This document shows positions 1 through 64,000 of a stretch of DNA of 64,000 nucleotides, one piece after another (the stretch's first letter is position 1; the number at the start of each line of letters is the position of its first letter). The DNA comes from a virus, in the IMG/VR virus record IMGVR_UViG_3300031603_000001, positions 133,959-197,958 of that record; one strand, given 5' to 3'. The notes beneath the pieces are model-generated. The model had not been told where the DNA came from, did not search any database, and was given only the letters and a program-made list of their open reading frames with translations. Made by a program: the position numbers and the translations under genes.

Positions 1-135
1 CAATAGGATCGGTAGTATGAATACCAGTCCCATAATGATTATAGTCCCAACGCGCGGTTTCACCGTTCCATCTGTACCAACATGTAATTTGCATTGGAAA
101 TGCCCCTACGGCTGAATATTCTCTTCCGTATACCC

Positions 136-369
136 CTAGTCTTTAAAGAACTGAGGTAACTCATCAGAAAGTTCAGGTTCTGGATTATCACCGTGCTTAG
201 AGCAACTGGGATAAATACATTCACCCTTTTCGTTAACTGCAGTAGGTCCGCAGCCTTCACATAGACAATCGTATCCGTATCCGGGTTTAGCAACTTCGTC
301 AAATGTAGGATAATCTGGACGGTCTTCACCAAACATTCCATCAGAACATTGTTTACACCATTCAGCCAT
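136..369 (-). CDS. small Cys-rich hypothetical protein
   Basis: 77-aa ORF with CxxC/CxCxxC motifs, co-oriented with neighbours. Confidence 0.7.
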   Translation of the reverse strand: MAEWCKQCSDGMFGEDRPDYPTFDEVAKPGYGYDCLCEGCGPTAVNEKGECIYPSCSKHGDNPEPELSDELPQFFKD

Positions 370-374
370 AATTC

Positions 375-671
375 TTATTCCATTTCTATAATATCCCAGC
401 CACCTAATAGGCCGGAATCTGGGTTATAAACACCTTTAACTTCGGACATTTCTACAGTTATCTTCACCTTCAAGAAAACAGGAGGATCCATGTCTTCCAC
501 AACATATCCTATCATATCCTCTGTAAATAAAGGACTAATGTCAGATTCATGTTCACCATTACCTAATTGAACTTCTGTTAAAAAAGGTGCACAACTCTGT
601 CTAGTAGTAATTATATGATCTAATGTGGTTCTAAGATCATTACTATAACCTATTAATGTCCTGGTTTGCAA
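375..671 (-). CDS. hypothetical protein
   Basis: 98-aa ORF abutting the RNA ligase stop. Confidence 0.7.
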   Translation of the reverse strand: MQTRTLIGYSNDLRTTLDHIITTRQSCAPFLTEVQLGNGEHESDISPLFTEDMIGYVVEDMDPPVFLKVKITVEMSEVKGVYNPDSGLLGGWDIIEME

Positions 672-1907
672 CTAATCACCGTGTTTCAGTAAGTATCTAT
701 TACTGATAGCCTTAAAGCTCATTACATTGTTATGCACAACGTCTTCGCATTTGAATACTACGCCTTCGGCCCATACCTTTGGATTGATCGTAGACTTGAT
801 TTGTACAGCCTGTAGGATTTCATCCATTGACATAAGGACAGGACGCTGAAGTACACCGTACAAAGACGGAACTCTTCGCATCATAGGAGCACCAAGTGCT
901 TCCGCACTCTTAGCAAAGAAAGAGAAGTAAGCATCACGTTCTTTAGGAGTGCAGTACCGACCTTCGGCAATAAGATACACGTTAAATAGAAACAACTCTT
1001 GTTCTTCAAGACCAAGAGGATTACTTTGAATACCTTGACCTGCTAATTCACCTTGAATAGCTATGTCTGCGCTGAGCTCGCTGTTTAAAGCAAGGTCTTT
1101 TACAATAGCAGCTAGCTTATACTTCTTCGCGGCTTTTGTATAGGCATTATCAACTTCAGGAGAGATTTCGTAGTTACGACTGCATACTCCCATTTCGCCA
1201 TTGAAACGATAGAATGATAAACTAGTACCATCTATCTTTTCAGTAGCTTCGTATTGTAAATCCGTAGCACTGCCAGGAACTGTATTCAATATCTTAGGAA
1301 GATTCTGAATACGCTCTTCGTCAGTCTTGGGAAAGAAGTGAGGCTTACGCCCTTCTACTTTACCCCCAAGATTGGCGGGTATTGGTGGATCCCATTTAGT
1401 AACATTGAGAATAGAAGTAACATCTTCGCCGACAACGTCAGCTTTGTTGTACACTACCCCTTCAATGCCAGGATCAATACCCATAACTCTATTAATCATT
1501 CCGAGGAATAGACCAACAGGCAGGAGTAGTCCTTGACTGAGTTGCTTACGCATTTTCATTGTACGAAGACGAAAGCCTTCGGTACCATCAGTAGTCTTCT
1601 TGTAACTTGACTTACGTAAGAACTCGTATTTCTCTTCAATAGGTAAGAAGGAATCGATTTCAAAGTATACGGCCAAATGTCCTACTTCGAACTCTCCCTT
1701 TTTAACAATACATTGCCAACCGTCTACCTTCGCAATCTCAATAAAATCAGCACCTTCAATAGGTTCGATTGATTTGATTATACGTAGAGTAGCCAGCTTT
1801 CGGGATTCTTCATTCAGCTTTTCCGGAACAGGTTCAACAATAATACCATCATTGAGCATTGTTAAATAAAGCTCATCTTCAATACTGTTCCAATTTACTT
1901 GAGTCAT
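672..1907 (-). CDS. ATP-dependent RNA ligase, DRB0094/Rnl5 family
   Basis: N-terminal RKLATLRIIKSIEPIEGADFIEIAKVDGWQCIVKK module, motif I EKIDGTS, IQGELAG, EGVVFK, SFKAIS; start moved to ATG 1907 (GGAG upstream, removes overlap). Confidence 0.92.
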   Translation of the reverse strand: MTQVNWNSIEDELYLTMLNDGIIVEPVPEKLNEESRKLATLRIIKSIEPIEGADFIEIAKVDGWQCIVKKGEFEVGHLAVYFEIDSFLPIEEKYEFLRKSSYKKTTDGTEGFRLRTMKMRKQLSQGLLLPVGLFLGMINRVMGIDPGIEGVVYNKADVVGEDVTSILNVTKWDPPIPANLGGKVEGRKPHFFPKTDEERIQNLPKILNTVPGSATDLQYEATEKIDGTSLSFYRFNGEMGVCSRNYEISPEVDNAYTKAAKKYKLAAIVKDLALNSELSADIAIQGELAGQGIQSNPLGLEEQELFLFNVYLIAEGRYCTPKERDAYFSFFAKSAEALGAPMMRRVPSLYGVLQRPVLMSMDEILQAVQIKSTINPKVWAEGVVFKCEDVVHNNVMSFKAISNRYLLKHGD

Positions 1908-1926
1908 TTGTATCTCCAGTTTAATA

Positions 1927-2988
1927 TTAGAACGGAGCTTCTTCCATCTCGTCGAATGGACCTTCAGCTTCATTCTTTCCGCCAAATAGACACTCTTTGC
2001 CTTCCCAATTAGGGAACTTTTGACATTTCTTGATATCATCACTCAATGTTTCTAGAGTATAGCCAAGTGTATTTAATCCCTCTAAGCGCCTTTTCAGGGC
2101 TTTAGATTCTGTAGTATGCCGGTCATAAGGACCAAAGCATTGATTTACAGTAAATTGCTTAGAATTGTTATCATACACTACTTGCCCAATTGCGGATCCA
2201 TGGCGTACAAACCATTCTAATGATTCATAATGATTAACATAAGAACCAAGACAATGATGGAATAAACTTCCATACTTGATCATATCATGTGTATTTGTAA
2301 TCCATTCATTAACGCTGACCTTATTCCGCATCCGCTTAGGCGCAGGTGTCATATAATGAAAGGCTTTATTAGCCATTTTAGGGTCAATTGCATAAGATAT
2401 CTCATGTAATCTATCTGCAATATCAAAGAGATTAGCAATGGATTGTGCAGTATTGAACTTAGCACGAAGCTTAGTTAATTCTGCAATAAGAGCAGGTTCT
2501 AGTGGATTTACTAAATCAGGATCATCGATTACTTCATCAAATTGAATATGCATATCTCTGGCATCTTTAATATGGGTGATAATATCACTCCACATATTCA
2601 TTCCATAGCCTTTGGACCCGTACCTACGTTGTCCGCGGGTAATTGACTTACGTAAACTACCAATGGTGAAAGTTACCTGATCAAACAATTCTGGAAGAAT
2701 CTGTGATACAGCTAAAATAGCACGATGTTGTGCAGTATCAGGATGTTTAATTAACAAATCAATAAGATTATTATTGGCATTAACCGCGCCTACAGCGGTA
2801 AACTCTTGACGTCTTATACTTCTATTAATCATAATATAAGATAGTCTATCCAGATTTACCCCGTTCATACGTTTTCGTAGAGTAGCTATACGTTTTTGTT
2901 GCCTATGTTTTGAACGTACTAACAATCCCCAAGGATCTGCTAAAGTAAGTTCACTTATTGCATTATAGCTAAAATGGTTGAATGTCAT
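1927..2988 (-). CDS. PcfJ-like domain protein with acidic ...EEAPF tail
   Basis: C-terminal DMIKYGSLFHHCLGSY...VNQCFGPYD resembles the PcfJ HCVGSY signature. Confidence 0.65.
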   Translation of the reverse strand: MTFNHFSYNAISELTLADPWGLLVRSKHRQQKRIATLRKRMNGVNLDRLSYIMINRSIRRQEFTAVGAVNANNNLIDLLIKHPDTAQHRAILAVSQILPELFDQVTFTIGSLRKSITRGQRRYGSKGYGMNMWSDIITHIKDARDMHIQFDEVIDDPDLVNPLEPALIAELTKLRAKFNTAQSIANLFDIADRLHEISYAIDPKMANKAFHYMTPAPKRMRNKVSVNEWITNTHDMIKYGSLFHHCLGSYVNHYESLEWFVRHGSAIGQVVYDNNSKQFTVNQCFGPYDRHTTESKALKRRLEGLNTLGYTLETLSDDIKKCQKFPNWEGKECLFGGKNEAEGPFDEMEEAPF

Positions 2989-4459
2989 TTTCGTAATCCG
3001 CCTCTACTGTATTAATTGCCACTGGCTCGTTAGTCCTCGTCGTAGTCCCTTTTACCGTACTTTCGTCAAGTTTATACATGACTTCAGTAAATTCAGGAAG
3101 AAGTGTTTCAGCAGACATTTGCAAAGCATATTCTTCGTACAATTTACTATTAAATTGCTTTAGCCCGAAGTGCATAGCAATGCCCAGTGTTCCTACTATG
3201 CATTTAGCGTCATATCCCGCATACGGGATAGTTTTATGCTGTTCACGTTGGTTTTCATACTGTTTCCTAACTTTAACACGCTTACTGCCAGGTGTCCAAC
3301 TCTTCCACAAAGCTTTATCTATCTGTACCTTGTCAGGACTATTAGCATATATCTGTTGCATAACATTAATACCTACAGCTGTGAATAATGACTTGAAGTT
3401 CTTATTCAGGAACCTGTGGATAAATCTACGCGGTAAAGTGGGGTTATCGCCCTCAATATTAATACCATTGTGCAATGCATCAGCGTAATACTGCTGAAAG
3501 AGGGTACCGGCAACTTCGTTATAAACACCAGATGGGTCTTTGATAGCCTCATGATTCGGAATCTCAAAGTTTCCCCACTTGTTTTCTTTAGGATACACTC
3601 CCATATTCTCATACATGCAGTCTAAGAACAGACTAAGCATGCGTTGCATAGGTGGTTCGTTAGTAGTACCAAATATTGAGTAAGGACCTTGTACTAAATC
3701 TTCTTGAATAACTATACCAGTAATTGCATAAGTGCCGGGGTCACTTCCGTAGTTCTTCTCTTCAATAATCTTTATAGGAACAATATAGTGCTCACCTCGT
3801 CGTACATTAGTATAAACTCTATGTGCCACATAACTTTGTGTATTACCACTCCAACCCGTTCCGTTATCACGCTTAGGGTTTTGCTTGCTAGATTTCATGA
3901 ATGGTAAATACCATACAAAACTACCAGCAGGGTATTGTAATAATGGTAAATTACCGAACTTAGTACTAGGCACGGGAATTACGTTATATTTACCACAGAC
4001 ACTGCCACGGCAAAAGTATCTCAAAAACTTATAGTCGCTTTTGAAAGCGGATCTATGCAAACGATGTGCTATAGATAGCTCGTTACTAAACGTTTTCGGC
4101 GTATGTGTACCTAAAGCCTCTTGAATACGAGTCGTTTCTTGTTTCTTATTGGTATAATACAATCCCATAGGACTAAGTTTACGTACAGTCTCCTCTAGAG
4201 TGCGTACCATATCCATATCTGGGTAATAAAGATCTAGCTTACGCTTTCCTTCATAGTACTCTCCTTTAAGAGTATCCCAAACACGTTCTTCTTGTTGATA
4301 AACAACTTTCAGGTGCTCAACGACCATACCAATAGAATTACCTGTACCATTTTGTATAGCAGTAACAATACGTTTTGTGGTACCACTATCGTTGTGGCCG
4401 GATTCCATATAAAGAAGATTACCACGAAGGGTCTTTAAACGTTTACCTATCTTTTCCAT
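2969..4459 (-). CDS. hypothetical protein with acidic ...DIQPF tail
   Basis: 496-aa ORF, no recognised domain. Confidence 0.75.
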   Translation of the reverse strand: MEKIGKRLKTLRGNLLYMESGHNDSGTTKRIVTAIQNGTGNSIGMVVEHLKVVYQQEERVWDTLKGEYYEGKRKLDLYYPDMDMVRTLEETVRKLSPMGLYYTNKKQETTRIQEALGTHTPKTFSNELSIAHRLHRSAFKSDYKFLRYFCRGSVCGKYNVIPVPSTKFGNLPLLQYPAGSFVWYLPFMKSSKQNPKRDNGTGWSGNTQSYVAHRVYTNVRRGEHYIVPIKIIEEKNYGSDPGTYAITGIVIQEDLVQGPYSIFGTTNEPPMQRMLSLFLDCMYENMGVYPKENKWGNFEIPNHEAIKDPSGVYNEVAGTLFQQYYADALHNGINIEGDNPTLPRRFIHRFLNKNFKSLFTAVGINVMQQIYANSPDKVQIDKALWKSWTPGSKRVKVRKQYENQREQHKTIPYAGYDAKCIVGTLGIAMHFGLKQFNSKLYEEYALQMSAETLLPEFTEVMYKLDESTVKGTTTRTNEPVAINTVEADYENDIQPF

Positions 4460-4532
4460 TAGTATTACCTTTTAAGCTTTTTAATCATTTCCTCAGCGAA
4501 ACCAGCACGCTCGTAGCGTTGTTCTGGATATC

Positions 4533-4754
4533 TTATTCAGAAAACGGTGATACAGCACCGTCTAAAGCGAGTACTGAACCTATGGGAACACCATAACCGA
4601 CATGCCCATCAGGCATTAATGCCACATGATGAAATACAAATGGTAGTTTTGAAGCATTCTCGATTTGAATCATCATATCAGGCTCTGCAAGATAATCAAG
4701 CTTTGGTATGTAACTGTACACAGGGACTCCGCCCTCTGGTTTACACTTGTACAT
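4533..4754 (-). pseudogene. rtcB: N-terminal fragment of RtcB tRNA-splicing ligase
   Basis: HVALMPDGHVGYGVPIGSVLALDGAVSP matches the RtcB MPDxHxGxGxPIG motif; stops before the VGxDIGCG motif; no continuation in the other two frames. Confidence 0.8.
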
Positions 4755-4998
4755 GATCCGTTTCCTTTTCTACATACTTACGAATTAACTTAAAGATCTC
4801 TGGGATATTAGTTAAATGAAGCTCCTTGCCGATCTTAACAGGTTCGAATGCAATAGTAAATCCATGATTACCACGGAACTTCTCAGTAACCTTTACTCCA
4901 TTGATCTTATCAAGATAAATCCATGGATAATTACCTACGAGTTCAACTTTTATATCTAGCTTAGCTAGATGTGTTACAAAGGACTTTAGTTTACTCAT
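4741..4998 (-). CDS. phage hypothetical protein
   Basis: 85 aa, GNYPWIYLDKING...NHGFTIAF, coupled to neighbours. Confidence 0.7.
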   Translation of the reverse strand: MSKLKSFVTHLAKLDIKVELVGNYPWIYLDKINGVKVTEKFRGNHGFTIAFEPVKIGKELHLTNIPEIFKLIRKYVEKETDHVQV

Positions 4999-6509
4999 TA
5001 TGTAACTTTCCTTTCTACAACAGCTCCATACAAATACATATAATTACCAGGGGAGTTTCCCTTAGTGGGATAACTAAGTCGATTCACAACAGCACGTGTT
5101 GATAATCCTAATTCATTATTAAGATGAATTAGATAAGCATCCCACATCTGATCAGATTTCTCTTTTGTTATACCTAATGCATTTCTACTATTAACATTAA
5201 TTAGAAAGCCTGCAGTACCTTTTTGGGGTACCCCTTTTAGTAATAATTTACTTATACTACGAAACAATTCAGGACGCATTATCTGAGTTAAATCTAGGCT
5301 TGCAAAGAGTAAATCTTTATTAACAACAGCCTTAAACACATTAGCATGTATGGCTTTAAAAGTTCGACGATTACCTGCAATCATATTACTTTGAATTGCC
5401 ATCGTCTCTATAATTGCATATTTCTTTTTATCTAGCTCATACCAGTCAATCTGTTTAGCATTTGGAAAGTATTCCATAATACGTAAACGCTCTGATTCGG
5501 CAGATACAGAAGGTAAAGATATTACACGAGATCCTGTAGCTGTAGGCGTTAATACCTTTTCAAGCTGTGACATGACCTCATTTATAGCAATATGTCTTTT
5601 TTGATACCATGTGTACATACGCTTCTCTTCACTAAGTGGAGCAGATATTGTACGTATAGTCGCTAAATGTTGTTGACAAGCATAAAGTACTCTTGTCTTT
5701 TTAATGAGGATATCACGATTACATATGAGGCATTTTGTTAATTTTACCTCTCTGAATATTATACCAACAGTACTAGGATGTTTACATAGATAACCTATAA
5801 CAGCAGGTTGATCTTTACGTTGATAAGGTCCATTTTTCCAAGAACGATCAACGGTCACCTCAGTGTCTTTAGGCAAGACTGTTGGTTCTATTTGTACCAG
5901 AATATCTTGACGACACTCTTTACAGAATTGTTCCCTATTTAATCGTTTTTTAATATGTGCACGTTCTGTACAAAACAATCTACGTCTATTACAAGCTAGG
6001 CACTTAGGCCCTTTTTTGATAAATCTACGAGTAGGCTTTTTTCCACGCTCCTCATATATAAAAAGGTTAGACGTACGATTATCTCGATAAATAGGAGGAT
6101 GCTTTTTATATTGAATATCTAAAGCGTATTTACTTTTATCTAAAGCATATAATACACTATCCTTTATAGCCTCATCTAGTCTATAAGCCTTTGTACGTGG
6201 CCATTTAATGCGATGTTGTTTAAGTAAACTTTCCAACGCAAATTGCCCGCATTGTAATTCTTTTTGCAGATCCCTTTTCGTGGCATTTTCTGCAATACGC
6301 TTCAAAAACCAGTTCTTATCTTGACGCAATATAGTATTTGGTATAACAGGAGTAGGTCTGGAAATATTATGCATAAGTAAATAATGACGTAATGTTTTAC
6401 GGGTTACCCCAATTGTTTTTGACATTTCATACATATTAATACTTTTATCTCTAATAAGTAATAACTCGTCTTTATTTCTTAATACATGATCTTGAGATAA
6501 TATTGACAT
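4998..6509 (-). CDS. multidomain protein: N-terminal HTH, Cys-rich zinc-binding segments, possible SAM-MTase-like C-terminal domain
   Basis: MYEMSKTIGVTRKTLRHYL (HTH-like); CLAC, CKEC, CLIC pairs; RVISLPS...WYELDKK...FASLDL spacing resembles a Rossmann MTase fold. Confidence 0.5.
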   Translation of the reverse strand: MSILSQDHVLRNKDELLLIRDKSINMYEMSKTIGVTRKTLRHYLLMHNISRPTPVIPNTILRQDKNWFLKRIAENATKRDLQKELQCGQFALESLLKQHRIKWPRTKAYRLDEAIKDSVLYALDKSKYALDIQYKKHPPIYRDNRTSNLFIYEERGKKPTRRFIKKGPKCLACNRRRLFCTERAHIKKRLNREQFCKECRQDILVQIEPTVLPKDTEVTVDRSWKNGPYQRKDQPAVIGYLCKHPSTVGIIFREVKLTKCLICNRDILIKKTRVLYACQQHLATIRTISAPLSEEKRMYTWYQKRHIAINEVMSQLEKVLTPTATGSRVISLPSVSAESERLRIMEYFPNAKQIDWYELDKKKYAIIETMAIQSNMIAGNRRTFKAIHANVFKAVVNKDLLFASLDLTQIMRPELFRSISKLLLKGVPQKGTAGFLINVNSRNALGITKEKSDQMWDAYLIHLNNELGLSTRAVVNRLSYPTKGNSPGNYMYLYGAVVERKVT

Positions 6510-6533
6510 ATAGCCTCCTATTATGATTAGCTT

Positions 6534-6571
6534 AAAGAAATCCCTACACCCGGCAAAAGCAGGGCGTAGGG
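6534..6571 (-). terminator. intrinsic terminator
   Basis: GC-rich hairpin CCCTAC..GTAGGG followed by ATTTCTTT on the minus strand, just after stop at 6588. Confidence 0.7.
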
Positions 6572-6587
6572 TACAACTAGGTGAATC

Positions 6588-7361
6588 TTAGTGCTGACCT
6601 GCAGCGATCGCCAGAACCGATTTCATCTCTGTACTATTACGCAGTTCATCAAGAATAGCACGACCATTGTCGGTACCTTCCAATGCGAGAGCAGTGAACT
6701 TGGCACGAGCGGCACGTTCTAATGCTGGCATCTCTTGGAGTTGACGCTGGAGTAAGCTGATATCCGCTATGGTCTCTTCGGTTTGTTCATCGAGAGAAGT
6801 AATTTCCTCAACAAGCTTGAGTAGCTTCTTAGGAACCTTAGCAGTAGTCTGTCCGATGAGTGCAAGATTAAGAGGCTGATACTTTGTCTTAAAGATAAAG
6901 TACAACTCTTTGTGTTCTTCCAATTCTCTGAGTTTACGTGATACCTCGGAATTGATATGACCGTTAGAAATCCTATATGTATTACTGACTGCATCTATCA
7001 ATTTCTTAGTAGATGAGATAGTAACTTTATAAGAGAACTCATGTTCATCTTTATCCAGATCAGGGACTGAAAAGATTGCCTGTACTGACTTGTGAACTCC
7101 AGCATGTTCAGGTATCTTACTTTCTACAGCTTTGATTGTACCAGCATTGAGTTCCATAATCGCTTCTTCACGAAGTGATTTGAGATCCCTGATAGCTGTA
7201 CGCTTCCCTGCCATAGCCTCTTTAAGCTTATGCTCTTGTTCGACCATAATGACATTAAAGATTTCATCTTTAGTTACTACAGTTTTATCAGCGTTAAGCA
7301 TAGCCTGAAGACTTCCCATAGGTACTATGGCATTCTTCTTGTTTTTGTCTTTTTCTATCAT
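6588..7361 (-). CDS. coiled-coil hypothetical protein
   Basis: helical charged 257 aa; start at ATG 7361 with AAGGAG. Confidence 0.75.
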   Translation of the reverse strand: MIEKDKNKKNAIVPMGSLQAMLNADKTVVTKDEIFNVIMVEQEHKLKEAMAGKRTAIRDLKSLREEAIMELNAGTIKAVESKIPEHAGVHKSVQAIFSVPDLDKDEHEFSYKVTISSTKKLIDAVSNTYRISNGHINSEVSRKLRELEEHKELYFIFKTKYQPLNLALIGQTTAKVPKKLLKLVEEITSLDEQTEETIADISLLQRQLQEMPALERAARAKFTALALEGTDNGRAILDELRNSTEMKSVLAIAAGQH

Positions 7362-8359
7362 TTGGTCTCCTTGACCTTTAGGTAGATTAGGCGTTCCTTC
7401 TCTAACCATTGATAAACGGAAGGATTCTCTTTAGCGAAAGCCTTTTTCATAGGCTTATTCCGTTTAAATATTAAGTAAGCACGCATTGCGTTTTTGAAAT
7501 CTCCCATGGTACGGTATCTATCCCTTTTCCATGTAGATATCTGTTTTGTAAATTTATTATTAACACTAAGAAGCGTATCTATAATAGTTTGATATCCCGC
7601 ATAGTGACTAGCACGGTACCCGCAGGTGTTAACATTTACACCAGTAACTCCTAAAGAATTTGTAAAGCTTAATATAGCTAAACGTGGTATTTGATCTGTA
7701 ATACCACGAAGATCCCTAAACACAGGGTTTAGCAGCCTCAGTATATTACTAGCAGTAGGATTATTTCTCTCAGCTTTTTCTTCATTCAATTGATGTCTTT
7801 TCTCAAGACGTTCGGCTTCTTTGTTAATATTAAGAGTCTTACGACGCGTAGTTAATGACTTCATCCTAGCATTAAATCTATCAGGAGTGAAATTACCATG
7901 TTGATCGAAGTAGCAACGTACATCATCCGGTAGCCCACGTGTAGGATACACCTTACCATTGTATAACTTATACTTGAATTCAGGATCAGCATCATGCCTC
8001 TTAACCAAAGCGTCTATCATATCAGGACGAAACCCTCTTTTACTAATTAAAGCAATATCATATCCTGGATAGGCTATACGACTAAGCAGTGTGTCTATCC
8101 TATGAGTAGCAGTTATCCCTTGCTCAAGTTCATCTTGATCACGTGCCATAAGGAATGCAACATTTGATATAATCAAATCCGGAATAAACTTCTTAGGTAC
8201 ATTCCAGTACATATCTTTTTGCCACTTAACAGCTTCTTTGTATCTGTAGCCTATTGAATGTATCATCTGCTCGTTGAACGTATCTTCCTCTACAGTCTTA
8301 AGATTTATCCAATACTCAGATATGAAAGGCTCCCTTATTGAATCATAGTAATAGCGCAT
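7358..8359 (-). CDS. hypothetical protein
   Basis: 333-aa ORF with AAGGAG upstream. Confidence 0.75.
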   Translation of the reverse strand: MRYYYDSIREPFISEYWINLKTVEEDTFNEQMIHSIGYRYKEAVKWQKDMYWNVPKKFIPDLIISNVAFLMARDQDELEQGITATHRIDTLLSRIAYPGYDIALISKRGFRPDMIDALVKRHDADPEFKYKLYNGKVYPTRGLPDDVRCYFDQHGNFTPDRFNARMKSLTTRRKTLNINKEAERLEKRHQLNEEKAERNNPTASNILRLLNPVFRDLRGITDQIPRLAILSFTNSLGVTGVNVNTCGYRASHYAGYQTIIDTLLSVNNKFTKQISTWKRDRYRTMGDFKNAMRAYLIFKRNKPMKKAFAKENPSVYQWLEKERLIYLKVKETK

Positions 8360-8675
8360 TATCCTTCTCCTTCTGTATAGCTACAGGCAGTGCGTACTTT
8401 CGGAATGCTTGATTGATATCAGCAGTGTATAACACATAGTTTGTACTTTGCTGAGCTATGTAATCAATTAGAAAGTGAACATAACGCTCTGCTTGGTACT
8501 CAGAGTTTAATATAATTAAACTAAATTGCTTACGTCCTTTGCCGACTGTGTATATAAACCACCGGTCGTCGTTAGGCTTTTTAGAGGGAACTACCTCAAG
8601 CTCTAACATATTAACATTAATATACGTTCTTGGGATTAACCCATGTGTGGGTATCATCCCTGCGATAAACTTCAT
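8343..8675 (-). CDS. hypothetical protein
   Basis: 110-aa coupled ORF. Confidence 0.65.
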   Translation of the reverse strand: MKFIAGMIPTHGLIPRTYINVNMLELEVVPSKKPNDDRWFIYTVGKGRKQFSLIILNSEYQAERYVHFLIDYIAQQSTNYVLYTADINQAFRKYALPVAIQKEKDNALLL

Positions 8676-9253
8676 TATATTTTACCTTCCTTTATGACTT
8701 CCCAGGCTTCATCATACGTAAGGTGTACTTCAGGTAGGAATTGCATTGAGTTTGACACTACGTAAGAGTGCCAGATGTACAGGATTTTACCATCTATCTC
8801 TCTAGCTCGTTTATTATTCTCAAAAAGAGCTATCTTATTACCACGAAATGATGTTTCATGAGCAAGCCCTACTGTAACAGCGCTTAACTCCTCAAGAGAA
8901 GTCCAAGCGTCTTCAACAGGGTTGTACCATTTGTTTCCAAATAGACTTCGTACAGCAAATAGCTGTTTGTTGTCTACTTTGAAAGTAATAGCAGCCCGTG
9001 CTCCATCAAGGAGCATAACTGAAGTTTTAGGCATGATTCCTACGTACGGGAGTTTGCCTGTAGGAACATTCTCCTTCCAAACAACTACTTCGTGTTCATT
9101 ACCATCTTCTGTAGCTACAGGCATGGCCTTTAAAGTCTGCTCATACCCTTGTACCCGTACAGATGGGCGCCCTGAGACTAGAGTGAACGGCCCAACAACT
9201 GTCTCGCTAGCATACTCTCGTGCGCCATCAATAGGCTTGAGCAAATCATTCAT
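8675..9253 (-). CDS. hypothetical protein
   Basis: 192-aa coupled ORF. Confidence 0.7.
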   Translation of the reverse strand: MNDLLKPIDGAREYASETVVGPFTLVSGRPSVRVQGYEQTLKAMPVATEDGNEHEVVVWKENVPTGKLPYVGIMPKTSVMLLDGARAAITFKVDNKQLFAVRSLFGNKWYNPVEDAWTSLEELSAVTVGLAHETSFRGNKIALFENNKRAREIDGKILYIWHSYVVSNSMQFLPEVHLTYDEAWEVIKEGKI

Positions 9254-9744
9254 CTGTTTTTACGTTTCGACTTCTTAGAAGCTTTCTTCTTTTTGTTACG
9301 CTTCGTACGTTGTGTGGTAACTTTGGTCTTCTTCTGAGCATAATACTGCACAGCCTTCAGATCCAAGATAGATTTACGTATTTGCTGAGGTTTATACCCT
9401 TGTTGGGCTAAATCAACACCATAGTTAATGAGATCCTCAGGATGCCAACCCTTCTTAACGCCATGTAACATAACGCCTTTGATAATCTGAGCAACCTTCT
9501 CCCGTAGAGTAGGCTCTTTCTCATCACCGGCAGGATAGTTAACATCCGCCTGTTCTACGACTTTAGCATCTTCCAATTCTTCGGATTCTTCAAGTAGCTC
9601 TTCGACATCATGGATCTCTCCATCTACAATGATAGAATCTGTTGGATCAAAGTCCTCAGTGTTTAGTACTATATCAGCTTTCTCTACAGCAGTAGCCAAC
9701 GTGATTTCTTCTGTATTTAACGCATCTAATTGTTCATCGTGCAT
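9250..9744 (-). CDS. acidic protein with basic C-terminal tail
   Basis: D/E-rich N-half, ends KRNKKKKASKKSKRKNR; start at ATG 9744 (AGGA). Confidence 0.7.
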   Translation of the reverse strand: MHDEQLDALNTEEITLATAVEKADIVLNTEDFDPTDSIIVDGEIHDVEELLEESEELEDAKVVEQADVNYPAGDEKEPTLREKVAQIIKGVMLHGVKKGWHPEDLINYGVDLAQQGYKPQQIRKSILDLKAVQYYAQKKTKVTTQRTKRNKKKKASKKSKRKNR

Positions 9745-10117
9745 TCTGTATTCCTGACTGAACGGTAAGACCATTCATATATTCTCTCAATTTATTAACC
9801 AAGTTACCTTCGTTGTGATTATACACATCCCAGATATCCCAGGTTCGTAAAGGAACACTAGGTCCCTTATACTTTCGGTTATTCCTCATACTGGGGAATT
9901 TCTTTTGCAAAGCACGTCGTATATCATCCTTCATTACGACAACCACATCAGCCCAGTACAAGTCTATGACTGTAACAGGGTTGAGGGCGTTTTTATCAGT
10001 ACCCCCATAGCGACCTTCGTAACCAGGATACTCCAGGTTAACCAGCTCTGCAGCGGTGCGCGAGCGAATCTTTCCTTGCAAGCAAACAAAGAGGATTCTT
10101 ATAGGTTCTTTAAGCAT
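9734..10117 (-). CDS. low-molecular-weight protein-tyrosine phosphatase-like protein
   Basis: RILFVCLQGKIRS (CX5RS P-loop), GT..A..PV...L.WADVVVVM; start at ATG 10117. Confidence 0.85.
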   Translation of the reverse strand: MLKEPIRILFVCLQGKIRSRTAAELVNLEYPGYEGRYGGTDKNALNPVTVIDLYWADVVVVMKDDIRRALQKKFPSMRNNRKYKGPSVPLRTWDIWDVYNHNEGNLVNKLREYMNGLTVQSGIQNAR

Positions 10118-10316
10118 CAAGAACTTTCGGATGCACAGCGAACAGTTGAATAACTTGCCCGCCTTTAGTAACACTTTGCACTTGAACACATAGTTGTACA
10201 CTCCGCATCAAGCGCGAAAGCAATCCAGTTTTGTCTTGGCCACTTTCTATAACAGACATGGCCCAGTCCGCGTCCTGCTGTTCTACCATTACATTTGCTT
10301 GTACAGAGATACTCAT
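10110..10316 (-). CDS. hypothetical protein
   Basis: 68-aa coupled ORF. Confidence 0.55.
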   Translation of the reverse strand: MSISVQANVMVEQQDADWAMSVIESGQDKTGLLSRLMRSVQLCVQVQSVTKGGQVIQLFAVHPKVLDA

Positions 10317-10582
10317 TAGTCGTTCATCACTTTCTCATGGTCATCCAGCTCAGGCTGATCTGATAATAATACTTTAAGGTTAAGAACACCTGTATACCTC
10401 CAGTGTTTTAAATTGTCTTGTTTACGATATGCAAAACTAGCTAGCATCCCAAAGAATGCCATAACAACTAGTCTTCCTATAGAACCAGGAAAATACATAG
10501 CTAACCAGAATGTGACACAGCTTAATACGAGGAGAATTATGAGATATTCCATTCTACTTTTGGTGTCGAGATCTTTATTCAA
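10316..10582 (-). CDS. small membrane protein
   Basis: two hydrophobic helices. Confidence 0.65.
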   Translation of the reverse strand: MNKDLDTKSRMEYLIILLVLSCVTFWLAMYFPGSIGRLVVMAFFGMLASFAYRKQDNLKHWRYTGVLNLKVLLSDQPELDDHEKVMND

Positions 10583-10994
10583 AGAGTGCCCACTTTTCTA
10601 GATACCAATTAGAATCATTAGCATCTTTAGAGAATAGCATTTTCAATGTAATTACTCCTTCATTAGTTTGCCAGATGTATGTCCATGTTGTACATACCCA
10701 GGTTTCTTTAGCTTTTGTTCCACAATCTCGCATATCTGTTTTGCCAGGCTTGCCTATCAGATATGCTATGTTGTTAGCACCGTACCCAACTTCCATAAAA
10801 GGAAGCAAGTATTTGGCTACAGCTAGATATGTTCCAGAATCTGTTCGAGGTCCCGTCATATAAGGCTTTAGTATAGTGTACAGTGTCTTCTCTTCGTTGG
10901 AGAGTCTAGTCACTTCTCTAGTACTTAAATGCTTTTGTCCGAAGATAGAATTCAACATAACTAGACACGTTAGTGCCATTATAATACGTTTCAT
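10575..10994 (-). CDS. putative exported protein
   Basis: signal-peptide-like MKRIIMALTCLVMLNSIFG. Confidence 0.65.
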   Translation of the reverse strand: MKRIIMALTCLVMLNSIFGQKHLSTREVTRLSNEEKTLYTILKPYMTGPRTDSGTYLAVAKYLLPFMEVGYGANNIAYLIGKPGKTDMRDCGTKAKETWVCTTWTYIWQTNEGVITLKMLFSKDANDSNWYLEKWALFE

Positions 10995-11314
10995 TATAAG
11001 GTCAATTTCTTGGACTCGTCTTCAGCCCTTTTAATGTTTTGCAAATGCTGTAAGACTATCCGCATATCTGTATGGAATTCACTATTTTGTAAACGTGCAG
11101 AACCTATCTTTTCCACTATTCCAATTAACCCTAAAACGCTTGCAGCCTTTTGAAGAGGGGACAATACATCATCAAATACATTTGTTTTACGAATAGCCTT
11201 TTCGGTATATGCTAAGGCACAGGTCAGATGACCTATTTGTGTATTATTCATCAGATTCCTTATCAACTGGTTCATACTTATGTTTCTTCTTAAACGGACG
11301 TAATAGCCAGGCAA
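10994..11314 (-). CDS. hypothetical protein
   Basis: 106-aa coupled ORF. Confidence 0.6.
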   Translation of the reverse strand: MPGYYVRLRRNISMNQLIRNLMNNTQIGHLTCALAYTEKAIRKTNVFDDVLSPLQKAASVLGLIGIVEKIGSARLQNSEFHTDMRIVLQHLQNIKRAEDESKKLTL

Positions 11315-11337
11315 TTACCATGCCTATTACAGTTACT

Positions 11338-11565
11338 TCAATTACTCCACCGCATATACACATTAGCGTTATACCTTCCATATAATGTTATTTGGCATTC
11401 TTCAATTGTTTCAGCATACCCTGTGATTTCATAAACGACTTCACCGGTACACAATTTAGTAGGATCTTTGTCATTAGGAGAATAATGACAATAGAACTTA
11501 TTACCATCTTTGATGCCTCTCAGCATAATATACCCAGAGGTAGGGATTGGTTTCTTAGTCACCAT
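11338..11565 (-). CDS. hypothetical protein
   Basis: 75-aa ORF with AAGGA upstream. Confidence 0.65.
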   Translation of the reverse strand: MVTKKPIPTSGYIMLRGIKDGNKFYCHYSPNDKDPTKLCTGEVVYEITGYAETIEECQITLYGRYNANVYMRWSN

Positions 11566-11777
11566 TTTTAACTTTCCTTAATAGTTTGTACAAAGATTTT
11601 TGTCTCACTACTCTGTTATCAAGCTCAGCGTCGCTGTAGTCTTCAACACAGCCCCGACCGGCGCCTCTACTTTACAGTAGTGAGCTGGGTCAGGCTCTGG
11701 CAGCCCTGCTCTACTCATAAGATTTACACATACAGCGCATAAAGATGCGAATACCTATACTATGTATGCATTCCGTA

Positions 11778-12356
11778 TTAAGCGCCTAAAGTGTTGCTTG
11801 GTAACCCAGCAGAAGGTAAACACCCAAACTCCTGCAAATAATGCATAGGAGTGGCTACTACGCCAATGTCTTCTAAAGAACACATAGGCATGTCGGTTAT
11901 ACTAGCTAACTTACGGTTCATTCCAAGATAGGCAATGTCTACTATCATAGGCTTAAAGCTATGAATGGTACCATCTGTAATCCAGACAACTACTTCTCGG
12001 TTCACAGCATTATGAGGTATGTTCACGAAATCTAAGACTGCAGATATCATATTGATAGCAGCAAAGTCTATGTCTTCTATGTACTGATCCTTAATACCAA
12101 TTAGATTAATAGTAATCCTCTTGGTATAATGAATAGCAACTCTGTATGCAGTATGATCATGTACAATATGCAAGCACTGAACTGGATAATGTAAACCCTT
12201 AACGAGTTTACCTACTATAGGATCTTCAATAGCTATGATACTCATTGGTAAATGTGTACCAAGCATTTTAAGTAGCTTAGCATCTGATGAGCCAGGAGGT
12301 GCTGACATGATTGCAGACGCATCCATCTCTTCATTACGAATATGAAACTCAGTCAT
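11778..12356 (-). CDS. hypothetical protein
   Basis: 192 aa; start overlaps the end of the upstream gene. Confidence 0.65.
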   Translation of the reverse strand: MTEFHIRNEEMDASAIMSAPPGSSDAKLLKMLGTHLPMSIIAIEDPIVGKLVKGLHYPVQCLHIVHDHTAYRVAIHYTKRITINLIGIKDQYIEDIDFAAINMISAVLDFVNIPHNAVNREVVVWITDGTIHSFKPMIVDIAYLGMNRKLASITDMPMCSLEDIGVVATPMHYLQEFGCLPSAGLPSNTLGA

Positions 12357-12585
12357 TAATAACCTCGACGTCAAAGTTCTTATCTCCCTCTAGGCGTACC
12401 CATCGGAAGTCATCTGAATCTACTGCATGCAGATTGATCCAGGGACCTGGTTCACTAGTGAAGTGTACTTTATCACGAAATCTCATGACAACCCACATAG
12501 TGCCGTTTTCATTTACACGGTTCTTACCGTGCCGGCTAATTCCAGTCAACTTGACTGTATTGCCTACCATAATTGTATCAATCAT
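12349..12585 (-). CDS. phage hypothetical protein
   Basis: 78 aa, VKLTGISRHGKNRV...FRWV. Confidence 0.65.
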   Translation of the reverse strand: MIDTIMVGNTVKLTGISRHGKNRVNENGTMWVVMRFRDKVHFTSEPGPWINLHAVDSDDFRWVRLEGDKNFDVEVIND

Positions 12586-12839
12586 TTAAAGTACGGAAGA
12601 GTGTCCCCGGCACCGTATACAGATGCCAAACTAGTTGATAAGTAAAAGCCACTAGAGATAATTAACCTAGTATTTTTAGCATCTGTTATTACAACACTGC
12701 TGAATCCAGAACTGTCTACAGGAGATGCGGACATCACAATAATAGAAGGTGTTAAGTCCGTAAACTTCATTTCCATTGTCTTAAATTCTGTACAACTCAT
12801 CATTAGCATAGCTAGGATGATTAAACTAATCGTTTTCAT
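12582..12839 (-). CDS. putative lipoprotein
   Basis: signal peptide ending LMMSC (lipobox-like). Confidence 0.6.
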   Translation of the reverse strand: MKTISLIILAMLMMSCTEFKTMEMKFTDLTPSIIVMSASPVDSSGFSSVVITDAKNTRLIISSGFYLSTSLASVYGAGDTLPYFK

Positions 12840-12855
12840 CTGTATCTCCTTCTAC

Positions 12856-13404
12856 TTATTTGGCGTAGAAATGCTCAATAGATTCTATTGATAATGGATT
12901 CTTCCACCTATCCCAACATAAGTTGAAATAAGGGCCTTCGGGTGACCATGGTATGTCACTGTTGTGACGGTGGCCATGTACATTTACTCTACCTATAGTA
13001 GCACGTGCACCTAGTTCCTCAGGATGTAGTGGTATATGAGTAAAGGTAAAGTCCTTCTTACGCATACCAGGACTAATATGGTTGAAGGTGTCGATGTACC
13101 TGCGCATATCATGATGTTCATGATTGCCCAGGATAAGATGTTTAAAGCCCGGAAGCTTTCGAATGAGAGCACAGCCGTGCTCGGCGTTTAATGCTAGATC
13201 TCCTACAAGAACTAGGACATCCTTCTTTGAACGCATATGCATAGCTAGTATATCCATGATCTCTTCGTCATGCAGAGCAATTATCCTACCACGTCGTTCT
13301 TCACTGATAGTGTCGTACATTGCACTAGAGATTCCTCGTCGGAATTGTACAGCACAACGGGCATGCCCTAAATGTAGATCAGAGGTGTACCAGGTGTTAC
13401 CCAT
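12856..13404 (-). CDS. calcineurin-like metallophosphoesterase
   Basis: SDLHLGH, VGDL, GNHE, THIP, NVHGHRH motifs. Confidence 0.9.
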   Translation of the reverse strand: MGNTWYTSDLHLGHARCAVQFRRGISSAMYDTISEERRGRIIALHDEEIMDILAMHMRSKKDVLVLVGDLALNAEHGCALIRKLPGFKHLILGNHEHHDMRRYIDTFNHISPGMRKKDFTFTHIPLHPEELGARATIGRVNVHGHRHNSDIPWSPEGPYFNLCWDRWKNPLSIESIEHFYAK

Positions 13405-13912
13405 TTTCTTCTACGTCTATTTTATCAGGATTCTCCTTGATTACCAAATCCAGGTAATCCTTGACACCGACGCTTTCTTCCCAATCAGGACTACGTTCTT
13501 TAGCTTTAAGAGAACGTACAAACCAAGCAAACATGTACTTACCAACAACGTGGTCATTACGTGCATGTCCCTTAGGGTTTAGTGCATGAAACATGTACGT
13601 CGCCCATGAGAGATTCTCTTCTAGAAACAAGCGTACACTGTTCTTAGCTTTATGAGAAGTTCGATTCTCCGTTAAATCTTGTGTAATAGTACCTAGCATC
13701 TGTGATGCACAGTCCATACCTTGATATAGAAGTTGTTCCTTCTTCTTAGCTTTGGCTCGTTCTGTATCCATGATTTTACCAAGGATTACACTTACATCCA
13801 GTACTTTAATAAGACTGTCCATAAGAAGGAATGCCAATTGCCTATCAGAGTACTTAAAAGATTGAGCATCATTAATCAATCTGATTAAATCAGGTTTATT
13901 TAGAGTCTTCAT
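13397..13912 (-). CDS. hypothetical protein
   Basis: 171 aa; ATG 13912 with GAGGA. Confidence 0.65.
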   Translation of the reverse strand: MKTLNKPDLIRLINDAQSFKYSDRQLAFLLMDSLIKVLDVSVILGKIMDTERAKAKKKEQLLYQGMDCASQMLGTITQDLTENRTSHKAKNSVRLFLEENLSWATYMFHALNPKGHARNDHVVGKYMFAWFVRSLKAKERSPDWEESVGVKDYLDLVIKENPDKIDVEENG

Positions 13913-14282
13913 CGGAGTCCTCTTCAACAATTTCAATATCGTCGGAATCGGGTATTACCACAGGAGCTACTGCTCTTTTGGGATGGTCAGGCACTGTAGC
14001 CCAGGCGCCTTCGACCATTTGCATACGCACGATTGTCTTCTCTTTATCAATCCCTTCTTCGTATTCGAAGTACAAGACTTTGTGCCCCAACTTAGTGAGG
14101 GCTTTGATAATGGAATTGACGGCATCCTTTGGTGCCTTACCTTTACGGTAATAATCTAAACCAGGACGTCCTGCGATCTTCAACGGTACACCATCAGTAT
14201 GATCAGTGAATATACCTTTCACCTGCCTCTGTGTGAAGTAGGAGTCTTGATCTAAGATGATTCTAATGTTGTGACTTGGCAT
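13896..14282 (-). CDS. hypothetical protein
   Basis: 128-aa ORF, acidic C-terminus. Confidence 0.65.
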   Translation of the reverse strand: MPSHNIRIILDQDSYFTQRQVKGIFTDHTDGVPLKIAGRPGLDYYRKGKAPKDAVNSIIKALTKLGHKVLYFEYEEGIDKEKTIVRMQMVEGAWATVPDHPKRAVAPVVIPDSDDIEIVEEDSDEDSK

Positions 14283-14844
14283 ACATCTCCAGGTTCTGGT
14301 TAGCCATAATGGCTTCCGCTATACTTACAGTTGAATTTACATCCAGTTTGGATAACGAGATCTGTCCGAATTCTACTAGCTCGGCTAAATCATCCATACC
14401 ATAAATGTCTTGACGACAGTTATCTTCGATAGGATGGTATATTGATACAGCAATATGAACACCAGCGTGGCCGGTATATTCTGTATTATGCTTATGATCG
14501 TGTATCTTACCTGCGTTAATCCAGCATTGCTCGATTATAGTACTATCAGGTAACTTCAGATCATAATGCATCTTAAGATAATTAGCACCGTCAAATGGTA
14601 CCCAGTTGCGAGCCTCTTCATTCCATTTGATACTCTTGAGCATACGCTTCTGATTATCTATGTATAGCGCTTCCCATCGTTCAATTTCATCAGTATCGAA
14701 TACATATTCATCACAATGATTACATATACTTACATGAGCGACAGGTACAATAAAATTGACACCTGCATCGAAGAGTTGTACAGCAAAGTCTATTACATCC
14801 TTCTCTTCCATTACACCAGCATTACAACTATTGCAAAGTTTCAT
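14263..14844 (-). CDS. YgiT/MqsA-type zinc-finger domain fused to unknown C-terminal domain
   Basis: MKLCNSCNAGVMEEK...VAHVSICNHCDEYVFDTDEIERWE; no HTH recognisable after it. Confidence 0.65.
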   Translation of the reverse strand: MKLCNSCNAGVMEEKDVIDFAVQLFDAGVNFIVPVAHVSICNHCDEYVFDTDEIERWEALYIDNQKRMLKSIKWNEEARNWVPFDGANYLKMHYDLKLPDSTIIEQCWINAGKIHDHKHNTEYTGHAGVHIAVSIYHPIEDNCRQDIYGMDDLAELVEFGQISLSKLDVNSTVSIAEAIMANQNLEMYAKSQH

Positions 14845-15418
14845 CTTGAAAGGCCTTCCTTACATTCATGAGCGTCATGCCCAATCGGTTTTGATTTGGC
14901 TTATCAAAGTCTTCACAAAGTGTACAATAACAGGCACCCCAGTATTGATCATGCCAGTCGTTAACTTCTATGATCTCACATTCTCCTGTATCTAGGAGTG
15001 CAGTACGTAACGCTTTATTTTGACTAAACTTCTGAAATACAAGCATCCACATAAGATGATCTTTGTGTTCTTCGAAGTCATCACGCATCACTACTTCTTT
15101 CCCGGCACGTTTAGCTTTACCAGGACTAAGCAGCTCTCGGATGCCTTCTTGTACATCATGATCTTCGCTTTTAAAAGCTTGGTAAGCATGCTCCACTGTC
15201 CTCCAAGTACGACTATCGTATACAAACGATGACTTGTAGAAATTAGATAAGAACTCAAATGCTCCAATAAATCCTTGGATAGGTTCCCCTGCATGGGTGT
15301 TGGCTTTGCCAACAATACCCCAGCCGTCCAATTGATTGTACACAGGAATACTATGCTTCTTTAAATAGGCAGTTGCTTTATTACACCCTTCGGATGTAAA
15401 TGGAAATTTAGTAGGCAT
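14828..15418 (-). CDS. NADAR (YbiA/RibX-like) family protein
   Basis: FLSNFY, TVEHAYQAFK, QKFSQNKALRTALLDTG, DQYWG, NRLGMTLMNVR. Confidence 0.92.
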   Translation of the reverse strand: MPTKFPFTSEGCNKATAYLKKHSIPVYNQLDGWGIVGKANTHAGEPIQGFIGAFEFLSNFYKSSFVYDSRTWRTVEHAYQAFKSEDHDVQEGIRELLSPGKAKRAGKEVVMRDDFEEHKDHLMWMLVFQKFSQNKALRTALLDTGECEIIEVNDWHDQYWGACYCTLCEDFDKPNQNRLGMTLMNVRKAFQDETLQ

Positions 15419-15833
15419 TCGACACCTCCAGCATCTCTTGTACTAAGTAAGGACGTACGTTACGAATGATAAAATTCATTATCATCCAACGATGGCCGTC
15501 TTCTATGTCATTAAAGCTTAATAAGCCTAAAGACATGGCAGCTACGAGACTCATCTCTAAAGCTTTTTCTCCATGAATGGCATGTATGCCACTTTTGAAT
15601 TGACAATCTTCGTCGCCATAACGTGCTAGCACAGTAATGCGATTACCTTCATCACAGGTGTACAGATCATATTCTTTCCAGATACCAGTGAAAACACAGT
15701 CTTCACAGTAATGCTTCCAGCGTGTATCTAACTTGTTACTATAATTGATTGCTAACCCTAATCCAAACCGAAAGAGTTCATCTTCCTGTTGTGGAAGTGG
15801 TAGCAGATCTTTAGCTACTAATACTTTACGCAT
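15408..15833 (-). CDS. hypothetical protein
   Basis: 141 aa, HYCEDC motif. Confidence 0.65.
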   Translation of the reverse strand: MRKVLVAKDLLPLPQQEDELFRFGLGLAINYSNKLDTRWKHYCEDCVFTGIWKEYDLYTCDEGNRITVLARYGDEDCQFKSGIHAIHGEKALEMSLVAAMSLGLLSFNDIEDGHRWMIMNFIIRNVRPYLVQEMLEVSNAY

Positions 15834-15945
15834 GGGTACACGCTACGTGTCCACCCATGTGGCTCATTTGAATTACAATAACGGCCCAGATAGCAATACC
15901 TGCTATCCAAAAGATAATGTGCTTTTGTTTACGTGTCAATTTCAT
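15826..15945 (-). CDS. 39-aa single-TM peptide
   Basis: AAAGGAG RBS, MKLTRKQKHIIFWIAGIAIWAVIV..., stop overlaps next start. Confidence 0.6.
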   Translation of the reverse strand: MKLTRKQKHIIFWIAGIAIWAVIVIQMSHMGGHVACTHA

Positions 15946-15964
15946 TGTGTTTCTCCTTTTAAAT

Positions 15965-16240
15965 AATAGGGTGGACGACTTAGGATTAGCCCACTATGAG
16001 GTGTACTTTATGTCGACAGCGTAGTGACCTCAACGCCAGAATTAGCTGTTATGTTGATATGTTAGGATATCTCCCACACCAGGCTTCCACCTCCGGTGCT
16101 CTACCAACAGCTTGTCTGTATCTTCCAATAGTTTGTGGCGTCTTCTATTTTAGACGATGAACTAAGCTATGATGCGGTGATCAACCCGACTAGTACAGAG
16201 GGCTTAGCTTGTCCGGATTAATACCGGCATTTCCACATTT
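15965..16240 (-). ncRNA. candidate structured non-coding RNA downstream of tRNA-Lys
   Basis: no ORF; several 6-8 bp stems and a possible pseudoknot (see findings). Confidence 0.35.
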
Positions 16241-16241
16241 G

Positions 16242-16314
16242 TACACCGGGCAGGGATCGAACCTGCGACCTTGGGATTAAGAATCCCCTGCTCTACCAAC
16301 TGAGCTACCGGTGC
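16242..16314 (-). tRNA. tRNA-Lys(CTT)
   Basis: GCACCGG/CCGGTGT acceptor, AGCTCAGTTGGTAGAGC D-arm, TTCTTAA loop, GGTTCGATCC T-arm; CCA not encoded. Confidence 0.92.
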
Positions 16315-16452
16315 ATGCGACCCCAAAACTGTTTGTTTTGGAGTCTGAATTTAACCGCCTATCTGGGAGGCTCGTTGATAATGAACATTAACGTGTGAAT
16401 GACATTCAAAGGAAGTGTCATTGATATTGTATAGTTTTTCATGGTTCCTTTC

Positions 16453-17013
16453 CTACGCGTATAGGCGCAGATTACCTGTAATAGGTTTTAACACATGTAC
16501 TGGCGCAGGGCCGATAGCAATGCATGTTGGAGTCTCTACTCCGTTGAATGCTGTACGACCAGCATCAATTATGTACGAGCACGGTATGTTTGCATCACGT
16601 GCCTGTCTGTACAGCTCGTTCATTTCATCAAGGCTCTCTACTCTACATACTATCTTAGTGAAGATACCACCTTCCCACTCTTGAGTCCAATCGTGGGTTT
16701 TGTAATCATTAACAGCTTTCTGTACAGCATGGGAACCTTGTGCAACCAATTTGCCACGGTTCATCTTTAGATCTTTGCGCATGATGATCATCATCTTGAG
16801 CTCAGCATCTAAGTCTACCTGAAGACTATCGTCACCGGTAGCATTGTAAATTACACCAACTTTGAGTAATTGTAACTCTTCATCACTTGCGAAATCAAGA
16901 GGTTTACTATACCCAGTTATGCAATCTGTACAGCCACAATCTGGAGGATCCATGCGTTTAATCATGGTTACCTCTTCAGTTTCAGGCATTAGCCACTCCT
17001 TTGGAGTGTTCAC
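16453..17013 (-). CDS. pth2: peptidyl-tRNA hydrolase type 2 (Pth2) with N-terminal Cys-motif domain
   Basis: KMMIIMRKDLKMNRGKLVAQGSHA, KIVCRV, IIDAGRT, TCIAIGP, ITGNLRL. Confidence 0.92.
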   Translation of the reverse strand: MNTPKEWLMPETEEVTMIKRMDPPDCGCTDCITGYSKPLDFASDEELQLLKVGVIYNATGDDSLQVDLDAELKMMIIMRKDLKMNRGKLVAQGSHAVQKAVNDYKTHDWTQEWEGGIFTKIVCRVESLDEMNELYRQARDANIPCSYIIDAGRTAFNGVETPTCIAIGPAPVHVLKPITGNLRLYA

Positions 17014-17344
17014 ATCCCCATTTTGAACGAGTATCAGGTTGTACCTTAATACTCATCCATATTTTAGTAACGCACCCAGAATTGGTACATTTGTAAATAC
17101 TGCTACGCTGGCCGTACATCCTAGCATTGCCTATTTTCTTGAATACATGCAGATGATAACGAGGGCGTAGGTACACATAATATCTGTACAGTGCGTAAAT
17201 TGCTAATGCAAATACTACCGAAGCTATGCCATCGATGATAGCATGATCCCAATTCTTATTGAAGATCTCTACCCATGTGAATGCGTATATAAATATCCAC
17301 GCCGCTGTTAACATACCGGCCGTGACTTTAACTGTGTTGTACAT
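16982..17344 (-). CDS. membrane protein with C-terminal Cys/His motif
   Basis: two TM helices then HLH..KCTNSGC. Confidence 0.6.
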   Translation of the reverse strand: MYNTVKVTAGMLTAAWIFIYAFTWVEIFNKNWDHAIIDGIASVVFALAIYALYRYYVYLRPRYHLHVFKKIGNARMYGQRSSIYKCTNSGCVTKIWMSIKVQPDTRSKWGCEHSKGVANA

Positions 17345-17610
17345 TACAGCTTCTTGTTGATCCACCAAGGCGTTGCCCCGGCTTTAATCTTTTTACTAAG
17401 TCTGAATGGTATTCCGAATACTACGCCGACACCAGTTGCAATTAGTGAATACACTAAGACAGTGCCTAAGCTCTGCCAATTAGCAATGAGTTGTATAAAA
17501 TACATGAGTAGTAAGAATACGGTGACAGTAGTGAAGAATGTACGAATGTTGTAGATTCGTCGATACAATTTCATACCAGCTTTGAATGGTAAACGTACAG
17601 TTAGTTTCAT
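17344..17610 (-). CDS. small membrane protein
   Basis: two TM helices. Confidence 0.65.
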   Translation of the reverse strand: MKLTVRLPFKAGMKLYRRIYNIRTFFTTVTVFLLLMYFIQLIANWQSLGTVLVYSLIATGVGVVFGIPFRLSKKIKAGATPWWINKKL

Positions 17611-17833
17611 AAGATCCTTCCAGGTTATGGGATTAGGGGTATAAGTATGATAGAGACTATTGCAGTACCAGCGATAGCTCTAATCATAAAGCTTACTGGC
17701 ATTATTACCTCTACATTTAAAGCTCGAAGGCTTACGTACACTTAGTGTACATAATTCCCGGGTTGATATGTAGAACAATAGTTACTATGATGCTTAGCAT
17801 CATCACCATAGTTTTAATGTAAATAAGTGAAGC

Positions 17834-18325
17834 TCATCGCCGATGCCCATCACCGCGTAAACGTTGATCCTCACGGTTGCTCGCTCTATCAGGCCTTGGT
17901 TCAAATTCCATATCTTGAAGCCTTTCGCTTAAGATTGCTATTTCTTGTACAGGGTCTGTCTTTGTTAACCCCATACTCTCAAGTACATGTAGTCCGTCAT
18001 TGTCGGAATTGCCTGATATCATAATGAGAGAACGGTCACCGAGCATATGCTCATTTGCCCTCACAGAGGCAATAGCGGCTGTTAACGTTGATATATCATG
18101 ATCACCTATACTGACGTACCCTATTGTAGGGTCAGTGTCTTTAAGGACGTCTACAAGCTTCTTAATAATTGGATAAATTCCAAATACTACGGACTCATCC
18201 TCTGCTTCGATAATTTCACCCATCTCAAGTAATTCAAAGTAATTAATGATAGGTGTAATATAGTTTCGTACACGCTCGAGAATACTCTCAAGCTTTAGTA
18301 TACGTAATTCTTCAGAATGTGACAT
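17834..18325 (-). CDS. hypothetical protein
   Basis: 163-aa ORF. Confidence 0.65.
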   Translation of the reverse strand: MSHSEELRILKLESILERVRNYITPIINYFELLEMGEIIEAEDESVVFGIYPIIKKLVDVLKDTDPTIGYVSIGDHDISTLTAAIASVRANEHMLGDRSLIMISGNSDNDGLHVLESMGLTKTDPVQEIAILSERLQDMEFEPRPDRASNREDQRLRGDGHRR

Positions 18326-18476
18326 AGCGAGACTTAGGTTTATACTTAAACTCTATGAATGGTTGTCTATCCCCAATTTCCGTAAGCTGACGCCCTTGAT
18401 TCTCAATGATGGCATTACGTAATTGTTTTTGCAGTTCTAGTACAATACGATCGAGTCTTAATATTTCAAAGTACAT
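18312..18476 (-). CDS. 54-aa hypothetical protein
   Basis: AAGGA RBS directly after tRNA-Cys; below ORF-track cutoff. Confidence 0.5.
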   Translation of the reverse strand: MYFEILRLDRIVLELQKQLRNAIIENQGRQLTEIGDRQPFIEFKYKPKSRYVTF

Positions 18477-18504
18477 AGTATTTTCCTTCTTTTAGAGGAT
18501 ATTG

Positions 18505-18577
18505 AGCGCAGAGCGAGACTTGAACTCGCATCCTCCAGGTTTGCAGCCCGGCGCCTAGCCAATTCAGCCATCTGCGC
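18505..18577 (-). tRNA. tRNA-Cys(GCA)
   Basis: GCGCAGA/TCTGCGC acceptor, U73, CTGCAAA loop, GAGTTCAAGTCTC T-arm. Confidence 0.92.
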
Positions 18578-18667
18578 ATTTATTTCTTCACAAAACCTAC
18601 ACGTGTCTGAGTGTTCAATGGTGTAGAATAATTCTACTTATACCTTCGAACACTCGAGCATGTGGTA

Positions 18668-18886
18668 TTATTTAATGTGTACTCTCCAAAACCATTTGGC
18701 ATTGAAGTATAATACATTCAACCCCCATAGGAAGAAGAACGCTGATATCACTTGTAGTATCTTATCCGGATGGAACCGCATAAACACTGTGTATAGTAGC
18801 ATAAGCATCATAGCGCCTATTGCGCCCATTGCGCTGTACACGGCACCCTTGATAATGATACCTATGAATATGAAGAAGTTCTTCAT
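18668..18886 (-). CDS. small membrane protein
   Basis: two TM helices; ATG 18886. Confidence 0.6.
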   Translation of the reverse strand: MKNFFIFIGIIIKGAVYSAMGAIGAMMLMLLYTVFMRFHPDKILQVISAFFFLWGLNVLYFNAKWFWRVHIK

Positions 18887-19050
18887 GATATGAGTAGCCC
18901 GAAGGTGAATGCCTCTTCCATCGTTAGAGTGAACCACTCTTCACCATCAGCTCCTTCATTAACACAGTACGGATTAAGTCCGAAGTGTGCTATAGCCTCA
19001 TCATTCCGTATAATGTCTTTGAGCTGTAGTTGAATCTTTGCTTTACGCAT
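18883..19050 (-). CDS. 55-aa hypothetical protein
   Basis: MRKAKIQLQLKDIIRND...NPYCVNEGADGEEWF; ATGA coupling. Confidence 0.5.
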   Translation of the reverse strand: MRKAKIQLQLKDIIRNDEAIAHFGLNPYCVNEGADGEEWFTLTMEEAFTFGLLIS

Positions 19051-19058
19051 TTCTCTAT

Positions 19059-19400
19059 TCATCTGATCCCCAATTCTTTGCAGATAGCCAGCGCTTTAGC
19101 CTCTCGGCCTTGCCTGAAGCCATCTTCCCTTACGTATGCTAATACTTTTATTATCTCTTTAGTGTTGAATTGTGTAAGACAGTCCTCATCTGTTGTAAAA
19201 ACAACAGCACCTAAGAGTCGAATACTTAGTTCTCGGTATTTACCGTACTTAAAATCTAAGTCAGTAACAATACCGTTACGAAGATACCATATGGTAGATG
19301 CGAAGTTAGCACTCTGATATCCAGTACGCCCACTGCCGCTGCCGTAGTATTTAAAACTACGTCGACGTTTGTGCATTACCTTAATCAGGGAACCCACCAA
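19059..19400 (-). CDS. hypothetical protein
   Basis: 113-aa ORF. Confidence 0.6.
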   Translation of the reverse strand: MVGSLIKVMHKRRRSFKYYGSGSGRTGYQSANFASTIWYLRNGIVTDLDFKYGKYRELSIRLLGAVVFTTDEDCLTQFNTKEIIKVLAYVREDGFRQGREAKALAICKELGIR

Positions 19401-27674: not shown

Positions 27675-28064
27675 TTAAAAGCTGTATTTATCCATCCAAC
27701 CGTCGATGACGTCTTTGGCCTCTCTGAGACCGATGTCTTTCTCAGCACGGTACAGTTTGATGGCTGGAATCTTTTTACCAGCGCGGAGCAGAATCATGTA
27801 GCGCCAGTCCTGTACATCCTCGCCAAGGTAAGTAAGCATAACCCCCGGCTTGGTGATGATCCACTCGGCCAGGAGGGCCTTGCGTTCATTATAAGTCATA
27901 CCAAGTACTATGGCTATGGGATGACGGTCACCATTGAGGGTATTTCCCATTTTACGACCGTGACGCTGAGTTATATGCGCCAGCAGATCGTCTATTGCGA
28001 AGCTATCAAACTTCATTAGCTCAACCATCATATTGATGATTGCAGCTTGTACTGCAGGGTCCAT
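27675..28064 (-). CDS. protein with C-terminal ribosomal L7/L12-CTD-like domain
   Basis: GKKIPAIKLYRAEKDIGLREAKDVID matches the L7/L12 KI.AIK..R...GLGLKEAK..VD helix pair. Confidence 0.65.
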   Translation of the reverse strand: MDPAVQAAIINMMVELMKFDSFAIDDLLAHITQRHGRKMGNTLNGDRHPIAIVLGMTYNERKALLAEWIITKPGVMLTYLGEDVQDWRYMILLRAGKKIPAIKLYRAEKDIGLREAKDVIDGWMDKYSF

Positions 28065-28232
28065 ATCGCCTCCTTAGGCTGGTTGTTTATAATCTATTAT
28101 TGTAATAACATTTAAAAACGTGTTACAACAATAAATATAAGTAATGCTTCTCTTGGCTTTTAAACCATCTTTTGCAGGTTATTTAGGTTGTTATCCATAC
28201 GAACTGGTTATCTCCCTTTTTTACCGCACTAC

Positions 28233-28733
28233 TCATATTCTTGTCATTACCATTAACGCTGTTGGTCTATTGAGCTCCAATATAACCTCGCCCATGGTAA
28301 CGTCAAGGCCTTCAGCTATTCTTTGTACATTATCATCACGATCAAACATAGTGTTCCAGTACCCGCCACCGCAGTTTATGGACTTGAGTAGTAAGGCCTT
28401 CTTGCAGTCCATAGGAAGTATGTGATAGTAGGGAGGTAGCGCCTTCTCACGCTCGTCGTGGCTGTCGAACACACAGTCAGCAATCCTCAATACTATATGT
28501 CCTGCAGCTCCAAGGAATGCACTGTCACCGTCAAAGTATCTAGTATTACGATTGTAGCTCTCATCGTACTCACTATGCCCATAGGCATAGATTACCTCAG
28601 CCTGTTCATAAAGATCAGGTGCGTACTTCTCCATCCACTTAAGCATAGCATAAGCAGAGATACCACATCCTCCATAATTAAGGCAGGGTATGGATTGTAA
28701 AACATCTAGCATATCATCAAATGACTGTGCCAT
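28233..28733 (-). CDS. hypothetical protein
   Basis: 166 aa, NYGGCGISAYAM...GHIVL. Confidence 0.7.
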   Translation of the reverse strand: MAQSFDDMLDVLQSIPCLNYGGCGISAYAMLKWMEKYAPDLYEQAEVIYAYGHSEYDESYNRNTRYFDGDSAFLGAAGHIVLRIADCVFDSHDEREKALPPYYHILPMDCKKALLLKSINCGGGYWNTMFDRDDNVQRIAEGLDVTMGEVILELNRPTALMVMTRI

Positions 28734-28837
28734 AATGCTCTCCCAGTTGTGTATTGTGATTGACTAAAGGGTTGGCCCCAGTGGGATAACCAGGGCCGAT
28801 CTCAGTACCAGGAAGGAACAAGGTACCGGTTAATGAG

Positions 28838-28912
28838 TGGATCCTCTTGGATTTGAACCAAGGACTAACGGATTATGAGTCCGCTGCTCTAACCAGACTG
28901 AGCTAAGGATCC
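28838..28912 (-). tRNA. tRNA with CAT anticodon, most like Ile2 (lysidine) rather than Met
   Basis: GGATCCTTAGCTCAGTCTGGTTAGAGCAGCGGACTCATAATCCG...GGTTCAAATCC; resembles the bacterial ileX pattern. Confidence 0.85.
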
Positions 28913-29000
28913 AGTAAATGGTATGTCTTACTCGGCGCATACCTTGCAACCATCACGGTACCGACTGATAACCTGAAGTATCAGCTCCCCTTGAAACAGT

Positions 29001-29546
29001 TTATAGGGCTGCGATCTCCTTTATAGTAGCAGGACCACAACCTTTAGCACCTTTGAGCTCTTCGATGCGGGCTTTAGCTTCTTGTACAGTAACTATCTCC
29101 CATGCATCCAAGACGTTACGAGCACGAGTACTCAGAGTGACATCATCAATGGAGGTAAGTGTGGTGGTTTTAACTACTGGTACAGCAACCTTCTTTGCTT
29201 TACGTACAACAGGCTCAGTTGAATGAGGAATAAATTTACCAGCCTTGACGTCAGCAATGCGTTGGTTCTGCTTGTCAGAGCGGAAGTAGGTACGACCAGC
29301 ATGCTGATAGATACGTTTCACAGTATCATGATCAACACCCTTACCCAGGATAAGGTCACGAGCTTGTATAGCGTTAACGAAGATTGGGTCACCACTCAGT
29401 AGGATAGCAGTGAGTTCAGCACGAATGCTGTCAGTTTCCTTGCCAAAGGTTTCACTCTTAATGATCTTAGCAAGGGTAAGGGCGGGGGTTTGAGAAGCCC
29501 TGGCTTGTGCTGCTTTTGCCTTTACGGCTGTTTTGAATTTGGACAA
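29001..29546 (-). CDS. protein with C-terminal RNA polymerase alpha-CTD-like (HhH) domain
   Basis: IDDVTLSTRARNVLDAWEIVTVQE...KGCGPATIKEI aligns with alpha-CTD IEDLELSVRSANCL..ENI.TIGDL...NLGKKSLTEI; TTG start with AAGGAGG. Confidence 0.7.
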   Translation of the reverse strand: MSKFKTAVKAKAAQARASQTPALTLAKIIKSETFGKETDSIRAELTAILLSGDPIFVNAIQARDLILGKGVDHDTVKRIYQHAGRTYFRSDKQNQRIADVKAGKFIPHSTEPVVRKAKKVAVPVVKTTTLTSIDDVTLSTRARNVLDAWEIVTVQEAKARIEELKGAKGCGPATIKEIAAL

Positions 29547-29797
29547 TTTAATGCCTCCTTTTGTTTAGTTAGTACCACATCAGCTTCCGATTCACCGGAC
29601 ATGTAGCTGCATAGCACATGAGCCACGCTTCCGGTCGGAACCCGTAACTCATAAACTGAGAACCCGACGGAGGAGGGCCGACGGAGGAGGTTCTGCCCGT
29701 TCGTGGGCTGGTGCTTCCATCATTGCAGGAAGCTACGGTGTACACATACACACTGCGGACCCTATTTATATACCACCGGGCCCTAGGTGGGTACACA

Positions 29798-30391
29798 TTA
29801 CTCTGTTACTATACTAGCTAAAGCGTCAGCTCTGTCATTACCTGGGTTACCAGAATGACCATTGATGTGCTTGTACGCTACGATGTACGCCTTGTTCTTA
29901 CTCATCAACTCTATATAAGCTTTGATGTGTATCTTAGCCAAGCCAACAGCGTTGACCTTCCACTCACCTAGTGGCCATTTGGCTACACCAACGTAATCAT
30001 GTACAATCACAACTGGTGTATCATTTTTCTTGGCCCACTGCATAGCATACATAGCGCCTGCCAACTCAGCGCCTATATTGTTACTCTCAATGAACGGGGT
30101 TGTGCCGCTATCAAAGGCTATCTCTTCCCCGTTCTTCCATATAGAGAATGCCCATCCTGCTTTGTTATTTCTGAAGCTACCATCAGTGTATGCCAGTACT
30201 TCAGTTGGTTTAGTTTCAACTACGAATGCCATCTCACTCTGATCAAGCCAGGCTTGTGCATCTGCTGTACTCTTGAAGCCCTTAAAATCATTGGCAACAC
30301 CAGTGACTAGAGCATCACATTCAGCCCATGTAGCTACGATGACGTTTGTTTTACGTCCTTGTTTAACTGCATAACAATTATATTTAGCCAT
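29798..30391 (-). CDS. rnhA: ribonuclease HI with N-terminal hybrid-binding (Cauli_VI) domain
   Basis: YAVKQGRK...TWAECDALVTG...FKGFKS; YTDGS, GAELAG, HDYVGV, GHSGNPGNDRADALA. Confidence 0.95.
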   Translation of the reverse strand: MAKYNCYAVKQGRKTNVIVATWAECDALVTGVANDFKGFKSTADAQAWLDQSEMAFVVETKPTEVLAYTDGSFRNNKAGWAFSIWKNGEEIAFDSGTTPFIESNNIGAELAGAMYAMQWAKKNDTPVVIVHDYVGVAKWPLGEWKVNAVGLAKIHIKAYIELMSKNKAYIVAYKHINGHSGNPGNDRADALASIVTE

Positions 30392-30408
30392 TCTATTTCC
30401 TTACTAAC

Positions 30409-30434
30409 ACAGGCCCCACCGAAGCAGGACCTGT
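30409..30434 (-). terminator. cUUCGg-capped hairpin after the RNA polymerase gene
   Basis: ACAGGTCCTGC-TTCG-GTGGGGCCTGT, 11-bp stem; weak U-tract. Confidence 0.5.
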
Positions 30435-30450
30435 ATCTGTTGATGTACGT

Positions 30451-33400
30451 TTATTTGAAGTACTTCTCATCTTCAAATGTGCCATGAACTGCCTGGTTAC
30501 TCTTGACACTGAAGTCAGCATATGGATCTACTGATTCACGTGGCTTAGCAGTACGTAGCTTATTAACACGTTTAGCATCCATACCATCGCCTATCAACAT
30601 CCATGCTGATTGAGTATGAGCCATACCATCTGGTTCCCACTCAAGAGCAGGAAGAGAGATAATGATCTCTTCACTTGGACGAACAGCACTATATTCTGTA
30701 CCGTACTCCAGTGAAGCACCACGTAAGTATGGAACACCATCTTCAATCGTGATTGACTCAGGATCCAGGATAGGTTCATTGTTTGGATTGTACACACGTA
30801 CTAGGCGTGACTTAGTATCAGGCATGAAGGTCATTGGACCGCCAGTCATCTCTACCAAGCTACCATAGTTCAAGTGTACGATGTATCCACCGTCTGTTAA
30901 CAGTGGGTTAGCAGCATCAAGATACCGTTTAGTCTCTACTAGCCTAGCAGCTACTGGAATGCACTGACCAGCACCCTGTACCATCTCTACTACAGCAGAC
31001 ATATGATCTGACGTTAGCCCACCAGGACGTAGTTCAGACCACAGGTTCTTGATTGATGCAAGCTCAGCTGTATTGACACCATCTACTTCTTCATCGGAAT
31101 GTATCATCCGTCCAGCGAAGACTGCAAGTGGTTCAACACCATCTCTAAGAGCTATGACCTCTTCTTCAACACGTATAAGTACGGTGTTCCAGATGAAGTC
31201 CATGTAATGTAATGGGTCTTCGATCTGTGTGGCTAAGATATCTTCCACATCACCACCGGTATTGAAGTCAGTCATTAACGCATTAACATCAGCACGTGCC
31301 CATGGCATTTCTACCATTTCACGTAGGCTCTGAGCAGTTAAATGCGCTTTCTCTAGCTCTATATAGATCTGAGCTTCGTTCTTCTTGAGACGTACTTCCG
31401 TGCGAAACTTAGCACCCTTAATAGTCAACTCAATTGACTGTAATATAGGCGTTAGGTTAAGATACGGTTTCTCATCAGTACCGTCAGCGAGAACCTTGTT
31501 ATAGATAAGTCCACGATAATACATATTAGTGTACTTACCAATTGATGCACTACCACTGAATACTGTGATAGCCTGTATTGCCATACTCTCCATTGTGGCA
31601 GAGCTTCTACGTCTCTCTAGTCCATCTTTATCGATGTTCAGTCCGACTAGTTCATCGATTAAGCCGGTCCTAATGAGCTTGTCAGCAATGGGTCCACGTA
31701 TAGTCAGTCCACCATCACCATCACTATCTGTGTTTAACTCACCAGCTAGTCCTGCTTCAAGTACAACGAATGGTCCTATGTTAGTACGACCAACCACTTG
31801 TGCAACACCAGCAACGATGGGATATTTACAGAACAACTTGTCACCACGTACACCGGCAACAGGCTTACGAAGAGCGTTGATCTTCTTTGCATGCTCTTCT
31901 GTAACTGTGATAACCAAGCGATACTCAGTGCCATTGAATGGTCTGTGCATCACATAGTTTACTACAACACCTGCTAGTTTCTTAGCTACCCAAGGAAAGG
32001 TCTTACCAAGAGCTAACAGTGCTTCTTGAAGCTTAGAGTTAAGCTCAAGTACTTCGTAGTCTGGATCATCGTTACGAAATGCTTGCATCCTACGACCAGA
32101 CTCAGCCGATACGATCATTTCTTCGTAACTTGGTAGCTTACCACGTAGTATCTCGTCTTCAACAAGATCACGTACGATTGGATCATCTTGCATGAACTGC
32201 CAGAATTCAAAGCCTAGTCCAACAGCTTGACCCTTAACATTCCATATGTTATCATGGGTGATGATCATCCCATTTTCTTTACCATGACGTCCTAGGTACT
32301 CACCAGGGGCAACAGGGTGTACTTTGACATCATTCTCACAGATGACTAGGTCATAGGCTTCCCACTCTAATGGAAAGTCTAATTGCATAGCATTGCGAGC
32401 ATGTGCGTATCCAACCATAACTCCCTTACCTACTGAGTTACCATTGATCCGTACTCTGAACTGACCACTGTTGTGACCACCAAGAGCGGCACCATCGCCA
32501 GGAAGACCGACTGCTCGGAACTTTGCTTCAGATACTACCAGTACCCTTGTGTTGTTGTACACGAAGTACCTACCGTCTTTGCTACCGGCGGGTGTGAACA
32601 GCAAGGACAAGTAACCTATAGCTTCGTGAGCAAACGCTAAGTCACCTTCTGGCCAATTACAAGCGTAGAATGTACCCTTGTTTAGACCAGTGCCGCCCAT
32701 ATATTGAAAGCCCTCATCAAGACTGAGCTTTAACATATAGGATTGAAACTTCTGTTGGAAGGGTTTATTCTTCAACAGTTGTTTAGCTAATCTCTTATCA
32801 CTCACCTTGATGGTGTAAGAGACAGCATCCTTAATACCGAACAAGGCACCAAGACAGATACGTATTGCTACATTCCCTGCCTTCATGTCAGTGTTTGGTA
32901 CTGGTTTGTGGATCTTGAAATCAAGCACAGACTTCATACCATCACGAGTTCTTTTCATCACTGTGATAGGTATGAGCATGTGTGTAATCTCTGTTGACCG
33001 TTCATCACCCTTGGCAACCAGTTCGTCTAAGAACGCTTGGTTGTTACTGGTGTTAAAGATTGCGCTGATTATATCAGTTAGTGAACGCATCTTTTCCTTC
33101 CTCTCCTTGTCCGTGGCTATTACTAGAACAGCAACACTGGCAAGGCTTGTGGTCATCCTGAGCTGACCTGTTGATAGGGCAATGCCCATTACCAATATGG
33201 ACAAGGCGATTATGCCACCTCGTCTTGTACCCAGCATCCGTTGTCCTACGAATCCCAGGGCTTTCTTGGCCGTACTTATTACTAAGCGGGACCAGGCTAG
33301 TGATACTCTTACTATGTAACTAGCATAAAGTACCGCGATTATGGCCATCACTGCTGATTTAATAGCAGTATTGACCGATTTAATGAATAAGGATGTTAAC

Positions 33401-33591
33401 ACTGTCCCTATCACTGTTTCTGTTCTATCTGTACGAGCATAGAACTTGGTTAAGCCCTTGCGTCCTTTGATCAGGATGTAAGAACTAGAGAGCCCAAAGC
33501 GGTCTCTCATGGTTGGTGTGATAGCAGCCGATGCTACGATCACAGTTCCTGCTATAAGCAAGAACGCGACAAACAAAACGATTGAATACAT
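30451..33591 (-). CDS. YonO/QDE-1-like single-subunit two-barrel RNA polymerase (core likely starts at 33090; in-frame hydrophobic N-terminal extension)
   Basis: ordered motifs PGDG...GQFR...GKGVMV...DLVICENDVK, FCKYP, LNTDSDGD (31714-31728), IGKYTN, ELTIKGAK; core 879 aa. Confidence 0.75.
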   Translation of the reverse strand: MYSIVLFVAFLLIAGTVIVASAAITPTMRDRFGLSSSYILIKGRKGLTKFYARTDRTETVIGTVLTSLFIKSVNTAIKSAVMAIIAVLYASYIVRVSLAWSRLVISTAKKALGFVGQRMLGTRRGGIIALSILVMGIALSTGQLRMTTSLASVAVLVIATDKERKEKMRSLTDIISAIFNTSNNQAFLDELVAKGDERSTEITHMLIPITVMKRTRDGMKSVLDFKIHKPVPNTDMKAGNVAIRICLGALFGIKDAVSYTIKVSDKRLAKQLLKNKPFQQKFQSYMLKLSLDEGFQYMGGTGLNKGTFYACNWPEGDLAFAHEAIGYLSLLFTPAGSKDGRYFVYNNTRVLVVSEAKFRAVGLPGDGAALGGHNSGQFRVRINGNSVGKGVMVGYAHARNAMQLDFPLEWEAYDLVICENDVKVHPVAPGEYLGRHGKENGMIITHDNIWNVKGQAVGLGFEFWQFMQDDPIVRDLVEDEILRGKLPSYEEMIVSAESGRRMQAFRNDDPDYEVLELNSKLQEALLALGKTFPWVAKKLAGVVVNYVMHRPFNGTEYRLVITVTEEHAKKINALRKPVAGVRGDKLFCKYPIVAGVAQVVGRTNIGPFVVLEAGLAGELNTDSDGDGGLTIRGPIADKLIRTGLIDELVGLNIDKDGLERRRSSATMESMAIQAITVFSGSASIGKYTNMYYRGLIYNKVLADGTDEKPYLNLTPILQSIELTIKGAKFRTEVRLKKNEAQIYIELEKAHLTAQSLREMVEMPWARADVNALMTDFNTGGDVEDILATQIEDPLHYMDFIWNTVLIRVEEEVIALRDGVEPLAVFAGRMIHSDEEVDGVNTAELASIKNLWSELRPGGLTSDHMSAVVEMVQGAGQCIPVAARLVETKRYLDAANPLLTDGGYIVHLNYGSLVEMTGGPMTFMPDTKSRLVRVYNPNNEPILDPESITIEDGVPYLRGASLEYGTEYSAVRPSEEIIISLPALEWEPDGMAHTQSAWMLIGDGMDAKRVNKLRTAKPRESVDPYADFSVKSNQAVHGTFEDEKYFK

Positions 33592-33676
33592 TTAAGTATC
33601 CTTTCATTTTTTGATACATCTATCCCGTGACTGACCCACGTTATTCAGTCAAGATGTATCTATTATGTGGGTTTTG

Positions 33677-33721
33677 TAGGGCGTAGGGGAATCGAACCCC
33701 ATTGAATCTACCACACGCCCT
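33677..33721 (-). ncRNA. 45-nt mini-tRNA: acceptor + D-loop-like linker + T-arm, no anticodon arm
   Basis: AGGGCGT-GTGGTAGATTCAA-TGGGG-TTCGATT-CCCCT-ACGCCCT-A-CAA. Confidence 0.7.
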
Positions 33722-33735
33722 TCCTTACTTACTAG

Positions 33736-34146
33736 TTATGCACTAGCATCACTCAGCAGCTGATTGTATTGCAGCCAGTTGCGGTCTGCTCTTTCACTAA
33801 CTTCAAGGTAGAAGTCAGAGAGCTTTGTCTTCTCACTCACCAGCTCCCCGTTCTTCCATGTAGAGCGTATCCTAGCATGGGCTGATACTGCTATAGGCAG
33901 CTCAGGGTGTTTCTTTGATAGGGCACAAGCAAGTTTGTCAGCGTTAGCTTCTACAAACCATTGTACCTTATTGCCCCATCCTACCATTGCATTCACATTC
34001 CAAGTCGTATGGTCTCTGTCTAATGCGTACCCGGTCTCAGGTTCACGGTCAGGGATACTCATATGATCAGTGAAATCAAGCGCTTCGAACGCCTCTTTGT
34101 TAAGACGGTTAGCCTTCACTGTGTAATGCTCTTCTTGGGTACTCAT
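33736..34146 (-). CDS. hypothetical protein
   Basis: 136-aa ORF. Confidence 0.7.
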   Translation of the reverse strand: MSTQEEHYTVKANRLNKEAFEALDFTDHMSIPDREPETGYALDRDHTTWNVNAMVGWGNKVQWFVEANADKLACALSKKHPELPIAVSAHARIRSTWKNGELVSEKTKLSDFYLEVSERADRNWLQYNQLLSDASA

Positions 34147-34280
34147 CTCTTACCTTCTTTCTTTGTGTTATTAGTTCTTTTCCACTCACGTATCTCACGC
34201 CCGAGCTTAGCCTGTATGGCACGTTCCTTGGGTGTCATCTCCTGCCCACCCCAGCTGATGTTGGCCTTGATATTACGCAT
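34143..34280 (-). CDS. 45-aa basic peptide
   Basis: coupled at both ends (TGATG and ATGA). Confidence 0.5.
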   Translation of the reverse strand: MRNIKANISWGGQEMTPKERAIQAKLGREIREWKRTNNTKKEGKR

Positions 34281-34915
34281 CACTCTACGTCCTTGTTAAC
34301 ACCGATGTTACCTACGCTACCACCTACTAGTACATTGCAGCGTGCTACCTCATCCAGCTGTGCCTGTGTTGCTAGCTCACGTACTATGGGTGAGTGGTCT
34401 ATGTTGTACGCATCCATGTCCGCCTGTATCTTACGCTCACGTAGTACACTGATGCCCATGCCTAGTACACATACCAATGAGAGCACACTCACCAATGTTC
34501 TACTGTATGGTGTACCTGCCTTCACTACAGTCACCTCGGTGCGTACACGTGTTGTGTCCATGTCCATGTAGCAATCACGTATATAGCTATACATATCACT
34601 ACTATCAGCCAAGACGATGGTATGCGCACTCACATGTATATTACAGTTATCACATACAGCTGTGTCTACGTATCTACCTAGCAGTGGGTGCCATGATGAT
34701 ACCATATGTGTGTTGGTCAACCTAGCCCTACGTATATCAGTAGCATCGTAATGCTTGTGGTACTGCCCATGTCCTAGCATGAAGAAGGTTAGAATTATGA
34801 TTGAATACATTAACGTGTTCCATACCCAGTATGATGGGCTATACTCCTCATACTTTACAGTCATAGGCACACATACTACTACCGCTACTACGGCTAAAAC
34901 GATTAACAGAGTCAT
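34280..34915 (-). CDS. membrane protein, first gene of the leftward arm
   Basis: three TM segments; ATG 34915 after GAGAGGAG. Confidence 0.7.
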   Translation of the reverse strand: MTLLIVLAVVAVVVCVPMTVKYEEYSPSYWVWNTLMYSIIILTFFMLGHGQYHKHYDATDIRRARLTNTHMVSSWHPLLGRYVDTAVCDNCNIHVSAHTIVLADSSDMYSYIRDCYMDMDTTRVRTEVTVVKAGTPYSRTLVSVLSLVCVLGMGISVLRERKIQADMDAYNIDHSPIVRELATQAQLDEVARCNVLVGGSVGNIGVNKDVE

Positions 34916-35167
34916 GATGACTCCTCTCAATCTTTACCTACTTACAAGTAAGAGTCCCTATGGTGTAGGTCTGACCATAGAACTCCGCGATTATTTTAAA
35001 GACCGGGGCCCTCGAAACAAAAGTTATGTATACTATATATACATACTACCCATTAACGTACAGAATATAAAATCCCATATATGCATACGATACTTGCTCT
35101 TTCGCAACTAATCTTGGATATCCGATCCTAAATATATAATATTATTATTAATCTTAGGTTTATATAG

Positions 35168-35356
35168 GTGTTTCGAGCAGGAATCAAAGTCACAGCCATG
35201 CACGACCCTGCGGTTACATTACCACCAGAAGCCGACTATGAGGACACTGCCTGCGACATCGACCATATCTTGCCTTATAAATTCGGGGGAACTACGACAG
35301 AAGAAAATCTCCAGGTTACTTGTAGAAAGTGTAACGCAGAAAAGGGTATCAGTTAA
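35168..35356 (+). pseudogene. HNH endonuclease fragment
   Basis: DIDHILPYKFGGTTTEENLQVTCRKCNAEKG; N-terminal CxxC missing, in-frame TAG immediately upstream. Confidence 0.65.
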
Positions 35357-35417
35357 TCCGCCTTGTACAGTTGAGAAAGCGTACTGGCTAATTCGTAATA
35401 TATAGGGATTAGCCCCT

Positions 35418-36490
35418 TTTACTTGGTCGGTTACTTGGTCGGTTACTTGTACAGGAGATCTCATATATATATATAATAAATAAACAGGCTTATATAGGCG
35501 CAACTACCTATCAAAATGCCTTCTATCCGGAAAGGTTGGGTAGTTTCCGGGCAACTTAGGTACTATCATGGACACTGTCATGGACACTGTGTCTATGTAA
35601 ACGGCCAAAATCCGGCCAATCCGGCCAACATGGACAGGTTGTCCAAGCTGTATTATAGGGGCCATAAAGTTTAATATAGGGGACCTTATCGTCCATATTA
35701 AAGGTTAATGGATAGTATAAGGACCACTATACTGTACGTTAAATAGGGATAACGTTCAGGATACCATATGTTACTTTAGAGGCTTAAAGTACAATATAGT
35801 ATTCCTTATGTTACTTTAGAGTAGTTATGAGACAGTACTGTACCCACTATATTGTGTGTTGAATGCCTTATTTAGTGTGATTCAGGGATATAGAACATGT
35901 CCATGCCATCGACATGACACAAAAACATGTATATATTTGTGTCAGAAATCGACACGTTCTCTCTAATAATTCTATACTAAAGGCAGACAATCGCAATATA
36001 CCCTGGTTATCCAGATATGTATCAACACTTCTGATACACATACCCTTGTGTCAGGAATACTGACACCTGACGTGTCGTCATATGGAGAATTCAGCGACTC
36101 GTTCTCTGTACATGTCGTCACCAGCGACTCGTTAATGCATCAACTAATAACAATCGCACAGCGCCAAGTAATAAGAATTGCACAGGATGCCGTTTAACAC
36201 CCTCTTGTGCAAACTAAATAACACAAACATGGAGATAATATATTACCGTTAGTACAGTAAAGTGGAGATAAATGGTAGATATTTTATCCTAAGTTGCGGG
36301 ATAGGGATAATATTTTACCGTAAGAGCAGTAATCCGCAGTCTACTCCGCAGATTTGCGGGATAAGTAAAAGACATACTAAAGGACAATCTGTCTTATAGC
36401 GACATTTATAGCGACACAATGTCGCGTAAAGGACACAGCAGTTGTGCACTATCCTATGTAATGCACAATATTTAGCACGGAATGTGCACA
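35418..36490. repeat. non-coding tract of successive short-word repeat clusters at the strand switch
   Basis: TTACTTGGTCGG x2.5, ATGGACACTGT x2, TCCGGCCAA x2, TATGTTACTTTAGAG x2, CAGCGACTCGTT x2, GCGGGATA x2, TAGCGACA x2, TGTGCAC x2. Confidence 0.8.
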
Positions 36491-36654
36491 GGAGACAATC
36501 AACAGTATGCGCCGACAGAGCTATTCAAGTATATAGTAAGGAGAGAGTAGGGGAAGAAGAATACACAAGGCAATACGACTTGAATCCCTTATAGAGTAAC
36601 AGTCTACTAGGCAATCTGATATCGCGCTGGGTTGTCTCTTAGTATTGGGGGTTA

Positions 36655-37070
36655 GTTAAAGATAGCATACCTGGCCCTTACCGTCACTACTACAGGACTG
36701 ATATCTTGAGAAGATATAGTATAAACCACTAAGCTAGGGTTGTAGTAGAACAGTAAGCTTACATCTGGGCCATGCGAGAAGATGTAAAGAGAGTAGCAAT
36801 GTGACATGCCGTCACGCCCCGGGTTAGGAGGACTTGTATTATCATGCACTTCCGACGCCCTTTGCAGGGGATGACTGAAGATCCTCTGAGTCTGCAATAA
36901 GCAAATTTCTCGTATTGGGATCTGACGATTATCCAGGGCCTTACACCGAACAACCACGCCGTACTTGTAGCACTCTCGTTCAAATAGCTGAAGGATCCAC
37001 ACTCGCTCGATGGCCGGGGACCCATAGGTACGTAATGGTATGTCATAGAGCTGTATACTGACTTAAGAAG
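36655..37070 (+). ncRNA. candidate ~410-nt multibranched structured RNA
   Basis: no credible ORF; nested 5-8 bp stems and end-to-end pairing (see findings). Confidence 0.35.
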
Positions 37071-37166
37071 AAGTAAGAATTACCGGAAAAGGCGAATTCC
37101 AGAAGGGGTTATGAGAATGAGGGAATAAGTAGGGGAATAATAGAGGGAATAAAGAGAGACATAACA

Positions 37167-37574
37167 ATGGATAGAAAGAGGAGAATCCATATGTGGAATG
37201 ATTATTTACCGACAATTCGTTTTCGTAAGACAGTAGAGCAGGCTGAGGCAGACCTAGACTTCCAGAAGAGCCGGGTGGCTGAATTAAGAGATTTGCGTTT
37301 GCTGGACAAACGTAATATTGCTGCGTTGGCAGAGCAGGTGATTATAAGTGAATTAGAGTGGGGGAGAGGGAATGTGATTACACACACGACGTCAAATGTA
37401 CCGTTGACTGCTAGGACGTTTTTACTTAGCCCTACGGGAGTAATTTTGGTGAAGTGTGAGATGTTGCATGCTGATATAAATGGTATCGAGAAGAGGTACA
37501 TAACGTACCCAGCATTAGAGATGATAGATGTGGCGGAGATGCCGCCAGAGGTTGTAGGAGTTGAAGATGACTAA
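37167..37574 (+). CDS. hypothetical protein, first gene of the rightward arm
   Basis: 135-aa ORF. Confidence 0.7.
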   Translation: MDRKRRIHMWNDYLPTIRFRKTVEQAEADLDFQKSRVAELRDLRLLDKRNIAALAEQVIISELEWGRGNVITHTTSNVPLTARTFLLSPTGVILVKCEMLHADINGIEKRYITYPALEMIDVAEMPPEVVGVEDD

Positions 37575-38007
37575 TACTTTAGCAGACGCCGCGTACCAAG
37601 TACACAAGGCCGAACTATTCAATGTGTTCGGTCATGGCTACTTTAAGATATTATCCGAGGGGATGCCGTTCTTCGCATACCGCCCGGAGACGCCAGAGGG
37701 CAAAGAGCCTGAGTGGCACGTGATGACGAGCTCCACTACTGTAGAGATCTTCACCACTGCGGAGTTGGCGGACCTGGAGGTAGTAGCACCTTATCCCCTC
37801 GACGCGCTGTATGTGCTTCAACATTCCGCAGATGATCCGCCTGAGACACTAGAGGCCAGGCACGATTGCCCAGTGGTGTGCCCTGGTTGTTTCACCCATA
37901 TGAGTGACGGTGCTGGCGGCAACCTGTACTGTGCCCATGAGACGTGTAAGCATTATAAGAAGAGATTTAAGCGCCCTAAAGTGACGCTTACGAGAATTCC
38001 TGATTAG
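37567..38007 (+). CDS. hypothetical protein with C-terminal zinc ribbon
   Basis: CPGC...YCAHETC. Confidence 0.7.
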   Translation: MTNTLADAAYQVHKAELFNVFGHGYFKILSEGMPFFAYRPETPEGKEPEWHVMTSSTTVEIFTTAELADLEVVAPYPLDALYVLQHSADDPPETLEARHDCPVVCPGCFTHMSDGAGGNLYCAHETCKHYKKRFKRPKVTLTRIPD

Positions 38008-38062
38008 GAATAGAACAAGCATACCAACGTACTAACTAACTAACTAACGAAAGGAACTAAGT

Positions 38063-38587
38063 ATGCACTTAATAAACAATGGAGGCAACTCCGCGATATC
38101 GTTTAACTCACAAGGACCAGGCGTACTGGGAGCTGTGAGTTGCAACTACATGAGAACAGGGGACTTCACGGAACCTTTGAAGAGTGCGGAGTTTACTACA
38201 TATCCGCCTCTTGACCTAAATGTACCGTACACCGTGCCGGAGCCGTACGTATATCCCTACACTCCACCTACTTGGTGGGGCGGGGCAGGCGGTACAGGAG
38301 TGACGCCTGGGACTATGGACGACAGTAAACCAGAACCACTGACTTTCGAAGACATTAGGATTGCTCCTAGTGTTAAGCTTCACTTTGATGATATCAGTAC
38401 AGAAGACTACAGGACGTACCATTATGCTGACGGCTCTACCGTTACGTACCTGGACCCTGTAGCTCTTGCGATCACGAAGGGTGGCCACCGTCTTATCACA
38501 GCAGACGGGGAGTGTCATTATATTCTCACTACCTGGCAACGTATCAGTTGGAAGGTACCTGGAGAAGAATTCCACTTCGTCAAGTAA
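38063..38587 (+). CDS. phage hypothetical protein
   Basis: C-terminal FDDISTEDYRTYHY...GGHRLI...HYI...W.ISW; Pro/Tyr-rich N-part. Confidence 0.7.
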   Translation: MHLINNGGNSAISFNSQGPGVLGAVSCNYMRTGDFTEPLKSAEFTTYPPLDLNVPYTVPEPYVYPYTPPTWWGGAGGTGVTPGTMDDSKPEPLTFEDIRIAPSVKLHFDDISTEDYRTYHYADGSTVTYLDPVALAITKGGHRLITADGECHYILTTWQRISWKVPGEEFHFVK

Positions 38588-38657
38588 ACTAGTACGGCAG
38601 CGGGGCACTCACCTCGCTGCCATACCATATAGTAATAATTAACATGAGGAAAGAAAC

Positions 38658-39227
38658 ATGCCAGGAACAAAACCAGCAGCCAAGAAAAAGACTGCACCAA
38701 AGAAATCAGTAGCGACTAAAGTAGAAACCAAGGTAGAACCCGTAGTTGAGGCTGTAGTAGAACCAGTAATCGAGGAAGTGGCTGCAGAGCCAGTAATCGA
38801 ACCAGTAGTAGAAGTAACTCCAGCAGCGGAAGCCGCTCCTATTGAGGAATTGAAACCATTGGAAATGCCTGCGTTTGAAATGACCGAAGAGATCAGCGAA
38901 AAGATCAAAGGGTTCATCGCAGACGCGGTGTACAAAACTGATGAGAACATCAAAGCTACCGTAGATGCAGCTATTGAGAACTTGCCTATTGATATGGGTA
39001 AGAAGGAAAAGCCTTCCCAGGAAGTAAGCTTAACCGCCGATAGTAACCTACAGAACTTTAAGTTCATCATGGCAGAAGGCGCACCGGAGTCGTCAGACTT
39101 TATGGTAGCAATCTTCGGCCTACTGAACGCTTCTATCCTGTTACCAAAGGGCGAAGACACAGATATTGCTATCTGGAAATTCAATGAAAAATGGCTAGCT
39201 CACGCTAAGCTGGTACCAGCAGAGTAA
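38658..39227 (+). CDS. acidic low-complexity protein
   Basis: Lys-rich start then (V/I)EPV repeats. Confidence 0.75.
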   Translation: MPGTKPAAKKKTAPKKSVATKVETKVEPVVEAVVEPVIEEVAAEPVIEPVVEVTPAAEAAPIEELKPLEMPAFEMTEEISEKIKGFIADAVYKTDENIKATVDAAIENLPIDMGKKEKPSQEVSLTADSNLQNFKFIMAEGAPESSDFMVAIFGLLNASILLPKGEDTDIAIWKFNEKWLAHAKLVPAE

Positions 39228-39230
39228 GCA

Positions 39231-39554
39231 ATGAATCCAAGTCCATATGATTGCCCGACTCAAGACCGGATTACCAAGGTATATAACAACATCACTGGTT
39301 TGAATAAAACCTTTGGTGAAATCTGGAAGCAGATGTACCGTGGCGCATTCGAATCTCGAACCGGGCATTGGGTTTCTCCTCCACTATTTGATTACATCCC
39401 TGAGTGGTTCTATGAGCAGTTTGACATTGCTATGACTGCTGCTAATAGACGAGAGTTCGCACCGGATATCGTGCATTTCGAGACGGAATCTTTGGCTGTC
39501 AATAACCTTCGGGACAAGTATGACGGAGATGTAGTCTTCGGCACACCTGTCTGA
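39231..39554 (+). CDS. hypothetical protein
   Basis: 107-aa ORF. Confidence 0.7.
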   Translation: MNPSPYDCPTQDRITKVYNNITGLNKTFGEIWKQMYRGAFESRTGHWVSPPLFDYIPEWFYEQFDIAMTAANRREFAPDIVHFETESLAVNNLRDKYDGDVVFGTPV

Positions 39555-39582
39555 TAAGATCACCGGCTAAGGCTTGACCACG

Positions 39583-39652
39583 GTCTACAGACAGGAGCCC
39601 TTTGGTGGGGCAGCACATAGCTGAGGTTCGAATCCAGACCCAGTCTGTAGAC
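39583..39652 (+). ncRNA. tRNA-like fold with 10-bp closing stem and stunted anticodon arm
   Basis: GTCTACAGAC/GTCTGTAGAC perfect stem enclosing GCCC-TTTGGTG-GGGC, AGC-ACATA-GCT and GGTTCGAATCC. Confidence 0.55.
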
Positions 39653-39672
39653 GGCCAGAAGGTAATATCATC

Positions 39673-39885
39673 ATGAAAATAATATGGGTATTAGAAAGAT
39701 TTGATTCACCAATGGGGTATGTTGGTGTATTCGCAGTAGTGGGCAAGGACGCGCCGGTATATGGGCACGTACCTAATTGGTCTAGTTACGTAAAACGATT
39801 TGATTCAGAAGAAGATGCCCTTAAGTTTGGGCACAGGCACGATTTCATAGAGCAGAATTACATTCCTATGGAGCATCAGGAGTAG
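39673..39885 (+). CDS. hypothetical protein
   Basis: 70-aa ORF. Confidence 0.6.
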   Translation: MKIIWVLERFDSPMGYVGVFAVVGKDAPVYGHVPNWSSYVKRFDSEEDALKFGHRHDFIEQNYIPMEHQE

Positions 39886-39909
39886 GAGGCCTGACATAAC
39901 AATATTTGT

Positions 39910-40149
39910 ATGAGGAAAACCACTAAAACAACGACACCCAAATGGCCCATGAGAGTATTGACTATACTTCTTTTAGCCGTACAAGGGTTTTCCACCAAGA
40001 CACTACTCTTGATTGGGAAAATGAATATCGCATTACACGGCACACCGATTGGACCATATTTCTTTATGGGACTAGGGGCAGTGTCCTTATGGTTCGCTGT
40101 GTTTATGTTATTGATTTACATGTACGTCAATCGTGAAATCCTACTTTAA
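39910..40149 (+). CDS. small membrane protein
   Basis: two TM helices. Confidence 0.65.
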   Translation: MRKTTKTTTPKWPMRVLTILLLAVQGFSTKTLLLIGKMNIALHGTPIGPYFFMGLGAVSLWFAVFMLLIYMYVNREILL

Positions 40150-40200
40150 TACTTACTTGACTATGAGTATTAATATCTACGTTACAGCAGGAGAGAATAA

Positions 40201-41100
40201 GTGAGTACACCAGAATTTGCATTACCAAAGGGGTATCTAAGTATATCCCAAATTGAGACCTACATGAAGTGCGGTCTTCAATATTATTACAGATATATCC
40301 AAGGCAAGATGACCCCACCCGGGATCGCATTAGTGACCGGGAGCTCAGGCCACGCAGCGTTGGAGATGAACTTTACCCACAAAGCTAAGACCATGGAAGA
40401 TGCCCCAGTGGCAGACGTGCTTGATGCGTTTAGCGACAGCTATGACCAAAAGGTTATAGAAGTAGAGCACATGAATAAGGTAGCTAAGGGTAAGGAGAAA
40501 GATCGTACAACTAAACTTATTGAAGTACATCAAGAGATAATGGCACCGAGCCTTATGCCTATGGATCAGTCCTCAGTGGAGGGGGAGATTCGTATGGATA
40601 TAGGCGGGGTACCTATGCTTGGGTACTATGATTTAGAAACACCTACAGCATTAATTGACCACAAGTTTGTGGGCAAAGCCAAGGGAACGAATGAGGCTAA
40701 TGACAGCTTACAGCTTACATTCTATAGTAAGGCTAAGGGAAAACCCGACGTAGCCTTCAATTGTTTAATTAAACAGAAAGAAAGCAAGACAACGCACAAG
40801 TGGAGTGATCCACGAGTTGTCATGGTGACTGGCCGTACACGGACTGAAGCTGATTACAAATGGCTTGAGAGTGTGGTACGTTTTGTTGCAGCAGCTATCT
40901 CAGCAGGAGTATTTGTTCCTGCACCGCCTGACCATTGGGCATGTACTAAACGCTTTTGCGGGTACTACGACCAGTGTAGAGGTTCGGGAAAAGACGTTTC
41001 CCCTACCATCATCGCGTTGGGACAGAGCAGAGCTGACAGCAGAGCTAAGAAAGAAAAGATTGCAGAGAAACCAACTGCAGTATTCGAAATGGGCCTATAG
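40201..41100 (+). CDS. PD-(D/E)XK RecB/Cas4-like exonuclease with 4-Cys cluster
   Basis: LSISQIETYMKC, GSSGHAALE, VEGE, GYYDL...IDHK, QLTFY, WACTKRFCGYYDQC. Confidence 0.88.
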   Translation: MSTPEFALPKGYLSISQIETYMKCGLQYYYRYIQGKMTPPGIALVTGSSGHAALEMNFTHKAKTMEDAPVADVLDAFSDSYDQKVIEVEHMNKVAKGKEKDRTTKLIEVHQEIMAPSLMPMDQSSVEGEIRMDIGGVPMLGYYDLETPTALIDHKFVGKAKGTNEANDSLQLTFYSKAKGKPDVAFNCLIKQKESKTTHKWSDPRVVMVTGRTRTEADYKWLESVVRFVAAAISAGVFVPAPPDHWACTKRFCGYYDQCRGSGKDVSPTIIALGQSRADSRAKKEKIAEKPTAVFEMGL

Positions 41101-41111
41101 AGGAGAATCAA

Positions 41112-42269
41112 ATGCGCATTAGATATAACTACCCACAGGGTAACAACGAATTAGAATTAGTAGCATTAGGCTACATTACTATGCTTACCAACGCAGGACA
41201 CATAGCTGTGATAGCTCCTATGTCTTTGCTGGTTGTACAGCAAAATATCCCGTCCAGTAATTTGGACGCAATCAACCCAGAGGAACCAAACTGGGATTTA
41301 GTAATTGACCATATTCAATATCCCTTAGTACCGGAACTTGATGAACATGCTCCTACAGTATTTGTATCAGCGTGGTTAGCCGACAAGATCCCAGAGTATT
41401 GGACAGAAACATTGCAGAAATCTGCTGGTGTAATTGTGCCAAGTATACTAATGGTAGAGCCATTCGAAGCAATCGAAGGTCTCACAGTGACTGTAGCTAT
41501 GCTACCGCCCTTCCCTGGTTCAGACACACGTCCTGCTACGAAGCTGCCGGAACCTCTTAAAGAGAAGAATTATCTTATGGCCTTGTGTTCAGGCCACTTC
41601 ATGGATCACATAGAGGGTATCGTAATTGATTATTATCAGATGCCTATAGCAGAGAATGGCGTTTTAGTTATTAGCGTAGACAACCCCCTAGCAGGGTACG
41701 AAGGCTCCGCCATGTCTGCGATAAGCAGTGCAAAGAAAGCTGCTAATTATCGTAGCACTAAGTATCCTCCTATTCTACTTCTAGATGGTACAGAAGATCC
41801 AGAAATGCGTAAGGCAATCTCAGGCAATGCCCGAGGTCTTATAGCGCTTTCGCAGAATGATCCGTGGGCACTGGGTATCCACACGGCGTTAGCTGCAGGA
41901 GTACCTGTTATTACCACAGGACAGAAGCAAGGTTTTTGTGATGAATTGATTGTGCTACCGGTTGTAGACACACCACCATCCTTTGACGCACCTGAGTATG
42001 GCATAGATTCTTCAATGAAGATGCCGTCACACAACTCTGCAGCCTTATCAGTTATGATGGCGAACCTACTCACAGATGATGTGGAGTACGAACGCTACAA
42101 GAATAAGTCTGAAGCAGCCCATGAGTGGTTGGACTCCCAAGTTGAGGAGACCACCGCGAGGCTCACTGAATGGTTTACGGAGGTATACGATGAAGCGCAC
42201 ACGGAGGACGAACCGGAAGTGGGACGAGTTCCTAGTGATCTCGACGATACGCAATCTATTACAAGTTGA
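41112..42269 (+). CDS. GT-B (GT4-like) glycosyltransferase homologue, degenerate
   Basis: WLADKIPEYW, IVPS, ALSQNDPWALGIHTALAAGVPVIT (usual ExFG/EA acidic residues replaced). Confidence 0.6.
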   Translation: MRIRYNYPQGNNELELVALGYITMLTNAGHIAVIAPMSLLVVQQNIPSSNLDAINPEEPNWDLVIDHIQYPLVPELDEHAPTVFVSAWLADKIPEYWTETLQKSAGVIVPSILMVEPFEAIEGLTVTVAMLPPFPGSDTRPATKLPEPLKEKNYLMALCSGHFMDHIEGIVIDYYQMPIAENGVLVISVDNPLAGYEGSAMSAISSAKKAANYRSTKYPPILLLDGTEDPEMRKAISGNARGLIALSQNDPWALGIHTALAAGVPVITTGQKQGFCDELIVLPVVDTPPSFDAPEYGIDSSMKMPSHNSAALSVMMANLLTDDVEYERYKNKSEAAHEWLDSQVEETTARLTEWFTEVYDEAHTEDEPEVGRVPSDLDDTQSITS

Positions 42270-42405
42270 TTATGCCTATGTTCGTGAACATGATGAGTCT
42301 CTTTACAAAGCCGGAAAGAAGTTCTTTGGCTCTTGGGAAGCGGCTGTTGTGGCCAGCGGACGAGAGTACAAGCCCTTAAGGGGGCGTAGCTCAAAACAAG
42401 TTTAG
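42190..42405 (+). CDS. single homing-endonuclease-associated repeat protein
   Basis: GGAGG RBS; LYKAGKKFFGSWEAAVVASG signature; overlaps GT 3' end by 80 nt. Confidence 0.55.
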   Translation: MKRTRRTNRKWDEFLVISTIRNLLQVDYAYVREHDESLYKAGKKFFGSWEAAVVASGREYKPLRGRSSKQV

Positions 42406-42450
42406 TCTCTCACCTGCGGACATCTCCCAGATGTCCCCCGAATAGTCAAG

Positions 42451-42477
42451 CCCAGGGTACTCCTCCCCTGGGTTTTC
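42451..42477 (+). terminator. intrinsic terminator
   Basis: CCCAGGG-TACTCCTC-CCCTGGG-TTTTC. Confidence 0.7.
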
Positions 42478-42509
42478 GGTATTATAAAGATGACATAACA
42501 GTAAGTGAT

Positions 42510-42899
42510 ATGATAAGAATAAAACACCATAATGGTACTAACGGAAATCACCGCAGCGTAGAAGTTACGCACTTCCCTGAGGTAGATCGTACTAGCTTCC
42601 TGTATAAATTACTCACAACGTTTCGTCAACAGAACGACATAGAGACAGAAATACGTTGGGCATCACATTTCTCCATGGAACTAAACTCGCCAGAGGATGT
42701 TCCGTATGGCGTCCGCTCTTACATCAGGCGGCGCCCTAGTCTGCACCTGACGGTGCCGGCTATAAGCATAAGGCGTAGTAGCCAGAGTGATATAGATGAC
42801 TTGGACTGGGAGGACTTAATACAATTATCAAGACCCCAAAGCGAGATCGCATTAGTAGAACTCATTGAAGAATACATAGCCGAAGGGGAGCTTGACTAA
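42510..42899 (+). CDS. hypothetical protein
   Basis: 129-aa ORF. Confidence 0.65.
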   Translation: MIRIKHHNGTNGNHRSVEVTHFPEVDRTSFLYKLLTTFRQQNDIETEIRWASHFSMELNSPEDVPYGVRSYIRRRPSLHLTVPAISIRRSSQSDIDDLDWEDLIQLSRPQSEIALVELIEEYIAEGELD

Positions 42900-44191
42900 T
42901 GGCTCAAGAGAAACAAGCAGTACTAGAGTCTATACTCAGTGTAAAGTATATACGCCGAGATATAAAAGGTGATGCAAATGCACCTAGACTCACCTCTAAA
43001 GAGAAGGCCGATCGTACAGCATATGAGCGCAGTACCGCCGAAGCCTTAGCCAAGGTGCACTTAGCACGGATGCTGTCTCTCAAGAGAACACGTGATGCTA
43101 TACGTAAAGCTTTGGATGAAAACCTAGCAGACTTTAAGGTCACATTGGCGGTGGATAAATACCCACAACTGTCCCGTGCGTTAAGACGGTTGTCAGATGG
43201 GGCCACTGCTTCTGATATAACCTGGCCGTTGATTAGGCGAGCTTACGCACTACACCGTAACGCACCTGGGATAAGCCTAGGCTTTGATCCTGTTGCGGCA
43301 CTCTACGGGGAGATAGGGCCTGACGGTGAGTACATGATTACTCCTAATGACCCTATTCCCAGCGATGCCACTTGTGACGAGATAGCAGAAGGCCCTGCCG
43401 TTACCGCTTCCCGCAGTACCGGGGATTCAGACTCTGACGAAGAAGGCGCAGACTTCCCTGTTGCACCAGGACAGGCCTCTGTTGAGGCAATAGAATCAGT
43501 ACTAGATCTGCAGACAAATGGTATATTCTGGCAGATAATACTAACCTTCTTTTACGTCATGGCTGAGATGTTCTTTAACACATTAGCCACCTTCTTCAAT
43601 ACGTACAGAAACCTACCTATAGTTAAGAAACTTATACGTAAGATAGTTAAAGCTCTGGAAGCTTTAGCTGCATATTTTAGGTGTATGTACCAGTCAGTAG
43701 GAGTGCCCGATGCACACGCAGGCTGTGTCAGCTCTGTGACGGAGGAATATTATCCTGAAGATGAGTTTGACGATGATGGTGAGAAGATGATAGATGCCGC
43801 TGCAGACGGCGGAGATCTTGGTACACTAGCAGGGGCGTTGAGCGACGTTATACATTCTAATAATCAGCTTGATTGTATGCAGGCCGCACAGGCCTTACTG
43901 CAGTTCACAAAATCACGTAGCGCACTAGGAGGGCAGATCGTTGATGGCCCTAACTGGGACGCAGTTTTAATGGGGCTAGTCATGGAGTACAGTGATGATG
44001 TTTTTGCTAACACATCCCAAGCCTTGCTTGACATGGGAGACTTTGGTGACCCAACAGATCCACTAAATGATGACATAACAGTAAGTGATGCAACAATAGA
44101 ACTTACAGAAGATAACAAACGAAAGCCTCTTTACAGAGTGCGATACCACGGAAGTAGTAGGAACAGATGGAAACAATTGACCCAAAAATAG
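42899..44191 (+). CDS. acidic hypothetical protein with hydrophobic helix
   Basis: 430-aa ORF. Confidence 0.75.
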   Translation: MAQEKQAVLESILSVKYIRRDIKGDANAPRLTSKEKADRTAYERSTAEALAKVHLARMLSLKRTRDAIRKALDENLADFKVTLAVDKYPQLSRALRRLSDGATASDITWPLIRRAYALHRNAPGISLGFDPVAALYGEIGPDGEYMITPNDPIPSDATCDEIAEGPAVTASRSTGDSDSDEEGADFPVAPGQASVEAIESVLDLQTNGIFWQIILTFFYVMAEMFFNTLATFFNTYRNLPIVKKLIRKIVKALEALAAYFRCMYQSVGVPDAHAGCVSSVTEEYYPEDEFDDDGEKMIDAAADGGDLGTLAGALSDVIHSNNQLDCMQAAQALLQFTKSRSALGGQIVDGPNWDAVLMGLVMEYSDDVFANTSQALLDMGDFGDPTDPLNDDITVSDATIELTEDNKRKPLYRVRYHGSSRNRWKQLTQK

Positions 44192-44499
44192 CAGTACAAC
44201 TTAAAGGCGACACTGACGGAGACGTACATAACGTACTTGAAGTGTTTGACACAGTTGAGCCTATGCCGGCTGAGTATGTAACCTTTCCTCCGGTTACCGC
44301 AGACGAGTTACCTTGGCTGCTCTCTGAGAACGAGGAATTCGAAGGAGCTTATTCGGCGGAGTATAATGAGCAGAAATATCACATCAATTGTCCTTGCGGG
44401 CAATCGGTAGAGGTATACGTAAGTGATAGTTGCAAACATTGCGGAAGAGTATTTACACTCGAAACCAGAGTGTTTGTAAACTGGAAAGCACAACAATGA
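44167..44499 (+). CDS. hypothetical protein with zinc ribbon
   Basis: CPCG...CKHCG. Confidence 0.7.
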   Translation: METIDPKIAVQLKGDTDGDVHNVLEVFDTVEPMPAEYVTFPPVTADELPWLLSENEEFEGAYSAEYNEQKYHINCPCGQSVEVYVSDSCKHCGRVFTLETRVFVNWKAQQ

Positions 44500-44852
44500 T
44501 CGTCATTCGTTTTTGGGATGATAATCAGGATGCCACACTGCACGCTGATGTAGACCATTTTAACTTCTTTCTGAGTCTATGGAAGAAGGCACATGATACA
44601 AATGTAAACCTTGAGGCTACACCTGATTCAACAGAACAGATCCCAGTATATAAAATCCCAAAAGCATTAGCGCATTTACCACAGATGTCTTCAGGCTCAG
44701 ATGCCAAGCAGACTTTGGAAGTGCCCTGTATACGAGTGACCGCCCTTAACGCCGACACCGGTAAGGTAGAGTCTGAATGGATAATCATTAAAGATTTAAC
44801 ACTAGAAATAGAAACAGAATTGATGGAGAGCATGTACTTTGGACATTCTTGA
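44496..44852 (+). CDS. hypothetical protein
   Basis: 118 aa from coupled ATG 44496. Confidence 0.65.
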   Translation: MIVIRFWDDNQDATLHADVDHFNFFLSLWKKAHDTNVNLEATPDSTEQIPVYKIPKALAHLPQMSSGSDAKQTLEVPCIRVTALNADTGKVESEWIIIKDLTLEIETELMESMYFGHS

Positions 44853-45249
44853 GCATTACGACGAATTACCCCAAGCACTGAGTGCAATAGTCAGAGGCTT
44901 CCTAGCAGGGAAGGACGACTATACACCTGAGGTGTTTCACTGTACCCCTGATGAAGTAGTTGATATCCTTGACAAGGATGACCTTATATTTCAGATCATA
45001 ATTGACCGGCCATATGAAGCATACTACATCGTTGCAGTAGGAGAAAAGGACAGAACTGTCCAGAGCGATCTTGTTATACACAACCCCTTCCATGTCAAGC
45101 GTGCTAGTCTATACTTCGCCTCTGTATCATCAGAATGGATCTACGCCATGAAAAGCGAGATCAACAATGAGAAGCAGATGTACGGAGAACCAGTAGAGTG
45201 GGACCAGGCAGAAGAGAAATATGCCACGCCTTTTCAGTACAGCGGATAA
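44839..45249 (+). CDS. hypothetical protein
   Basis: 136-aa ORF. Confidence 0.7.
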   Translation: MDILEHYDELPQALSAIVRGFLAGKDDYTPEVFHCTPDEVVDILDKDDLIFQIIIDRPYEAYYIVAVGEKDRTVQSDLVIHNPFHVKRASLYFASVSSEWIYAMKSEINNEKQMYGEPVEWDQAEEKYATPFQYSG

Positions 45250-45460
45250 GCTATTAGATAGGCTCGAACGCTTCTACCTATGCCAGTCTGCCCCGGCATA
45301 TATTAGGGACAACAAGTATTGGAACTCCTTTTTGGAGATACGAGAACTACGAGGCATCGGCTGCACCTACTCCCTTAATGTATGCAAAGCATGGACACAG
45401 GCTGAACCGGCACTGACACAACAACTATTGAGAGAAGAAATAAAGGATTTAAGAGAATGA
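45221..45460 (+). CDS. hypothetical protein
   Basis: 79-aa coupled ORF. Confidence 0.55.
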   Translation: MPRLFSTADKLLDRLERFYLCQSAPAYIRDNKYWNSFLEIRELRGIGCTYSLNVCKAWTQAEPALTQQLLREEIKDLRE

Positions 45461-46836
45461 ACATTTTAGTACTAGCTCCATCAGCAGCCTCAACGCACGG
45501 AGACAGCCGATACACGAGAGAACTTATCCAACAGTTACGCAGGGCAGGTAACAAGGTTGATCACTTAGCCATCGGTCATAAATACACCGAAATGGGCGTA
45601 GAAGTAGGTCAGACGTTTACCACCTTGAAGAGTCACCAACACTGCTGTGGGATACCTGATCCTGTTTTGGAGATCCAGGACCGACATGAATTCGGCGCTT
45701 TACTCATCCGAGATGGCGAACCAAAACCATGGCAACCGGAGCTTCCATGTCTACAAGGTAGACTAATGCCAGACGACTATACTGCGGGACGTAGTTTCCA
45801 GTTCATAGCAGCCAGTTTAAGGCCACACGTAGTTATCACCATAGGCGGCGCTGACCTCGGAGTATTAGCTACGGCCACACCCCTACGAGGCGGCTACAAA
45901 CACATTCACGTGTTTACCTTTGATGGCACAACTCCTCCTGATTCTATAACGCAAGGTATCGATGCGACAAGCGTCGCTACAATGCTAGAGCAGGCGGACT
46001 CCGTAGTAGCAACGAGCGAGTTTGCTGCTGACGCAATCTTTAGCATGTACAAGGGGACTAGGCCCTTAGTGATTACAGAAGGTATTGATACTACTGTATT
46101 TGCGCGGCTTCCCAATGATCCACAAGAACTTGTACGTCGTACAAACAGTACCAACTTGGTACAACTCACCAAAAGTGGAACCTACAGTTTAGATGTAGAG
46201 TCCCTTGAAGATACATACAATATCCTGGTAGTAGGTGATAACACAGAACGTAAGAACTTACCTATGGTATTAGAAACCATCGCTAAGCTCCGTCGTAGTG
46301 TGAAACAGGATAAAGATATTCGGCTGATTTTGCATGTGCCTGCCGGCGGCGTAGATGGATGGGACATTCCGCTCTTACTTAAGAAGTACAAAGCGTGGTC
46401 TTGGACTTATATACACTACCAGTATACACAGGACTTTGCTATCACTGACCGTGACCTAAACGCACTATACAACTCATCGGACATATTCCTGAGTCTATCA
46501 AGTGCCGAAGGCTGGTCAACTGCCGCATTGGAGGCGACAGCAGTAGAAGTACCAGTTATCATGCAATCATTTGGCGGTGTACAGGAATGGGGCAAGAACT
46601 CAGTGTTCTTCGTTAATTCCGTTGCTACACTTGTCAAACCAGGAACACATGAGACATGGTCTATTCCGGATCTCGTGGATGTACAGCAACTCCTAGAGGA
46701 TGCATACACTGATAGACTTCCAGAAGACCAATTGTCCGGACTACGGTCCACGGCGCGTAGGTATGACTGGAGCGCTGTATCCAAGTACTGGGTAGAGTTA
46801 TTACAAACATTTCAAACACGAGAGACAAATGACTAA
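45457..46836 (+). CDS. GT4-family glycosyltransferase
   Basis: MNILVLAP, GIDTTVF, GDNTERKNLP, YNSSDIFLSLSSAEGWSTAALEA. Confidence 0.9.
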   Translation: MNILVLAPSAASTHGDSRYTRELIQQLRRAGNKVDHLAIGHKYTEMGVEVGQTFTTLKSHQHCCGIPDPVLEIQDRHEFGALLIRDGEPKPWQPELPCLQGRLMPDDYTAGRSFQFIAASLRPHVVITIGGADLGVLATATPLRGGYKHIHVFTFDGTTPPDSITQGIDATSVATMLEQADSVVATSEFAADAIFSMYKGTRPLVITEGIDTTVFARLPNDPQELVRRTNSTNLVQLTKSGTYSLDVESLEDTYNILVVGDNTERKNLPMVLETIAKLRRSVKQDKDIRLILHVPAGGVDGWDIPLLLKKYKAWSWTYIHYQYTQDFAITDRDLNALYNSSDIFLSLSSAEGWSTAALEATAVEVPVIMQSFGGVQEWGKNSVFFVNSVATLVKPGTHETWSIPDLVDVQQLLEDAYTDRLPEDQLSGLRSTARRYDWSAVSKYWVELLQTFQTRETND

Positions 46837-47809
46837 AAGAAGCTATATACAATATGAAGATGAACACTACCTATGGTTGGACAAACGGGTAAAGAAGAAA
46901 GAAGGAAGTTGGGCTGTAATTACTATGGACTTCAACCTCCACTTCGGAACTACTCAGTCTGAGCCTACACTGTACCAGACGTATCGTAAAGCTAAACAGA
47001 CAGGTCGTATCAAAGAGGCCAAAACTGCTGCCAAGACTGCCAGTATACTAGTGGAAAAGGACTACATGAAAGTGGCTATGATCCCTGATATGCATATGCC
47101 TTATCACGACGAGAAAGCTGTAATGGCTATCTTGAATGTGGTATCTGATTGGCAACCAGATCTGTTAGTACAGATGGGTGACCTTCTTGACTTTTATCAG
47201 ATCTCACAGTTCAGCCGTGACCCGCGCTCTATCACTATGCTAGGCGATGATCTATATGAGGCAGGGCAAATGTTAGGCAAGTTCCGCCAAGCAGCCCCTA
47301 ATGCGGATATACACTGGATCAAGGGTAACCACGAGAACCGTTGGGACCGTCACTTAGTGAAGAACTCCGCAGAGTTCTATGCACTTTTCGAAGAGAATTC
47401 ATTCCTCCGTTATATGGACATTGCAGAACACAATGTACAGTTTCACGAGTATGACTATGTACACCGTGGTTTTCAATTTACACATGGTGACATTGTTCGC
47501 AAGTTCGCCGGATATGCTGCAAAAGAAATGCATACCCGCTCTAACATGAACGGCGCTATGGGTCATACTCACAGAATGGGTATGTTTCGCCACACCTACC
47601 GCGAGGAAAAGGCCTTCACATTCATGGAATGTGGGCACCTGTATGATATCAAACATGCAGGCTACATTAACGGTACCCCTAACTGGCAACAAGGCGCTGT
47701 AATGGCAGAGTTCTGGTGGCCTAAAGAGAATCATCTGGAAGTATTTCCACACTTCCTAACGACGGTAGACGGCGCTACTGTTCATAACGGTAAGAAGTAT
47801 GTCGGCTGA
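46829..47809 (+). CDS. calcineurin-like metallophosphoesterase
   Basis: IPDMHMP, MGDLLD, KGNHE, FTHG, GHTHR. Confidence 0.9.
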   Translation: MTKRSYIQYEDEHYLWLDKRVKKKEGSWAVITMDFNLHFGTTQSEPTLYQTYRKAKQTGRIKEAKTAAKTASILVEKDYMKVAMIPDMHMPYHDEKAVMAILNVVSDWQPDLLVQMGDLLDFYQISQFSRDPRSITMLGDDLYEAGQMLGKFRQAAPNADIHWIKGNHENRWDRHLVKNSAEFYALFEENSFLRYMDIAEHNVQFHEYDYVHRGFQFTHGDIVRKFAGYAAKEMHTRSNMNGAMGHTHRMGMFRHTYREEKAFTFMECGHLYDIKHAGYINGTPNWQQGAVMAEFWWPKENHLEVFPHFLTTVDGATVHNGKKYVG

Positions 47810-48524
47810 TGCAAAAAAGTCCGTAATAAGATACGCAGACCCCGCACACCCTGCAACTATTCGTATCCTGGCAGCATTTCCTGAAGAGGCCGCTGCCAGG
47901 ATACGTTTAACAGAGGAGCAGGTTAAGTACATTACACTGGTCACAGATGGCGGTGTGAACGGGCTTTCCACTATTATACCCAGGCACTGCAAGGTTGATT
48001 GTGAATTTACAGAAGTATGCCATTTCCGTCAGCTAAAACTGGATCCAGTAGGTGATCTATGTCCGGATGAAATTCTATTCATAGAAACGATTGGACCTAA
48101 GTTGATCGTCAGTATGAACATAGACACAGAGGACTTCATCGAGTGGGACATGCTCAAAGAATACATTGATGCGTCTGTGCGGGAACGTAGAGCTCAGCGC
48201 CTACTCTCTATACATGGAGAGCTTAGCCAAAGGGTGTCTGCTGTTGATCAAAAGTCAGGTGATGCTTATTGGGAAGACAAGCAGCACGAAGCTAAGAATG
48301 TACTGGACAACGCTTTACGCCAAAAGACTAAGATTAGAAAAGAATTACTATTAACACGTGAACAACGTGAGAAGTATAAGAAGGACGAGCAAGGCGATGA
48401 AGCTACTAAGATGGCTGAGATGCGCAAACGTCTGGACGATGCGAAGAAGGAAAGAGAGAAAGAAACCGAGGAAGGTGAATTTAAAGAAATGCCTGTAGAG
48501 CAGGAAGAGAAGATACAAAGGTAA
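47799..48524 (+). CDS. Cys-motif helical protein, possible terminase small subunit
   Basis: PRHC..DCEF..VC...GDLCPDE then charged helices; position upstream of terL; assignment by context only. Confidence 0.3.
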   Translation: MSADAKKSVIRYADPAHPATIRILAAFPEEAAARIRLTEEQVKYITLVTDGGVNGLSTIIPRHCKVDCEFTEVCHFRQLKLDPVGDLCPDEILFIETIGPKLIVSMNIDTEDFIEWDMLKEYIDASVRERRAQRLLSIHGELSQRVSAVDQKSGDAYWEDKQHEAKNVLDNALRQKTKIRKELLLTREQREKYKKDEQGDEATKMAEMRKRLDDAKKEREKETEEGEFKEMPVEQEEKIQR

Positions 48525-48528
48525 TATT

Positions 48529-49107
48529 ATGAATGCAGCGGCATTAGGTATGATAGGTAAGTTCGCAGGGGGCGCCGCGTTGGCTATGCTAGCAGGAGAA
48601 GCAGGCCAGGGAGCTTTGTCCTACGCTAACGCGTCATTCAAACATAAACAACATTCAGCCTTTACGTACTCTGCAGACATAATGGGTATAGAAGGCGCGG
48701 CTAAGTTTCAGATGAACAAGCTAGGCAACGCCCCGTTCCTACAAGGCATAACTACTGCAGGAGCAGTTGGTGGAGGCCTACTCGGTGCAGGCATGTTAAG
48801 CAGGCTCGGCAAAGGCGTACTAGGTAAGTCAAAGTGGGGAGCAGCGGGAGCGCTAGGCGGTGCAGTACTCGGAGGAATGAAAGCCTTCAGTGCGTACAAA
48901 GAAGTCGCTATGAACACTGTCAACCCTATGATGGGTGCCTTGAATCTATCTAATCAAAAAGCAAATTACAACAGAGTACGTGTAGGAAGTGGTACCCGCT
49001 CCTGGACTAAGCCTACACAAGGCCGACGTATGAGTGCTACTTCGCAAGGATCCGGTGGAGATCTAGTATTAGCAATGCACAGAGTTAGACATAAGTCTCT
49101 CATCTAA
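48529..49107 (+). CDS. Gly/Ala-rich putative virion protein
   Basis: GxxxG-rich hydrophobic segments. Confidence 0.6.
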   Translation: MNAAALGMIGKFAGGAALAMLAGEAGQGALSYANASFKHKQHSAFTYSADIMGIEGAAKFQMNKLGNAPFLQGITTAGAVGGGLLGAGMLSRLGKGVLGKSKWGAAGALGGAVLGGMKAFSAYKEVAMNTVNPMMGALNLSNQKANYNRVRVGSGTRSWTKPTQGRRMSATSQGSGGDLVLAMHRVRHKSLI

Positions 49108-49116
49108 GGATCTTAA

Positions 49117-50226
49117 ATGGAACTAGCAAAAGGATTATTAGGTACAGCAGTAGCGGCAACCGCAGCTACAGCAGCTATAGCGGCCAACGCGGGAGTTGAG
49201 CACTTCTCCGGTGTTAACATGATAGGCAGCGCCATGGTAATAAACCCCGCCTATGCTCTCCTTGGCGGAATGGCTATGGGGGGCGGTAGTGAATTTAAAG
49301 GAGCATTTGGATACAAATCCTTGTTACGAGGTATGAACCCGAAGGGAGTAGCAAAGGCTACTGACTATATGTCATTAGGAGGGGTAGTACTTCCCCTAGT
49401 AGAGGCCGGAGCAAAGACAGCTTTAGCTGCCGGTATGGGAGGCAATAATCTCTTCATGCACGGAGCCTCAAATGCCAGACGCTACGGGTTAGGTAACATT
49501 GTAACATCAGGGTTCCTTGATGTCGAAGGCCTTACAACCAAGACTGTCACTAAACGTGGTAAAGATATAGTTAAGAACTACGGCGACGATGTTATGCGCC
49601 TATTACAAAACCCCAAAGTAGGACCAGGGCTTATAGGGCAGGCCGCGGCGTCAGGCACAGTAGATGATTTTCTTATGGCAGTAAACAAAGGACTAGGAGG
49701 AGGTCCCTCCATAAAGGTTAAGAAACTAAAACCTGTGTATGATGCGCTGTACAACACCGTTCAGGCAGCCAAGACCTCTAAGCCAATGCGAGCCCTAAGC
49801 TGGTTATCTGGCAAAAACTGGATGGACACTTTGGCTACTATGGAAAAAGTAAGCACTAAGGGGGGCAGTACCGGCTACATGATGGCCACTGCAGGAAATA
49901 CAGGAAGAGCATTACTGACGAAAGGATCTTCCCTGGCTAAAGGTATGTCAATCTTCTCCGCGTTAAGCCTTATACAGATTGGCGGAGCAGCGGCTATGTG
50001 GGCAGGAGGCGCCTTGTTAGAAGGAGCTTCCCAGACACTAGCATACGGAGTCGACATGGTAATGGACTCCCAACGCATGGAACTTGCTAATGGTAAGTTA
50101 GCGCCAATATTCATGGGCCCCAATGCTGCGACGGAGCGTCAGCGCGCTATTAAAGCCGTATACAACGCCAAGGTAAACCCATCACAACGGGCCTTTGGTA
50201 ATGAAGCCGGGTACATGCACAGATGA
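49117..50226 (+). CDS. Gly/Ala-rich putative virion protein
   Basis: 369 aa, amphipathic/hydrophobic G/A/M-rich. Confidence 0.6.
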   Translation: MELAKGLLGTAVAATAATAAIAANAGVEHFSGVNMIGSAMVINPAYALLGGMAMGGGSEFKGAFGYKSLLRGMNPKGVAKATDYMSLGGVVLPLVEAGAKTALAAGMGGNNLFMHGASNARRYGLGNIVTSGFLDVEGLTTKTVTKRGKDIVKNYGDDVMRLLQNPKVGPGLIGQAAASGTVDDFLMAVNKGLGGGPSIKVKKLKPVYDALYNTVQAAKTSKPMRALSWLSGKNWMDTLATMEKVSTKGGSTGYMMATAGNTGRALLTKGSSLAKGMSIFSALSLIQIGGAAAMWAGGALLEGASQTLAYGVDMVMDSQRMELANGKLAPIFMGPNAATERQRAIKAVYNAKVNPSQRAFGNEAGYMHR

Positions 50227-51014
50227 TGATCGTTAGTTTCAAGACTGAGATTCCGTTAACAGACGGAACACTAACACCAGTCTCCCGTCTTGTAGGTAAA
50301 GCCGTACAAGGGTACGCCTTTGTCAATGGGCAATTTGTACCAACAGATTTGGAAGTAACACCTGTAGGCGAGCGGCGTCTGTACAGGTTACAGACCCGTA
50401 CAGGCCGTCGTATTGACATAGCCCCGAAGGGCGCATATGTATACTCAGCCTCCTCTCTAATGAGTGTGGGTACCTGGCAGCCTTTAGAAGAGGTGCCACA
50501 CACTACACGTGACAAGAACACGTCTATGCGCACTGTGGAAAAGGACATAGCTGAGCTTGGAGAATTCCCATTCTTTGGACCGGATGCTCACGACGACTAC
50601 TGGTCTCGAGTAACACGTGACGGGCTATTCAGGGATAATAAGAAGAATCCAGTTCCCGGATACTTAGGACGACTCGATGAAGGCACACTTAAAGCAGTAC
50701 TGTTACCTATTTACTTCGGCCAGAGTTCCATCAAAGTTAGAGACAGCTTCGACCGTAACAGATTGTTTCACTTATTAACACGACTTGGTATCTACACAGC
50801 TACGGCTTCAGTGGAATCAAGAGATCCCTCTGAACTGCGTATCACAGGCAATGTGAATCCAACATATATGACCTGGCAGCCAGGAACCATTCACGAGTAC
50901 AGCAAGCCTATGCTTCTACCTGCTTATGAAATCAAATCATCCCACGGAAATGTACTGGAATCTAATCTACTATGGCAAGCCCGGTTGATTTCTTCACTGA
51001 AGAAGAACGAGTAG
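50223..51014 (+). CDS. free-standing degenerate intein (Hint + LAGLIDADG remnant) homologue
   Basis: KTEIPLTDG (block A-like), GERRLYRLQTRTGRRI (block B-like), W.PLEE, VP..L..L....LKAVL...LFHLLTRLGI (endonuclease-block-like); no N-terminal Cys, no C-terminal HN. Confidence 0.65.
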   Translation: MMIVSFKTEIPLTDGTLTPVSRLVGKAVQGYAFVNGQFVPTDLEVTPVGERRLYRLQTRTGRRIDIAPKGAYVYSASSLMSVGTWQPLEEVPHTTRDKNTSMRTVEKDIAELGEFPFFGPDAHDDYWSRVTRDGLFRDNKKNPVPGYLGRLDEGTLKAVLLPIYFGQSSIKVRDSFDRNRLFHLLTRLGIYTATASVESRDPSELRITGNVNPTYMTWQPGTIHEYSKPMLLPAYEIKSSHGNVLESNLLWQARLISSLKKNE

Positions 51015-53236
51015 AACAACTCCTCGATCCTGTCTTATGGGCAGAGATAAACTTACAAGATCCTAATAAACCAGGACAGCCTCTGCGCTTACGCTGGTAC
51101 CAGAAGATAATCATGCACGACGCATCCAAACGTAGGATTCTACGCATGGGACGTCGTACAGGGAAAACGGCGACCTTAGCTATGATTGCTTTGAATAAGG
51201 CCTATACAAATCTTGATTATCAAGTCCTTATTACGGCTGCATATGATTCACAGGTACAAGAAGTATTTGAACAGATGCTACGTATGTGTGAGAATAGTCC
51301 ATTACTAGCACCCGGGGTAGCTAGAACCCGCCAACGCCCATACGAGCTGTGGCTAACTAACGGATCCCTTATCCGTGGAATGGTCGCAAACAATACAGTA
51401 CGTGGTAAATGCTTACCTAGTGGCTCTGTGGTATTATGTAAGAATTATGAGTTCATAAAGATTGAAGATATCAAACCAGGACAGTCAGTACGTAGCCTAA
51501 ACATGACAACCCTAGAGTATGAGTGGAAACCAGTAGTTGAGGTGCATGATAACGGTACACAACCTATCCTGGAACTGTCCACAACTAGCGGAAGACTACT
51601 CAGAGCCACAGGCGCACATAAGGTACATGTGCATAACAAAGGATGGACTCCCGTAGAAGAAGTGGAATCCATGTACGACACCGAGGGTTCGGGGGATTTT
51701 GTAGCACTAGGCACATTATCAGGGGGATCCAAGCTAGCACGTGTTCGTAACATAACTATTGCCGAGAAGGCACAAACATGGGATCTAGAAGTAAAAGATA
51801 ACCATAACTATGTAGCCTTCTGGCCAGACAGTGATATAGAGAGAAGTCCATACGCGGTATCCGGACTTGTAGATGGTGGTTTTTTAGTACACAACTCTGC
51901 ACATGTAGTGATCTGTGATGAAATGGATTACATGGATCAGAATCTTTTAAGAGAAGCTGTATGGCCAGTTACCTCTACTTACAAGACTACGGAAGTGGTC
52001 GTGTCTAGTACACCTACAGGCCGTAGAGAGTTCTTCTACGACATTAGTCGTAATCAACGTAAGTTCAAATTCTCGGAACATCACTTCCCATCAGCGTACT
52101 CTCCTGAATGGACACTAGAAGGTGAGTCCTTCGCACGTGATACAACAACTGTAGCCCAGTTCTCTCATGAGTACTTAGCTGAGTTTGGTGAAGCAGCAGA
52201 AGGTGTATTCAAGCATCACCTGGTAGACAAAGCCATGTACGCTTATGACTACGATAATCTGACTTACAACCCAAAGAACTTCTATACACTAGGTGTTGAT
52301 TGGAACGAAGCCGCGGCTGGTATCCAATGCGTGATCCTAGAGTGGCTCACGGATACAGAAGAGATGTATAAATATGATCCGTCAGAAGACGAGATCGATA
52401 AAGAGCCTACTAAGGTTAAACACATGTGGCGTATGTTCAGGGCTTTCAAGCTAGACTCCCTGGAGTACACGAACGTAGCAGCCATCGATGATATCCTCGG
52501 ATGGTGCAAAAAGATACCACTAGATTATGCTTGCTTCGATCAAGGCCATGGTTACACTAACTACGAACTACTTCGTATTGCTATCCAACAGGGCAGAACA
52601 GCCACAGGTAAGAATGTACGAGGCCTAGAGCATCTACTAGAGAATATGCAAGCTGTAAGTTTTGCCGCTCCGTACGAGATCATTGATCCAATCACATCCA
52701 TGACTCGTAAAAGTAAGACTAAGAATGTACTTGTACGAAACGCAGTTAAGCAGTTTGAAAACCTGAACATAATTATCCCTGCAGTAAATAAGGACAAGAA
52801 GCCCATAGAGAATAATAAGCTAGCACTGATCGGGCAACTTCGGGACTATGTCGTTGAGAGAATCGGCGAAAGCGGTGAAGTATACTCTAAAGGTAATGAT
52901 CACAGGCTAGACGCATTCATGCTAGCACTGCACGGGTATTTACTAAATAAAGATTTACTCATGCACTGGGCAGTGGCTACTAAGTCCGAAATAGTACCTA
53001 ACACCATTTCACCTGCCGCTATGACAGCGGCTATGCATTCCGCTAAAGCCAAGTCCGGCTACAAGCCCTCAGTTAAATCTACCAGTACGGTAGGCGGGGT
53101 AAATATGAATGACCTTGGCCACCACTTCGGAAGTGGAGCACCGCCAGACGCAGAGGATATACCACGCTCAGCTAACACATCATTTAGAGGACACAAGCCT
53201 CGGGCCTCCTTAGGCGGCCGAAGAATGGGAAGATAA
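50972..53236 (+). CDS. terL: terminase large subunit (intein-containing)
   Basis: ILRMGRRTGKT Walker A, VVICDEMDY Walker B, SSTPTG, FSHEYLAEF, LGVDWN, DHRLDAFMLA nuclease motifs. Confidence 0.95.
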   Translation: MASPVDFFTEEERVEQLLDPVLWAEINLQDPNKPGQPLRLRWYQKIIMHDASKRRILRMGRRTGKTATLAMIALNKAYTNLDYQVLITAAYDSQVQEVFEQMLRMCENSPLLAPGVARTRQRPYELWLTNGSLIRGMVANNTVRGKCLPSGSVVLCKNYEFIKIEDIKPGQSVRSLNMTTLEYEWKPVVEVHDNGTQPILELSTTSGRLLRATGAHKVHVHNKGWTPVEEVESMYDTEGSGDFVALGTLSGGSKLARVRNITIAEKAQTWDLEVKDNHNYVAFWPDSDIERSPYAVSGLVDGGFLVHNSAHVVICDEMDYMDQNLLREAVWPVTSTYKTTEVVVSSTPTGRREFFYDISRNQRKFKFSEHHFPSAYSPEWTLEGESFARDTTTVAQFSHEYLAEFGEAAEGVFKHHLVDKAMYAYDYDNLTYNPKNFYTLGVDWNEAAAGIQCVILEWLTDTEEMYKYDPSEDEIDKEPTKVKHMWRMFRAFKLDSLEYTNVAAIDDILGWCKKIPLDYACFDQGHGYTNYELLRIAIQQGRTATGKNVRGLEHLLENMQAVSFAAPYEIIDPITSMTRKSKTKNVLVRNAVKQFENLNIIIPAVNKDKKPIENNKLALIGQLRDYVVERIGESGEVYSKGNDHRLDAFMLALHGYLLNKDLLMHWAVATKSEIVPNTISPAAMTAAMHSAKAKSGYKPSVKSTSTVGGVNMNDLGHHFGSGAPPDAEDIPRSANTSFRGHKPRASLGGRRMGR
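51410..51895 (+). mobile_element. 162-aa mini-intein in TerL
   Basis: VRGK|CLPSG...RATGAH...WDLEVKDNHNYVA...FLVHN|SAHVV; no homing endonuclease. Confidence 0.93.
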
Positions 53237-53238
53237 AT

Positions 53239-55488
53239 ATGCCAGATAGTAATCCAACACCACTATTCCCTTACGAGGGCCAACCACCTAACGTGAGCTT
53301 TGCATCACCGGATGCACCTTTAATGAGTCAAGAAGCTTTTGCAGAGCAACCTGCAGCTGAGCAGATAGATGCATACATAAAAGACTTCGCCGATACCATG
53401 GCATCTGTAATATCTCCCAGCGGAGGAAAAGATGTCAAAGACATGTTTTTCGATCCACGTCGTCCTCTTATTGTTGAGCCAGGCTACCCTGCCTCTACCC
53501 AACTGAGTAAAGCAGACCACGAGTCTTTGGCAGCACAAGGGTGGGTTTGTTTAACCCATAACTTGTACACAGGAGAAGTAGGGACTATAACCTTTGACGC
53601 AGCAGGTGAAGAGATACTTGATGTAGGTGAAGGTGATCTAGGTAGTATGGCAGAACTAGAGACTATAATTAAAACCACTGACCTGTACTTAGGTATTTCT
53701 TCATTACGACAACCATTTGAAGTGTACAATAAAGTGCTACAAAACCTCGGGGTGCCTAATGACATGGCACCGACATACCAGGTGCCTCCTCGTTACATGC
53801 TACGTATACTCAACATACTTCCTAGGTTTCACGATCCTATCAACGGCTTCTCCAAGACTGCACCACCTAGGCCTATAGATTACTTTCCTGAACCCGGGCT
53901 AGAGGCTGAATTCGATGATATACCAATAGACTACAGTCCTCCTACTGACGGAGAGTCGGCGCTATTAGCAGACTTTCGAGCAGCAGGTCCTCCCGAAATA
54001 ACAGACTTATCCTTCCTAGATTTAGATGCGTCACTGGAGGCTGTAACAGTAGGACAATTATATGCCTATGGTGTACGAATATTTGTAGACAACTCAGGGT
54101 TTGAACCAGAGCTAGCTGAGCCCACTCCGCCACTTCCTCCACCAGAGCCTAGTATTGTGTGGATGCAGGTTGAGCTTCCGCAACTGGTTGCACCTCAGGA
54201 TATTAATGCAGTACAGAACATGGTACTACAGGGTATACCAGGTGGGGCAGCGGCACTACTACTCGGGGGAGACGCACGTATACACTTTAATCCAGAAGAC
54301 GCCTTAACTGTTTTAAAAGCAGCACCCGGTCTACTTGGAGATTCTATTGAATCTATTGAGAAATGGTACGCTAAAGCTTTAGCTTATGTAGATATGATAG
54401 CACCTGGAAGTCCTCAAGAATTAGCATGCTGCTTAATACAAGTACTTAGCGCATTCGTCGCAGCGCGTGATAGGGCCAAGAATGAAGAGGCAGGCTTAGA
54501 CACAAGCCACGCCGCTGCTGAGACAGCTGATGTTATACATAAGATTGAAAAGATAACCGGTGACTTATCAATGATCATTGAAGCAGTTATCCAGATGTCC
54601 GCAGTGCCTACTGTAGGGTTTGGTCAACTATGGTCGATCATACTAAACCTGTCCGCGCTTATACACGACGCTATGTTAATGGCAGTCAGTGGTGCGACCA
54701 TGGCACTCTGGCAGGCTATTGGATTAGAAATATTAATGACACTTCGTAGATGGTACAAAGAGGCTAACGATAAAGGACCAGGCTCAAGAGCTCTTATGGC
54801 CACGGCTCGTTGCTTTGCATTAGACGAAATGTTCTTAGGATTAGTTGGACAGTTCTCAGAATGGGGAAAGGGTAAATTGGGGGAGATAGCTTCTAGAATC
54901 AAATACTCAAACTCCTCTATAGCCCTTGATGCGCTTACATCTACCGCTCCTATCGCTAACCCTAACATGATATACTTACGAGGGCTACTAGCAGTGCTAC
55001 GGAAGATAAACATAGCAGTCTCTTCAGGAGAATTATGTTTCAACCGTGGCTTCACTGACATATCAAGTAATAGAAATAGGGGATACCAGGACAACTCCTC
55101 TAGAAATGAATATGGAGACCTGTACAAAGGCTCCGGCAATGAAGACGGTGATGATAATTCTGGATACGATGATGGTATTGGGTCCCTCTTCAACAGTCCC
55201 ACAGCTGATGATGTCAGCGCAACCGATTTAATAGGAGCTGCAGGTGGATCAAACCCATCACTCATATCGGGAAATACTAACACTGATGCTCAGCAGAGCT
55301 TCGGTATTGCAGGCCCGACAGACGTAGAGATGGTGAACTTCTTTGTTAAGTATTTCTCCATGTCACCCACTGAGGCCCGTACAACTATACGCCAACAGGA
55401 CACTTCCCGTAAATGCCGGGACAAGCTTACACAGCAAGAAGCTGGACAGCTTGGATCCATATTGGCACAAGTAGGTCTGGAACTATAA
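53239..55488 (+). CDS. large acidic hypothetical protein between terL and portal
   Basis: 749 aa, Pro/Asp-rich segments and a helical core. Confidence 0.75.
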   Translation: MPDSNPTPLFPYEGQPPNVSFASPDAPLMSQEAFAEQPAAEQIDAYIKDFADTMASVISPSGGKDVKDMFFDPRRPLIVEPGYPASTQLSKADHESLAAQGWVCLTHNLYTGEVGTITFDAAGEEILDVGEGDLGSMAELETIIKTTDLYLGISSLRQPFEVYNKVLQNLGVPNDMAPTYQVPPRYMLRILNILPRFHDPINGFSKTAPPRPIDYFPEPGLEAEFDDIPIDYSPPTDGESALLADFRAAGPPEITDLSFLDLDASLEAVTVGQLYAYGVRIFVDNSGFEPELAEPTPPLPPPEPSIVWMQVELPQLVAPQDINAVQNMVLQGIPGGAAALLLGGDARIHFNPEDALTVLKAAPGLLGDSIESIEKWYAKALAYVDMIAPGSPQELACCLIQVLSAFVAARDRAKNEEAGLDTSHAAAETADVIHKIEKITGDLSMIIEAVIQMSAVPTVGFGQLWSIILNLSALIHDAMLMAVSGATMALWQAIGLEILMTLRRWYKEANDKGPGSRALMATARCFALDEMFLGLVGQFSEWGKGKLGEIASRIKYSNSSIALDALTSTAPIANPNMIYLRGLLAVLRKINIAVSSGELCFNRGFTDISSNRNRGYQDNSSRNEYGDLYKGSGNEDGDDNSGYDDGIGSLFNSPTADDVSATDLIGAAGGSNPSLISGNTNTDAQQSFGIAGPTDVEMVNFFVKYFSMSPTEARTTIRQQDTSRKCRDKLTQQEAGQLGSILAQVGLEL

Positions 55489-55489
55489 A

Positions 55490-57007
55490 ATGGCTAGTAG
55501 ATTCTCTAAATATATACCACCAATCTTTACTCGACGTACCCAGGCTGAGAAGTTCAATGCCAGGGTTATGGATGTAATTGAAAGCTATGCCGAAGAAAAA
55601 CGCTTCGCTACCACTCCCCTAAGTATGAGGGATGGTGCCGGCAAATCAATTAACTCAGTAGAGAAGGTGTACAAGAAATTAAAGCAGGGACTATTAACAG
55701 CCATGGGCGTTAATAACCGCAATGGGTTCACTGCACCAGACTGGGATTTCCAAGAAGTAAATGAAGCAGCACAGACAGAGACAATGGCTCGCCGAGCTTT
55801 CGAGAAGTATGTAGAACAGATCTGGAAACAGAGCTTCGACTTCGTAGGCAAAAACAAAGCAACTGTACAATACATTAAGAAACGTTTCGCACAGATAGCG
55901 CTAGTCACAGACAAGCCTACAGAAGTGCTAATGCACGAAGTCAGCTATTCGCTCGTTTCGAAAGCTAGTACCGTTTTGATCAAGAAGCGTAAGGACTTGT
56001 CGTCAGGTGGACATGCACGCACTACCTTTGACGGTAAGACGCTGCAGCCTATTGCAGGACTCTTCGTAGCAGATCCAAGTATGATATGGGTTGACCGTGA
56101 TGAATACGGCAACATCAAAAAGTGGAAGCAACAGCAGGAAGAGATGTGGATGATGCAATGGCGTCACCGCAAACAAGAATGGATGCCTAAAGATGTAATG
56201 CATATGCGAGATCGTACAGCTACGTCTACTCTGTTCTTCTGGCCCATGCCTATGCTCACACCTGTGATGCCTGATATCCGGGCTCTTCGTGAAATGGAAG
56301 AGCTCTCTATGGTACAGGCAATGAAGTTCGCTATCCCACGTTACCACGGTAAAGTAGGAGAGAAGGAACGGCCCGGTACGAACAAAGAAATTGCTCAACT
56401 AGCAAATGATCTGGCAAACCTAGGAGATGACACTGCTTTGATTACCACTAGTCGCGCAGTTATTGAGAACATTTCCAACGGCGACCAGGTCATGGACCTT
56501 ACACCTTACCTAGGCTACTGGACCAAGCGTATACGCTCCGGACTAGGCATGTCGGACGTAGGTATGGGGGAAGGGGACACAGCTAACCGCGCTACCGCTC
56601 AGACCCTTGTAAGCGAAATGCAGAACACTACTATTAAATTCCAGAACATCATTAAGATACATATGGAAGAGTTGATCAAGGAGCTGTTGTATGAAGGCGG
56701 CTTCTCAGAACATACCCTGTCTGAGGATGACATGGTATTCTTCCAGTTTCCGGAAATAGATCTTCAGAACAAGATCGCCAAGGACACTCATGCACTCAAT
56801 CTATTCCAAGGCAATGGCATCACATTCTCAGAGATGCGAACAGACATTGGCAAAGAGCAGCTTGATCCAGGTGAGTACAAAGAATTGTATGCGTTTATGT
56901 TTCCTAAAGAAACATCAGACGGTGCAGAGAATACCACGAAAAACAAAACCCAACCAAGCAACCAGCACGGCAAAAGTACTTCGAAACCGAAGATAGCCAA
57001 AGACTGA
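55490..57007 (+). CDS. portal protein
   Basis: 505 aa downstream of terL; DVMHMR, PMLTPV, RIRSGLGMS..GMGEGDTANRATA, FPEID, GITFSEMR pattern. Confidence 0.8.
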   Translation: MASRFSKYIPPIFTRRTQAEKFNARVMDVIESYAEEKRFATTPLSMRDGAGKSINSVEKVYKKLKQGLLTAMGVNNRNGFTAPDWDFQEVNEAAQTETMARRAFEKYVEQIWKQSFDFVGKNKATVQYIKKRFAQIALVTDKPTEVLMHEVSYSLVSKASTVLIKKRKDLSSGGHARTTFDGKTLQPIAGLFVADPSMIWVDRDEYGNIKKWKQQQEEMWMMQWRHRKQEWMPKDVMHMRDRTATSTLFFWPMPMLTPVMPDIRALREMEELSMVQAMKFAIPRYHGKVGEKERPGTNKEIAQLANDLANLGDDTALITTSRAVIENISNGDQVMDLTPYLGYWTKRIRSGLGMSDVGMGEGDTANRATAQTLVSEMQNTTIKFQNIIKIHMEELIKELLYEGGFSEHTLSEDDMVFFQFPEIDLQNKIAKDTHALNLFQGNGITFSEMRTDIGKEQLDPGEYKELYAFMFPKETSDGAENTTKNKTQPSNQHGKSTSKPKIAKD

Positions 57008-57020
57008 TTAAGAGAGTAGT

Positions 57021-57329
57021 ATGAAAGCTCCAATACAACACAAAGAAGAATATAGATGCAGACACTGTAGCACCATTCTCGGCAAGTACAATGCGACTGA
57101 TGAATTCTTCATCCAGATCAAATGCCACCAAAGACATTGCAAGCAGATTAACAACTTCGGCAACCACCAGCCAGAGGAACTAATTGAGTTCCGCTGCCAG
57201 GCCGTAGATCCAAAGAAGAGCGCTAAAGCGGGGCACGACGTTGTCTGTAATAAATTACTAGGTAAGACATCACCAGGCACAGAAATCAACATACGATGCC
57301 CGCGCTGTACATCATTTACATCCTCATAA
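57021..57329 (+). CDS. tandem Mu Com-like zinc-ribbon protein
   Basis: YRCRHCSTILGK...IKCHQRHC..IN and FRC...CNKLLGK...IRCPRC. Confidence 0.7.
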   Translation: MKAPIQHKEEYRCRHCSTILGKYNATDEFFIQIKCHQRHCKQINNFGNHQPEELIEFRCQAVDPKKSAKAGHDVVCNKLLGKTSPGTEINIRCPRCTSFTSS

Positions 57330-57340
57330 GCGAGTAACAT

Positions 57341-57724
57341 ATGGCAGCTGTAGTCGGATATATTCAAGTCACACAAGGTAAAGGTACAAAGATGCGGGCG
57401 ACCAAGGAAGATGGCGTCTGGATTCCTCACCATATTATCGATAATGTGGGCTCTGAATCTGCGTTTTATACAGACACAATAGAGCCTGTGCAGGACATTC
57501 CTATACAACTCACGTCTGTGTCAACTCCTATCAAACAGGTATTTGTCAAGGCCGCAAATGATAACGCGGCATACATATACGTAATTACAAAGAATACAGA
57601 TAACACAACAGACGGTTACGAGCTAGGTAATGGTGAATCAATACCTATAGTTATTGACGATCTATCGAAAGTATGGATCCTATGCCCGGCTAACAGCCAG
57701 CTAGTGAGCTACATAGGCTCATGA
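57341..57724 (+). CDS. putative virion structural protein
   Basis: 127-aa beta-rich ORF in the head/tail module. Confidence 0.65.
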   Translation: MAAVVGYIQVTQGKGTKMRATKEDGVWIPHHIIDNVGSESAFYTDTIEPVQDIPIQLTSVSTPIKQVFVKAANDNAAYIYVITKNTDNTTDGYELGNGESIPIVIDDLSKVWILCPANSQLVSYIGS

Positions 57725-57876
57725 GTATTCTGGTTTCCAAAGCCAGAACAGCGGCAGTTATATGGTGGAAAGACGCACAGGCTAATGCGCTTATACGTAA
57801 GACAGTTTGGATATGGAATACAATACTCTCACGCACATGGGATACTTGGACAGACGACACATGGGATAATCTATAA
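57721..57876 (+). CDS. 51-aa Trp-rich peptide
   Basis: coupled at both ends; TWDTWTDDTWD. Confidence 0.5.
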   Translation: MSILVSKARTAAVIWWKDAQANALIRKTVWIWNTILSRTWDTWTDDTWDNL

Positions 57877-58643
57877 TGGCACCTAAACTACACGGAAAAA
57901 CACCGGCCAATACCTATGTACAGATAGCTGTATTTAATGATCCTGTAGGCGGCGACTACTCCATTGTACGAGACATAGGAGACGGTATTAATAATGAATT
58001 CGTCCCTGTACATGTAAAGCTGTCACTGGCCACAGCTCTGCGAGTAAAAGATGAAGCAGGGGAACTTGCATTCAATGTCAATTCATCTTCCCACGAAACA
58101 CTAATTCGTCTCGTACGAAGCGACGTAGCAGCAGCAGTACCTACCGGGTTACTGGAAGGCCAGATAGCAGCCAACGTACTTGACGGTAAGCTGTTCCTTA
58201 AAGGGGCCGGAGCTACTGTACACGAATTCACATCCGGCGTACATACCCATACACTTTCTCAAATAGAACAAAGTGGAGCTACAGCCAATCGCCCGCTAGT
58301 GTGGACAGGAGCAGCTTGGGCACCTAGTACTATAGTGCAATATGACTTAACAGCGCAAGCTGAAGCATTACAAATAGCAGGAAGCTTAGTAGCGACCGGC
58401 CAACTGCGTGCCGGTAACTCTATGATTATACTTAACAACGGCGGTGACCTAGCGGATATCACAGGAGCCGGGCTTACTCTTCAATACATGAATGGGGCAT
58501 CCCCAGTGAATACAGTTCAGTTAGTGTTTGATCCTACTACGTACACCGACTCCGGATGGGCAGTGTTCCACGCTAAGACTGGAATAGAAGCCGCTAAAGA
58601 ATTATTAACAACAGGATCCGTCATAGACGGCGGGACCTACTGA
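57876..58643 (+). CDS. tail-fibre-related protein
   Basis: LLEGQIAANVLDGKLFLK, HTH repeat, QSGATANRPLVWTGAAWAP, IDGGTY. Confidence 0.65.
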   Translation: MAPKLHGKTPANTYVQIAVFNDPVGGDYSIVRDIGDGINNEFVPVHVKLSLATALRVKDEAGELAFNVNSSSHETLIRLVRSDVAAAVPTGLLEGQIAANVLDGKLFLKGAGATVHEFTSGVHTHTLSQIEQSGATANRPLVWTGAAWAPSTIVQYDLTAQAEALQIAGSLVATGQLRAGNSMIILNNGGDLADITGAGLTLQYMNGASPVNTVQLVFDPTTYTDSGWAVFHAKTGIEAAKELLTTGSVIDGGTY

Positions 58644-58679
58644 CATAACATAATACATAACGTAAGGAGCATATGAAAA

Positions 58680-59042
58680 ATGCCTGAAAAGAATGAAGAA
58701 ACAAAAGAAGTAGAACAGCTAGATCCAATTGCAGCAGCAATCCAGCGACTAGCTTTACTACGTGGAGTATCTTACCCGAAGTACTCACAGAAGTTCAATG
58801 AACTTAAGTTACAAAAAGCAGAAGTAGAAGAGCAGTACGACCTAGCAGAGAAAGACCTTTCTGCGTCCAGCAACCGTATTGGGGAGATGACCAACTTTCT
58901 TATCTCACTTGGCATAAGCGCTGAAGACATTGATGCACGTGTAGACTTTACACTACGTATTATGGCTGCGCAGCCTGCTCCCGTAGAGGAGCCTTCAAAG
59001 ACTACTGACGACGCTGCTGCTAAGGCGGACGATAAGAAGTAA
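58680..59042 (+). CDS. coiled-coil protein, possible fibre chaperone
   Basis: 120 aa heptad-rich. Confidence 0.6.
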   Translation: MPEKNEETKEVEQLDPIAAAIQRLALLRGVSYPKYSQKFNELKLQKAEVEEQYDLAEKDLSASSNRIGEMTNFLISLGISAEDIDARVDFTLRIMAAQPAPVEEPSKTTDDAAAKADDKK

Positions 59043-59079
59043 GTCGCACCAATCCGGTATACCCGGGAAGAGAGTCTGA

Positions 59080-62000
59080 ATGTCTATTGTTCGGATAAAA
59101 ACTAGATCAACTGATAGCATTGCGCCAAGCTCACTCCAAAAGGGTGAGCTTGCGTACAACTATGGCGCCGGGCACATGTATATCGGTACAGAGGTTAATA
59201 CTGTACGTAATATACTTGCAGCCCAGTACATGCCGTCTGGGATAGATGCATCTAAGATCGGAGCAGGAGACGTATCTAATACGGAGCTTAGTTACTTATC
59301 CGGGGCAACCTCTAACCTACAAGACCAACTGACAGCGTTTGACGGGCATACTCATGATGCCTTGTACTCGCTGTTAGCACATACGCACGTCGGCGTGTAC
59401 GCGCCCGCGGGGCATGACCATAGCTTGGTATATGCTCCTATAATCCACAATCACGATACTGACTACTTCACTGCAACGAGGCTTGCTACAGCTAGCGATG
59501 CGTTTGTGCATTGGGATAACTTAACAAATTTACCATACACAGTGCAGCAAATCCTTGAAGGGTCAGGAGACCCGTCGATAGTAAAAGACTCTGACTTTAT
59601 GATTTGGAATGCACAAACACAGACCTCATCAGGTTATTCAGATATAGCATACGGGAATGGTGTGTATGTGAGAGTGGGTACTACATACGCAGCTGCCCCT
59701 GGTATACAGACTTCAGTTGACGGCAAGACTTGGGTAACCTCTTCATCAGGGCAAACTGCACAGTGGAAAAGAGTTATATACGCAGCAGGTTTATTTGTCG
59801 CTACCACAGATGAGGCGGTAGCAAATACTATAATGACGTCTCCCGACGGAATCACTTGGACGGCACGTACTGCGCCCCTTGCCGTTATAAAAGAAATAAC
59901 ATACGGTAATAGCGTCTTTGTAACTGTACATTCGTTACAAGGCACTAATAACGCTATGACATCGCCTGACGGAATCACCTGGACAGCACGTATTGCCCCC
60001 GATGACGGCTGGCAAAGTGTAGTATACGCTGATACTAAGTTTGTTGCAGTGGCAGCTACATCCGTAATGACCTCAGTAGATGGCATTACTTGGGCTACAC
60101 AAACCCCTGCCAGTGTAGCACGTACTTGGACAGACATAGCATACGGCAACGGCGTGTATGTTGCTGTGTCCTCCACTGACGCTTATCACACTGACCAGAT
60201 AATGTATTCCGAAGATGGGGTAACCTGGCAACTATCAACACATACAGCAGGCTGGTCTCTACAATCGGTAATATACAGCAACAGTACTTTTACGGCCATT
60301 GGACGTAAAGGAGAAGACAGTGTACCGGCCGGAGGGTCGTTGGTTGCGGGAGACAGCCCTGGACTTATAGTAGTATCTACTGACGGAATCACCTGGATGG
60401 AGGAGCCTGCTAATGTAGAATATGCAAGAACCCGTGCAGTAGCCGCTAATGATACACGCTTCGCTATGTCACTCATAAACGGGACTGCTGGGCGATTAGA
60501 AATTAGAGAAGCAGACAGTACACTAGCATACGTCGCCACTACTGACGGGGTAGGCGAGTACGGGCTGGTAGTAAACAATAACACAAATTGGGATACAGCG
60601 CATGGTTGGGGAGACCACTCAATAGCAGGATACGCTGCTGACACTAATATAGCTAACTGGGACACAGCCTTTGGCTGGGGAGATTGGGCAGGGCACACAC
60701 ATACATTTGCAAGTCTTACAAACAAGCCTGCAACCGTAGCAGGTTTTGGAATTACTGATGCATATACCCAGACTGAGCTACAAGGAGACGGTACGGCCCA
60801 AGTTCACTGGAACAACCTGGCCAGCATGCCTACCGTTATATCTACAGCAGAGCAGCGGCTAGCTGCGCAACGAGAGCCTACAGGCTTTGAGGCTGCCAAC
60901 GCAGACACCACCATTGCGTTCACTGAAGGTACACTCACCTTTACTATAGACCCATCCGGGGCAGATTATACATTTTGGATATTCGGAATTCCACATACGA
61001 TATCTGTACAAAAGTCAATTGTAATACCAGATGTAGAGGGATTACATCACATTTACTTTGACACTGACGAGGAACTCCGCAGTACTCAGACTTTCGACCC
61101 CCATGTTATCATTGGTGAAAAGGTTTATGTAGCAAACATATATTGGGACGCTATTAATAGCAAAGCTATAACCTTCGGAGACGAACGGCACGCCTTAATG
61201 CCATGGCAGGTTCACCTAAATTTGCACGAACAATTTGGTACAGCATTCGTAAGCGGGCTAGGCGTCACGGATATTACCGTAAACGGCAACGGTTCCGTAG
61301 AAGCCCACGCAAGTGTAGGCACAGCCTTAGGCGCTATTCGGGATGAAGATATTCCTCATACAATACCGGCCTTGGTTACTCCCGCCCAGATACCGGTAAT
61401 ATACAAAGAGGGTGCCTCGGGTAATTGGAGAGCATCTACCACCACCAACGCTCCTATTCTCAATACAGGAACAGGGCGCGCAGCGTATAATGAGTGGACA
61501 GGGACTACGTGGCAACAAACGGAAGTAGTTAACCTCGACTACGTTCTTATGCATATCATTGCGACTAATGACGTCCGTACTGGGTGCAAAGTTATGGCTG
61601 TGCAGGGACAAGCAGAATATGCTAAGTTAGCGGATGCCCGCACAGGTGCTAACTCAGAAATCAATAGTTTAATTACAGACGGCATTCCCTTCCAAGAATT
61701 CGTATTCATGGGAACGCTGATATACAAAACCAGCAATACAATGTCAAATACCTGGCAGGCTTCCATCCAAGCTACGGACGAGGGCGCTGATTACGTAGAT
61801 TGGAGAGTTACTGAGGTATCCCCGGGAGTAACGCCCACATCACACGTTAACTTAACGGGCAGAGATGTGCCTGGCGCACATCCCGCCATGGCCATTAGTG
61901 TTGACGTGGCAGGCTTTACTGGAAACCTCGGGAAAAGCGATGCTACCGTACAAGCTGCCCTCCAAACCCTGAACGACATGGCCACATCAGGCGGGACGGC

Positions 62001-64000: not shown

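Follow-up and report, generated by a model that had tools for sequence, protein, structure and literature searches.

Introduction

In plant mitochondria, t-elements, which are non-canonical tRNA-like folds carrying the T-loop consensus, are cut by RNase P and RNase Z to form the ends of mRNAs (Forner et al. 2007, PMC1920247); the elements themselves remain as small RNAs to which C or CA has been added (PMC1920247). Phage T4 produces two small RNAs of unknown role, RNAC and RNAD, from its tRNA transcription unit, where they lie beside real tRNAs (PMC3014915). YrlA-type Y RNAs, which occur with Ro60/Rsr, are both bacterial and phage-encoded (Chen et al. 2014, PMC4201824; RF02553). No phage example of a t-element was found in the literature searched.

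Discussion of phage tRNA genes usually treats them only as decoders or, in recent work, as substitutes for tRNAs that host defences have cleaved. The acceptor stem and T arm are the part of a tRNA read by RNase P, by RNase Z or 3' exonucleases, and by the CCA-adding enzyme. Minihelices consisting of acceptor and T arm are substrates of RNase P, of the CCA-adding enzyme and of some synthetases, and G3.U70 with A73 is enough for charging by AlaRS, even in minihelices.

tRNA genes and tRNA-shaped elements

The window analyzed here is the final 64 kb of a complete uncultured phage genome of 197,958 bp, which carries about 25 normal tRNA genes. An initial annotation made from the sequence had reported four normal tRNAs in the window, and ARAGORN and RF00005 (Rfam tRNA, gathering threshold 29 bits) recover all of them, spaced among the ORFs at one per 1.4-4.8 kb:

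16242..16314, minus strand: tRNA-Lys(CUU), canonical (68.6 bits with RF00005)
18505..18577, minus strand: tRNA-Cys(GCA), canonical
25636..25716, minus strand: tRNA-Tyr(GUA), canonical class II with a bacterial-type long variable arm
28838..28912, minus strand: tRNA-Met(CAU), canonical

Four further loci had been described as tRNA-shaped elements with remodelled anticodon arms:

22431..22510, minus strand: element 1, near-perfect cloverleaf whose anticodon arm is 24 nt long (RF00005, 47.8 bits)
27428..27515, minus strand: element 2, tRNA-Ala paralogue with a 28-nt arm forming a 12-bp rod with one bulge (inspection, T-arm/acceptor scan and fold)
33677..33721, minus strand: element 3, 45-nt acceptor/T-arm minihelix (T-arm/acceptor inspection and fold)
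39583..39652, plus strand: element 4, degenerate cloverleaf-like fold inside a 10-bp inverted repeat (T-loop 11-mer and fold)

Elements 1-3 are tRNA-derived and unable to decode. Their structures are confirmed, whereas element 4 is weak and probably a decayed tRNA relic. The same division applies to the acceptor stem, D-loop GG and T arm said to be kept in all four: elements 1-3 retain them, and the T stem of element 4 has 2-3 pairs only. Among the proposed arm lengths of 24, 30, 0 and 11 nt, those of elements 1 and 3 stand; the arm of element 2 measures 28 nt, or 30 if the sixth pair counted earlier is included, and that of element 4 is a 3-bp stub. A canonical arm (5-bp stem, 7-nt loop, U33, purine 37) is present in none of the four. 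Automated detection is uneven, with element 1 found by RF00005 and elements 2, 3 and 4 giving nothing at an E cutoff of 10, even with the search space reduced to 483 nt; element 2 is missed by ARAGORN as well.

Element 1 has mismatch-free acceptor, D and T stems, all tertiary-contact bases, and A73 followed by C at its 3' end. In the minimum-energy fold (z = -2.5) its arm is a 9-bp bulged helix (6 bp, a bulged C, 3 bp) closed by a 5-nt loop, and the helicity of the arm exceeds that of shuffles (p 0.04). The RF00005 alignment places 14 nt where the 7-nt anticodon loop should be. These 14 nt are identical to the anticodon-loop/stem/variable-loop stretch of tRNA-Ala(UGC) in two other phages and thus resemble a rearrangement scar, not design; an exact IMG/VR search with the 14-mer returned at least 118 chance matches along with the two tRNA-Ala genes.

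Element 2 is intact outside its arm, with 7/7 acceptor pairs, 5/5 T-stem pairs, a consensus D arm, no mismatches in these stems and every tertiary-contact base retained. It is the only one of the four elements with G3.U70 and A73, and its alanine identity set is complete (G1-C72, G2-C71, G3.U70, G4-C69, A73). The closest match is tRNA-Ala(UGC) of a relative (L175), with which it has an unusual D loop in common; an exact IMG/VR search with an 18-mer gave one unrelated match. The initial annotation had suggested that the elements may be aminoacylatable but non-decoding. Because of the complete alanine set, this is a reasonable reading of element 2 on its sequence; for elements 1 and 3, no identity set independent of the anticodon is known. 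A Ro-type handle was also sought in element 2, and the pattern of a hairpin plus CAGCA, with 48 matches (overlapping registers counted) against 26 in shuffles, is too common to be informative.

Element 3 consists of a 7-bp acceptor, a GG-containing 13-nt linker, a 4-bp T stem and a canonical T loop, and it contains one U.U mismatch. It lacks both an anticodon arm and G3.U70, and its top Rfam match, mascRNA at 20 bits, is not significant. It lies about 15 nt past the upstream ORF and 85 nt ahead of a gene for an RNA-polymerase-like protein:

30451..33591, minus strand: RNA-polymerase-like protein of 1046 aa in which a DxDGD motif is invariant

Element 4 keeps the T-loop consensus exactly over 11 nt, together with a 10-bp closing stem. 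Its stem mismatches are spread and its tertiary-contact bases lost, as in a tRNA pseudogene, and its fold (z = -1.85) is equalled by 10 of 200 shuffles. Decay of tRNA relics does therefore take place in this genome, a point against maintained function.

Genomic setting and genome-wide statistics

The genome contains 34 perfect T arms against a chance expectation of 1.7; every one of them is on the minus strand, lies between genes and points the way the genes do. The ends of elements 1-3 sit in a context that matches real tRNA genes, with an A/T-rich leader and a discriminator followed by C. In all three an acceptor helix is stacked on a T arm whose loop is canonical, in most cases together with the D-loop GG, and the length of the anticodon side varies (24, 28 and 0 nt). 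The inserted arms, taken together with two further abnormal tRNA-likes, exceed the self-complementarity expected from their composition (p = 0.041, 0.064, 0.0055 and 0.13; Fisher combined p ~0.001), which indicates that the tRNA body still folds. The inserted arms are not repeated elsewhere in the phage genome, and neither element 1 nor element 2 has a close paralogue there. Promoter-like sites between the elements (43 vs 40 expected) and terminator-like sites (15 vs 11 expected) are not enriched, which fits long transcripts that require endonucleolytic processing.

Abnormal but well-folded tRNA-likes number roughly a dozen in this genome, and a second minihelix lies at genome positions 121372-121423; the unrelated loci sampled held too few tRNAs to estimate a background rate of uncalled tRNA-likes. 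These additional RNAs, like the upstream Ro60-like protein with its Y-RNA-like partners, were absent from the initial annotation.

Relatives and strain variants

The comparison with homologues proposed at the outset yielded no orthologue of any of elements 1-4 in IMG/VR and the metagenome loci searched. Single-query IMG/VR searches (SSB, the 1046-aa protein, portal) gave generic SSB loci or nothing. An alignment-based search with the 1046-aa protein likewise found nothing in IMG/VR and recovered 12 metagenome loci at 30-35% identity; overall, the sole relatives share 30-36% identity in a neighboring protein. No tRNAs were called in these 12 loci, nor at syntenic places in distant relatives. 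Phage GenBank searches with elements 1 and 2 and with the mini-tmRNA described below produced short tRNA-Gly-like 5' matches or nothing. By the Ro60-like gene, the nearest relative (P0005) is 78% identical.

Analogous RNAs do occur in three of these distant relatives. Two relatives with the same polymerase-like gene carry minihelices: L164 has one at 1302-1335, and L165 has two paralogous minihelices (3854-3901 and 4193-4240) whose acceptor and T arms are identical and whose middle hairpin differs by compensating changes. The third, L033, encodes a 124-nt tmRNA-like RNA (RF00023, 51.6 bits), which has G3.U70 and shows no obvious tag. Four strain variants (L036-L039), 99.9-100% identical, show no change inside any element. 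In one of them, L037 (99.9% identical), unrelated genes replace the DNA from window position 28109 downward, including element 2, so at least element 2 is dispensable.

RNA enzymes and a Ro60-like protein

The RNA ligase, Pth2, phosphoesterase and RtcB remnant named in the initial annotation are confirmed, RtcB over only 42 of 426 profile positions:

672..2042, minus strand: RNA ligase with an N-terminal PHA02142 OB domain (Pfam and PHROG)
4545..4667, minus strand: RtcB N-terminal remnant, the first 42 of 426 profile positions in a 78-aa frame (profile match)
12856..13404, minus strand: calcineurin-like metallophosphoesterase
14828..15418: NADAR
16453..17013, minus strand: PTH2-type peptidyl-tRNA hydrolase, adjoining tRNA-Lys (Pfam PF01981, E 2e-33)

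Just upstream of the window (genome 132398-133834) lies a gene for a protein with DUF2828 and DUF7788. The TROVE Pfam gives no match; when its structural model (pLDDT 84) is compared with the PDB by Foldseek, the 12 best matches are all Ro60 structures (best E 1e-7, TM ~0.5), and a Ro60-type protein is therefore predicted from the same genome as the elements. Also upstream of the window are four YrlA-like modules (RF02553, ~35 bits, short of its gathering score of 69) that have the permuted tRNA order of Y RNAs and a shared handle. This handle is absent from elements 1-4, and searches for it in the window are at or below chance.

Comparison with described tRNA-like RNAs

Elements 1-3 share with t-elements a non-canonical, non-decoding tRNA-like fold, the T-loop consensus, and an intergenic position on the sense strand of a polycistronic unit. 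The two differ in kingdom and genome type, and processing, which has been shown for t-elements, is here proposed. The likeness to T4 RNAC and RNAD is one of description, since those RNAs lie in a tRNA region, whereas elements 1-4 are dispersed among ORFs outside the main tRNA cluster. With YrlA, elements 1-3 share a tRNA-like D/T elbow, the lack of decoding and a Ro60-like protein in the genome; however, YrlA is circularly permuted, its T arm preceding the D arm, its acceptor end is closed and one of its stems binds Ro, while elements 1-3 keep the normal topology, have acceptor ends that are open and carry no handle. Element 2 resembles the tRNA-like domain of tmRNA in its G3.U70, A73, T arm and long helix at the place of the anticodon arm, but it has a complete D arm and lacks a tag frame, pseudoknots and an Rfam tmRNA match (best tmRNA score in its own genome, 14 bits). 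The architecture of synthetic acceptor/T-arm minihelices such as minihelix-Ala recurs in element 3 and in the RNAs of L164 and L165; the known minihelices are laboratory constructs, whereas these are genome-encoded, and element 3 has no G3.U70.

Possible roles of the elements

The features kept in elements 1-3 are exactly those that tRNA-processing enzymes read, which makes for a simpler explanation than counter-defence decoys. Our tentative preference is that elements 1-3 act like t-elements, punctuating the transcript for processing and at the same time yielding stable tRNA-like RNAs. They would be tRNA genes that no longer decode and that persist in long minus-strand operons, whether maintained or just tolerated, as the "top half" of a tRNA. 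Like the normal tRNAs interspersed with them, they would be co-transcribed with the flanking small ORFs. Host RNase P would cut their 5' ends, and the 3' ends would be trimmed at the discriminator and completed to CCA as for neighboring tRNAs, thereby dividing the polycistronic RNA into defined mRNAs. Processing of element 3, for example, may create the 5' end of the polymerase-like mRNA, whose gene starts 85 nt on. Such processing would also release stable tRNA-shaped RNAs of 45-88 nt that are barred from decoding, and element 2 would probably be alanylated, either incidentally or as a further function. The remaining element, 4, would be a decayed relic. Against this reading stand the nearby normal tRNAs, which could already provide processing sites, the absence of orthologues of the four elements from the loci searched, the dispensability of element 2 in L037, the scar-like 14 nt of element 1 and the decay of element 4.

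Somewhat less probable is that all four elements are tRNA pseudogenes without function, produced by indels or recombination and still folding only because their lesions are recent. Such an origin would suit the clear degeneration of element 4, the absence of the element 2 region from one strain variant, the absence of tRNAs at syntenic places in distant relatives, the failure of RF00005 on elements 2-4, and the scar-like arm of element 1, part of which equals the 3' side of the anticodon arm plus variable loop of tRNA-Ala from other phages. Neutral decay, however, accords poorly with the flawless acceptor, D and T stems and intact tertiary-contact bases of elements 1 and 2, and with extra arm sequence that is helical above chance. 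The lack of a close paralogue indicates that these two elements are not recent copies. The number of abnormal, well-folded tRNA-likes in the genome and the clear covariation in comparable anticodon-less families of other phages also argue against it.

We consider it unlikely that the processed RNAs act in trans by engaging proteins that recognize the elbow or the acceptor end of tRNA, whether as toxin decoys, as an alanylated non-decoding RNA (element 2), or as clients or partners of the Ro60-like protein. The AlaRS identity set of element 2, the PTH2, RNA ligase and Ro60-like protein of the phage and the tagless tmRNA-like RNA of L033 would fit such a role, and in other phages with a Ro60-like protein, a Ro-type handle replaces the anticodon arm on tRNA scaffolds. 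In elements 1-4 the handle of the Y-RNA-like modules is missing, elements 1 and 3 lack a known anticodon-independent identity set, and one strain variant does not have the element 2 region. The counter-defence system of decoys first proposed finds no direct support: the elements show no linkage to any gene for defence or anti-defence, the searches recovered no orthologues, element 2 is dispensable in that variant and element 4 looks decayed. Less probable still is a deliberate set in which elements 1-3 and the other abnormal tRNA-likes act in trans as "top-half" mimics, with element 2 charged with alanine yet non-decoding, and titrate or misdirect proteins that recognize the elbow or CCA end, for instance toxins of the host directed at tRNA, or the Ro60-like particle of the phage itself.

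Removal of the extra nucleotides as introns to restore normal decoding tRNAs, which the initial annotation had raised as a counter-explanation, is very improbable: ARAGORN in intron mode does call element 1 a tRNA-Leu with a 5-nt intron, in element 2 any of four 11-nt deletions would produce a 7-nt loop bearing U33 and R37 (in one case with the Ala anticodon GGC), and the phage encodes an RNA ligase, but no single deletion in element 1 restores a 5-bp stem with U33 and R37, none of the four solutions in element 2 falls at 37/38, a bulge-helix-bulge is absent there, the inserts (7 nt in element 1, 11 nt in element 2) are far below group I intron size, element 3 has no arm at all, and we know of no tRNA splicing endonuclease in bacteria.

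If the elements are relics only, the genome still records the scrambling of phage tRNA repertoires. A set of trans-acting mimics, if real, would be an undescribed phage RNA counter-defence or RNA-surveillance accessory. If well-folded anticodon-less tRNA bodies are kept, as processing marks or as mimics in trans, phage "pseudo-tRNAs" would constitute a class of functional RNA only partly captured by tRNA finders and by Rfam, neither of which reports element 2, and element 2 would be a natural alanine-accepting RNA that is unable to decode.

Phage genome and tRNA gene complement

The window covers positions 133959-197958 of its source record (197,958 bp), which is rated complete in IMG/VR; the portal protein has only ~30% identity to those of Bacillus phage 0305phi8-36-type and Acinetobacter ME3 jumbo phages. 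The whole genome carries ~25 canonical tRNAs, the majority at 121-132 kb, just ahead of the window. The four normal tRNAs annotated within the window (Lys-CUU, Cys, Tyr and Met, all minus strand) were recovered by ARAGORN and Rfam, and tRNA-Tyr is class II, of bacterial type. The proposed enzyme context was confirmed, with an RNA ligase carrying an OB domain, a PTH2 gene adjoining tRNA-Lys, a metallophosphoesterase and NADAR; RtcB matches the first 42 profile positions only. The genome lacks a gene for a CCA-adding enzyme. At window 50972-53236, the gene for the large subunit of the terminase contains an intein splicing domain. G3.U70, an alanine determinant, is found here in a glycine tRNA (tRNA-Gly(GCC), genome 130103-130175), together with U73.

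tRNA-like elements of the window

The initial annotation had proposed four tRNA look-alikes with remodelled anticodon arms; three are real (elements 1-3), and the fourth is at best a relic.

22431-22510, minus strand: element 1, cloverleaf with enlarged anticodon arm
27428-27515, minus strand: element 2, cloverleaf with rod-like anticodon arm
33677-33721, minus strand: element 3, acceptor/T-arm minihelix
39583-39652, plus strand: element 4, treated as a relic

Element 1 scores 47.8 bits against RF00005, over the Rfam tRNA threshold, and folds as a clean cloverleaf with every tertiary-contact base kept and a 9-bp bulged arm. No clear candidate for its parent tRNA was found. Where the 7-nt anticodon loop belongs there are 14 nt, identical to the anticodon-loop/3'-stem/variable-loop stretch of tRNA-Ala(UGC) in two IMG/VR phages, which hints that this insert may be a rearrangement scar. 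In element 2 the acceptor (7/7) and the T stem (5/5) are fully paired, the D arm follows the consensus, the T loop is canonical, and the anticodon arm folds into a 12-bp rod with one bulge; the element went undetected by ARAGORN and by Rfam, even with a search space of 483 nt. It is a tRNA-Ala paralogue: its identity bases are G1-C72, G2-C71, G3.U70, G4-C69 and A73, and the closest of 49 tRNAs is tRNA-Ala(UGC) of the relative L175, with an unusual D loop common to both. Directly upstream lies a hairpin (window 27519-27595, minus strand) whose loop matches alpha-tmRNA weakly, at a non-significant 16-19 bits. Element 3 is 45 nt long, with a linker containing GG, and a second minihelix lies elsewhere in the genome (121372-121423). 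In element 4 the T-loop 11-mer is exact and the closing stem reaches 10 bp, but the T stem has only 2-3 pairs.

Our own scan of the genome found 34 perfect T arms, all on the minus strand, versus 1.7 expected. The inserted arms have no second copy anywhere in the genome. Their self-complementarity exceeds that of shuffles in elements 1 and 2 (p 0.041 and 0.064); the arms of two further abnormal tRNA-likes upstream of the window gave p 0.0055 and 0.13, and the combined p for the four is ~0.001.

Relatives and strain variants

No orthologue was found for any of elements 1-4, and near-identical contigs show no sequence variation within them. L037, a strain variant taken from an ENA assembly, matches at 99.9% identity as far as window 28109 (L037 15482); everything below that point, element 2 included, is replaced by unrelated genes (methyltransferase, APS-kinase-like). 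The break marks a recombination hotspot or else chimeric assembly of the contig.

The RNA-polymerase-like 1046-aa protein encoded downstream of element 3 has an invariant DxDGD motif, and its relatives reach only 30-36% identity. No tRNA is called near the gene in these relatives, three of which bear RNAs analogous to the elements. L164 has a 34-nt minihelix (1302-1335), and L165 has two 48-nt minihelix paralogues (3854-3901 and 4193-4240) with identical acceptor and T arms and a middle hairpin that differs by compensating changes. The 195-kb relative L033 encodes a 124-nt tmRNA-like RNA (16756-16879; RF00023, 51.6 bits versus a threshold of 47) with G3.U70, a tmRNA-type D-loop analogue, no evident tag frame and 0 matches in phage GenBank records.

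A Ro60-like protein and permuted tRNA-like modules

A DUF2828+DUF7788 gene (478 aa; genome 132398-133834, minus strand; 18398-19834 of L032, the stretch upstream of the window) encodes a protein predicted from its structural model to be Ro60-like. The AlphaFold model (pLDDT 84, pTM 0.85) was compared with the PDB by Foldseek, and the 12 best matches are all full-length matches to Ro60 structures (Thermus phage phiLo, Xenopus, Deinococcus, human; best E 1e-7); the TROVE Pfam profile does not detect the protein. In transcription order the gene directly precedes four circularly permuted tRNA-like modules, with T arms at genome 126245, 127382, 128563 and 132322, and with common flanks: AACC..ACAGCAA on the 5' side and, on the 3' side, a hairpin whose loop is of GNRA type. 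Against the Rfam YrlA model they score ~35 bits, below threshold. L175 (60% identity) has the same Ro60-like gene, 26 tRNAs and modules with the same flanks beside that gene (~9540-9690, 10960-11110 and 13720-13890). It also carries a gene resembling tRNA-Tyr(GUA) that lacks a D arm, has a variable region of 38 nt and is not called by ARAGORN (14245-14343).

Other phages with a Ro60-like protein carry a conserved anticodon-less tRNA-like family of 99-110 nt, missed by ARAGORN and absent from the genome studied here, with an invariant 5' block and double compensatory changes in 8 of 19 pairs. Other phages have handle-tagged tRNA bodies, in which a hairpin and then an ACAGCA-type sequence stand in place of the anticodon arm.

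tRNA-like RNAs in other phages
99-110-nt family: L205 23-131
99-110-nt family: L212 5414-5517
99-110-nt family: L228 1015-1124
99-110-nt family: L237 6422-6524
99-110-nt family: L238 16637-16735
99-110-nt family: L245 5921-6027
Handle-tagged scaffold: L197 ~6001-6113
Handle-tagged scaffold: L207 ~4437-4553
Handle-tagged scaffold: L217
Handle-tagged scaffold: L240
Handle-tagged scaffold: L245 ~2353-2468

Motif searches show that elements 1-4 do not carry the Ro-type handle of the permuted modules, and we therefore keep them apart from the Ro60-like system. More abnormal tRNA-likes lie upstream of the window (105, ~108 and 131 nt; another at 118288-118377). In one, at genome ~116657-116764 (L032 2657-2764, minus strand), cutting 35 nt exactly at 37/38 leaves a loop that equals the phage's own tRNA-Arg(ACG) loop at 6 of 7 positions. 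The 35 nt pair with the anticodon region and could be an intron-like insertion.

Possible function of elements 1-3

Elements 1-3 keep precisely the part that tRNA end-processing enzymes read, lie between genes in the sense orientation, and have a leader and discriminator-plus-C context in common with the real tRNAs. Neither promoter-like nor terminator-like sites are in excess across the region. Among described systems, the t-element of plant mitochondria (PMC1920247) comes nearest. On these grounds our tentative preference is that the elements serve as processing punctuation and yield stable tRNA-like RNAs as by-products. [quoted passage not shown]

That the elements are neutral relics is somewhat less likely. 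A role as trans-acting mimics appears less likely still, and the counter-defence decoy interpretation offered initially found no direct support; YrlA is the tRNA mimic known from phages (PMC4201824). Removal of the extra nucleotides as introns to give normal tRNAs is very unlikely: with every single contiguous deletion enumerated, none in element 1 yields a 5-bp stem with U33 and purine 37, four in element 2 restore a canonical loop but none at the canonical 37/38 site, the inserts fall far below the length of group I introns, and both elements lack a bulge-helix-bulge. Under processing punctuation, transcripts would be divided at elements 1-3, and stable tRNA-like RNAs may arise there as by-products.

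Follow-up and report, generated by a model that had tools for sequence, protein, structure and literature searches.

A rare, unannotated two-barrel RNA polymerase family represented near the head of the early arm of an uncultured 198-kb phage

Known single-chain two-barrel polymerases

Among present-day enzymes, single-chain RNA polymerases built on two double-psi beta-barrels offer the nearest model for the ancestor of cellular RNA polymerase. To our knowledge few have been studied: YonO, QDE-1 together with the RDRs, the crAss phage gp66, and gp64 and gp96 of P23-45. In phages, the four enzymes of this fold that have been characterised all depend on a DNA template: YonO (PMC5467207), phi14:2 gp66, and P23-45 gp64 and gp96 (PMC10770324). 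The virion polymerases phi14:2 gp66 (crAss-like, 6VR4) and P23-45 gp96 (8H2M/8H2N) lie within giant packaged proteins whose genes belong to structural modules, whereas P0001, the protein described here, is the product of a stand-alone gene in an early region. QDE-1 of Neurospora and plant RDR2 (PDB 2J7N, 7Y7P-T, 5FSW, 7W82, 7EU0) are eukaryotic silencing enzymes that use RNA templates or templates of both kinds; they share 9-11% sequence identity with P0001 and, unlike it, have no membrane segment.

The nearest solved structure is not QDE-1 but the Thermus-phage non-virion polymerase (P23-45 gp64 / P32 gp64 / P74-26 gp62; PDB 8F72, 8F5M; PMC10770324). Compared with gp64, P0001 has no sequence similarity detectable by hhalign, is about 430 residues longer (the 167-residue hydrophobic N-terminus included), carries K-x-P in place of R-R-P, and belongs to a phage whose host is probably a mesophilic gammaproteobacterium rather than Thermus. 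YonO (SPbeta, Bacillus; PMC5467207) is, like P0001, a single-chain phage two-barrel enzyme with a core of similar length (839 aa vs 879 aa), D-N-D-G-D where P0001 has D-S-D-G-D, and I-G-x-Y-x-N 60-70 residues later in both; both genes come just past a strand switch, close to where a leftward block begins. The best hhalign and BLAST alignments of the two proteins, which are insignificant, place the P0001 metal loop on the YonO D-N-D-G-D; this comparison is of sequence only (hhalign probability 1.2%), there being no YonO entry among the PDB matches. The DNA-dependent activity and late-gene role of YonO are experimental (PMC5467207), while for P0001 we infer both.

Reading frame, fold and active-site residues

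P0001 is encoded by an uncultured 198-kb phage whose genome also specifies many tRNA-like and small RNAs; coordinates below refer to the window, that is, the whole 64,000-nucleotide stretch of that genome that was analysed. The preliminary description placed an 879-aa polymerase core at 30451-33090. These are indeed the last 879 codons of the gene, but that start is the internal Met168: the ORF list and translation give a minus-strand ORF of 1,046 aa at 30451-33591 (ATG at 33591, stop at 30451-30453), the same frame being open for 167 codons upstream of Met168 and encoding three to four hydrophobic helices (Table 1).

An AF2 model built from a 20-sequence family alignment had a mean pLDDT of 76.7, with a confident core at about 190-1010 (pLDDT about 85-95). 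Against the PDB, Foldseek matched it to QDE-1 (E 6e-12), P32 gp64 / P74 gp62 (1e-9) and RDR2 (1e-7), and each double-psi barrel of the model was matched separately as well, so that the QDE-1-type double-psi-barrel fold proposed earlier is borne out, with both barrels present and barrel B preceding barrel A in the model. The QDE-1 and RDR2 alignments begin at model residues 196-199, largest-subunit chains remain aligned across 551-804, and the gp62, QDE-1 and RDR2 alignments reach about 919-922; the C-terminal beta domain has no assigned match. The long helix 667-701 may be bridge-helix-like, judging from the model, and the helical region that follows holds I720, E721, K725, K728, HYMD and W801-N802. 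Structure does not separate the template types, the scores of RDR2 and QDE-1 being about equal to that of gp64.

All the motifs listed in the preliminary description (DG, QFR, KG, D.vi...K, xP, DxDGD, IGxxxN, IxxAK) were found in the order given: D339-G340 and D365-G366, QFR at 377-379, KG at 389-390, D-L-V-I...V-K at 414-423, K-Y-P at 589-591, D-S-D-G-D at 622-626, I-G-K-Y-T-N at 684-689 and I-K-G-A-K at 724-728. The two peculiarities that it had singled out, the DSDGD catalytic motif and KYP in the place of RxP, are thus as described. That this agreement goes beyond chance is shown by the fold and not by the motifs. Across the 20 aligned sequences G595, D624, G685, I720, E721, K728 and N802 are invariant, and Q377, K389, G390, K589, P591, N620, D622, G625 and D626 are kept in at least 90% of rows; R379, with the alignment read by eye, is retained in all rows except one, and neither DG aspartate (D339, D365) is conserved. 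The family is marked by three elements: N-x-D-x-D-G-D, K-x-P replacing R-x-P, and a basic loop of the form GQxR...GKG. Although they share 21-38% identity with the query, its members keep some 35 positions besides the Asp triad, the K-x-P element and this loop, which suggests that the active site is under purifying selection; one member, P0021, lacks the Asp triad. Both the fold and the conserved catalytic residues are directly supported.

Eight positions have been described as invariant in two-barrel RNA polymerases (PMC2919709), and counterparts of seven of the eight on that list are found in D622, D624, D626, K589, P591, R379 and K389. The D-x-D-x-D loop (Rpb1 D481/D483/D485; QDE-1 D1007/D1009/D1011) corresponds to D622-S-D624-G-D626. 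P591, assigned by position and by analogy with gp64, stands for the R-x-P proline (Rpb1 P448; QDE-1 P964) and lies 31 residues before the triad (D622), the R-R-P of gp64 lying 33 residues before its own. At least 90% of family members have Lys (K589) instead of the R-x-P arginine (Rpb1 R446; QDE-1 R962, in R962-x-P964), a conservative change; yeast rpb1-R446A grows normally (PMC2919709). In barrel B, motif and position suggest that the R379/K389 loop corresponds to Rpb2 K979/K987 and QDE-1 R738/K743, its two basic residues being 10 apart as against 5 in QDE-1 and 8 in Rpb2; P23-45 gp64 has F-R-A-W-K-G there. The barrel-B acidic residue associated with the second magnesium (Rpb2 D837; QDE-1 D709) finds no conserved equivalent in D339 or D365; a family-wide acidic residue no more than three positions after S353 (E354 here) is a candidate for this ligand.

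The N-terminal extension reaches 1.9-2.8 in Kyte-Doolittle 19-residue windows over its hydrophobic segments, and residues 1-167 are helical, at low confidence, in the AF2 model. Such extensions occur in four members only (P0001, P0004, P0010 and P0017) and are absent from the majority of the family; those of P0001, P0004 and P0010 have no significant sequence similarity to one another and are comparable only in position and hydrophobicity. A 250-aa ORF upstream of the polymerase of the related phage G001 (same frame, one stop between) was considered as a split or fused extension and dropped, as it is unrelated to that of P0001. Through this hydrophobic N-terminus of 167 residues, one isoform of the polymerase or more would be anchored to the membrane; we know of no described precedent for a membrane-anchored or membrane-tethered cellular-type RNA polymerase. 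Met168 might serve as a second start yielding a soluble 879-aa form, but its use is a conjecture, because this Met is not conserved, in the family alignment, in the homologues that bear an extension.

Table 1. Features of the polymerase gene and its downstream neighbour, in window coordinates
Feature	Coordinates	Strand	Description and basis
Complete ORF P0001	30451..33591	-	Predicted single-chain two-barrel RNA polymerase with N-terminal hydrophobic extension; ORF list, model, fold matches
N-terminal extension, residues 1-167	33091..33591	-	Lys/Glu linker after hydrophobic segments
Hydrophobic segments 1-28, 75-101, 124-160	33508-33591, 33289-33369, 33112-33222	-	Kyte-Doolittle
Internal ATG, Met168 (33088-33090), with purine-rich Shine-Dalgarno-like run	33088..33114	-	Sequence reading
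Core N-terminal domain, residues ~196-340	32572..33006	-	Mixed strands and helices; model
Double-psi beta-barrel B (beta-subunit-like), residues ~341-447	32251..32571	-	
Basic loop G-Q-F-R...G-K-G, R379 to K389	32425..32457	-	In barrel B; motif and position
Double-psi beta-barrel A (beta-prime-like), residues ~550-650	31642..31944	-	
K589-Y590-P591 at R-x-P position (Rpb1 R446/P448)	31819..31827	-	Conservation and spacing
Metal-binding loop N620-T-D622-S-D624-G-D626	31714..31734	-	Conservation
Long helix 667-701 after barrel A	31489..31593	-	I684, invariant G685, T688, Y691, Y692; model
Helical C-terminal region 702-921 and small beta domain 929-1002	30586..31488	-	Model, alignment
RNase H1 with N-terminal hybrid-binding domain, 197 aa	29798..30391	-	Downstream neighbour; Pfam, PHROG

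Family rarity and gene neighbourhood

Among 1.84 billion cluster representatives scanned, 22 proteins, query included, make up the family, and the members looked up were all unnamed or "hypothetical"; one was assembled with Acinetobacter. The long contigs with family members are of 154-202 kb and phage-like. Pfam and PHROGs gave noise only for P0001, and Pfam gave no common family across all 20 family sequences; phmmer with the protein and hmmsearch with the family profile found nothing relevant among PDB sequences, tblastn had zero matches in 50,697 GenBank phage records (INPHARED), the ESM Atlas gave no usable match, and the only megablast match of the region was a tRNA-Met. PF05183 (RdRP) was found neither in the protein at E <= 1, let alone at the curated cut-off, nor in the six-frame genome at E <= 10, with a positive B. 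subtilis control whose signal we take to be yonO of the SPbeta prophage. hhalign of the family profile was insignificant against P23-45 gp64, YonO and an alignment of the giant protein discussed below; P0001 has no detectable sequence homology to gp64/gp62, and the earlier suggestion of a new, divergent branch holds. This is a rare, unannotated two-barrel polymerase family, invisible to searches of annotated libraries and known-phage sequences. Directly supported, too, are its rarity, its occurrence on large phage-like contigs only and the conserved position of the gene.

From the start of the polymerase gene it is about 2-3.5 kb to the strand-switch region (window ~35.5-37.1 kb), and three small ORFs on the minus strand lie upstream of the gene; the preliminary description was therefore right to put it close to the head of the leftward arm. 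It stands among small early genes, remote from the structural block, and in four of four other phage-like genomes examined the polymerase likewise lies near the start of the early/replication block. The RNase H1 gene immediately downstream (Pfam RNase_H 8.9e-13, Cauli_VI 3.3e-09; PHROG 531) recurs downstream of the polymerase in G001, with one small ORF between (38% identical, E 3e-40). A scan of 29.5-37.5 kb for sigma-70 promoters and terminators gave counts not above those of shuffles, and no host promoter was assigned to the gene. A conserved word, (C/T)TGACATAAC, marks candidate promoter-like sites, among them window 58641-58650, 42491-42500 and 37157-37166.

No T7-type or multisubunit RNA polymerase domains were found in the genome (the PF00940 search had no positive control). 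The genome does encode a borderline sigma-70 region-2 protein (94287-95057 in coordinates of the genome, G000), so that the host RNA polymerase is probably redirected too, and a candidate virion polymerase, a 2,668-aa giant protein of the tail locus with a conserved R-x-P...D-x-D-G-D. Homologues of the giant are one close and one distant (in G001); an IMG/VR pattern scan for its relatives returned nothing, and AF2 of residues 1480-2668 from three sequences gave a mean pLDDT of 30.6, the polymerase fold being only putative here, in contrast to the giant partner in P23-45. A D-F-D-G-D in P0025, a 470-aa structural-arm protein, was judged a chance occurrence. Given the sigma-like protein and the candidate virion polymerase, P0001 is probably one of several transcription players in this phage.

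Proposed role and alternative readings

In our judgement P0001 is probably the phage's own early DNA-dependent RNA polymerase, a member of the two-double-psi-barrel superfamily with its active site intact. One barrel would hold the catalytic magnesium in the N-x-D-x-D-G-D loop, with the K-x-P element upstream, and the other would contribute the conserved Arg/Lys basic loop to the active site. Its gene is among the first in the leftward arm of early and replication genes; made, most likely, soon after infection, the polymerase would transcribe phage genes from phage-specific promoters without the host enzyme, as YonO and P23-45 gp64 do. The template specificity, the genes transcribed and the non-virion status are matters that we infer, and the control of the phage's transcription programme, as suggested in the preliminary description, is a role that P0001 may play. 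A more elaborate scheme, which we think rather unlikely, would be a relay of two polymerases resembling that of P23-45, but in a mesophilic phage of ~200 kb with a contractile tail: a polymerase module of the giant, once injected, would serve the first genes (the polymerase gene included), a membrane-anchored P0001 would then act at the inner membrane by the entering DNA, possibly drawing the genome in, and the late genes would be left to the sigma-like factor or to the polymerase's own reading of conserved TGACATAAC sites.

P0001 could instead be mainly an RNA-dependent or dual-template polymerase of the QDE-1/plant RDR kind, copying or extending phage or host RNAs such as the tRNA-like and small RNAs; this is unlikely, since all tested phage enzymes of the two-barrel fold are DNA-dependent (PMC5467207, PMC10770324), PF05183 is absent from the genome even at the permissive threshold, and the gene heads the early arms in several phages, which fits a transcriptase. 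The RNase H1 with its hybrid-binding domain just downstream, an arrangement kept in G001, and the 202-kb relatives, in which the polymerase comes first in a block that includes Rad52-like, DNA polymerase A and clamp genes, would suit an enzyme that chiefly supplies RNA primers, or forms R-loops, for the replication or recombination of phage DNA, with the RNase H1 processing the hybrids. We hold this to be decidedly unlikely: the genome encodes a DnaG-type primase, a clamp loader and a DNA polymerase of its own, the RNase H is not adjacent to the polymerase in the relative linked to Acinetobacter or in those of 202 kb, and where it is adjacent it fits the clearing of transcription R-loops equally well.

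A virion-carried or membrane-inserted enzyme, one that transcribes the genome inward at the site of DNA entry and is not a soluble non-virion polymerase, fits poorly with a gene that sits in a region of small early genes at a distance from the structural block. The hydrophobic helices fused in frame are in favour of such an enzyme, as is the precedent of P23-45 gp96, a two-barrel RNA polymerase joined to a membrane-inserting tape-measure protein (PMC10770324); with the extension absent from most of the family, and the extensions that exist showing no significant similarity to one another, we regard it as very unlikely. Finally, the Lys in place of the R-x-P Arg, the barrel-B acidic residue that is not identifiable, and the member without an Asp triad could be signs of an inactive relic that has kept the fold with another function or none, but conservation of the active-site elements named above, and of some 35 positions besides, at such low identity makes this highly improbable.

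Read as an early DNA-dependent polymerase, P0001 and its relatives add to the two-barrel enzymes a compact, canonical-looking (DxDGD) polymerase that searches of annotated libraries and known phages had not seen. The "invariant" Arg of R-x-P may be Lys throughout a family, and a two-barrel polymerase can be joined to a membrane-anchor-like domain. A small, self-contained and possibly promoter-specific polymerase is also a potential laboratory tool. Given a conserved word that is a candidate promoter and a partner that may be injected, the transcription scheme of a clade of ~150-200-kb phages becomes directly testable.

Fold and active site

The AlphaFold2 model of P0001, the 1,046-residue polymerase, was built on a 20-member family alignment and has a mean pLDDT of 76.7; its core (about residues 190-1010) lies mostly between 85 and 95, and residues 1-190 are helical and of low confidence. 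Against the PDB, Foldseek returned QDE-1 (5FSW, 2J7N; E values of 6e-12 to 1e-9), the non-virion polymerases of the Thermus phages, P32 gp64 and P74 gp62 (about 1e-9), RDR2 (about 1e-7), the virion polymerase P23-45 gp96 (4e-4) and crAss phi14:2 gp66 (7e-3), followed by the largest subunits of multisubunit RNA polymerases. Matches in the BFVD were to P23-45 gp64 and to proteins of uncultured phages, all at 9-12% identity, some of the latter bearing the name “RNA-dependent RNA polymerase.” In the structure search, residues 341-447 were matched by stand-alone DPBB proteins (PA4485, expansins) and by an AAA ATPase chain, which we take to match through a DPBB N-domain, and residues 550-650 by RNA polymerase largest subunits. 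A model lacking two double-psi barrels would have counted against the preliminary description; by these separate matches, both barrels are present. P0001 is therefore a two-barrel polymerase, with the beta-subunit-like barrel B preceding the beta-prime-like barrel A that carries the Asp triad, the same order as in QDE-1, gp64 and gp66 (PMC10770324).

Over the core of the 20-member alignment (A1), G595, D624, G685, I720, E721, K728 and N802 are invariant, and Q377, K389, G390, K589, P591, N620, D622, G625 and D626 are at least 90% conserved, as are some 25 further positions. The metal loop of the family reads N-x-D-[S/G/A]-D-G-D, resembling the N-A-D-F-D-G-D of bacterial beta-prime, and upstream of it stands K-[Y/F]-P, not R-x-P. 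By our own reading of the alignment, R379 is present in every row except that of the homologue P0021 (1,007 aa), where an insertion replaces the Asp triad and the conserved R and K-x-P are also missing; judged from its alignment row, P0021 may be inactive, a paralogue that has lost its activity or else the product of a poor gene model.

Ruprich-Robert and Thuriaux described eight residues as invariant across two-barrel RNA polymerases: the three Asp of DxDxD, the Arg and Pro of RxP and, in the other barrel, two basic residues and one Asp (PMC2919709). Six of the eight are found in P0001 (D622, D624, D626, P591, R379 and K389), with R379 and K389 placed by their motif and by the analogous F-R-A-W-K-G of gp64. 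The Arg of RxP is replaced family-wide by Lys (K589 in P0001). The barrel-B Asp has no assigned counterpart, and both “DG” positions vary across the family (D, Y, H, N); a candidate for the barrel-B acidic residue lies, family-wide, within three positions after S353 (E354 in P0001). The fold and metal site of the family are canonical, and the Lys-for-Arg change is unusual.

A family of phage polymerases and its named relatives

Neither P0001 nor its family profile had a meaningful match in Pfam, PHROGs or PDB sequences, and tblastn of P0001 against 50,697 GenBank phage records gave no match. An exhaustive phmmer search of 1.84 billion cluster representatives yielded 22 proteins (query included) at 26-60% identity, and a word-indexed search one additional homologue; every member looked up is either “hypothetical” or unnamed. 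Where a member lies on a long contig, that contig spans 154-202 kb. One member, P0004, comes from a 195-kb contig (L015) in an assembly labeled Acinetobacter sp.; as a separate hint of host, a tRNA-Met gene in the window is 86-94% identical to Acinetobacter-phage tRNA-Met genes.

All of the motifs first read from the sequence occur in the P0001 translation in the order stated, and the reading of the gene as a polymerase is supported. P0001 is not a sequence-level member of YonO/PF05183: this eukaryotic-RdRP/YonO model matched nothing in the genome at a threshold of E <= 10, with the B. subtilis control detected. The best P0001-YonO alignments, statistically insignificant, superpose D-N-D-G-D on D-S-D-G-D and also the I-G-x-Y-x-N element 60-70 residues after the Asp loop, and to that extent agree with the motif-based recognition. 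Nor is P0001 a sequence-level member of the gp64 family, the Thermus-phage non-virion polymerase being the solved structure nearest to it. We conclude that these are genuine, previously unannotated phage single-chain two-barrel RNA polymerases, of an enzyme kind that is known and already diverse, with 23 families (PMC10770324).

Gene position, hydrophobic N-terminus and a strand-specific word

The window makes up the final 64 kb of its source, an IMG/VR virus record of 197,958 bp that is rated complete by CheckV. GC and AT skew change sign at about 36 kb of the window, with genes running leftward below this point and rightward above it, the latter including large terminase, portal and tail fibre. 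This switch puts the P0001 gene close to where the leftward arm begins, as had been proposed, with three small ORFs upstream. The arm encodes DNA polymerase, DnaG-type primase, clamp loader, Dda-like helicase, ribonucleotide reductase and UvsX-like recombinase; no T7-type or multisubunit RNA polymerase domains were found in the genome (the search for T7-type domains was run without a positive control). The gap just upstream of the polymerase start, before the next ORF, contains a tRNA-like fragment with a GGTTCGATTCC T-arm, and tRNA-like words dominate the leftward-arm intergenic regions (13/58); ARAGORN predicts one ordinary tRNA each for Lys, Cys, Tyr and Met in the window.

Features of the polymerase gene, its surroundings and related loci
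Feature	Location	Strand	Remark
P0001 ORF, 1,046 residues	window, ATG 33591 to stop 30451-30453	minus	ORF list and translation
Q-F-R	P0001 377-379		
K-G	P0001 389-390		
K-Y-P	P0001 589-591		
D-S-D-G-D	P0001 622-626		
I-G-K-Y-T-N	P0001 684-689		
I-K-G-A-K	P0001 724-728		
RNase H1 with N-terminal hybrid-binding domain (Cauli_VI)	window 29798-30391	minus	directly downstream of polymerase
tRNA-Met	window 28837-28912	minus	
tRNA-like fragment	window 33640-33735	minus	
(C/T)TGACATAAC sites	window 37158, 39893, 42492, 44072, 58642	plus	
(C/T)TGACATAAC site	window 26048	minus	
256-aa protein, borderline Sigma70_r2	L014:1084-1854 (whole record 94287-95057)	minus	outside window
2,668-aa giant	L003:7653-15659 (whole record 27653-35659)	plus	outside window; all-frame motif scan
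2,486-aa giant	L003:203-7663 (whole record 20203-27663)	plus	adjoins 2,668-aa giant
Giant of G001	L012:4042-11640		
P0006 homologue	L016 and L017, 8987-12511		

The interval first given for the gene, 30451-33090, covers the last 879 codons of P0001, from the internal Met168 onward; the ORF itself begins upstream. No stop interrupts the 167 codons before Met168 (by our own estimate, such openness has a chance of about 3 in 10,000), and Shine-Dalgarno-like sequences precede both ATGs. Hydrophobic segments occupy residues 1-28, 75-101 and 124-160. Of the 18 near-full-length alignment rows, four (P0001, P0004, P0010 and P0017) have such N-terminal hydrophobic extensions, and the cores have no such segments; the extensions share no significant sequence similarity, and the homologue in the related phage genome G001 is truly without one. 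The N-terminus appears membrane-anchor-like in some members, an unusual feature: we know of no other stand-alone two-barrel RNA polymerase with a predicted membrane anchor, and the one loose precedent is gp96, in which the polymerase is joined to a membrane-inserting tape measure.

The word GACATAACA, proposed earlier as a promoter, is real, with six exact copies in the window versus 0.7 expected, a number reached in none of 100 shuffles. Across the genome, GACATAAC has 18 copies, 16 of them in the sense of local transcription; 11 of these 16 precede an ORF start by 9-108 nt, often running into the 3' end of the gene before. (C)TGACATAAC ranks first among non-tRNA words in the rightward-arm intergenic regions (6/22), and (C/T)TGACATAAC is over-represented and nearly always transcription-sense. 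The same 8-mer has 0 forward and 12 reverse copies in G001 (same-composition control, 5 and 6), six of the 12 reading TGACATAACTA. Because of the sense-strand bias, the positions before ORFs and the G001 strand counts, we regard GACATAACA as a structural-arm signal that is both conserved and strand-specific; (C/T)TGACATAAC may act as a promoter or have some other regulatory role, and its reader may be P0001, the sigma-like factor or something else.

Likely role in the phage transcription programme

Homologues of P0001 lie near the start of co-directional blocks of small early/replication genes in G001 (188.7 kb, terminal repeats), in the 195-kb Acinetobacter-labeled contig and in two contigs of ~202 kb (L016 and L017). 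In these two contigs the homologue, P0006, comes right after an ArdC-like antirestriction gene (ArdcN + MPTase-PolyVal) and ahead of Rad52-like, PolA and clamp genes; an integrase and an ImmA/IrrE-type peptidase ~10 kb away suggest that these loci come from a temperate phage or integrative element. RNase H1 (38% identity, E 3e-40) is also downstream of the polymerase homologue in G001, separated from it by one small ORF, an arrangement absent from the Acinetobacter-linked and 202-kb relatives.

Other proteins may share in transcription. The 256-aa protein whose gene is flanked by those for primase and DNA polymerase (Sigma70_r2 at 21-24 bits versus a cut-off of 24; 14 bits, weaker, in G001) may be a phage sigma-like factor redirecting host RNA polymerase. 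The 2,668-aa giant tail-locus protein of the structural arm carries R-S-P...R-G-D-Q-D-G-D near residue 2100, its Asp loop and Pro being unchanged in both of its homologues, P0026 (58% identical) and the giant of G001 (R-S-D-L-D-G-D at residue 2029); an AF2 model from the three sequences reached a pLDDT of only 30.6, and hhalign against the P0001 family was negative. It is a candidate, by analogy, for an injected RNA polymerase like P23-45 gp96, and together with P0001 would mirror the virion and non-virion polymerase pair of P23-45. In the adjoining 2,486-aa giant, residues ~1844-1976 form a Cas4 / PD-(D/E)XK-type nuclease segment (PHROG 1706, E 4e-14).

Four phage enzymes with the two-barrel fold have been characterised; all are DNA-dependent RNA polymerases, each driving a portion of the phage programme (PMC5467207, PMC10770324): YonO transcribes late genes (PMC5467207), gp64 the early genes and some of the middle ones, and gp96 the pre-early set (PMC10770324). 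RDR2 and QDE-1 match the model equally well, because of which we only infer the template choice and regulon of P0001. On the gene's context and these precedents, the best reading is that P0001 would be a phage-encoded DNA-dependent RNA polymerase, made early, with the host RNA polymerase probably redirected as well.

What the first reader, a model, noticed from the sequence alone, without database searches (positions are those of the whole stretch)
33677..33721. 45-nt minimal tRNA (acceptor + T-arm + D-loop linker) in front of the RNA polymerase gene
Seen: a perfect 7-bp stem AGGGCGT/ACGCCCT stacked on GGGG/CCCC with loop TTCGATT; the two are joined by only GTGGTAGATTCAA, which keeps the D-loop TGGTAGA. 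It is followed by A-CAA like the real tRNAs and by a GATACATCT/AGATGTATC hairpin. Established: the acceptor-T minihelix is the unit recognised by RNase P, RNase Z, the CCA enzyme and EF-Tu. Inference: a natural minihelix acting as a decoy or as a processing site that sets the RNAP mRNA 5' end.
Basis: partly seen in the sequence, partly recalled or inferred. Interest (0 to 1): 0.7.

Follow-up and report, generated by a model that had tools for sequence, protein, structure and literature searches.

The report
Truncated tRNA-Glu top half in phage
A 198-kb uncultured phage carries a glutamate-type tRNA gene that has lost its D stem and anticodon arm, leaving a 44-base acceptor/T-arm hairpin that cannot decode. 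It probably still serves as a cutting site for tRNA-trimming enzymes in front of a large gene, but it is a one-off with no conserved relatives.

Summary
The element is real. It lies on the minus strand (window 33721 to 33678, plus A73 at 33677). It has a perfect 7-bp acceptor stem, a 14-nt linker containing TGGTAGA, and a GGGG/CCCC T stem with loop TTCGATT. It is followed by A-CAAAA and a strong hairpin.

It is the only such structure in the 198-kb genome; 60 simulated genomes gave none. Its top half is glutamate-tRNA type: 25 consecutive bases are identical to bacterial tRNA-Glu. G8·U65 replaces the 49:65 pair, so the canonical 12-bp acceptor/T stack survives.

No tRNA finder or Rfam family accepts it. 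Distant relatives of the downstream gene have neither a tRNA nor a minihelix at this position. No copy was found in IMG/VR. Near-identical strains show no variation. Selection therefore cannot be shown.

Best reading: an internally deleted tRNA gene sitting in a normal "tRNA slot" of a leftward operon, probably still cut by RNase P and 3' tRNA-processing enzymes, like the t-elements of plant mitochondria. An inert relic is nearly as likely. A decoy role is unsupported. The RNA polymerase label of the downstream gene rests only on a DxDGD motif.

This scan has noted similar truncated tRNA look-alikes in other phages.

The parts
33715..33721 (-). 5' acceptor strand AGGGCGT (tRNA positions 1-7)
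   Evidence: Pairs 7/7 Watson-Crick with 33678-33684; pair probabilities 0.94-1.0.
33701..33714 (-). 14-nt linker GTGGTAGATTCAAT replacing the D stem, anticodon arm and variable region. G8 (33714) can pair with U65 (33685).
   Evidence: The fold shows 8 outer pairs. Contains TGGTAGA and TTCAATGG, both D-arm motifs of this phage's tRNA-Asp.
33686..33700 (-). T arm: GGGG stem, TTCGATT loop, CCCC stem
   Evidence: (Rfam tmRNA/tRNA-clan T-arm match, 13.3 bits).
33677..33685 (-). U65, 3' acceptor strand ACGCCCT and discriminator A73
   Evidence: The 21-mer GGTTCGATTCCCCTACGCCCT is identical to bacterial tRNA-Glu genes.
33672..33676 (-). 3' trailer C74-AAAA, the same type as behind the phage's real tRNAs
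   Evidence: 22/23 tRNAs have C74, 8/23 have CAA.
33613..33660 (-). Two-step hairpin: 9 bp GATACATCT/AGATGTATC, 6-nt internal loop, 7 bp TGACTGA/TCAGTCA. It is followed by A6, not U.
   Evidence: (z = -3.39). No terminator call.
33725..33738 (-). Stop codon of the upstream 136-aa ORF, then stops in the other two frames (TAACTAGTAAGTAA), 3 nt before the minihelix
   Evidence: read directly from the sequence.
30451..33591 (-). Downstream 1046-aa gene (P0001). N-terminal hydrophobic part plus a core with a nearly invariant D622-x-D624-G-D626. AAGGA Shine-Dalgarno at 33599-33603.

Best explanation
The element is a glutamate-type tRNA gene that lost its D stem, anticodon arm and variable region by internal deletion or rearrangement. 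The likely join is at the GG of the D loop and the GG of the T stem (AATGG|GGTTCG). What remains is the tRNA 'top half': a 12-bp coaxial helix (7-bp acceptor, G8·U65, 4-bp T stem) capped by a canonical T loop, with a 13-nt bulge that still carries D-loop GG motifs. It cannot decode.

It lies on the coding strand of a long leftward operon, in the same kind of slot as the phage's real tRNAs. It sits 14 nt after a stop codon, has the same N73-C74-AAA trailer, and is followed by a hairpin, a Shine-Dalgarno sequence and the next gene. I infer that it is co-transcribed and still recognised by host RNase P at its 5' side, and by RNase Z or another 3' tRNA-trimming enzyme plus the CCA-adding enzyme at its 3' side. 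That would release a small RNA of about 45-48 nt and separate the upstream message from the message of the 1046-aa gene, whose new 5' region carries the stable hairpin.

Shown: the structure, its tRNA-Glu ancestry, its uniqueness in the genome and its context. Inferred: transcription, cleavage and any benefit from it.
For: The structure is present and far above chance. The top half is tRNA-Glu type. 25 consecutive bases (G50 to C74) and 6 of 7 bases of the 5' strand are identical to Fusobacteriaceae and Enterococcus tRNA-Glu. Of 20 full-length IMG/VR tRNAs with this top half, 14 are tRNA-Glu. The U at position 49 and the AATGGGG junction fit a deletion between D-loop GG and T-stem GG (my reading). 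The 12-bp stack is kept through G8·U65.

The context matches real tRNAs. Strand, C74 and the CAAA trailer are the same. Hairpins follow several real tRNAs. An SD and ATG lie 28-103 nt after each tRNA or tRNA-like element in the window.

There is a precedent for processing. A tRNA-like module with a 7-bp acceptor stem in M. smegmatis YrlA is cut by RNase P RNA in vitro and receives CCA in vivo (PMC4201824). Plant mitochondrial t-elements mark mRNA ends (PMC1920247).
Against: There are no expression or cleavage data. No homologue exists anywhere I could search, so there is no covariation and no sign of purifying selection. Relatives of the downstream gene have nothing tRNA-like upstream. Near-identical strains are invariant here, which says nothing. 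The -1 base is A rather than the U seen before most of the phage's tRNAs. The linker needs more than one event to derive from any D arm I could align. The hairpin starts 16 nt after the element, not right at the predicted new 5' end.
Confidence: 0.5

Rival explanations
1. Inert relic: a recently broken tRNA-Glu pseudogene with no selected role. It may or may not be nicked by tRNA enzymes, but the phage gains nothing from it.
For: It is a singleton, absent from all relatives and from 2.9 million IMG/VR contigs. The phage already has a functional tRNA-Glu(UUC) elsewhere. The genome holds other degenerate tRNA pieces, such as a 52-nt T-arm element right after tRNA-Leu whose best fold is not tRNA-like. 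tRNA gene fragments are common in prokaryotic genomes (PMC9897764).
Against: Both helices are perfect and the T loop is canonical. The 12-bp stack length is kept by G8·U65, and G1·U72 of the parent type has become A1-U72. The linker looks like the product of several events, yet the top half shows no damage. These points are suggestive, not statistical.
Confidence: 0.33
2. Trans-acting tRNA mimic: the released, CCA-tailed top half acts as a decoy, sponge or primer. It might act against tRNA-directed host defences, on tRNA-processing or CCA enzymes, or with the neighbouring polymerase-like protein.
For: The genome invests heavily in tRNA mimicry. It has seven Y-RNA-like genes, four of them with circularly permuted tRNA modules, next to a DUF2828 protein. 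It also has tRNA-shaped RNAs with remodelled anticodon arms at window 22431-22510 and 27428-27515. A relative carries a 124-nt mini-tmRNA.
Against: The anti-phage tRNases I could check (PrrC, PARIS AriB, retron PtuAB, bacterial Schlafen) cut the anticodon loop or arm, which is missing here (PMC13056530; PMC10264068). There is no conservation. The element is not flanked by the Y-RNA terminal motifs. There is no G3·U70 or other strong minihelix charging signal.
Confidence: 0.1
3. Remnant of a tmRNA tRNA-like domain with the whole mRNA-like middle deleted.
For: The 14-nt linker matches the D-loop analogue of the relative's mini-tmRNA at 9 of 14 positions, in the same register after the acceptor strand (GUGGUAGAUUCAAU against GUUAUGGAUUCGAC). 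Rfam's tmRNA model aligns the T arm.
Against: G3-C70 instead of the G3·U70 found in tmRNA. The top half is identical to tRNA-Glu, not to tmRNA. The score is 13.3 bits against a gathering score of 47. The positional counterpart of the relative's mini-tmRNA is a different element, at window 27428-27595.
Confidence: 0.03
4. Phage attachment or recombination site carrying the 3' end of a host tRNA-Glu gene.
For: 25 bases are identical to the 3' part of bacterial tRNA-Glu genes, a typical attP core length.
Against: No tyrosine or serine recombinase was found in the complete genome. An attP core does not explain the perfectly matching 5' acceptor strand or the D-loop-like linker. CCA of the bacterial genes is CAA here, matching the phage's own tRNA trailers.
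Confidence: 0.02

Closest known systems
t-elements (tRNA-like processing signals) of plant mitochondrial mRNAs (Forner et al. 2007, PMC1920247)
   Same: Non-decoding, tRNA-derived acceptor/T-type structures embedded in protein-coding transcripts next to gene boundaries. They are proposed to be cut by RNase P and RNase Z and so define mRNA ends.
   Different: Those were mapped experimentally and occur in organelles. This one is in a phage, is a single copy, has no mapped RNA ends and is unusually small (44 nt).
Truncated or partial tRNA genes in prokaryote and phage genomes (PMC9897764)
   Same: Derived from a normal tRNA gene by loss of internal or terminal parts; missed or mis-scored by tRNA finders.
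   Different: Typical fragments are 5' or 3' halves left by integrating elements. Here both acceptor strands and the T arm are kept, and only the middle is gone.
Synthetic acceptor/T-arm minihelix substrates of RNase P, RNase Z, CCA-adding enzyme and EF-Tu (my own knowledge of the biochemical literature)
   Same: A 12-bp acceptor/T helix with a T loop and a discriminator base.
   Different: The natural element carries an extra 13-nt bulge with D-loop GG motifs and is embedded in a long transcript.
tRNA-like module of bacterial and phage YrlA Y RNAs (Chen et al. 2014, PMC4201824; Rfam RF02553)
   Same: A non-decoding tRNA mimic with a T arm and acceptor-like stem. The M. smegmatis version, which has a 7-bp stem, is cut by RNase P and receives CCA. 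The same phage genome carries seven Y-RNA-like genes.
   Different: YrlA modules are circularly permuted, keep a D arm and sit inside a Ro60-binding helix. The minihelix has none of these and lacks the family's terminal motifs.
mascRNA / MEN-beta tRNA-like RNAs (Rfam RF01684)
   Same: Best full-length Rfam alignment. A small tRNA-like RNA excised from a longer transcript by RNase P and RNase Z.
   Different: 20 bits against a gathering score of 42.5, a vertebrate family, and mascRNA keeps a short anticodon-like stem. This is an analogy only.

Membership tests
Canonical tRNA (Rfam RF00005 / ARAGORN) | Cloverleaf with D arm and anticodon arm; score over threshold | tested here: not met
   Not called by ARAGORN. 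No RF00005 match at E<=10. Only 14 nt lie between the acceptor strand and the T stem.
Canonical tRNA (Rfam RF00005 / ARAGORN) | 7-bp acceptor stem, 5-position T stem with G53-C61, T loop TTCRANN, discriminator base | tested here: met
   Position 49:65 is U·U, replaced by G8·U65.
tRNA-Glu lineage (origin, not function) | Acceptor and T-arm sequence shared with annotated tRNA-Glu genes | tested here: met
   The 21-mer is identical in 16 tRNA-Glu gene copies at 15 loci of Fusobacteriaceae and Enterococcus genomes. 14 of 20 IMG/VR tRNAs with this top half are Glu.
t-element-like processing signal | tRNA-like acceptor/T structure inside a protein-coding transcription unit, next to a gene boundary | tested here: met
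   Same strand as the flanking ORFs, 14 nt after a stop codon and 85 nt before the next ATG. No promoter-like or terminator-like site lies between them on that strand.
t-element-like processing signal | RNA ends at the structure generated by RNase P / RNase Z | not testable with these tools
tmRNA tRNA-like domain (RF00023) | G3·U70, mRNA-like domain with tag frame, score over 47 bits | tested here: not met
   G3-C70. Only the T arm aligns, at 13.3 bits. No room for a tag frame.
YrlA / Y RNA (RF02553) and this phage's Y-RNA-like family | Permuted order T arm, acceptor hairpin, D arm inside a terminal helix (here 5' AACCYYACAGCAA / 3' GGTTACCGCAAGGTT) | tested here: not met
   The motif scan finds seven copies at genome 126-132 kb and none at the minihelix. 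The order here is not permuted. No RF02553 hit in the window.
mascRNA-menRNA (RF01684) | Score over the gathering threshold of 42.5 bits | tested here: not met
   20 bits, E = 0.27.
attP site in a tRNA gene | Integrase encoded by the phage | tested here: not met
   No PF00589 or PF00239 match in the complete genome.
Two-barrel (YonO / RdRP-like) RNA polymerase, for the downstream gene | DxDGD catalytic loop in a double-psi beta-barrel; significant similarity to YonO or a solved RNAP | tested here: inconclusive
   D622-x-D624-G-D626 is nearly invariant in 20 homologues. hhalign against a YonO alignment aligns 87 columns around the motif, but with probability 13% and E = 0.002. No Pfam, PHROG or PDB sequence hit.

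The most novel reading that the evidence does not exclude
The minihelix is not debris but a purpose-kept, non-decoding tRNA 'top half'. It would be excised, CCA-tailed and would act in trans, for instance by titrating or distracting a host factor that reads the acceptor/T-arm elbow, or by serving the adjacent polymerase-like enzyme. It would be one piece of a broader tRNA-mimicry programme in this phage, alongside Y-RNA-like genes with permuted tRNA modules, an alanine-type tRNA mimic without an anticodon, and tRNA-shaped RNAs with oversized anticodon loops.
Probability: 0.1. Interest if true: 0.7.

Novelty: new member of a known kind. Interest (0 to 1): 0.3.

Why it matters
If the element is cut as predicted, it would be a very small natural example of tRNA punctuation in a phage operon. 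It would show that a tRNA gene can lose its decoding half and still serve as an RNA-processing signal. It also warns that tRNA finders and Rfam miss such remnants. On present evidence it is a single, unconserved locus, so its value is mainly as one data point in the emerging picture of truncated tRNA look-alikes in phages. It is also part of the unusually rich tRNA-mimic content of this particular genome.

Tried and rejected
**Searches for homologues found nothing.**
- Exact 23-mer in IMG/VR.
- Degenerate linker plus T-arm pattern.
- Acceptor, 5-30 nt gap, T-arm pattern.
- blastn of the locus against 50,697 phage records.
- The upstream 136-aa protein has no relatives.

**Upstream regions of RNAP-family homologues** (G001/L002, L003, L004-L009, L024-L028) carry no tRNA and no minihelix, and share no sequence with each other.

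**Other genomes and contigs examined.**
- The G001 47-nt hit to the tRNA model (18461-18507, E = 0.83) turned out to be a 12-position stem with a perfect T arm and no GG in its linker. It lies at a non-syntenic place, so I do not count it as a homologue.
- Two contigs carrying an identical P0001 were compared; both are identical across the locus.
- G002, a 24.8-kb relative, does not reach the region.

**Explanations tested and rejected.**
- Part of a Y RNA: rejected.
- tmRNA: rejected.
- attP: rejected.
- The hairpin as a repeated regulatory motif: GATACATCT is not enriched.
- Promoter or terminator: none called at the site.

**Annotation of P0001 led nowhere.** Pfam, PHROGs, PDB sequence search, ESM Atlas and tblastn against phages all gave nothing.

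Full report
**Observation**

The window is bases 133,959-197,958 of a 197,958-bp IMG/VR virus record. The element lies on the minus strand. It reads AGGGCGT | GTGGTAGATTCAAT | GGGG-TTCGATT-CCCC | T | ACGCCCT | A, followed by CAAAACCC.
- RNAfold gives the minihelix as the minimum-energy and centroid structure, both alone and within the 144-nt intergenic region.
- In a 421-nt context the acceptor pairs have probability 0.94-1.0, the T stem 0.75 and the downstream hairpin about 1.0.
- A strict structural scan finds this one site in the genome and none in 60 simulated genomes.

It is therefore not a chance hairpin. It is tRNA-derived DNA.

**What it derives from**

The 21-mer covering the T arm and 3' acceptor strand occurs exactly at 15 loci of bacterial genomes, in 16 gene copies, all of them tRNA-Glu genes of Fusobacteriaceae MAGs and two Enterococcus species.
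- Aligned to these, the minihelix is identical over 25 consecutive bases (G50 to C74) and at 6 of 7 bases of the 5' strand.
- The differences are G1 to A, which turns G1·U72 into A1-U72, and A49 to U.
- In IMG/VR, 20 full-length tRNAs share this top half. 14 are tRNA-Glu(UUC), three are Asp and three are Ile(UAU).
- No IMG/VR contig has the short form.
- The phage has its own, different tRNA-Glu(UUC) elsewhere.

**Anatomy**

The junction AATGG|GGTTCG fits a deletion that joined the GG of a D loop to the last two G of the T-stem 5' strand. That would explain why position 49 is U and mismatched with U65 (my reading).

The fold pairs G8 with U65 instead. The helix is therefore continuous: 7 + 1 + 4 = 12 bp, the length of the acceptor/T stack of a normal tRNA, with a 13-nt bulge.

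The linker contains TGGTAGA and TTCAATGG. Both are pieces of the D arm of this phage's tRNA-Asp, but in swapped order. No single deletion from any tRNA I aligned produces it.

The linker also matches the D-loop analogue of a relative's mini-tmRNA at 9 of 14 positions in register. I treat that as a lead only. The G3-C70 pair and the tRNA-Glu identity speak against a tmRNA origin.

**Context**

All genes from about window 38,000 down to 1 are on the minus strand. In this stretch there are four ARAGORN tRNAs, one further Infernal tRNA with an oversized anticodon loop (22431-22510, 47.8 bits), a tRNA-shaped element at 27428-27515 and the minihelix.
- Each sits in an intergenic gap, 28-103 nt upstream of an SD and ATG.
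- 22 of 23 tRNA genes encode C74 but not C75-A76, and eight continue CAA. The minihelix has A73-C74-AAAA.
- Several real tRNAs are followed by strong hairpins, as the minihelix is.
- The upstream 136-aa ORF ends 14 nt before the element, with stops in all three frames.
- The hairpin at 33660-33613 is followed by A6, an AAGGA Shine-Dalgarno and the ATG at 33591.
- No sigma-70-like promoter or intrinsic terminator is called at the site on this strand.

The element thus occupies an ordinary tRNA slot of this operon.

**Comparative evidence**

The phage is far from any cultured phage; its terminase is at most 29% identical to any in 50,697 records. The downstream protein belongs to a rare family, with 24 representatives among 1.84 billion proteins.
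- In all loci I could fetch (G001, an NCBI 195-kb contig, Logan and JGI contigs; 27-40% identity) there is no tRNA and no minihelix upstream of the homologue.
- Those upstream regions share no sequence with each other.
- The two contigs compared that carry an identical protein are identical across the locus.
- G001 has a 47-nt weak hit to the tRNA model elsewhere in its genome. It is a long imperfect stem with a T arm, in a non-syntenic position, and I do not count it.

**Wider genome**

The apparent circularly permuted tRNAs just left of the window are Y-RNA-like genes.
- Two hit Rfam YrlA at 35 bits, below the gathering score of 69.
- Seven copies share 5' AACCYYACAGCAA and 3' GGTTACCGCAAGGTT-like ends.
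- A DUF2828 protein lies directly upstream of them. TROVE itself is not detected.

The minihelix lacks these terminal motifs and is not permuted, so it is not a member. The genome does, however, plainly reuse tRNA parts in non-decoding RNAs.

**The downstream gene**

P0001 has a hydrophobic N-terminal part of about 170 aa and a core with a nearly invariant DxDGD motif. A profile comparison with a YonO alignment aligns 87 columns around that motif, but weakly (probability 13%, E = 0.002). Pfam, PHROGs, PDB sequences and the Atlas give nothing. 'RNA polymerase' is plausible but not established.

**Mechanism and rivals**

Established biochemistry (my own knowledge) is that the acceptor/T minihelix suffices for RNase P, RNase Z, the CCA-adding enzyme and EF-Tu. 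In support, the 7-bp-stem tRNA-like module of M. smegmatis YrlA is cut by RNase P RNA and CCA-tailed in vivo (PMC4201824). Plant mitochondrial t-elements mark mRNA ends (PMC1920247).

I therefore commit to a t-element-like reading: a broken tRNA-Glu gene that is still excised and so separates the two messages (confidence about 0.5).
- A functionless relic is nearly as likely (0.33).
- A trans-acting decoy is possible but unsupported (0.1). The anti-phage tRNases described so far cut the anticodon arm or loop (PMC13056530; PMC10264068), which this RNA lacks.
- The attP and tmRNA-remnant readings fail defining tests.

**Novelty**

Truncated tRNA genes, minihelix substrates and t-elements are all known. 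Earlier notes of this scan report similar acceptor/T-arm look-alikes in other phages (unchecked by me). This is a new, very small and clean member of that kind. It has no conservation and no data on function, so its interest is low to moderate.

Noticed in passing
genome 126,170-133,820 (just left of the window; L022 12,170-19,820), minus strand: Seven Y-RNA-like genes share 5' AACCYYACAGCAA and 3' GGTTACCGCAAGGTT-type ends. At least four contain circularly permuted tRNA modules. Two hit Rfam YrlA at about 35 bits (gathering score 69). A DUF2828 protein (41.6 bits) lies directly upstream; TROVE is not detected.
   Followed up: partly
window 27428-27515 (-), with a weak alpha_tmRNA hit at 27519-27595: tRNA-shaped RNA with a GGGGAGT/ACTCTCC acceptor (G3·U70, A73, alanine-type), normal D and T arms, and a 34-nt two-step hairpin in place of an anticodon arm. 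Infernal does not call it as a tRNA. It is the positional counterpart of the mini-tmRNA in the relative L003.
   Followed up: partly
window 22431-22510 (-): An 80-nt tRNA (Infernal 47.8 bits) missed by ARAGORN at default settings, with a 6-bp anticodon stem and a 12-nt loop.
   Followed up: no
window 39583-39652 (+) and L067 (G002) about 5300-5375 (+): A T-arm-containing element closed by a 10-bp stem (GTCTACAGAC/GTCTGTAGAC). It has a syntenic counterpart in a 24.8-kb relative with a changed but still complementary stem (GTCTAGGG/CCCTAGAC). This looks like a conserved structured RNA between homologous genes.
   Followed up: partly
L003 10756-10879 (+) (NCBI JBINOJ010001093.1): A 124-nt mini-tmRNA passes the Rfam tmRNA gathering score (51.6 against 47). 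It has a full tRNA-like domain but only about 55 nt in place of 306 consensus positions, and it ends ACTA rather than ACCA. In the same locus a CCA-adding enzyme gene follows the RNAP-family gene.
   Followed up: partly
genome 125,101-125,231 and 116,773-116,877 (L022 11101-11231 and 2773-2877), minus strand: Two tRNA-model hits of 131 and 105 nt (35-36 bits) with long insertions in the anticodon region, possibly introns or remodelled arms.
   Followed up: no
genome 121,372-121,423 (-), 4 nt after tRNA-Leu: A 52-nt element with a good T arm (GCAGG-TTCGACT-CCTGT) and a 7-pair acceptor-like stem with two G·U pairs. Its minimum-energy fold is not tRNA-like, so it may be a second decayed tRNA copy.
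   Followed up: partly
whole genome, 23 tRNA genes: 22 of 23 tRNA genes encode C74 but not C75-A76, and 8 continue CAA. Only tRNA-Glu(UUC) encodes CCA. No PF01743 CCA-adding enzyme was found in this genome.
   Followed up: partly
window 30451-33591 (-): The 1046-aa protein belongs to a very rare family (24 representatives among 1.84 billion proteins) with a nearly invariant DxDGD. In this phage and in L003 a hydrophobic N-terminal part is fused to it; in G001 that part may be a separate upstream gene.
   Followed up: partly
L030 from locus position 8429 (window about 28163 downward): An otherwise identical strain (ENA ERZ27316312) diverges completely from the window here, marking a strain-variable segment downstream of tRNA-Met.
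   Followed up: no

What the first reader, a model, noticed from the sequence alone, without database searches (positions are those of the whole stretch)
33677..33721. 45-nt minimal tRNA (acceptor + T-arm + D-loop linker) in front of the RNA polymerase gene
Seen: a perfect 7-bp stem AGGGCGT/ACGCCCT stacked on GGGG/CCCC with loop TTCGATT; the two are joined by only GTGGTAGATTCAA, which keeps the D-loop TGGTAGA. It is followed by A-CAA like the real tRNAs and by a GATACATCT/AGATGTATC hairpin. Established: the acceptor-T minihelix is the unit recognised by RNase P, RNase Z, the CCA enzyme and EF-Tu. Inference: a natural minihelix acting as a decoy or as a processing site that sets the RNAP mRNA 5' end.
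Basis: partly seen in the sequence, partly recalled or inferred. Interest (0 to 1): 0.7.

Follow-up and report, generated by a model that had tools for sequence, protein, structure and literature searches.

The report
Minimal tRNA mimic punctuating phage genes
A 45-base RNA fold between two genes of a 198-kb uncultured phage copies only the top half of a tRNA; the same fold recurs with different letters in many unrelated phages, usually right after a stop codon, so it probably marks where host tRNA-trimming enzymes cut phage messenger RNA, though no cutting has been shown.

Summary
The element is real, on the minus strand (33721-33677): a 12-bp acceptor+T helix, a TTCGATT loop, a linker keeping only D-loop TGGTA, then A-CAA, with no anticodon or encoded CCA. 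It starts 14 nt after a stop codon and ends 86 nt before a gene whose predicted fold is a single-subunit two-barrel RNA polymerase. Scans found about 30 such 37-48-nt elements with different stems in about 16 phage lineages; a model built without this sequence finds it at E 7e-8. Pairing ends at 12-13 bp, with no shared aminoacylation identity. 20 of 26 isolated copies start within 14 nt of a stop codon, against 53 of 230 isolated true tRNAs. In another lineage two copies flank a probable polymerase gene and survive 56% protein divergence with compensated stems. This phage's own distant relatives have plain hairpins here: no tRNA, no mimic. Best reading (0.55): a cis processing signal for host RNase P, working like plant mitochondrial t-elements or mascRNA. 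Rivals: decoy RNA (0.2), uncut barrier (0.12), remnant (0.1). No RNA data were available. I found no paper describing the class; this scan reported similar elements earlier on other phages.

The parts
33678..33721 (-). 44-nt mini-tRNA body: acceptor 5' strand 33721-33715 (33714 in the 8+4 register), linker with D-loop motif TGGTAGA (33713-33707), T stem 5' GGGG 33700-33697, T loop 33696-33690, 12-nt 3' strand 33689-33678
   Evidence: leave-one-out model 38.7 bits, E 7e-8
33674..33677 (-). Discriminator A73 followed by CAA (C74 present, CCA not encoded)
33722..33735 (-). 14-nt leader between the upstream stop codon and the predicted RNase P cut (before 33721)
   Evidence: the cut itself is inferred
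33736..34146 (-). Upstream 136-aa orphan ORF; its stop codon ends 14 nt before the element
   Evidence: no family, no homologue
33613..33660 (-). 48-nt hairpin in the trailer, followed by an A run rather than a U run, so not a sense-strand intrinsic terminator; possible 5' stabiliser of the cut polymerase message (inferred)
30451..33591 (-). 1046-aa single-subunit two-barrel RNA polymerase (NTDSDGD motif) with a hydrophobic, poorly modelled N-terminal ~180 aa; followed by an RNase H gene (29798-30391)
   Evidence: AlphaFold pLDDT 76; Foldseek QDE-1 E 1e-11, phage P74 gp62 and P32 gp64 E 2e-10; VIA-align Z 17.1, rmsd 4.5, 453 aligned to 8f5m; 21 homologues; RNase H by Pfam

Best explanation
The element is a cis-acting, tRNA-mimicking processing signal in a polycistronic phage transcript. 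SHOWN: it keeps exactly the parts that tRNA-end-processing enzymes read (T loop, a 12-bp coaxial acceptor+T helix, the D-loop GG that can dock on the T loop, a free 3' tail) and has lost the decoding parts. It belongs to a recurring phage class that sits just after stop codons. INFERRED: it is co-transcribed with the 136-aa gene and the polymerase gene; host RNase P measures 12 bp from the T loop and cuts before 33721, ending the upstream message 14 nt after its stop. The downstream piece then starts with the mini-tRNA, or, after an RNase Z-type cut after A33677, with the trailer and the 48-nt hairpin. Either gives the polymerase message a defined, structured 5' end and a decay rate uncoupled from upstream genes. 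A 45-48-nt RNA may be released as a by-product.
For: Class is real: 12 of 108 distinct viral pattern hits fold at score >=10, against about 2 expected (maximum 6-7 in 300 permutations); about 30 distinct elements in all. The motif scan gave 44 hits in viral contigs and 13 in 596 Gb of prokaryote genomes. Ruler: the outer five of the 12 pairs form in 27-31 of 31 elements, pair 13 in 18, pair 14 in 6, while the acceptor/T split slides between 4+8 and 8+4. PMC11143913 states that RNase P measures 12 bp from the T loop and cleaves acceptor+T hairpin models at the canonical site, and lists phage M3 and C4 RNAs and mRNAs as substrates. Position: 20 of 26 isolated elements start <=14 nt after a stop codon against 53 of 230 isolated canonical tRNAs (Fisher p 8e-8); 9 of 26 overlap or abut it against 5 of 230; by lineage 11 of 16 (p 1e-4). 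Several phages carry 2-4 copies between successive genes. Selection in an orthologous pair: both copies flanking an 852-aa DFDGD protein persist in a relative at 44% protein identity with changed but paired stems; a second orthologous pair (L019/L135) shows two compensatory changes. In four of six relatives of this polymerase gene the slot holds a hairpin followed by a U run, which fits a role in ending the upstream message. Precedent: t-elements of plant mitochondria (PMC1920247).
Against: No RNA data, so neither transcription nor cleavage is shown. The host and its RNase Z status are unknown. PMC11143913 notes that a missing 3' CCA lowers bacterial RNase P efficiency; A+1 rather than G+1 may be suboptimal too (own knowledge). 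This copy is known only from four near-identical contigs, so its own conservation is untested, and it is absent from all six distant relatives checked. Covariation counts (93% paired, 68 compensated cells) are circular because rows were picked for pairing. Copies are not independent, lineages were grouped by eye, and ORF ends came from a crude caller. Cutting does not change predicted accessibility of the polymerase start region (0.47 against 0.48). Homology between this polymerase and the 852-aa protein is not established (hhalign E 0.16 and 0.31).
Confidence: 0.55

Rival explanations
1. Trans-acting decoy: the point is the released 45-48-nt RNA, which binds a host tRNA-reading protein (anti-phage nuclease or sensor, CCA enzyme, peptidyl-tRNA hydrolase, EF-Tu, T-box) while offering no anticodon loop to cut.
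For: The genome holds many other anticodon-less or anticodon-remodelled tRNA bodies, an RNA ligase and a DUF2828 protein beside permuted tRNA-like RNAs, which points to conflict over tRNA. A few class members lie in tRNA clusters (L118, L125, L169). C74 is present in 13 of 31.
Against: Most copies are isolated between protein genes and hug stop codons more than true tRNAs do. No encoded CCA, no shared first pair or discriminator identity, no CCA enzyme in this genome, no promoter-like site directly upstream.
Confidence: 0.2
2. Uncut structural element: a compact elbow fold that blocks 3' exonucleases, pauses the phage polymerase or binds a phage protein, doing the job of the plain hairpins found in relatives without any tRNA enzyme cutting it.
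For: Relatives have hairpins in this slot; position right after stop codons; missing CCA lowers RNase P efficiency.
Against: A plain barrier would not need a 12-bp length, an invariant T loop and a D-loop GG. There is no U run after the element, so it is not an intrinsic terminator.
Confidence: 0.12
3. Non-functional remnant of a tRNA gene, for example tRNA-Leu(CAA), collapsed by short-repeat deletions.
For: The linker ends in TTCAA, which resembles a Leu(CAA) anticodon loop (resemblance from memory). No canonical Leu(CAA) or Leu(UAA) tRNA was found in the genome. The copy is absent from distant relatives.
Against: No relative has a full tRNA here. The 3' part of the linker is not conserved in the class. 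Independent deletions would hardly converge on 41-43 nt in most cases, and stems are compensated in orthologous pairs. Origin by deletion does not exclude present function.
Confidence: 0.1
4. Phage attachment site (3' end of a host tRNA) or a chance hairpin.
For: T-arm matches occur in unannotated stretches of mycobacterial phage and prophage records; partial tRNA genes from integration are common (PMC9897764).
Against: The 5' acceptor strand and D-loop motif are present, which an att site would not carry. No tyrosine integrase was found in the genome (serine recombinases not searched). Leave-one-out E 7e-8.
Confidence: 0.03

Closest known systems
t-elements of plant mitochondria (Forner et al. 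2007, PMC1920247)
   Same: tRNA-like fold with an intact T arm whose ends would coincide with mRNA ends made by RNase P and RNase Z; sits next to protein genes; does not decode.
   Different: Those are organellar, about 55-75 nt by the coordinates in the paper, with mapped ends. This one is 44 nt, in phage DNA, has no D stem or anticodon arm, and has no mapped ends.
mascRNA / MEN-beta tRNA-like (Rfam RF01684)
   Same: Best Rfam match over the full model length (20 bits); acceptor plus T arm used as a cut signal 3' of another RNA (function from my own knowledge).
   Different: Below the gathering score of 42.5; vertebrate; keeps small D and anticodon hairpins; follows a triple helix.
Synthetic acceptor+T minihelix substrates of bacterial RNase P (AT1, pMini; PMC11143913)
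   Same: 12-bp helix capped by a T loop, cleaved at the canonical site.
   Different: Those are laboratory constructs with CCA and little or no linker. This is natural, has a 13-nt linker with the D-loop GG, and lacks CCA.
8/4 allo-tRNAs (Mukai et al., PMC5389517)
   Same: 12-bp acceptor branch with a non-7/5 split; some occur in phages.
   Different: Allo-tRNAs are full cloverleaves with an anticodon and a long variable arm.
YrlA Y RNAs (PMC4201824) and the tmRNA tRNA-like domain
   Same: Top-half tRNA mimicry; some YrlA RNAs are cut by RNase P and receive CCA.
   Different: YrlA is circularly permuted and lies next to Ro60; tmRNA has G3.U70, CCA and a tag frame. None of these is present here.

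Membership tests
Canonical tRNA (RF00005) | Anticodon arm and D stem | tested here: not met
   13-nt unpaired linker only; not called by ARAGORN or Rfam
Canonical tRNA (RF00005) | 12-bp acceptor+T branch with TTCRANY loop and discriminator | tested here: met
t-element (works-like claim) | Intact T-arm motif in a tRNA-like fold next to a protein gene | tested here: met
   definition in PMC1920247
t-element (works-like claim) | Element ends coincide with mapped mRNA ends (RNase P or RNase Z cleavage) | not testable with these tools
t-element (membership) | Plant mitochondrial location | tested here: not met
   198-kb virus record with a phage terminase
mascRNA-menRNA (RF01684) | Score at or above the gathering threshold of 42.5 bits | tested here: not met
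   20 bits, E 0.2
allo-tRNA (8/4) | 8/4 or 9/3 branch of 12 bp | tested here: met
   8+4 is the minimum-energy fold
allo-tRNA (8/4) | Anticodon arm, long variable arm, D stem-loop | tested here: not met
   absent; definition
YrlA Y RNA | Permuted order (T arm before D arm) and adjacency to a Ro60 gene | tested here: not met
   order is acceptor, D motif, T arm; neighbours are an orphan ORF and the polymerase
tmRNA tRNA-like domain | G3.U70, 3' CCA, tag reading frame | tested here: not met
   G3-C70, A-CAA tail, both acceptor strands within 44 nt; only 15-nt partial tmRNA matches
Phage mini-tRNA class defined here (model R3) | Scores well above background with a model built without it | tested here: met
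   38.7 bits, E 7e-8, next best 16.6 bits
Single-subunit two-barrel RNA polymerase (downstream gene) | QDE-1/gp62-like fold with a DxDGD motif | tested here: met
   activity not tested

The most novel reading that the evidence does not exclude
Phages use a portable, roughly 42-nt 'cut here' tag, the smallest natural elbow mimic, with a D loop but no D stem, to impose mitochondria-style tRNA punctuation on bacterial messages. Here it would set the 5' end and lifetime of the phage RNA polymerase message. In the copies whose first base is the last base of the upstream stop codon (about a third), the cut would truncate the stop, so the message would be either inactivated as non-stop mRNA or completed by added A, as in animal mitochondria.
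Probability: 0.25. Interest if true: 0.8.

Novelty: new variant of a known kind. Interest (0 to 1): 0.6.

Why it matters
tRNA punctuation of messenger RNA is established for mitochondria. If these elements are cut as predicted, phages would be shown to do it in bacteria with a dedicated 42-nt signal that ARAGORN and Rfam both miss. That would add a layer of phage gene control, give a natural minimal substrate for bacterial RNase P, and offer a very short processing tag for multi-gene constructs. Natural acceptor+T modules also bear on the old idea that the top half of tRNA works as an independent domain. The prediction is sharp and cheap to test: a cut 12 bp from the T loop. If false, the class is still a real, unannotated family of phage RNA folds.

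Tried and rejected
(1) Exact and near-exact DNA scans of IMG/VR for this sequence found nothing; no GenBank phage encodes the polymerase; the 136-aa upstream protein has no homologue; the metagenome scan gave one distant partial locus. No close relative was found. (2) Model R1 and its pair count used a structure string off by one column and were discarded; R2 includes the window sequence, so its E-value for the window is not evidence. (3) The idea that cleavage frees the polymerase ribosome-binding site: no change in predicted accessibility. (4) A supposed second mini-tRNA at genome 121416-121368 was retracted; it pairs better (7/7) with an acceptor about 280 nt upstream of it and is the 3' half of an interrupted tRNA-Leu(GAG). 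(5) Intron reading, as for mini-introns in tRNAs: not applicable, since a stop codon precedes the element and no tRNA halves flank it. (6) Intrinsic terminator: not flagged, no U run. The scanner also missed the hairpins of relatives because their loops are long, so those are called terminator-like by fold and eye only. (7) AlphaFold of the 852-aa protein failed (pLDDT 38.5) and profile comparisons with this polymerase were not significant; its polymerase call rests on the DFDGD motif and language-model neighbours (RdRP family, score 0.95). (8) ARAGORN at a lowered threshold with introns gave 201 mostly spurious hits. (9) Eight literature searches found no paper on this class; the library lacks most subscription journals.

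Full report
Observation. The window is the last 64 kb of a 197,958-bp virus record whose terminase has only distant relatives among Moorella, Bacillus and Acinetobacter phages. On the minus strand, 33721-33678 forms a 12-bp helix capped by the T loop TTCGATT, with a linker holding TGGTAGA; A33677 and CAA follow. In tRNA numbering it is 7+5 with a T.T mismatch at 49.65; ViennaRNA prefers 8+4 with one G.U (-17.7 kcal/mol, z -2.0). There is no D stem, anticodon arm or encoded CCA. ARAGORN and Rfam miss it; the best sub-threshold Rfam match is mascRNA at 20 bits. The stop codon of a 136-aa orphan ORF ends 14 nt upstream. A 48-nt hairpin lies at 33660-33613, and the next ATG is 86 nt downstream.

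The downstream gene. The 1046-aa product has no Pfam match but 21 homologues. Its model (pLDDT 76) matches QDE-1 and the phage polymerases P74 gp62 and P32 gp64 (E 1e-11 to 2e-10; Z 17.1), and it carries NTDSDGD. An RNase H gene follows it.

Relatives at this slot. Four contigs with the identical protein carry the identical element, which says nothing about selection. Six distant relatives (L005-L008, L205, L206) have neither a tRNA nor a mimic upstream of the polymerase gene. Four of them have a hairpin followed by a U run there.

The class. A scan for a D-loop motif 1-12 nt before a T arm returned mostly true tRNAs, but 12 of 108 distinct hits from it and one follow-up scan had a local 12-bp helix scoring >=10, against about 2 in permutations. 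Further scans and models brought the set to 31 distinct elements of 37-48 nt, most 41-43 nt, in about 16 phage lineages and two cellular assemblies. The consensus linker begins TATGGTA. The comparable scan of 185,579 prokaryote genomes gave 13 hits, two of them members, so the class is mainly viral. A model built from 15 members without the window sequence finds the element at 38.7 bits, E 7e-8, with the next site at 16.6 bits. Pair counts on that alignment are high (93% paired, 68 compensated cells), but the rows were chosen for pairing, so I weigh two orthologous comparisons more. L019 and L135 differ by two compensated pairs. In phage G002, two copies flank an 852-aa DFDGD protein, with an RNase H-like ORF (by motif) two genes on, and two more copies lie upstream. 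A relative at 44% protein identity keeps both flanking copies with changed, still paired stems and a conserved trailer. That protein is probably a two-barrel polymerase too, though homology to the window's enzyme is not shown.

What is conserved. The T loop, the linker GG and the helix length are kept. Pairing holds in 27-31 of 31 elements over the outer five of the 12 pairs, in 18 at a 13th pair and in 6 at a 14th, while the split between acceptor and T stem slides from 4+8 to 8+4. First pairs and discriminators vary (A-U 12, G-C 5, others; A73 in 20), and none encodes CCA. That fits enzymes that measure from the T loop and not synthetases. PMC11143913 describes the 12-bp measurement by bacterial RNase P, correct cleavage of acceptor+T hairpin models, phage and mRNA substrates, and a preference for CCA. 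That bacterial RNase Z cuts CCA-less precursors after the discriminator, less well when C74 follows, is my own knowledge.

Where it sits. Of 26 elements outside tRNA clusters, 20 start within 14 nt of a stop codon and 9 overlap or abut it. For 230 isolated canonical tRNAs in the same loci the numbers are 53 and 5 (p 8e-8 and 4e-7). Counting lineages once gives 11 of 16 (p 1e-4). ORF ends came from a crude caller and lineages were grouped by eye. Several phages repeat the element after successive genes, often followed by a hairpin and a ribosome-binding site.

Mechanism. Shown: anatomy, class membership, length constraint, position. Inferred: co-transcription, an RNase P cut before 33721, an optional 3' cut after 33677, and separate fates for the upstream message and the polymerase message. 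I put this at 0.55. A released decoy RNA (0.2) gains from the genome's many other non-decoding tRNA bodies, RNA ligase and DUF2828 locus. It loses from the stop-codon bias and from the lack of CCA and of a CCA-adding enzyme. An uncut barrier (0.12) does not explain the 12-bp rule. A dead remnant of tRNA-Leu(CAA) (0.1) fits the TTCAA in this linker but not the convergence of the class. An att site or chance is unlikely (0.03). Cleavage does not appear to act by freeing the polymerase start region.

Comparison and novelty. It would work like plant mitochondrial t-elements (PMC1920247) and mascRNA but is a member of neither. It is not a tRNA, allo-tRNA (PMC5389517), YrlA (PMC4201824) or tmRNA. 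I found no paper describing the class. Earlier unverified notes of this scan describe similar elements in other phages and reach the same reading. They supplied the t-element lead and are not independent evidence. Verdict: a real member of an apparently undescribed phage class, a new variant of a known kind of processing signal, function untested. Interest 0.6.

Noticed in passing
window 22431-22510 (-) and 27425-27515 (-): tRNA bodies with intact acceptor, D and T arms but enlarged, sealed anticodon regions; the first passes Rfam tRNA, the second is missed by both tools.
   Followed up: partly
window about 39583-39652 (+): Another tRNA-shaped element with a long outer stem, a short inner hairpin and a GTTCGAATC loop (lead from e1-5815079).
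   Followed up: no
G000 126,297-132,374 (L208), minus strand: Seven repeats of a motif containing ACAGCAA, most ending in a GCAA- or GAAA-capped hairpin; four enclose circularly permuted tRNA modules (T arm before D arm). The first lies directly after a 478-aa DUF2828/DUF7788 gene. YrlA-like by layout, but no Rfam YrlA hit at the gathering score.
   Followed up: partly
G000 121,368-121,650 (L208), minus strand: Interrupted tRNA-Leu(GAG) whose two halves enclose an intact tRNA-Leu(TAG).
   Followed up: partly
G000 116,797, 118,311, 125,125, 125,553 (T-arm positions, minus strand): Further tRNA bodies with remodelled or inserted anticodon and variable regions.
   Followed up: no
window 33591-33088 (-): The polymerase ORF has a hydrophobic N-terminal extension of about 167 aa, also seen in homologues P0003 and P0009; a strong purine-rich ribosome-binding site precedes internal Met168, so two starts are possible.
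   Followed up: no
L005:13121-14479 and L008:4202-5506: Two relatives encode a CCA-adding-type enzyme (PolyA_pol plus HD) right after or near the polymerase gene; this genome has none.
   Followed up: no
L170:3180-3225 (-): A class member in a cellular chromosome directly after tRNA-Ile and tRNA-Ala, the layout typical of an rRNA spacer (rRNA not confirmed); single copy found.
   Followed up: partly
L069, L100, L114, L117, L123, L124: A related 53-55-nt form that keeps a full or nearly full D arm and lacks only the anticodon arm; several lie just before a probable terminase small-subunit gene.
   Followed up: no
L019, L031, L135, L151, L153, L209, L224, L240: The first base or two of the element are the last bases of the upstream stop codon, so a canonical RNase P cut would truncate the stop.
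   Followed up: no
L182:4910-4945, L250, L249: Even shorter T-loop hairpins with 1-9-nt linkers, close to true minihelices.
   Followed up: no
window about 30415-30436 (-): CUUCGG-capped hairpin between the polymerase and RNase H genes, conserved in L204 at 60% protein identity.
   Followed up: no
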